DNA from: an uncultured virus (IMG/VR IMGVR_UViG_3300042516_002158)
Lineage: Duplodnaviria > Heunggongvirae > Uroviricota > Caudoviricetes
Virus record (IMG/VR): IMGVR_UViG_3300042516_002158
DNA: 20,000 bases
Strand: one strand, 5' to 3'
Shown: positions 1 to 20,000 of the stretch, piece after piece
Layout: each line of letters starts with the position of its first letter
Numbering within the stretch: position 1 is the stretch's first letter
Position numbers and translations under genes: made by a program
Notes under the pieces: model-generated
The model's input: the letters and a program-made list of their open reading frames with translations, nothing else
Told to the model about the DNA's origin: nothing
Database searches by the model: none

Positions 1-114
1 ATTTTGTGCTATAAGTTTAAATACAAACACTTGAGTTTGCACAACTGCATCTACCAATTCTCTACTGATATTTTGGAAAAAATTATAATCTCTCGGTGCT
101 ACAAATCTTGGCAT
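1..114 (-). CDS. 5' part of a probable neck/head-completion protein (T4 gp14-like by position), truncated at the window edge
   Basis: Not in the ORF track. ATG at 114, 5 nt after the previous stop, open to base 1: MPRFVAPRDYNFFQNISRELVDAVVQTQVFVFKLIAQN. AGGA lies 8 nt upstream. Product inferred from position after the gp13-like gene. Confidence 0.55.
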   Translation of the reverse strand, partial: MPRFVAPRDYNFFQNISRELVDAVVQTQVFVFKLIAQN

Positions 115-119
115 CTATC

Positions 120-1385
120 TTATCCTATATAAAATGGTAACGGAATATTTTTCAACATCTTTTGTACTTGCTCAGCTTCTTGTGCTTTATACTCCATTTG
201 TTTAGGTCTACTTAATTCCTCTAAATCCTGTCTTAATTGTTCGTATAATCTATCTTTATCGTTTTGTGCTTCTGCTCTCAACGATGCACCATCTAATGAT
301 ACTTCACCATCAGGTATAGGAATAGTTGCATATTTCTCTCTAATACCACCTAATAATTCTTTTGATAATGCTAATGTATATTTCCATATCCATTGTTTAC
401 CAACTGAATTGATAGAGGTATAAGTCATACTATCATATTTTATATTAGCGTAATCACTAATAATAGAACCATTTACACCACTCTTATTTACAATTGATGA
501 TGCTGTTCTTTCATCCGATAACACATATTCAAACCAAACCAAATCTGGATTATAAGTAGATGTTCCAGGAATTGGGAATATTTCTAATATGTTATTGTTA
601 ATATTAAAACTATATGTACTTCTACGAACCTGGTCATTAAATTCAATTGCAGATATTCTTAATAAATCTTCATAAACTGGCATTAATACGAATTGTGCCG
701 CCGGAGAAAATGAACTAAATCCAAACTCATCTAATAAGTTCAATGTACCTTTTGCCGAAACTGCATAAGGGTCAAAGAATCTGCTAATGGCCGGAACTCC
801 TTCGTAGAAAACTTTTGTGATAATAATATCTTGACCATAGTGTGAACCACTTTCTAATGAACCTGATGGTACGGTTGCTAATTTTGCACCACCATTACTT
901 TCAATATAACTTTGTGATGTTGGACTCAATGCACCCAAATCATACCTTTGAACTCCACCAATCAATCTCAATGAACCTTTATGAACCGTTGCACCTCTAT
1001 TTCCACCTACATTCGCTTCTATACCATATGAGTTAGCTATCGTAATAACTTGGTTTGTATTTGCACCTTCAACATAATTACCTGTATGATTAGTATTTTC
1101 ATTTTGTTGCTGACCTAACATATTGTATAGGTTGTTACGAATATTAAATGCATTTACTTGTGCTGAATACTCTGAAATAGATTCTTCAAAACATGCATAA
1201 ATATTATCAGGTAATAACTCTACATTTTGTACAGGATACCCTAATCTTTTAGCTACCCAATCACCTACTTTATCGGCGTGTTGTCTGAATAAACTTTCAC
1301 TATCATATAAACCAAATGGTGTTGATCCTGTTTCAAAGGATGAACTACCCGGCCAATTAATTGATGTTACTAAATCTGCTGCCAT
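120..1385 (-). CDS. Probable neck / head-tail adaptor protein (T4 gp13-like)
   Basis: 421 aa. N-terminal RLGYPVQNVEL and C-terminal WIWKYTLALSKELLGGIREKY..IP.GEVSLDG..L...A..., ending PLPFYIG, resemble gp13-type neck proteins. Lies downstream of the capsid gene. Confidence 0.7.
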   Translation of the reverse strand: MAADLVTSINWPGSSSFETGSTPFGLYDSESLFRQHADKVGDWVAKRLGYPVQNVELLPDNIYACFEESISEYSAQVNAFNIRNNLYNMLGQQQNENTNHTGNYVEGANTNQVITIANSYGIEANVGGNRGATVHKGSLRLIGGVQRYDLGALSPTSQSYIESNGGAKLATVPSGSLESGSHYGQDIIITKVFYEGVPAISRFFDPYAVSAKGTLNLLDEFGFSSFSPAAQFVLMPVYEDLLRISAIEFNDQVRRSTYSFNINNNILEIFPIPGTSTYNPDLVWFEYVLSDERTASSIVNKSGVNGSIISDYANIKYDSMTYTSINSVGKQWIWKYTLALSKELLGGIREKYATIPIPDGEVSLDGASLRAEAQNDKDRLYEQLRQDLEELSRPKQMEYKAQEAEQVQKMLKNIPLPFYIG

Positions 1386-1398
1386 TATAATCCTTTTG

Positions 1399-1407
1399 TA
1401 TAAATAT
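1399..1407 (-). promoter_or_regulatory. ATATTTATA upstream motif (putative late promoter element)
   Basis: Exact motif copy 13 nt upstream of the ATG at 1385; the motif recurs in most intergenic gaps. Confidence 0.6.
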
Positions 1408-1414
1408 CAATATG

Positions 1415-2467
1415 TTAAGTTATAAAAAACTTTTTGTATTTTTCATCCCTAATTCTTACTTTTAATTCGTTACTAATACTATCTTCTTGTCTATATTTAT
1501 AACTATCTATAAAATAATCTGTATTTACATTAAATATTTTATGTAAGATATTATTTAATTTTTGATTTTGTTCTATTGAATTAACTTCATTTAAAATTCC
1601 CCATTGAACATATAAGTTTCTAAAATATTCAGCATACCATTTGTAATTACCATATGTATTTAAATGGGAATCATAATGAGACATGTAATATTTTTGATTA
1701 TCATGTGTTCTATCTGCTACAAATTCTGTCATTCCACCATATTTTCCACTTTGAATTATGTATTCTTCTTTAATTCCAAATATTGTTTTAAGAATTTGTT
1801 TTACACCAACACAATTATGTTTTATTACATCTACTCTTTCTTTGTATTGAAAATAAGTAAAATAATTTCTATCAATTAATTCAAATCTTTCTTTTAAATT
1901 ATACTCAATTAATTCATTTTCATAAAAAATTGCCCATCCAAAAAACATATTAAAATGTTCAATACCATTATCTTTGTTCCATTGAATGATATTTTCTAAA
2001 TTTGAAATGTGTGATTCTAATACATCTTTATATAAATTTACAGTTGGATTTAAGTTATCTATATAATCCCATTCTGCACCTTCTATGTTTGATACATTCA
2101 ATTCAATTTCATATACCGGATTAGTAGCTCTTGCCAAGCCACTCAATTGTAATGTTCCGTATATATTTTTTGGATTAACCCCTTTTTTCAATAATTCGTT
2201 AACTTTTTGTTTATATCTATGAAATATTACATGATTACCAGCAGAACCTTTTGCTACATTATAAAAAGCAAATTTTACACCACTTTCCCATAATTCATTT
2301 ATTAAAAAATATTGATATTTTAATGAATAATCAGGAAGACACAATTCTTTATAATCAGTTAATTTATCACTTAATCCTAAATAAGTATGTTTACTATCCG
2401 TTGTAATGTATGGCATATGTGAATCCGTAAATGAATCCCCAGCTGTTATAATATATATTTTATCCAT
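1415..2467 (-). CDS. SGNH/GDSL-hydrolase-like protein
   Basis: 350 aa with N-terminal GDSFT (block I Ser), KGSAGN (block II-like) and C-terminal DSH (Asp/His-like). Confidence 0.55.
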   Translation of the reverse strand: MDKIYIITAGDSFTDSHMPYITTDSKHTYLGLSDKLTDYKELCLPDYSLKYQYFLINELWESGVKFAFYNVAKGSAGNHVIFHRYKQKVNELLKKGVNPKNIYGTLQLSGLARATNPVYEIELNVSNIEGAEWDYIDNLNPTVNLYKDVLESHISNLENIIQWNKDNGIEHFNMFFGWAIFYENELIEYNLKERFELIDRNYFTYFQYKERVDVIKHNCVGVKQILKTIFGIKEEYIIQSGKYGGMTEFVADRTHDNQKYYMSHYDSHLNTYGNYKWYAEYFRNLYVQWGILNEVNSIEQNQKLNNILHKIFNVNTDYFIDSYKYRQEDSISNELKVRIRDEKYKKFFIT

Positions 2468-2478
2468 AGTAACTTTTA

Positions 2479-2487
2479 GATAAATAT
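2479..2487 (-). promoter_or_regulatory. ATATTTATC variant of the upstream motif
   Basis: One-mismatch copy 11 nt upstream of the ATG at 2467, just after a terminator. Confidence 0.5.
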
Positions 2488-2494
2488 GTAATAT

Positions 2495-2524
2495 AAAAAA
2501 AGAGTAGATAAAACTACTCTTTTT
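2495..2524 (-). terminator. Rho-independent terminator
   Basis: Minus strand AAAAAGAGTAG-TTTTAT-CTACTCTTTTTTT directly after the stop at 2528. A/T runs on both sides, so it may be bidirectional. Confidence 0.75.
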
Positions 2525-2527
2525 AAT

Positions 2528-3424
2528 TTATATAAGATGATTTTGTGTTCGTTGTATAAAGTAAATGACATTTGCAATATCAACCGTTGCACCATTTGCT
2601 TTAATTTTCCATTGATTACCATTTGCTACAAAATCCGTATCTGCATAAAATTGAAATACTTCGTGATAATCGTGCCATTCATCATTTCCTTTTCCAAAAA
2701 ATAAATCCTTACCAACTCTACGATATGGGGTCAATCCGGTACTATCTAATTGAATTCTCATCCAACCCGCGTTTGCATTAGCAGTCTTTGCTTTAAATGT
2801 AACAGTCATAACATATACATCACCTTCTTTTTCCGGATAAATTCTTTGTGAACCCGTATTGTAAAATTGAATATCGGAATGTAAATGAGTTGTTACCGAA
2901 TATCCTCCATTATTTGGAATAGTTACTTCACCACCTGCAACGGTGACACTTCTAAAAGATGATGTTGTATATTGCGTATCATCGTATCTTGCCCAACTTA
3001 ATTGTCCTAATACAACGGGATGAGTATTTACATGTAATGAACCGGTTATTTGAACTGAACCTGTAAATGTATGTGTATCATCCAATGAATCACCAAATTT
3101 AGTAGAACCACTTTGATATAAAATTGATGATGAAATTATATTGTTAACATAAATATCACCATTAATATTAAGATTTCCATCTACACTTAATCCATTATAA
3201 AATTCGGAATATTCTGATGCAAATACTCCACCCATTACTATTTGATTGCCATTAAATATGTTGGCACCATCGGTAGCTAATCCACCACTATCAATTGTAT
3301 CTATTAATGTATTGATATGGGTATATCCTAATGCGTAATTATCTGCATCTGTTACTATTATTTTTGTATTTGTAGAAGCGGTTATAAATGGTAAATCCGG
3401 AAATACTCTTTTTACTCTTGACAT
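2528..3424 (-). CDS. Putative virion structural protein (fibre/decoration-like)
   Basis: 298 aa. G/N/S/T-rich beta-repeat-like middle (LSVDGNLNINGDIYV, SGSTKFGDSLDDTHTFTGSVQITGSL) and an aromatic-rich C-terminal domain. Directly follows the capsid gene. Confidence 0.5.
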   Translation of the reverse strand: MSRVKRVFPDLPFITASTNTKIIVTDADNYALGYTHINTLIDTIDSGGLATDGANIFNGNQIVMGGVFASEYSEFYNGLSVDGNLNINGDIYVNNIISSSILYQSGSTKFGDSLDDTHTFTGSVQITGSLHVNTHPVVLGQLSWARYDDTQYTTSSFRSVTVAGGEVTIPNNGGYSVTTHLHSDIQFYNTGSQRIYPEKEGDVYVMTVTFKAKTANANAGWMRIQLDSTGLTPYRRVGKDLFFGKGNDEWHDYHEVFQFYADTDFVANGNQWKIKANGATVDIANVIYFIQRTQNHLI

Positions 3425-3440
3425 TTTAAATTCTATTTAA

Positions 3441-3449
3441 TATAAATAT
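3441..3449 (-). promoter_or_regulatory. ATATTTATA upstream motif
   Basis: Exact copy 16 nt upstream of the ATG at 3424, just after the capsid terminator. Confidence 0.6.
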
Positions 3450-3464
3450 AAAAGTTTTAGACAT

Positions 3465-3491
3465 AAAAAAGGAGGTATTTCTACCCCCTTT
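3465..3491 (-). terminator. Rho-independent terminator after the major capsid gene
   Basis: Minus strand GGGGGTA-GAAA-TACCTCC (one G-U pair, GNRA loop) followed by TTTTTT, about 30 nt after the stop. Confidence 0.8.
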
Positions 3492-3518
3492 CTTATTTAT
3501 TTTCCACTCTTACAGAGA

Positions 3519-5171
3519 TTACAATAAGTTTAAGTCACCGATTACAATCTTACCGAAGAATTCAGGTCTTACTAACTTCTTAGCGTAACGAGTCATAACA
3601 CCTCTTCTTGGAGTGAAGTTATCTGGATCGTATACTAAAGGAGTTAAAATCAATGGTACATATGGAGCGTAAACAGCACCAGTCTCTAAGAAGTTGTTAC
3701 CTTTGTAACCTAACAACATTACGTTCTCAGTCATGTAAGGGTTCTTGTAAACTGTGTATCTATTTGCGATTGAACCAACTTGAGTTACACCTGCTGCGAA
3801 TGATTTAGCATCTTTATCAGCTGATACTGTGAACGCTGGGATTGATTCTAAAATAGTACATACGTCAGGAGAAGCAACGATAAAGTTAGCACCACCTCTC
3901 ATAGTTAATTGATGAATTTTGTTTGAAACTTTGTTCAACTTAGTACCTAAAGTTTGGAACCAAGTGTTTCTTGTGTATGCAGAAGCTGCAGCTACATCAG
4001 AATCGATTTCAAAGTTTGAACCATTCCACTCATTACCAACCTTTAAAGACCAGTATTCAGTAGTTAATGCGTTAGCTTTTAACATATCTAAGATTTCTAA
4101 GTCGATTTCTAAAGAAATGTACTCAGATAACATAGAAGTTAATTCAGCTTCAGCATCAATTGAATGGTAAGCGTTCAAGTCTTGTGCCAACTCTGGAGTC
4201 CACACAGCTTTTAACTTACGAGTTTTAGCAACGATTGCTTCACTCTTCAATTCTAAATCGATTTGAGGAATAGCTAAATCTGTACCACCTGCAGTATCAC
4301 CACCTGTGATTGGATCTCTATCTTCGAAATCACCTCTAGAAATAGAAGTTGGTTGCTTAGAATAAACTACACCAATTGTAGATGCTGTTGAACCAGAAGA
4401 AATTGCGTTACCAGCTACGATGAATGATACAGTACCGTTTGAAGAGTATGTAGTCAATGCAGGATAGTAGTTACTGAATGTTGAAACTGTACCGTTTGTA
4501 GTTGAACCAGATACATAGAAACTTCTAACTGCGTTTACATCAGCTGATAATGCAGCTACTGAAGCAGAAGTTAAAGTCAATTTGTAAATAGTACCAGCTG
4601 CAACAGATGCAGATAAATCACCATCAAAGTTTACATCAGCTAAAGAAGTTACTTTTGCAGTAGTTACTGAAGCTAAGATTGCATCTTGTTGGTTAACTGA
4701 ATATCCGAATCTACCAGCACCGTATAAACCACCTTCTGCAGCATCAGTTGAACCTAATTTTCCGTTACCAGTACCACCGTAAAGTGATTTAGTATTGAAA
4801 GATGGGTTACCTGCTTGTGCAGAACCGTATTTGAAATCCATGTAGAAAATCAAACCTGAAGGTAAGTTCATTGGTTGTACAGAAACGAATTCTTTTGCAG
4901 CGATTTCACCGAAGATTCTTCTTACTAATGGTAAAGCTACACCAGACCATTCTTCAGAACCTGCTGAAGTACCAGTTTGAGTTGCCTCGTCAAGCAATTG
5001 CTTAGCTTGGTTTTCCAACAATACAGCCATAGCGTGTTGTTGAGGTTTTTCACCTATTCCTTCTAAAAGACCAGTTTTTTCCCATTTGTTTTTTAAACCT
5101 CTAGTTTGCTCAAGCATAACTGAAGTTGGGTTCTTGCCTTCCATAAGTTTTGTTAAATCAAAATTTGCCAT
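3519..5171 (-). CDS. gp23: Major capsid protein (T4 gp23-like)
   Basis: 550 aa with hallmark segments LLENQ, LPLVRR, VSVQPMNLPSGLIFY, AKTRKLKAVWTPELAQDLNAYHSIDAEAEL, YAPYVPL and FTPRRGVMTRYA. Confidence 0.97.
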   Translation of the reverse strand: MANFDLTKLMEGKNPTSVMLEQTRGLKNKWEKTGLLEGIGEKPQQHAMAVLLENQAKQLLDEATQTGTSAGSEEWSGVALPLVRRIFGEIAAKEFVSVQPMNLPSGLIFYMDFKYGSAQAGNPSFNTKSLYGGTGNGKLGSTDAAEGGLYGAGRFGYSVNQQDAILASVTTAKVTSLADVNFDGDLSASVAAGTIYKLTLTSASVAALSADVNAVRSFYVSGSTTNGTVSTFSNYYPALTTYSSNGTVSFIVAGNAISSGSTASTIGVVYSKQPTSISRGDFEDRDPITGGDTAGGTDLAIPQIDLELKSEAIVAKTRKLKAVWTPELAQDLNAYHSIDAEAELTSMLSEYISLEIDLEILDMLKANALTTEYWSLKVGNEWNGSNFEIDSDVAAASAYTRNTWFQTLGTKLNKVSNKIHQLTMRGGANFIVASPDVCTILESIPAFTVSADKDAKSFAAGVTQVGSIANRYTVYKNPYMTENVMLLGYKGNNFLETGAVYAPYVPLILTPLVYDPDNFTPRRGVMTRYAKKLVRPEFFGKIVIGDLNLL

Positions 5172-5201
5172 TTTGTTTTTTCCTTATTTGTTTTTTGTTA
5201 A

Positions 5202-6443
5202 TTATTTTAAAATACCAGCCAACTCTTTAAATCTATTAGCGTAAGATGTACCTTCACTAATTACTGATTGTGCAGTTGGTTTTGTTGATTTTTGAACTCT
5301 ACTAGCACCTTCTGCGATTTGCTTTACAGCTTTTTTCGTAGATGCGTTAGAAAATTTCATACTTTCAGCTAATGTTGAGTAAACTAATTTTACTTCTCTA
5401 ACGTTTGTAGTTCTGTCTAAAGAGTCAATTACTTTAGATTTTTGCTCGTTAGTTAAGTTATAGCTTCTAAACAATTTATTAGAGAACAACAATTTAGCAT
5501 TCAATAAGTTTACTTCATTGATTGTAGATTTCAAAGATTTGATTACTGAAATAGCTTCTGCTAATTCTGCTTTCAATACTTTAGTTTCTTCTACTTTCTC
5601 TTTTTCTTCTTCTTCAGCCTTTTCTTCTTCTTCTAATTCTTTGATGATTTCTTCGATGTTCATTTCTTCTTCATCGTTTTCTTCACCTTCTTTTGCGTAA
5701 ACCGCATTTGGGTTATCAGCATCCATTGCAGTATCTACATCGTCAGCTTCTTCACCCATTTGATCAAACTCATCAGAATCGATATTATCTTCATCAGACT
5801 CTTCTTCCATTTCATTATCGCCATAGTGCAATTCTTGCTCTAATTCTCTAATGATAGATTCTAAATCCAAATCATCTTCTGATTGGTCATCACCTTGCAT
5901 TTCGTCTTCGTTTCCGTCCATTTCATTATTCATTGCTGATTGCTCATCACCTGAATTTTCTTGATCGAATTCGTCACCTTCAGTTGCAAATTTAACGTCA
6001 CCTGATGCTAAATCTTCTTCTTCACCATCAGCTTCAGTAATAGATTTTGTAAATTCATACTCTTCTACTTCTGCTTCTGGTTTTTTAGATGTTGATGTTA
6101 CACCAGCTGCACCCAACTTATCTTCTGCACCTGCATCATGATAAGATGGTTTTTTGTTGTTCTGACCTGATGTTGTACCACCATCGCCAGCACCGATATT
6201 AGATGAAGAATATTCTTCTTCAACTTTCTCTTCTTCTTTCTCTTCGTCATCACCGTATGCTTCTTTCATTTCATCTTCATCAGATTCCATGTCTTCAGCT
6301 TCAGCTCTTAACTTTTGAGAAAGCATTGATTTCAATCTTGGAGTAAATGCCTCTTCCAATTGAATCTTAGCGTTTGCTAATGCAGTTTCACGAACGGCCT
6401 TAGCATCAGCGATTGCTTCTTTCAATAATTTTGAACTTGCCAT
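5202..6443 (-). CDS. Prohead core scaffolding protein (gp22 analogue)
   Basis: 413 aa, extremely acidic centre, coiled-coil-like N- and C-terminal parts, ends RFKELAGILK; immediately upstream of the capsid gene. Confidence 0.8.
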   Translation of the reverse strand: MASSKLLKEAIADAKAVRETALANAKIQLEEAFTPRLKSMLSQKLRAEAEDMESDEDEMKEAYGDDEEKEEEKVEEEYSSSNIGAGDGGTTSGQNNKKPSYHDAGAEDKLGAAGVTSTSKKPEAEVEEYEFTKSITEADGEEEDLASGDVKFATEGDEFDQENSGDEQSAMNNEMDGNEDEMQGDDQSEDDLDLESIIRELEQELHYGDNEMEEESDEDNIDSDEFDQMGEEADDVDTAMDADNPNAVYAKEGEENDEEEMNIEEIIKELEEEEKAEEEEKEKVEETKVLKAELAEAISVIKSLKSTINEVNLLNAKLLFSNKLFRSYNLTNEQKSKVIDSLDRTTNVREVKLVYSTLAESMKFSNASTKKAVKQIAEGASRVQKSTKPTAQSVISEGTSYANRFKELAGILK

Positions 6444-6465
6444 TTCTTTATGTCCTTTTGATTTG

Positions 6466-6585
6466 TTAAGCCATTATAGGATTAGGCGGCTTAAATAGAA
6501 TTTTGATATTCTTTCGGAACTCTATATAAAGATAGAGTATTCATCGAGTATCGTAAAAATAAAATTTCCTAATAATAGAGGAAAT
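6466..6585 (-). promoter_or_regulatory. Structured intergenic leader with three 7-bp hairpins
   Basis: Inverted repeats at 6564-6570/6579-6585 (ATTTCCT/AGGAAAT, followed by a T-rich run on the minus strand), 6519-6525/6532-6538 (ACTCTAT/ATAGAGT) and 6466-6472/6488-6494 (TTAAGCC/GGCTTAA). Confidence 0.5.
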
Positions 6586-6620
6586 ATATAATATACATAT
6601 ATACTTTTTATACTAAACGA

Positions 6621-6860
6621 TTAAAGTCCTATATATTTTTTAGGAATTTGTTTAATATTTTTGAATTCTAAGTTGTTTTTTGCAGTTCTTAATTGCTTTC
6701 TAACTGCTTTTTCGTTTTGAACTCTCTTTTTTGCAGATGGTTTTGTGAAGTATTTTCTGTCTCTTAGTTCTTCAACTGCACCACTATCTTGCCATTTCTT
6801 TTTTAAAACCTTTAACGCTTTTTGTAAATTGTCATTGTTGACATTGTCGATAATAATCAT
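6621..6860 (-). CDS. rpsU: Phage-encoded 30S ribosomal protein bS21
   Basis: 79 aa, basic; NLQKALKVLKKK..SG...ELRDRKYFTKPSAKKR is the bS21 signature. The MIII start resembles Bacteroidota bS21. Confidence 0.9.
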   Translation of the reverse strand: MIIIDNVNNDNLQKALKVLKKKWQDSGAVEELRDRKYFTKPSAKKRVQNEKAVRKQLRTAKNNLEFKNIKQIPKKYIGL

Positions 6861-6883
6861 TCTTTATTTTTATTTGTAACTTA

Positions 6884-7108
6884 TTATGATAAGAAATATA
6901 ATGAACCAGCACTAACTAATGCACTATTTGGGTAACAAGGAAAAGGTTGTCCAACTGGTAAATCTGCAATAGATACTGAACCACTTGTTAGATATAATGT
7001 ACCAGCTCCACTTGTTCCTCTCATTACTCCCCAACTTTTATCAGGTGCTGCAACAATTGTTGAACCTGATGTTGCTGTAAATACTTTGTTTGTTCTATAA
7101 TTTGTCAT
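6884..7108 (-). CDS. Small hypothetical protein, possibly virion-associated
   Basis: 74 aa, S/T/G-rich, fills the gap between neighbouring genes on the coding strand. Confidence 0.6.
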   Translation of the reverse strand: MTNYRTNKVFTATSGSTIVAAPDKSWGVMRGTSGAGTLYLTSGSVSIADLPVGQPFPCYPNSALVSAGSLYFLS

Positions 7109-7125
7109 TTCTATATTCTTTTTTA

Positions 7126-7761
7126 TTAGTGTTTATGATGTCCACCACAACCACAGTCATGTACTTTATTACATCCACAATCTGATTTATTTTCTTTAAC
7201 TATTGCTTCATTTTTAGGAACACAATTTGGAACTTCTCTACCGTTTTTCATTTTCATTCCAACTTGTTGATATCCTTTCCAACACGGTCCTTCTGCTTCA
7301 GGCATTAAATTTCTCATTTTTAATGATTGTTCTACCTTTGGTTTTCTATGTCCTAATCTATGCATTGCAGTTTCTTCATCAATATCTGCTATTTCAAAAT
7401 ACTTACCCAATACATATCCCATATCTTCATACATAGAAGCTAATCTTTGTTGAAGTTGTTTTGCTTCGTTTGCAGTTTTTTCAAATTGACCAGATAATTT
7501 GTTCAATTCATTCATATTTCTTTTAACCGTTGCAGGATCAAAATTGTTTCCACTTTCTTTCATTGCAAAAGTATGAGCTGCATCTACAATAGCACCTAAT
7601 GTTTCAGCTATTTTAGCTAAATCTTGTTCTGCTGCTAATTTAGGCCCAAATGCTTTATATGTTGAAATCACTTCTAAGAAATGTCTTCTTGCTTCGTTGT
7701 GCATTGGAGATGGTGCTTTCTTATCTTCACCTTCACCCATTAATTTTTTTAACTTTATCAT
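7126..7761 (-). CDS. Hypothetical head-module protein with a CWKGY..VPNCV motif and Cys/His-rich tail
   Basis: 211 aa; starts MIKLKKLMGE, helical core, then GPCWKGYQQVGMKMKNGREVPNCVP and CGCNKVHDCGCGGHHKH. Confidence 0.75.
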   Translation of the reverse strand: MIKLKKLMGEGEDKKAPSPMHNEARRHFLEVISTYKAFGPKLAAEQDLAKIAETLGAIVDAAHTFAMKESGNNFDPATVKRNMNELNKLSGQFEKTANEAKQLQQRLASMYEDMGYVLGKYFEIADIDEETAMHRLGHRKPKVEQSLKMRNLMPEAEGPCWKGYQQVGMKMKNGREVPNCVPKNEAIVKENKSDCGCNKVHDCGCGGHHKH

Positions 7762-7766
7762 ACTAT

Positions 7767-7775
7767 TATAAATAT
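7767..7775 (-). promoter_or_regulatory. ATATTTATA upstream motif
   Basis: Exact copy in a 15-nt intergenic gap, 5 nt upstream of the ATG at 7761. Confidence 0.55.
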
Positions 7776-7776
7776 A

Positions 7777-8076
7777 TTAAAATGAACTATTGATTAACTT
7801 ATAGTCCTTTTCGGATAATTCTTTCTTTGCTTTTTTTAATAACTTATCAACTAAACCATCTCTTTCCTTTTGATCTGCGGTTGTTAATGAACCTCTTTTA
7901 TCGTGGTCTTTTTTGATTTGTTGTAATTTTCTTACTGCATCTTTATCATCCATATAGATTGCCAATTCAACTGCCGCTGCACTATGTTCATTTCTATCGG
8001 TCATTTTACTAACCTTTTTGTTGAATGCTTCTGCTGGATTATATGCTTCACCCAATAAATCTTTTAACTTTATCAT
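7777..8076 (-). CDS. Hypothetical small charged protein (candidate internal head protein)
   Basis: 99 aa; starts MIKLKDLLGEA; start overlaps the protease stop (TAATG). Confidence 0.75.
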   Translation of the reverse strand: MIKLKDLLGEAYNPAEAFNKKVSKMTDRNEHSAAAVELAIYMDDKDAVRKLQQIKKDHDKRGSLTTADQKERDGLVDKLLKKAKKELSEKDYKLINSSF

Positions 8077-8666
8077 TAGTTTAATTCCTCTATAATTTGT
8101 CTCATTAAATCTTGTGATCTACAAAAATCTCCACATACATCTACTTCCTTACTAACACTTTCATTCATATTAGTAGGTGATAAAAATGCACCATGTGTTG
8201 ATGGATTAGAAACAAAATCAAATCCAATTAATTCAAAATCTTCTTGTACCATTACGGTTTCATCTCTGTTTGGTTTAACTGAACCTAATCCTCTACTACT
8301 AATACCTAAACGAATATTATGTTTAAATAATTCTTTTAAGATGTTTCCTGCTGGTGTTGATAATACTTCTACTACCCCACATAAATCTTTGTCTTCCCAA
8401 TACATTTCTACAATATTATGAGATACATTCTTTAAGTTAATCACCGTAGATTCTGGATGGTCTAATTCACCCAATGCTCTTCTTTCTTTGATTAGGGTTT
8501 CGTATTTCTTAGATTCTCTCTGCAAAATATGCATTGGATAAATACGATTGTTTTGATTTGCTGCATCTGCTCTTTGAAGTACTCCCTTAACTAAGAATTT
8601 ACCATTTTGGTCTTCCTTAATTTTTCCTTCAAATAAGTTATGTTCTATAATTAAATTCTTTGCCAT
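8076..8666 (-). CDS. gp21: Prohead core protein protease (T4 gp21-like)
   Basis: 196 aa with NQNNRIYP, ALGELDHP, NVSH, GISSRGLGS and DFVSNPS motifs. Confidence 0.95.
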   Translation of the reverse strand: MAKNLIIEHNLFEGKIKEDQNGKFLVKGVLQRADAANQNNRIYPMHILQRESKKYETLIKERRALGELDHPESTVINLKNVSHNIVEMYWEDKDLCGVVEVLSTPAGNILKELFKHNIRLGISSRGLGSVKPNRDETVMVQEDFELIGFDFVSNPSTHGAFLSPTNMNESVSKEVDVCGDFCRSQDLMRQIIEELN

Positions 8667-8667
8667 A

Positions 8668-9504
8668 CTATGATAATAAGTGATAATATTCTTTAAAATG
8701 TTTTATTCTATCTGCTAATCCAATTGTTCCACCATTTACTCTTTTAGTAATTTTTGTTACAACTGTATCACTTGCTCCTTCATCAGCCATCTTATGTAAT
8801 CCGTTTTTGGTAAAGAACCATGCTGCTGATAATAATGCGTATTGAGATGCTACTAAATCTGGATTAACAGTCATATCAATTCCAATAGATTTACCAAATG
8901 CGGTGTAGTTATCTTTACCGGTCAATTGGATATATCCTCTACCTCTAAACTTATATCCATCACCACTTGCTTCAGTTCCGTTACCCATTCTATTAGAATA
9001 CACTTTATTTGCAATCTTTTGTGGGTTTCTATTATAAGGTGCTGCAGCTGCTTCTGTTGGGAAATATTTTTTAAAGATACCATTCAAACCTTTTGCTGAA
9101 TAGTTTAAGTTTTCTTGTGTTAAACGGAATCCACCACTTTCATGTCCACATTGTGCTAAGAAGTGTGCTAATCTTAATGGAGTATTAATTTGGAACTTAG
9201 CTGCCGTATCAGGAATCATAGAGATTACTGCATCTGGAATATGTCCTTTTAGTTTGTCTAATTTTAAACCAGCAATAGGTGCTATTGGAGTTTGAACAGG
9301 AGCAGGAACTGATTGTCCTTCTGCCATAATCATTGCCCATGTTTTATCACCAACTATTCCGTCAGCATCCAAACCATGTGCAGCTTGCCAAGCTTTTACT
9401 GCAGCTTCTGTTTTTGGACCAAAGTTAGTAACAGCTGGTTCGATACCCAACTTTTGTTGCATTAACTTTACGTTTTCGTTATTATCACCTTTCTTTAACA
9501 ACAT
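8668..9504 (-). CDS. Modular endolysin: N-terminal peptidoglycan-binding domain plus GH19 catalytic domain
   Basis: FGPKTEAAVKAWQAAHGLDADGIVGDKTW (PG_binding_1 pattern); HFLAQCGHESGGF, RGRGYIQLTGKDNY and ITKRVNGG (GH19 pattern). Confidence 0.92.
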   Translation of the reverse strand: MLLKKGDNNENVKLMQQKLGIEPAVTNFGPKTEAAVKAWQAAHGLDADGIVGDKTWAMIMAEGQSVPAPVQTPIAPIAGLKLDKLKGHIPDAVISMIPDTAAKFQINTPLRLAHFLAQCGHESGGFRLTQENLNYSAKGLNGIFKKYFPTEAAAAPYNRNPQKIANKVYSNRMGNGTEASGDGYKFRGRGYIQLTGKDNYTAFGKSIGIDMTVNPDLVASQYALLSAAWFFTKNGLHKMADEGASDTVVTKITKRVNGGTIGLADRIKHFKEYYHLLS

Positions 9505-9518
9505 ATACTATTCTCTAA

Positions 9519-10175
9519 TTATTTTTTATTAGCTGCTCTTTTTTTGTCAGTTTCTTGTCTTCTTTTTGTAGCTGCCACTAATTCCTTTTGATATCCAGCC
9601 ATCACACGTTGTGCTTTTTTAAAATATTCACCGTTTTTTGTCATAACTTGCATATTTGATTTTAATTTTTCAATATCACCCTTTAAATCAGTTTCTTGTT
9701 TTGTTGGTGTTCCAATGCTTCTATCACCATCGTTTGATTCGTTTTTACTAGCTCTTAATTTAGCTAAATCATCTGCTTCGATATCACCATCTTTATCCAT
9801 ATCTAATTTAGATTGGTTTCCAGTTAATTCTGCTTCTTTGATTTTCATTCTTTCTTTTAATTCAGTTTGAACACCCTTAGCTAAACTAAAGAATTTTTTC
9901 TTTTGTTCATCACTTAAATCTGCCGGAGAGTTTACACCAAATTTATTCAATAATTTATGAAATATTTTTTGATACTCACCTTCCTCTTTCATTACTTCTC
10001 TAACTATATTTTTTAAAGATTCTCTAGTCATAGTGATTTTATCATCACCCTGAGTTTGAGGTAATCCGTTAGCTACATTTTGTTCAGGTTCTTCGTTTTC
10101 TTTAACTACTGAAGTTTTTGAATTTACTGGTTTTCCCAATACTTGTGGTGATACCAATGAAGTTAATCTTATCAT
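9519..10175 (-). CDS. Hypothetical charged protein with an EF-hand-like loop
   Basis: 218 aa; starts MIRLTSLV; contains DMDKDGDIEADD. Confidence 0.75.
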   Translation of the reverse strand: MIRLTSLVSPQVLGKPVNSKTSVVKENEEPEQNVANGLPQTQGDDKITMTRESLKNIVREVMKEEGEYQKIFHKLLNKFGVNSPADLSDEQKKKFFSLAKGVQTELKERMKIKEAELTGNQSKLDMDKDGDIEADDLAKLRASKNESNDGDRSIGTPTKQETDLKGDIEKLKSNMQVMTKNGEYFKKAQRVMAGYQKELVAATKRRQETDKKRAANKK

Positions 10176-10176
10176 T

Positions 10177-10812
10177 TTATGCCTTTTTTAATCTAATTGT
10201 TTGATATTTATCCATCTTTCTAAAACTAGCTGCTTGTGTTTGTGCAGTTGCTTTAGGTGCTGGTTTTGTTAATGTTACTCTCTTTGCATTAGGATTACTA
10301 CCTTTTGGTGTAGCTGTAACTGCGTATTTTTCTAATGCTCCTGCTTTTTTAGAATCAACTTCCTCTATACTTTCCTCATTTTCAGATTTATCAATTTCTT
10401 GAATAGAGTTAGCTATTTTTATAATTCTTTCTTTGATTCTATAAATATTTGTATTAGTTCTTTTAAAGAAATCATGTTTCCCTAAATTGTTTTCACTTCT
10501 TAATCTATTATACCAACCAACAAATTTTTCAATTTCTGCTAATTGATTTTTTAATTCTCTAATACCATGTGAAACTTTTTGAGATGGAGTTCTTGTCTCA
10601 TCTCTTTTTAATTCTAACCAACGATTTTCTGCTAATTCAAAACCGTCGCCAGTAGATTTAACCTTACGTTCTTTATCACCTTTAGTATTTTTACCAAAAG
10701 CATGTGGAGTATCATATCCTGCTACATTTGCAGTTCCTGTAAATTCTCTAATTCTTTTACGAATAGTTTCTTTCAGTTTAGATAGTTGTTCTTCGGATAG
10801 TTGATTTGACAT
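10177..10812 (-). CDS. Hypothetical head-module protein
   Basis: 211 aa, basic and coiled-coil-like, with VAGYDTPHAFG; AAGGAG 7 nt upstream; overlaps the preceding gene by 35 nt. Confidence 0.75.
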   Translation of the reverse strand: MSNQLSEEQLSKLKETIRKRIREFTGTANVAGYDTPHAFGKNTKGDKERKVKSTGDGFELAENRWLELKRDETRTPSQKVSHGIRELKNQLAEIEKFVGWYNRLRSENNLGKHDFFKRTNTNIYRIKERIIKIANSIQEIDKSENEESIEEVDSKKAGALEKYAVTATPKGSNPNAKRVTLTKPAPKATAQTQAASFRKMDKYQTIRLKKA

Positions 10813-11668
10813 CCTTTAACTCCTTTTGTAATTCATAACACATAATTAACGATGTGATATGATTATCTTTGATTTTACTACTACTAACTATTTTTGATAA
10901 TTGGTTAATTGTTTCTGCTAATTTAATTTTTGTAACTTTATCGGTTATTTTAGTACCAATTTGTTTAAAATCTTTAACCAATACTTTTACTTCATTAACA
11001 ACATATTTTTTTAAGTTGTCAGAATTAGTAAATGAATTGATATATTCTTTTAATAAACCTTTTTGTTGTTCATTAAGATTTGTGTATTTCTTATTAAAGT
11101 TTTCAATTAATACATTATAAGTCAACAAACGAATTTCTTCATCTTCTTTTTTAAGTTGAGTTTCAATTGTTGATTCGGTAATTGCTTTTGTATTAATAGC
11201 CTTTCCAGTTAAATGTTCTACTAATGCATATTTTGTATTAATAAAATCTTTTGGATCGTAATTTTGTTCAGTATTAACCTTATATTCAAATATTTTATAT
11301 ACTGATGCTAATACCTTATAGTTTGGTATTTGAGAACGTAAAAACTCATCAATAGAGTAATTATCTTTAATCTCTTTAATTAGATTATATTTCTCTTTCA
11401 AGATTTTCTTTTCGTCTAATTTAGCTCTACTGTCAATTACTGCATCTACAAACTTTTCAGCTCTATTCTCACTATTATATTTTTCAGATACAATAAATTG
11501 ATAAAGTTTCAATTCATTAGACAATTCTGTCTTTGAATTAAAATACTTTTTTAATAATCCTTCTGCGATACCTTTTCTATTATTTAAAATATCTGAGGTC
11601 ACTTGTCTTACAAGCAATTCGAAAAGGAAGCCTGTGTTTCTAAATTTTGAATGTTTAATTTGTTTCAT
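10778..11668 (-). CDS. Hypothetical helical protein downstream of portal (possible prohead core component)
   Basis: 296 aa starting MKQIKHSKFRNTGFLFELL. Function inferred only from its position between portal and protease. Confidence 0.75.
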   Translation of the reverse strand: MKQIKHSKFRNTGFLFELLVRQVTSDILNNRKGIAEGLLKKYFNSKTELSNELKLYQFIVSEKYNSENRAEKFVDAVIDSRAKLDEKKILKEKYNLIKEIKDNYSIDEFLRSQIPNYKVLASVYKIFEYKVNTEQNYDPKDFINTKYALVEHLTGKAINTKAITESTIETQLKKEDEEIRLLTYNVLIENFNKKYTNLNEQQKGLLKEYINSFTNSDNLKKYVVNEVKVLVKDFKQIGTKITDKVTKIKLAETINQLSKIVSSSKIKDNHITSLIMCYELQKELKDVKSTIRRTTI

Positions 11669-11687
11669 TTATATACATTGTTCCATT

Positions 11688-11696
11688 TATAAATAT
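11688..11696 (-). promoter_or_regulatory. ATATTTATA upstream motif
   Basis: Exact copy 19 nt upstream of the ATG at 11668. Confidence 0.6.
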
Positions 11697-11714
11697 ATAC
11701 TCTTAAAATAAGAA

Positions 11715-13583
11715 CTAATTTTCTATGATATTTTGTTCATCCATCATTGAATTTCCTTCTCTTATTATCTGTTTTCCATCTTTTTTGATAGATTTTTTAA
11801 TCATATCAATAAAATTTTCGTTTTTACTTTGATTTCTCCAGTCTTTTTTACCCAACGGATCTCTACCAAATGGTGATTTATCCTTTCCATAAGTAGTATG
11901 AGATGATGGTCTTCCAACTGGTTTTGCACTTTCTTCTACTTCACCATCCATTCCCAATTCTTTTTCTAATGAAGAAAGTTGATCTTCAATATCTAAAGGT
12001 TGTCCTTCTGGTTGTGGTTCTTCTTCTGGTTGTTCCTCACCTTGTTGAACATCCATAGGATTACCTTCTTCATCAGTACCCAATTCAGGTTGTTGTCCTA
12101 ACATACCTTGTTGCTCTTGTGGTTTTTCTGTTCCGGTTTGTTCTAAGTTATTTAATACAAATGTTAATTTAGCATCATCTTTTAATGCTTCTCTTTGTAA
12201 TTCTGCTTCTTCAAATGTAAAATTAAGAATATTTTTATACATCCAATCTTTAGATATAATCTTTAATTGATCCATTTTTTGGATTAATTCAATTTTAGCT
12301 GTCCAAAGATTTACTTTTTCTTGTTCGTATATTACTGATGGTACTGTTAAACTTAATTCAAAATTAGTTAATTCCGTATCATCAATACCTTGTGCGTATA
12401 AATGGGCGATTGCAATCTTTTCTAATCCATCAACTACAATTCTTTGTAATCTTTCGATTGTTTTTGCAAATCTCATATCTTGTCCGGCTAATGTTGCTTT
12501 TGAGTTACCATCTTCAATATATCCTAAATGTTGTTTAGGTATTTTTAAAGCTGCAAACATTTTATTCTTTAAGTAATCAATATCCTCAATAGGTGAATAC
12601 TCTAATCCATCTAAGTTTGTAATTTCAGTTCCACTATCACTACCTCTAACAGGTAAATAGAAATCTTCCATTAAGTTTTGAATATTATACTTTAAGTTAT
12701 ATTCACCAGTCGTAGAGTTAACGTATGGAGTTTTTTTAGATTTGTTGATAATTCTTTGAACATACTGATCAACTTCATTTGGTGGAATACCACCTACATC
12801 TATCTTAAAAATTCTCTTTTGTGGTGCTCTAACAATTCTATGAATAATCATAGCATCTTCCATTAAAGATAATTGTTTCCACAATCTTCTTGCACTTTCT
12901 AAGAATGATTTTCCGTAAGGTAAGAAATTGGTATCACTTAATAATCTAAAGTGTGCCATTTCATAGTTCTCATATTCTTGCTTTTGTCCAGCAACGAACA
13001 TAGATTTTGTTGCTAATGGAGTATGAACAAACTTAACTGCTTGCCAATTATTTGGGTCAAATCCTTCTACTCTTGTAATTTCATAAGTTGATAATGGTTG
13101 AACACCTATTATACCCAATTTATCTGCAATTTCTAAATGTAAAAAGAAATCACCATATTTAACCAAATTTCTTGTCCAAGGCCATAAATTGAAATCAACA
13201 TTAAGAACATCATAAAATAAATTATCTAATAATTCTTTTATTTGTTCGTTGTTAGTTTTAATTTCTACCACTCTACCATACTCATTTCTAGCCGTTGATT
13301 CATCTGCGTAAATATCCAATGCTGCACCGATAATTGGGTCCATATCCATTGAATCATAATCTCTAAATAATTCTTGTCTTATTTGCTGATATGCTAAATA
13401 ATTTTCATAAGTAGAGTTCATTGATGATGAGTGAAGACGAGTGTATCTATCTCTAAGGTTAGTAGCGATAGCCTGTGTTTCATCAAAATCAATTATTTTA
13501 ATCTTACCATCTGCTGTTCTACGAACCATTGTGGTTGTGGAGAACAGCTTTTTAAGCCTTCCGTATATTGTAGTATCTGCCAT
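11715..13583 (-). CDS. gp20: Portal protein (T4 gp20-like)
   Basis: 622 aa with PYGKSFLESARRLWKQLSLMEDAMIIHRIVRAPQKRIFKIDVG, EDFYLPVRG...GTEITNL and DIDYLKNKMFAALKIP; acidic Q/E/P-rich C-terminal extension. Confidence 0.95.
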   Translation of the reverse strand: MADTTIYGRLKKLFSTTTMVRRTADGKIKIIDFDETQAIATNLRDRYTRLHSSSMNSTYENYLAYQQIRQELFRDYDSMDMDPIIGAALDIYADESTARNEYGRVVEIKTNNEQIKELLDNLFYDVLNVDFNLWPWTRNLVKYGDFFLHLEIADKLGIIGVQPLSTYEITRVEGFDPNNWQAVKFVHTPLATKSMFVAGQKQEYENYEMAHFRLLSDTNFLPYGKSFLESARRLWKQLSLMEDAMIIHRIVRAPQKRIFKIDVGGIPPNEVDQYVQRIINKSKKTPYVNSTTGEYNLKYNIQNLMEDFYLPVRGSDSGTEITNLDGLEYSPIEDIDYLKNKMFAALKIPKQHLGYIEDGNSKATLAGQDMRFAKTIERLQRIVVDGLEKIAIAHLYAQGIDDTELTNFELSLTVPSVIYEQEKVNLWTAKIELIQKMDQLKIISKDWMYKNILNFTFEEAELQREALKDDAKLTFVLNNLEQTGTEKPQEQQGMLGQQPELGTDEEGNPMDVQQGEEQPEEEPQPEGQPLDIEDQLSSLEKELGMDGEVEESAKPVGRPSSHTTYGKDKSPFGRDPLGKKDWRNQSKNENFIDMIKKSIKKDGKQIIREGNSMMDEQNIIEN

Positions 13584-13591
13584 AATTTATT

Positions 13592-14137
13592 TTACCATTT
13601 TCTACAAGACCAATATCTTGCTTTTGTTCTCGGTCCTGGATTATCACAATTGTGTCTAGCTCTAAACGATTTTCTCGCTTTTGGGTTAGATTTTCTTATT
13701 TTCATTGTTTTCTCACCCTTAGCCGCTGCCGATGTTCCACCGTGTCCAAAGTTTACTTTAACAACATTACCTGCTGGATTTTTTACATAAACTTTAAATT
13801 TCTTAACATCACCTCTCATTGGTTTGCCCAATGGAACTTTTCTACCTTGATATTCTGCTTCTTCGATTACCGATTCGTTATATGCTTCTCTTTCTCTTTG
13901 TTTTGTTTTCATAAAAGAAATAAAATCATCATAATCATATTCGTTTTCTACATCATATTCATCATAATCACCTGCATCTTCATAATCACCACACTCTTCA
14001 CAATGTTCTTCCGAAATATTACCGAACCCAGTTCCACTATATATTTTACCTAATTCAATTTCTTGACCATTTTCCATAGTTATTGATTTCCTACTTGAAG
14101 GTAAACCAAAAAATTCATATAAAAAACTTTTCTTCAT
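13592..14137 (-). CDS. Phage protein with an acidic N-terminal half and basic C-terminal domain
   Basis: The ORF track starts at TTG 14161; ATG 14137 with AGGA 8 nt upstream is more likely. The C-terminal KKFKVYVKN..GNVVKVNFG...ARKSFRARHNC...KARYWSC resembles a domain of unknown function recurrent in aquatic phages. Confidence 0.75.
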   Translation of the reverse strand: MKKSFLYEFFGLPSSRKSITMENGQEIELGKIYSGTGFGNISEEHCEECGDYEDAGDYDEYDVENEYDYDDFISFMKTKQREREAYNESVIEEAEYQGRKVPLGKPMRGDVKKFKVYVKNPAGNVVKVNFGHGGTSAAAKGEKTMKIRKSNPKARKSFRARHNCDNPGPRTKARYWSCRKW

Positions 14138-14163
14138 ACTTTTTTTCCTATTATTATACAATA

Positions 14164-14172
14164 TATAAATAT
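14164..14172 (-). promoter_or_regulatory. ATATTTATA upstream motif
   Basis: Exact copy just after the terminase stop, 26 nt upstream of ATG 14137. Confidence 0.6.
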
Positions 14173-14176
14173 CAAC

Positions 14177-15766
14177 TTATCGAATTAACCATCTCAAGTC
14201 TTCAAAATCATCTTTATTAACTTGCATTTGATACGGATCTACTCTTAAATCATCGTTTGTATAAACTGGATTATACTCACTTTTTTGAAATCCATTTAAT
14301 GCACTTCTACTCATACCCACTCGTTCACCCTGTAATCTAAGTGCAGTATCTCTAACCCACAATCCAATACCTAACGCCATAGTTAAATCATCATTATAAC
14401 CCCTTGCTGCCTCTGCTCTACCATTTGCCCATACAAAGGTAAACAACTCATCTATCGTTCTCTTAGACCTTATTACAACGGATTTATCCTTCATATAAGC
14501 ATCTATCTTAGAAACAATCATAGGACGAGTTCTGGTTGTAATTGTAAAACCAGGAATCATTTGTTTTTGTTCTCTATAATATTTGTTTGTAAATTGAGTA
14601 TCTACATCTACATACTGAATATCTTTAGGTTGCCAAAATAAATTTTTATAATCTCTATCTAATATTTGTTGTATTGTTGCCCATCCAATATTTGCATTAT
14701 CTACAATTAATAGTGCATCATTATAATCCGTTGCTACACTTATTAATAAATTGGCAAAATCTTTAGGGTCTATCTTTCCTTTATATTCTGCAACTTGTTC
14801 CATTGATTCAATATCGATTACATGAAACGCAGAATAATCGGCACCATCACCTCTAGCAACATCCGCTGTAACTACATATGTTTTTGTATAATCCGGCTTA
14901 TTCCAAACCCATAGATTATTATCAAATCCTCTCTTTTCCTCAGGATCTTTTATGTAATTAGCAATATACCATTGTAATAATTCACCATCAATTACATTAT
15001 CACCCGAAGAAATGAAATCACAATCACACTCTTGTGCTGCCTGTTTTTCACCTAATTGTTGTGTTTGTTCATCTCTCCAATCTTGTTCTCTATCAGGATG
15101 TACCGTCCAGTGAAGTTTGATAGGATTAAACAAATTGTCACCGTTTTCTGCACCTACCCACATTCTATGAAACCAATTACCCACACCATTCGGAGTAGAA
15201 AGTGCAATACAGTCACCACCCGTCGCAAGTGTTAACTGAGTACCAGTCCATATCTCATCAATGTAATCGATAAAGGCTGCTTCATCAAATACTAATAGTG
15301 ATAAGGCTTCCGAACGACCAGAGTCAGGTTTGGAAGATACCGCTTTTACTTGTGAACCATTTTTTAATCTAAGGGAGAGTTTGTTATCTTCTGATTCAGA
15401 TACTCTTAACCATACCGGTAGTAACTGATTCATTGTTCTAACTTTCAATACTAAGTTCTTTGCTACATCTTGTTTGTTCGCAATAATAAGAACGTTAAAA
15501 TCCTCATTAAATATCATTTTCCATAGTGCATAACCTGCTACTAATGTTGATATACCCAACTGACGAGATTTTAAAACAATATTGTATCTATTATCTTTAA
15601 AATCTGTTAGGGTATCTTCCTGAAACGGATATAATTCAAAGGGAATTTTTCCTCTAATTGGATGCTGAATTTTACAATATTTTTTCATAAAGTATACCGG
15701 ATCACCAGCACACTTTTGATATTGTTCCTTAATTACATCCTTTAGGGATTTTTGGGGAGTATTCAT
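14177..15766 (-). CDS. terL: Terminase large subunit (T4 gp17-like)
   Basis: 529 aa; LYPFQ adenine-binding motif, KSRQLGIST Walker A, LLVFDEAAF Walker B, STPNG coupling motif, nuclease motifs ADVARGDGADYS and NDDL. No intein or intron apparent. Confidence 0.97.
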   Translation of the reverse strand: MNTPQKSLKDVIKEQYQKCAGDPVYFMKKYCKIQHPIRGKIPFELYPFQEDTLTDFKDNRYNIVLKSRQLGISTLVAGYALWKMIFNEDFNVLIIANKQDVAKNLVLKVRTMNQLLPVWLRVSESEDNKLSLRLKNGSQVKAVSSKPDSGRSEALSLLVFDEAAFIDYIDEIWTGTQLTLATGGDCIALSTPNGVGNWFHRMWVGAENGDNLFNPIKLHWTVHPDREQDWRDEQTQQLGEKQAAQECDCDFISSGDNVIDGELLQWYIANYIKDPEEKRGFDNNLWVWNKPDYTKTYVVTADVARGDGADYSAFHVIDIESMEQVAEYKGKIDPKDFANLLISVATDYNDALLIVDNANIGWATIQQILDRDYKNLFWQPKDIQYVDVDTQFTNKYYREQKQMIPGFTITTRTRPMIVSKIDAYMKDKSVVIRSKRTIDELFTFVWANGRAEAARGYNDDLTMALGIGLWVRDTALRLQGERVGMSRSALNGFQKSEYNPVYTNDDLRVDPYQMQVNKDDFEDLRWLIR

Positions 15767-16413
15767 TATTTTTTCAACTTAATCTTCCAATAAACACCAG
15801 CTCCAATATATGGTGATAATGTTCCATTAGTTCCATCGGTTACTCTATTAGCAACACCAACACCTAAATTATAGATTTTGTCTTTTTTAGTTTTTATAAT
15901 TAATCCTGCACCAACATTTGAAATTACATCTTCTTTGTTGAATCCACCAGTTAAACCATAATATACTTGTGTTTTTGGTAATTCTTTAACAATAAGTGTT
16001 TCTTTAATTTCTCTTTGTTTTACTTTTGCATCAAATGTTCTACCCCATATTTTGTTTTGGGAAATTGTATCAGTTACTGCAATTGTTCCTAATGAATCAG
16101 GTAATACTAATACATCTTTATATAATACTTTTGAGTAGTAATCTTTTAATAGTGCTGCCGTATCTACTACTGCAGGAATGATTATTTCTTTCTCTACGAT
16201 TGTTTCGTGATAGATATCTTCACCTTTCTTAGTTACTACTTTAGTTTTAACTACTTCAAATGTATCTATATCATGTTTGATTACTTCATATTTTTTTCCT
16301 TCAATACGAATAGTTTTTCCACCTGGCATTACACCACCTGGGTTAAACCATTGTAATAATACGAATAAGATTAATGCAACAATTGCTATGTTCTTAAAGT
16401 TCAAAAATTTCAT
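15766..16413 (-). CDS. Membrane-anchored or exported protein with C-terminal amphipathic beta-strands (candidate spanin-like lysis protein)
   Basis: Basic N-terminus plus hydrophobic IAIVALILFVLLQWF; C-terminal strands YYGLTGGF, VGAGLII, YNLGVGV, YIGAGVYWKI. Function is inference. Confidence 0.6.
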   Translation of the reverse strand: MKFLNFKNIAIVALILFVLLQWFNPGGVMPGGKTIRIEGKKYEVIKHDIDTFEVVKTKVVTKKGEDIYHETIVEKEIIIPAVVDTAALLKDYYSKVLYKDVLVLPDSLGTIAVTDTISQNKIWGRTFDAKVKQREIKETLIVKELPKTQVYYGLTGGFNKEDVISNVGAGLIIKTKKDKIYNLGVGVANRVTDGTNGTLSPYIGAGVYWKIKLKK

Positions 16414-17059
16414 TATATACCTCTTTTATTTTTTTAAAATTTGTTTCTGTTTCTGTTTCTAATCTTTCTATTTCAGATACCGCTTCTTCAATATCTGCTT
16501 CAATATTTTTCTTTACTTGTTCAATATCACCATCAAAACTCCACTTTTCAATACTACCATCTGCCTGTATAAATTGTGGTTGTGTTTCAACATCTCTTCT
16601 CGCTTGTATAAATCTAGCTAACATATCTTTTACATATGATAATTGATTTGCTGTCATTTTCCAAGTTTCGTAATCATTCCATATTCCTTTAACTCTAAAT
16701 TGATGTTCTTTAGTTGCTAAACAATTTATACAATATCCTGTTTTTCTAGCATATATTAAATTGTTTCCAGAAAGTTTACCAGTCTCACATTTTTCATTTT
16801 TACATTGATCTAATGATTGGATATAATTTCTAACACTATCCATTTGTGTTACTCTCGAAATAAATCCGTCATGTTGTTCCCACTCCTTTCCATCTGCATC
16901 AATCCAAGTATCACCAACTTCTCTTTTTTCCTTAGGTCCAGCTGTCCATCCTACCGTTGCGTTCCCATTATCTCTACCATGCATTACATCCAAAATCTTT
17001 TTCCTACTTGGATGCATCCATTGTTTCTTATCCTTATTTCCTTTACTCTTAATTAACAT
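16394..17059 (-). CDS. Hypothetical protein with a putative Zn-binding motif
   Basis: 221 aa; REVGDTWIDADGKEWEQ hairpin-like segment, then CKNEKC...CINC and a C-terminal coiled coil. Confidence 0.75.
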   Translation of the reverse strand: MLIKSKGNKDKKQWMHPSRKKILDVMHGRDNGNATVGWTAGPKEKREVGDTWIDADGKEWEQHDGFISRVTQMDSVRNYIQSLDQCKNEKCETGKLSGNNLIYARKTGYCINCLATKEHQFRVKGIWNDYETWKMTANQLSYVKDMLARFIQARRDVETQPQFIQADGSIEKWSFDGDIEQVKKNIEADIEEAVSEIERLETETETNFKKIKEVYNEIFEL

Positions 17060-17075
17060 ACAATATAACTTTATA

Positions 17076-17084
17076 TATAAATAT
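17076..17084 (-). promoter_or_regulatory. ATATTTATA upstream motif
   Basis: Exact copy 16 nt upstream of the ATG at 17059. Confidence 0.6.
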
Positions 17085-17109
17085 ATATTTTTTAATTTAA
17101 AATACCTAA

Positions 17110-19998
17110 TTATCCCATAGCATTTTTTACCAGCTGCATTGCATTCTTTCTAACTTTAACAGATTTATCATATCCTAATGCGGTTTTTACTAATATCATT
17201 CTACCAGTATCAGGGTTTTTAATCTTAGTATTTAGTATCTTATTAACTTTTTTATTATTTTTTAAATTAGTTACTTGTTTTGGTTTTTCTGTTTTTGGTT
17301 CTGCTTTTACACTACTAGCACCTTTCATCTTTTCTGCATTCTTAGTTCTAACTACTATTCTAGCAAATATATCTTTATCAAATTTAGGATAAACTTGATT
17401 GAATATTTTTCTCTTATCTGCTATACTCATCTTTGGATCACCGAATGTGGCTCTCAATTGTGTTCCACTAATATTTTTACCATTTACTTTTAATTGCATT
17501 TCAGGTGCAACTATATAGTATCCCTCATCTTCATATCCTTTTCTTTTAGTATCAGAAACCTTATCATAGTTCTTAAAATACTTACCACCTTGTTCCAATC
17601 TTTCTGCATCCTTTTGAGATACTGCTGTTACATAAGTTGTATCTTTCGGTAACTTACTTAATATTTCTACCGGTTGGTATGGATTTTTAACTTGTACTAC
17701 CTTATTAGATGGAATACCAAACATCTTAGTCATTATATCTTTTTTCTCTTTGAATGGGAACGGAGATTTAACCGCATCCATTACATTTGATGATGAGATA
17801 TACACATTTTCTTTACCAAACTTTTTAACCAATGCTTCATAAATACTATAATGACCGGCGTGGAATGGTTGGAATCTACCTGTAAAGATTGCTACTTCTT
17901 TTTTAGAAGTTTCTTCTTTTTTTGTATCTTCTTTCTTTGGTTTATCAAATTTAAATGTTCCTTGTATTTGATTTATAGGTGCAAATGCTCCTGTAAATTT
18001 GTATGGTTTTCCGTTATATTGGAATACTACACCTTCTGATGGAACTATTTTATCCATACCAATACTTTCTAATCTTTCCAATTCTACTTGTAGTTTAGTA
18101 AGTTTATCTGTATCTTTACTATCTTTAATTCCTTTTATAGATTGTATTGTTTCTTTTCTTAATGCATCTGCTGCTTTTGGATTGTTTGATGCTAAGAAAT
18201 TTGTTACTCTCCTTAATGATTGTGCACCTACATTTAAGAAAACCATTTCAATTGGTTTAATCATTTGTTTTTGTGATTTAGCTAAATTATTTGTTTCATA
18301 ATTTCTAAACCATTCTTTTGCTCTATCATCACTAAAAGATTTTACACCAAATGATTTATCACCATCTGCCCATCTTTTAACTAAACCAGCTTTTTCTTTA
18401 TTAGATAATTGTAGTTTGTTATTTTTTTGTTGAGTTTCAATTTCTCTTTTCCACCATTCAGTACGATAATCTGCTAATTTAGATTTATCTTTTAATCCAA
18501 ACTCGCTTGCTGCTTTATCTAATTGTGAATTGTATTCTTTAGCTTTTTTAGTATATTCCTTTGATTCTGCATCACTAAATGCAATAGTTTTAGGTCCTTC
18601 TATACCGAATGTTTTTTGTCTATCTGCACCAACTTTTTGAACTGCTGTTGCAAATGTATTAGCATCATCAGTTGAACGACTAACTTCATTACCCTCTTTA
18701 TCATACTGAATTGTTCCATGCATTACCAATACACTTCTACCATATGGAATTACATTTGTAGTATCAGGTAAAATGATTTCTAAACTCATAAACTTAGAAC
18801 CATTACCAAACATTTGTTTAACTTGCTGTGGTGTTAGTTTCTTAACTGCCGATTGTAAATCTTCAGCTGCTCCAACAAATGCCTTTTCAATGCCACCTCT
18901 ACCTTTAAACTGATTGTATATTCCTTTTACATCTAATGCATTTTCACCACTATTTCTAACATGTCCTTTGTTTCTACCGAACACCACCTTACCATTTCTA
19001 ACACTAAATGCTATATTTTGTCCATCTAATTTTTCACTAACAGGTGCTTCTTTATCTAAACCACCAATAAGACCTCTGTTAATCATTTCTTTCATATCAT
19101 CAAAAGTCAAATCTTCATCTTCAAACGGATGTGCTAAGTGTCCTGCTGCTCCACCTTCCATTATCAATCCTTCATTAATACCTTCCGATTGATTATATTC
19201 AAACTCTCCATCATAATCTACTACTTTAATAGGTAGTTTTTTACCAAAAGCTGTAAAACTCATCAATCTAGTATTTCCTGCCACTAAATGTAAATCACCA
19301 TTTCTATCTCTTAATGCAATTGGTGCAGGAACTTCTGAATTTGATTTTATTCCATTCTCTAATCTATCCCAATCTTTACCATATTCAGTTGCTCTTTCTT
19401 TACCTAAATTATACATTGCCTGCATTCCACCATCTTCACTTGCTCCTAAAATATCACCTACATCCGTATTGTTCATATTTTGCATTTCTTCAGCTGAAAG
19501 ATATATTGGATCTGCTGCTTTCATTTTGTAAATCATATCTACTTCATCTTTGAAAGCGTTTGGAGCAATCTTTTTTGTTACTTCATTATCAAAATATTCT
19601 CCCGTTTCTGCCGAATATTCCTCTCTACTATAATCTCTAATATTTTTTACTTTTGCTCTTTCATCATCTAATATTTCCCAACCATCTTTACCGGCCATCC
19701 AATTTGAATTACTTGCTGTTGCCACTTGTGATGTTGCAGTTGGTTGTGTTTCAATATGATCAGGTTGTTTAATTGGTGTTCCGGTTGTAGGTTTCCCACC
19801 AGGATTCCACTTAGGTCTTGTCTTTAACCTTTTAATATGTTTATGTCTTGTATCACCAGCTTTCTTTTCAGGTTCATTTGCATTTACCAATTTAAGAGCG
19901 GCTTTGTATGCAGGATGATTTTGTGGATAATTTAGTGCTGAACGAACCTTTATTTGTTCTCCTGTTTCTGGATTTGCTACTAATAAATCTAATGTTTG
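17110..19998 (-). CDS. Large multidomain protein: ParB/Srx-like + ligase-like (KxDG) nucleotidyltransferase + HxGH cytidylyltransferase/NMNAT-like domain; 5'-truncated
   Basis: The frame stays open from the track's TTG at 19890 to the window edge (QTLDLLVANPETGEQIKVRSALNYPQNHPAYKAALKLV...). Motifs: APIALRDRNGDLHLVAGNTRL (about 19265-19326), EGGAAGHLAHP, SEKLDGQN (about 19015-19038), SEGVVF, GRFQPFHAGH (17851-17880), ISGTQLR (about 17452-17472). Confidence 0.85.
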   Translation of the reverse strand, partial: QTLDLLVANPETGEQIKVRSALNYPQNHPAYKAALKLVNANEPEKKAGDTRHKHIKRLKTRPKWNPGGKPTTGTPIKQPDHIETQPTATSQVATASNSNWMAGKDGWEILDDERAKVKNIRDYSREEYSAETGEYFDNEVTKKIAPNAFKDEVDMIYKMKAADPIYLSAEEMQNMNNTDVGDILGASEDGGMQAMYNLGKERATEYGKDWDRLENGIKSNSEVPAPIALRDRNGDLHLVAGNTRLMSFTAFGKKLPIKVVDYDGEFEYNQSEGINEGLIMEGGAAGHLAHPFEDEDLTFDDMKEMINRGLIGGLDKEAPVSEKLDGQNIAFSVRNGKVVFGRNKGHVRNSGENALDVKGIYNQFKGRGGIEKAFVGAAEDLQSAVKKLTPQQVKQMFGNGSKFMSLEIILPDTTNVIPYGRSVLVMHGTIQYDKEGNEVSRSTDDANTFATAVQKVGADRQKTFGIEGPKTIAFSDAESKEYTKKAKEYNSQLDKAASEFGLKDKSKLADYRTEWWKREIETQQKNNKLQLSNKEKAGLVKRWADGDKSFGVKSFSDDRAKEWFRNYETNNLAKSQKQMIKPIEMVFLNVGAQSLRRVTNFLASNNPKAADALRKETIQSIKGIKDSKDTDKLTKLQVELERLESIGMDKIVPSEGVVFQYNGKPYKFTGAFAPINQIQGTFKFDKPKKEDTKKEETSKKEVAIFTGRFQPFHAGHYSIYEALVKKFGKENVYISSSNVMDAVKSPFPFKEKKDIMTKMFGIPSNKVVQVKNPYQPVEILSKLPKDTTYVTAVSQKDAERLEQGGKYFKNYDKVSDTKRKGYEDEGYYIVAPEMQLKVNGKNISGTQLRATFGDPKMSIADKRKIFNQVYPKFDKDIFARIVVRTKNAEKMKGASSVKAEPKTEKPKQVTNLKNNKKVNKILNTKIKNPDTGRMILVKTALGYDKSVKVRKNAMQLVKNAMG

Positions 19999-20000
19999 AT

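Follow-up and report, generated by a model that had tools for sequence, protein, structure and literature searches.

Arg54 bS21 and Shine-Dalgarno-like tags on the virion genes of a lake phage suggest, without proving it, that host ribosomes are retuned to its own late messages

Bacteroidota ribosomes possess an anti-Shine-Dalgarno (anti-SD) sequence that is normally hidden, and the only natural use of it known to us is the autoregulation of rpsU. In the Flavobacterium johnsoniae ribosome, Tyr54 of bS21 stacks on A1534 at the point where the 16S tail diverges, and occlusion of the anti-SD also needs host bS18 and bS6 (PMC7797042). According to a genetic study, the Y54A replacement raised GFP output by 70% with a strong-SD reporter and to 3-fold with rpsU'-gfp in vivo, and likewise to 3-fold in vitro. 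Loss of the Tyr54 side chain, on whose contribution to anti-SD sequestration the sequence-only reading of the present locus had relied, is in this published work followed by a 1.7- to 3-fold rise in SD-dependent translation; truncation of the C-terminus (deltaC) also raised SD-dependent translation, a strong SD lowered expression slightly in the wild type, and bS21 of phage HTVC008M is cited as entering E. coli ribosomes (PMC9976891).

Phage copies of bS21 have been described by Chen et al. in 2022 (ISME Commun, PMC9723584), who report lake phages predicted to infect Bacteroidetes, in which a few genes separate bS21 from those for the prohead protease and the major capsid protein (MCP) and bS21 is expressed with late structural genes. 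There the protein was proposed to replace host bS21 and to favour phage mRNAs; all 61 copies were aromatic at position 54 (54 Tyr, 7 His/Phe), anti-SD blocking was concluded to be preserved, selectivity was argued via the N-helix, and encapsidation was raised as a possibility. The abstract and sections 7, 9, 10, 14 and 15 of that paper hold no analysis of the SD content of phage genes.

The stretch analysed here (the window) comprises 20,000 nt of an uncultured virus (IMG/VR IMGVR_UViG_3300042516_002158) and is the head-morphogenesis module of a T4-like lake myophage of about 157 kb, belonging to the immuto/Mel-JY01 family; overlapping loci of one IMG/VR contig provided 63 kb of this phage, in which all ORFs of at least 150 aa, and bS21 as well, lie on one strand. 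The gene order is prohead protease, hyp99, hyp211, hyp74, bS21, a 177-nt gap, scaffold and capsid, with bS21 and the head genes sharing a strand (Table 1), and the placing of a bS21 gene upstream of scaffold and capsid in the sequence-only reading is borne out by PF01165, PHROG 21469 and this order. No Pfam or PHROG family was matched by hyp74. The presumed unit of hyp211, hyp74 and bS21 follows a late-promoter-like motif, further copies of which head units at about 1407, 2487, 3449, 11696, 14172, 17084 and 20406; bS21 itself is in a late-type unit. The form ATATTTAT occurs 16 times in a 43-kb stretch (7.1 expected), and its enrichment extends to immuto (7 against 1.6 expected) and Mel-JY01 (9 against 2.5). 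Its function is presumed by analogy with T4-type late promoters.

Other expression signals were few. The pattern TTTG-N17-23-TAnnTTTG, which we take to be the Bacteroidota promoter consensus, was found three times against 0.8 expected, all within coding sequence, and does not discriminate; sigma-70 promoter patterns were at background level only, and no tRNAs were found in L002, L018 and L021. The weak hairpin just 3' of bS21 could mark a terminator or the end of an RNA; its fold z-score was -1.45, and a terminator scan returned no site passing its criteria after bS21. RNA-library contigs from four freshwater runs (three studies), in which DNA carry-over is possible and whose depths are unsuited to ranking genes, cover the capsid, the scaffold and the scaffold leader with its SD; those of two runs from one study end at 6557, and those of four runs leave 6620-7100 (bS21 and hyp74) uncovered, which says nothing for or against expression.

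Table 1. Features of the window, with coordinates counted from its first letter
Feature	Coordinates	Strand	Basis or remarks
AGGA, 8 nt before gene starting at 114	123..126	(-)	5/5 relatives
Head-tail adaptor	120-1385	(-)	PHROG 211
AAGGA, 5 nt before head-tail adaptor	1391..1395	(-)	6/6 relatives
Major capsid protein, gp23 type	3519..5171	(-)	PF07068, E 1.7e-77
TAAGGA, 9 nt before capsid start	5181..5186	(-)	10/10 relatives; absent in immuto MCP leader
Acidic scaffold-like protein, 413 aa	5202..6443	(-)	ORF; position as immuto gene 203 and Mel-JY01 gene before MCP
AAGGA, 9 nt before scaffold start	6453..6457	(-)	10/10 relatives, 4 leader variants
Weak hairpin UUUCCU...AGGAAA with U-run, just 3' of bS21	6555..6584	(-)	RNA fold
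bS21, 79 aa	6621..6860	(-)	PF01165 and PHROG 21469
Codon 54 of bS21, AGA, Arg	6699..6701	(-)	Sequence reading; column of the anti-SD-occluding Tyr54 in Bacteroidia bS21
Leader of bS21: 23 A/T-rich nt separating it from hyp74, without SD-like motif	6861..6883	(-)	SD-less in 10/10 relatives
hyp74, small gene directly 5' of bS21	6884..7108	(-)	ORF
hyp211, first gene of presumed hyp211-hyp74-bS21 unit; Cys/His-rich C-terminus	7126..7761	(-)	ORF, PHROG 9737
Late-promoter-like motif ATATTTATA, 5 nt 5' of hyp211 start	7767..7775	(-)	Motif
hyp99	7777-8076	(-)	ORF
Prohead protease	8076..8666	(-)	PF03420, E 4e-25; leader without SD
GAGGA, 9 nt before hyp99, within protease gene end	8086..8090	(-)	6/8 relatives
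hyp211b	10177-10812	(-)	ORF
AAGGAG, 7 nt before hyp211b	10820..10825	(-)	-8.4 kcal/mol; 3/3 relatives
Portal protein, leader without SD	11715..13583	(-)	PF07230, E 3.6e-76
AGGA, 8 nt before ATG at 14137	14146..14149	(-)	5/5 relatives, 3 leader variants
Large terminase (TerL), leader without SD	14177..15766	(-)	PF03237
hyp215	15766-16413	(-)	ORF
GAGGT, 5 nt before hyp215	16419..16423	(-)	-7.1 kcal/mol; relatives AAGGAG instead, 3/3

The bS21 product matched Pfam Ribosomal_S21 over residues 8-56 (E 2.2e-12; 46.9 bits, the cut-off being 27) and the PHROG family 'ribosomal protein S21' (E 5.3e-11). Among 40 solved bS21 chains matching at E<=1, the best were those of P. gingivalis (9i5v, E 1.3e-9; assigned to this species in PMC12123416) and F. 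johnsoniae (7jil, E 3.6e-8), followed by S. aureus (E 1.5e-5), and both Bacteroidota structures align from residue 1, 13 bits over the next phylum. Together with a MAFFT alignment, these matches identify the two N-terminal helices as Bacteroidota type. In the HMMER alignment, which is gap-free from K40-P41-S42, Arg54 falls on Tyr54 of the F. johnsoniae protein (7jil_z) and on the corresponding Tyr in P. gingivalis (9i5v_9), and MAFFT with four named cellular Bacteroidota bS21s put it in the same column; the residue is invariant in 20/20 clade members. The substitution claimed earlier from an ungapped alignment was thus confirmed, and the signature Tyr54 of the anti-SD-sequestering Bacteroidia-type protein is absent from the phage copy. 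Its C-terminus is extended and strongly basic, with 12 K+R against 2 D+E after KPS (4-8 K+R in the four cellular copies), and the residues of its clade-conserved tail, LEFxNxKxIPKKxIGL, are invariant in 20/20. As part of the explanation given below, the phage protein most probably derives from a Bacteroidota bS21. A genome scan using the clade alignment gave 600 pattern matches, none of which was confirmed, and the protein atlas returned viral bS21 clusters only. The nearest genome record (G001, 9 kb) is without bS21.

All eight SD-like motifs proposed for the window were recovered with the spacers claimed, no SD precedes bS21, portal, TerL or protease, as stated, and the warning that some motifs lie inside upstream coding sequence applies to about half of them. 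AGGA, GGAG, GAGG or AGGT was present at -18..-4 of 8/20 curated starts in the window, the rate being 12.7% over all positions and 12.2% at 475 ATGs that are not starts; shuffled leaders gave a mean of 1.45/20 (P 0.001, 2000 shuffles). Hybridisation energies, computed with a generic anti-SD core in place of the host's own 16S tail, reached -4.5 kcal/mol or lower at 6/20 starts against 15.9% (binomial P 0.08) and -5.0 kcal/mol or lower at 6/20 against 12.9% (P 0.035). Given these counts and energies relative to background, the enrichment is modest within the window alone. The motifs are short, at -4 to -8 kcal/mol, and far weaker than the rpsU SD.

Over the 63 kb the enrichment becomes strong: 10/24 head, neck and tail starts bear SD-like motifs against 1/36 others (sugar cluster 0/19, next 20 kb 1/17; background 11.4%, Fisher P=2e-4), the starts outside the window being crude calls, for which the longest ORFs without overlap were kept and the first ATG in each was taken. 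Eight of the 20 occurrences of GGA in -40..-1 begin at -12..-10. Across ten relatives (75-94% nucleotide identity) the SD genes retain a motif in 5/5, 6/6, 10/10, 10/10, 6/8, 3/3, 5/5 and 3/3 cases, and the SD-less genes show one in 0/6, 0/10, 0/9, 0/8, 0/8 and 0/5, including 0/8 for the portal and 0/5 for the TerL leader. Leaders turn over while the motif is kept, as in AAGAGGT versus AAGGAG, TAGGAAA versus CGAGGAAA and five leader variants before the endolysin. Complementarity at 5-10 nt from the start, enrichment and conservation, as expected of SD sites, were therefore all found, again as scored against the generic anti-SD core. In the controls, Flavobacterium phage immuto has SDs at 2/27 annotated starts (1/26 and 5/79 with the same crude caller), Mel-JY01 at 14/26 and 21/47 (18/38 in its replication block) and HTVC008M at 11/20.

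The split proposed between late and early genes did not hold, since bS21 is in a late-type unit and no SD is found at portal, TerL, protease or a tail-fibre gene that follow the same late-promoter-like motif; what stands is that the motifs are enriched, canonically spaced, conserved and confined to head, neck and tail genes, though not every late gene bears one. This one phage genome has two initiation styles, split by gene module, an observation that stands even if the mechanism discussed below fails.

The explanation that we favour, at somewhat less than an even chance, is that the bS21 of this phage of a Bacteroidota host, with its Arg54 and basic tail, frees the anti-SD and favours SD-bearing virion mRNAs. 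The SD-less bS21 mRNA would be translated by ordinary SD-blind host ribosomes, its production being independent of liberated anti-SD because its own leader has no SD; the protein would then take the position in the 30S subunit of host bS21, which assembles late and can be exchanged, and such subunits would grip the 16S 3' tail less tightly, leaving the anti-SD free to pair. An initiation advantage would fall to virion mRNAs with conserved AAGGA/GGAG 5-9 nt upstream (capsid, scaffold, adaptor and several neck and tail genes). The host, the incorporation into ribosomes, the part of Arg54 in freeing the anti-SD and the benefit to SD-bearing mRNAs are what we infer, and the sequence-only reading, which had drawn the same scheme, is as a whole partly supported. 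That a lineage of Bacteroidota phages has made a captured host bS21 into a switch, whose Arg54 lets SD-blind ribosomes read SDs late in infection, with the most abundant virion genes of this clade SD-tagged to exploit a private route of initiation and the rest in host style, is a conceivable but rather doubtful version. Y54R differs from Y54A: the planar guanidinium of arginine often stacks on bases, so that Arg54 may still stack on A1534 and occlusion might persist. The share of host bS18 and bS6 in occlusion also counts against the favoured explanation.

The alternative that survives best also supposes a Bacteroidota host, with no release of the anti-SD: phage bS21 would substitute for or supplement host bS21, Arg54 stacking on A1534 like Tyr, and could serve late ribosome supply, resistance to a translation-stalling defence or an mRNA preference exerted through the N-helix or basic tail, and the motifs would be independent of the anti-SD (purine-rich enhancers or the site of another factor) or a legacy from ancestors of the head module that used SDs. 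In its favour, Arg54 occurs in 11 of the 12 Bacteroidota-type phage bS21s aligned, whether SDs are used or not. Relatives with such a copy and SD-poor homologous structural genes are L026 (2/12), L040 (2/13), L062 (0/11), L054 (3/10) and L037 (1/15), and the MCP leaders of the SD-poor Arg54 relatives are SD-less, L024-L026 excepted; SD-rich relatives without Arg54 have Tyr54 (L084, 4/10), Leu or Lys at 54, or a bS21-free slot (L059, 10/19). Two closely related MCP leaders, AAAAGGAAAAATAAA (L059) and AAAAAGAAAAATAAA (L081), are one G/A change apart, and across 85 sources SD frequency was not associated with bS21 type, the class scored as 'None' taking in loci whose extent leaves out the slot. 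Arg54 is usual for the Bacteroidota-type bS21 of this family, SD-poor relatives included, which counts against a tight link with SD use; it is special neither to this phage nor to SD-bearing phages. As SDs are frequent in the greater part of the wider family (Mel-JY01 and the Leu/Lys-type clades), the head module could have had them ancestrally, and the N-helix argument of Chen et al. (PMC9723584) is of the same tenor. Relic or neutral motifs should decay, yet these are kept gene by gene despite sequence turnover, stand at SD spacing and are avoided in the remaining genome and in immuto; moreover, their retention needs a benefit, because a strong SD slightly lowers expression in wild-type F. 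johnsoniae (PMC9976891). We regard this alternative as unlikely, though a serious one.

The release of the anti-SD that we favour takes the host to be a member of the Bacteroidota, as the sequence-only reading did, and this is probably correct, in view of the Bacteroidota-type N-domain of bS21 and of an SD avoidance in non-structural genes like that of immuto and unlike that of Mel-JY01 or HTVC008M. A named Flavobacteriales bS21 was among the top cellular matches (1/10 nearest clusters with an organism name), and the bin of one Bacteroidetes MAG includes a fragment with 83% identity to a neighbouring gene of the phage; that fragment aside, the best cellular matches of the phage epimerase are non-Bacteroidota and at most 42% identical, and the host suggested by such auxiliary gene similarity is ambiguous. 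The window DNA had no CRISPR or prophage match in this MAG, and no CRISPR spacers against it were found in 401 genomes of the MAG's order; matches at E<=1e-3 in 55 of the 401 fell mostly in an acidic low-complexity segment (about 5580-5690) or in endolysin and protease homologs (67-70% nucleotide identity). The best short match (34/37 nt, G149) was rejected as a spacer, lying outside any repeat array.

A second alternative, which we consider improbable, is a host outside the Bacteroidota that reads SDs (a cyanobacterium or other low-GC lake bacterium), in which Arg or Lys at position 54 and a basic tail would be normal and the SDs ordinary sites on highly expressed virion genes. It agrees with the lack of a spacer or other direct host link and with the epimerase matches, as well as with the presence of Arg at 54 in 42/147 nearest bS21 representatives and of Arg in this column of S. 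aureus bS21. Moreover, Mel-JY01, recorded on Microcystis, is SD-rich, has bS21 in the same slot and strand and is at least as close as immuto (TerL 54.7% for both, SbcCD 39%, primase 37% versus 33%, MCP likewise), so that the cultured relatives appear to give a tie as to host. An SD-reading host should nevertheless leave SDs genome-wide, and the 1/36 non-structural starts found here differ from the 18/38 of Mel-JY01 and the 11/20 of HTVC008M; the bS21 N-domain is clearly Bacteroidota-type, that of Mel-JY01 is not, and SD-less sister clades together with immuto indicate Bacteroidota-like hosts for this branch. The best matches of HTVC008M bS21, to mitochondrial bS21m, agree with its alphaproteobacterial host. 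Some Cyanobacteria are also without SDs (PMC12123416). Finally, a role mainly outside initiation tuning, in which bS21 would be packaged in the virion with DNA or bind phage transcripts, fits its place in a late-type unit among head-assembly genes (read as packaging or assembly), its conserved clade-specific basic tail and the encapsidation idea in Chen et al. (PMC9723584), but is very improbable given the conserved, Bacteroidota-like ribosome-binding N-terminal helices and the report, cited in PMC9976891, that the bS21 of HTVC008M enters ribosomes of E. coli.

If ribosome retuning through anti-SD release is true, this would be the first virus that changes the mRNA-selection rule of the host ribosome via one swapped ribosomal protein, and it would account for phages carrying bS21 far more often than any other ribosomal protein. 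The hypothesis is directly testable with what exists for F. johnsoniae: a strain for bS21 depletion, the Y54A and deltaC mutants, reporters with and without an SD, and cryo-EM. Whatever becomes of the mechanism, the published rule of an aromatic position 54 is contradicted by a large lineage of phage bS21s.

Among known systems, the nearest cultured relatives are Flavobacterium phage vB_FspM_immuto (Immutovirus; MCP 50%) and Microcystis phage Mel-JY01 (MCP 52%), on the latter of which a literature search found no paper. Both share with the present phage the order TerL-portal-protease-scaffold-MCP and the ATATTTAT-type promoter-like motif; immuto is without bS21 and has almost no SDs, whereas Mel-JY01 has a generic, non-Bacteroidota-type bS21 (Bacteroidota E about 3e-3) and SDs genome-wide, its own bS21 included. 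The window phage is immuto-like and SD-poor outside the virion module and Mel-JY01-like and SD-rich inside it. In HTVC008M (Kyanoviridae), a Pelagibacter phage whose bS21 Mizuno et al. reportedly proposed in 2019 to enter host ribosomes, the gene lies among replication genes and is of mitochondrial/alphaproteobacterial type in an SD-rich phage. F. johnsoniae bS21 (Jha 2020, PMC7797042; McNutt 2023, PMC9976891) has homologous helices 1-2 and the same 16S tail-binding position, but Tyr54, a weakly basic C-terminus and an extended autoregulatory SD on its own mRNA, where the phage copy has Arg54, the basic tail and an SD-less leader. In the clades of Chen et al. (PMC9723584) bS21 likewise lies near the prohead protease, MCP, portal and TerL genes, at a distance of a few genes, though on the strand opposite to the structural genes; the window copy is on the same strand and has Arg54, a basic extended C-terminus and SD-like motifs on virion genes. 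A phage bS21 beside structural genes is thus already published, and the Arg54 variant with SD-tagged virion genes is the new part.

The 79-aa protein encoded between the protease and scaffold genes is bS21 (PF01165, 46.9 bits), and the sequence-only reading was right in observing a phage bS21 with Arg at residue 54 together with Shine-Dalgarno (SD)-bearing genes. When solved bS21s were compared by HMMER, the phage protein aligned from residue 1 to those of P. gingivalis (9i5v, E 1.3e-9) and F. johnsoniae (7jil, E 3.6e-8), with S. aureus following at E 1.5e-5, and the Tyr of both Bacteroidota proteins aligned with phage Arg54. When four named bS21s from Bacteroidota cells were aligned with it, the same column reads KA[VI]Y in cells and R in the phage, whose C-terminus is far more basic. 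Neither Arg54 nor the C-terminal tail LEFxNxKxIPKKxIGL varies among clade members at 75-96% identity (20 of 20). Since arginine can stack on bases, the substitution Y54R need not behave like Y54A. Jha et al. (PMC7797042) described Tyr54 as a phylum signature and showed that it stacks on A1534 at the point where the 16S tail bends toward bS18/bS6. McNutt et al. (PMC9976891) found that Y54A and a C-terminal deletion each increase expression of reporters with an SD, by 1.7- to 5-fold, both in cells and in vitro.

All large ORFs of the window lie on the minus strand, and Pfam and PHROGs identified a T4-like head module. Two IMG/VR contigs match the window at 100% over 16,860 bases; exact-match scans walked along the one of 156,953 bp allowed 63 kb of the phage to be assembled, in which a single strand carries every ORF of at least 150 aa. 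The phage sequence occurs in many lake-water metagenomes, with 14 DNA runs holding at least 79% of the sampled words.

Features of the phage in window coordinates unless a locus is named (L018 and L021 reach beyond the window)
Feature	Coordinates	Strand	Assignment
Head-tail adaptor	120-1385	-	Pfam/PHROGs
gp23-type capsid protein	3519-5171	-	Pfam/PHROGs
Scaffold-like protein, very acidic	5202-6443	-	
Weak hairpin	6555-6584		
bS21	6621-6860	-	Pfam/PHROGs
hyp211	7126-7761		
Three small or unknown genes, hyp211 among them	between protease and bS21	-	
Prohead protease	8076-8666	-	Pfam/PHROGs
GH19-type endolysin	8668-9504	-	Pfam/PHROGs
Portal	11715-13583	-	Pfam/PHROGs
hyp189	13592-14161		PHROG 7595 (C-terminus)
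Large terminase	14177-15766	-	Pfam/PHROGs
~1094-aa protein	17110-20000 (gene to ~20394 in L018/L021)		PF01467; PHROG 395
(T/G)ATATTTAT(A) motif	~1407, 2487, 3449, 7775, 11696, 14172, 17084	-	
(T/G)ATATTTAT(A) motif, beyond window	~20406, ~20556 (L018/L021)		
Nucleotide-sugar block	L021 571-19980 (contig ~31-51 kb)		
SbcD-SbcC fusion	L158 8363-11509		

The two hypothetical proteins hyp211 and hyp189 are conserved small head-module proteins; hyp211, the first gene of the unit containing bS21, has a Cys/His-rich C-terminal tail (…CGCNKVHDCGCGGHHKH) and a short C-terminal stretch matching several PHROGs without assigned function. Extreme acidity and low complexity mark the scaffold-like protein, whose DNA at ~5580-5690 yields many spurious short matches to bacterial genomes, and the 'DNA polymerase phi-like' annotation of its counterpart in Flavobacterium phage immuto seems to be an artefact of composition. 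The nucleotide-sugar block of ~20 genes, which adjoins the window on its upstream side, encodes three NAD-dependent epimerase/dehydratases, an RmlC-like epimerase, two radical-SAM proteins, two paralogous GT7 galactosyltransferase proteins each fused to a LamG-like domain, split TPP-enzyme halves and methyltransferases; immuto likewise has a glycosyltransferase/sugar cluster. SbcD-like and SbcC-like nuclease subunits are fused in one 1048-aa protein, found full-length also in Microcystis phage Mel-JY01 (39% identity) and huge phage LR756508.

The eight SD-like motifs of the window were recovered with the spacers originally read, and no such motif precedes bS21, portal, TerL or protease, as had been claimed. 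Within the window alone the enrichment is modest: 8 of 20 starts carry a motif against a background of 12.7%, 6 of 20 reach -5 kcal/mol or stronger against 12.9% (P 0.035), and leader shuffles give P 0.001. Across the 63 kb, one rule was used throughout: the longest ORFs that do not overlap were kept, their first ATG was taken as the start, and AGGA/GGAG/GAGG/AGGT was scored at -18..-4. SD-like motifs precede 10 of 24 starts in the head/neck/tail core, none of 19 in the adjacent nucleotide-sugar/glycosyltransferase block and one of 17 in the next 20 kb (tail fibre, 2OG oxygenases, fused SbcCD, primase, endonuclease), that is, 10/24 against 1/36 (Fisher P 2e-4; background 11.4%). Of 20 GGA triplets lying within 40 nt upstream of starts, eight begin at -12 to -10. 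Ten relatives sharing 75-94% nucleotide identity keep the motifs gene by gene (5/5, 6/6, 10/10, 10/10, 6/8, 3/3, 5/5 and 3/3), some conserved SD leaders showing sequence turnover (e.g. AAGAGGT and AAGGAG), and the endolysin SD, weak in the window, is present in 8 of 9 relatives in five leader variants. SD-less genes remain SD-less (0/6, 0/9, 0/8, 0/8, 0/5), and none of 10 relatives has an SD before bS21.

The split between SD-bearing and SD-less genes is not simply early versus late, given that bS21 lies behind the late-promoter-like ATATTTATA motif and an SD-less tail-fibre gene behind the same motif. The (T/G)ATATTTAT(A) motif heads several gene groups, lying 5-25 nt upstream of the first gene, and probably serves as a late promoter throughout the family; it was observed 16 times against 7 expected in this phage, 7 against 1.6 in immuto and 9 against 2.5 in Mel-JY01. 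In places it is so near the ATG that transcripts would have almost no leader, and two late-like copies head the gene of the ~1094-aa protein, whose C-terminal part includes a cytidylyltransferase-like domain. Contigs from RNA libraries of four freshwater runs in three studies, a record of presence only, span the capsid and scaffold genes and the leader of the latter to ~6557, some matching the phage with 0-3 differences. Those from two runs of one study stop at 6557, one running directly into adapter sequence; the weak hairpin just after bS21 is followed by a U-run, and its left arm has UUCCUC, which is anti-SD-like.

A search of 85 sources (80 loci related by major capsid protein (MCP), four others and the window) found 37 in which bS21 precedes MCP on the same strand, with Arg at residue 54 in 26, Leu in 5, Lys in 3, Tyr in 2 and His in 1. 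Arg is present in 11 of the 12 Bacteroidota-type phage bS21s aligned, which all have one residue deleted compared with the cellular proteins, and so Arg54 is an old trait of a single phage bS21 lineage. Structural genes are SD-poor in several phages with bS21 of this lineage (L026 2/12, L040 2/13, L062 0/11, L054 3/10, L037 1/15), and the MCP leaders of these phages are SD-less as in immuto, except in L024-L026. Among SD-rich relatives, position 54 may be Tyr, Leu or Lys, or the slot may contain no bS21. Arg54 thus neither requires nor predicts SD tags and was at most permissive for later SD gain in the window's clade, where SD rates are 33-70%. In a large group of related phages (L034, L037, L041, L043, L044, L054, L061, L062, L065, L070, L079) the Bacteroidota-type bS21 is short (55-62 aa) and ends soon after Arg54 (…RKNKLF, …RKNQKDLGFL), in effect a natural C-terminal truncation; structural genes of phages with these short copies are SD-poor.

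Three phages with recorded hosts served as controls. Immuto (Flavobacterium) has no bS21 and SDs at 1/26 head and 5/79 other starts (background ~20%), and Mel-JY01 has bS21 in the same slot and SDs at 14/26 head and 21/47 other starts, 18/38 of them in the replication block (background 7-8%); by deposited annotation the counts are 2/27 and 17/29 starts, respectively. Pelagibacter phage HTVC008M carries bS21 among replication genes, with SDs at 11/20 starts of that locus (background 11%).

A Bacteroidota host for the window's phage is fairly probable on indirect evidence. The bS21 N-domain is Bacteroidota-type, with Flavobacteriales bS21 among the top named cellular matches (as calibration, HTVC008M bS21 best matches mitochondrial bS21m, consistent with its alphaproteobacterial host); 36 non-structural genes avoid SDs; immuto and SD-less sister clades lie on the same branch; and an epimerase fragment 83% identical to the phage's was binned in a Bacteroidetes MAG. 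Against this host, Mel-JY01 is at least as close to the phage as immuto, its generic-type bS21 occupies the same slot, and some Cyanobacteria likewise lack SDs (PMC12123416). The fragment lies on L104, a contig of 1.6 kb from a MAG named 'uncultured Bacteroidetes bacterium', and is probably a phage piece binned with a bacterial genome; neither window DNA nor a detectable bS21 was found in that MAG, and among 401 genomes searched the best short match to window DNA had no CRISPR array.

The interpretation that the SD-less phage bS21 would replace the host protein, free the anti-SD and favour SD-bearing mRNAs is unproven, coherent and sharply testable. It is better grounded than in the sequence-only reading because the SDs are module-specific and conserved in an otherwise SD-avoiding genome; it is loosened by the existence of Arg54 phages without SDs. 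McNutt et al. had speculated on phage bS21 (PMC9976891), and its placement beside structural genes, already taken as described, is borne out by Chen et al. 2022, who reported lake phage bS21, expressed late in phages with predicted Bacteroidetes hosts, adjoining protease, capsid, portal and terminase (PMC9723584). Full-text literature searches turned up no published Arg54 phage bS21 and no account of SD-tagged genes in phages of Bacteroidota. In the phages of Chen et al. position 54 is Tyr in 54 of 61 copies and another aromatic in 7, the bS21 gene is on the opposite strand, and anti-SD blocking was concluded to be preserved (PMC9723584), whereas the window's phage has Arg54 and bS21 on the same strand. 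With immuto it has synteny and the promoter-like motif in common, and it resembles immuto everywhere but in the virion module, where it resembles an SD-using phage.
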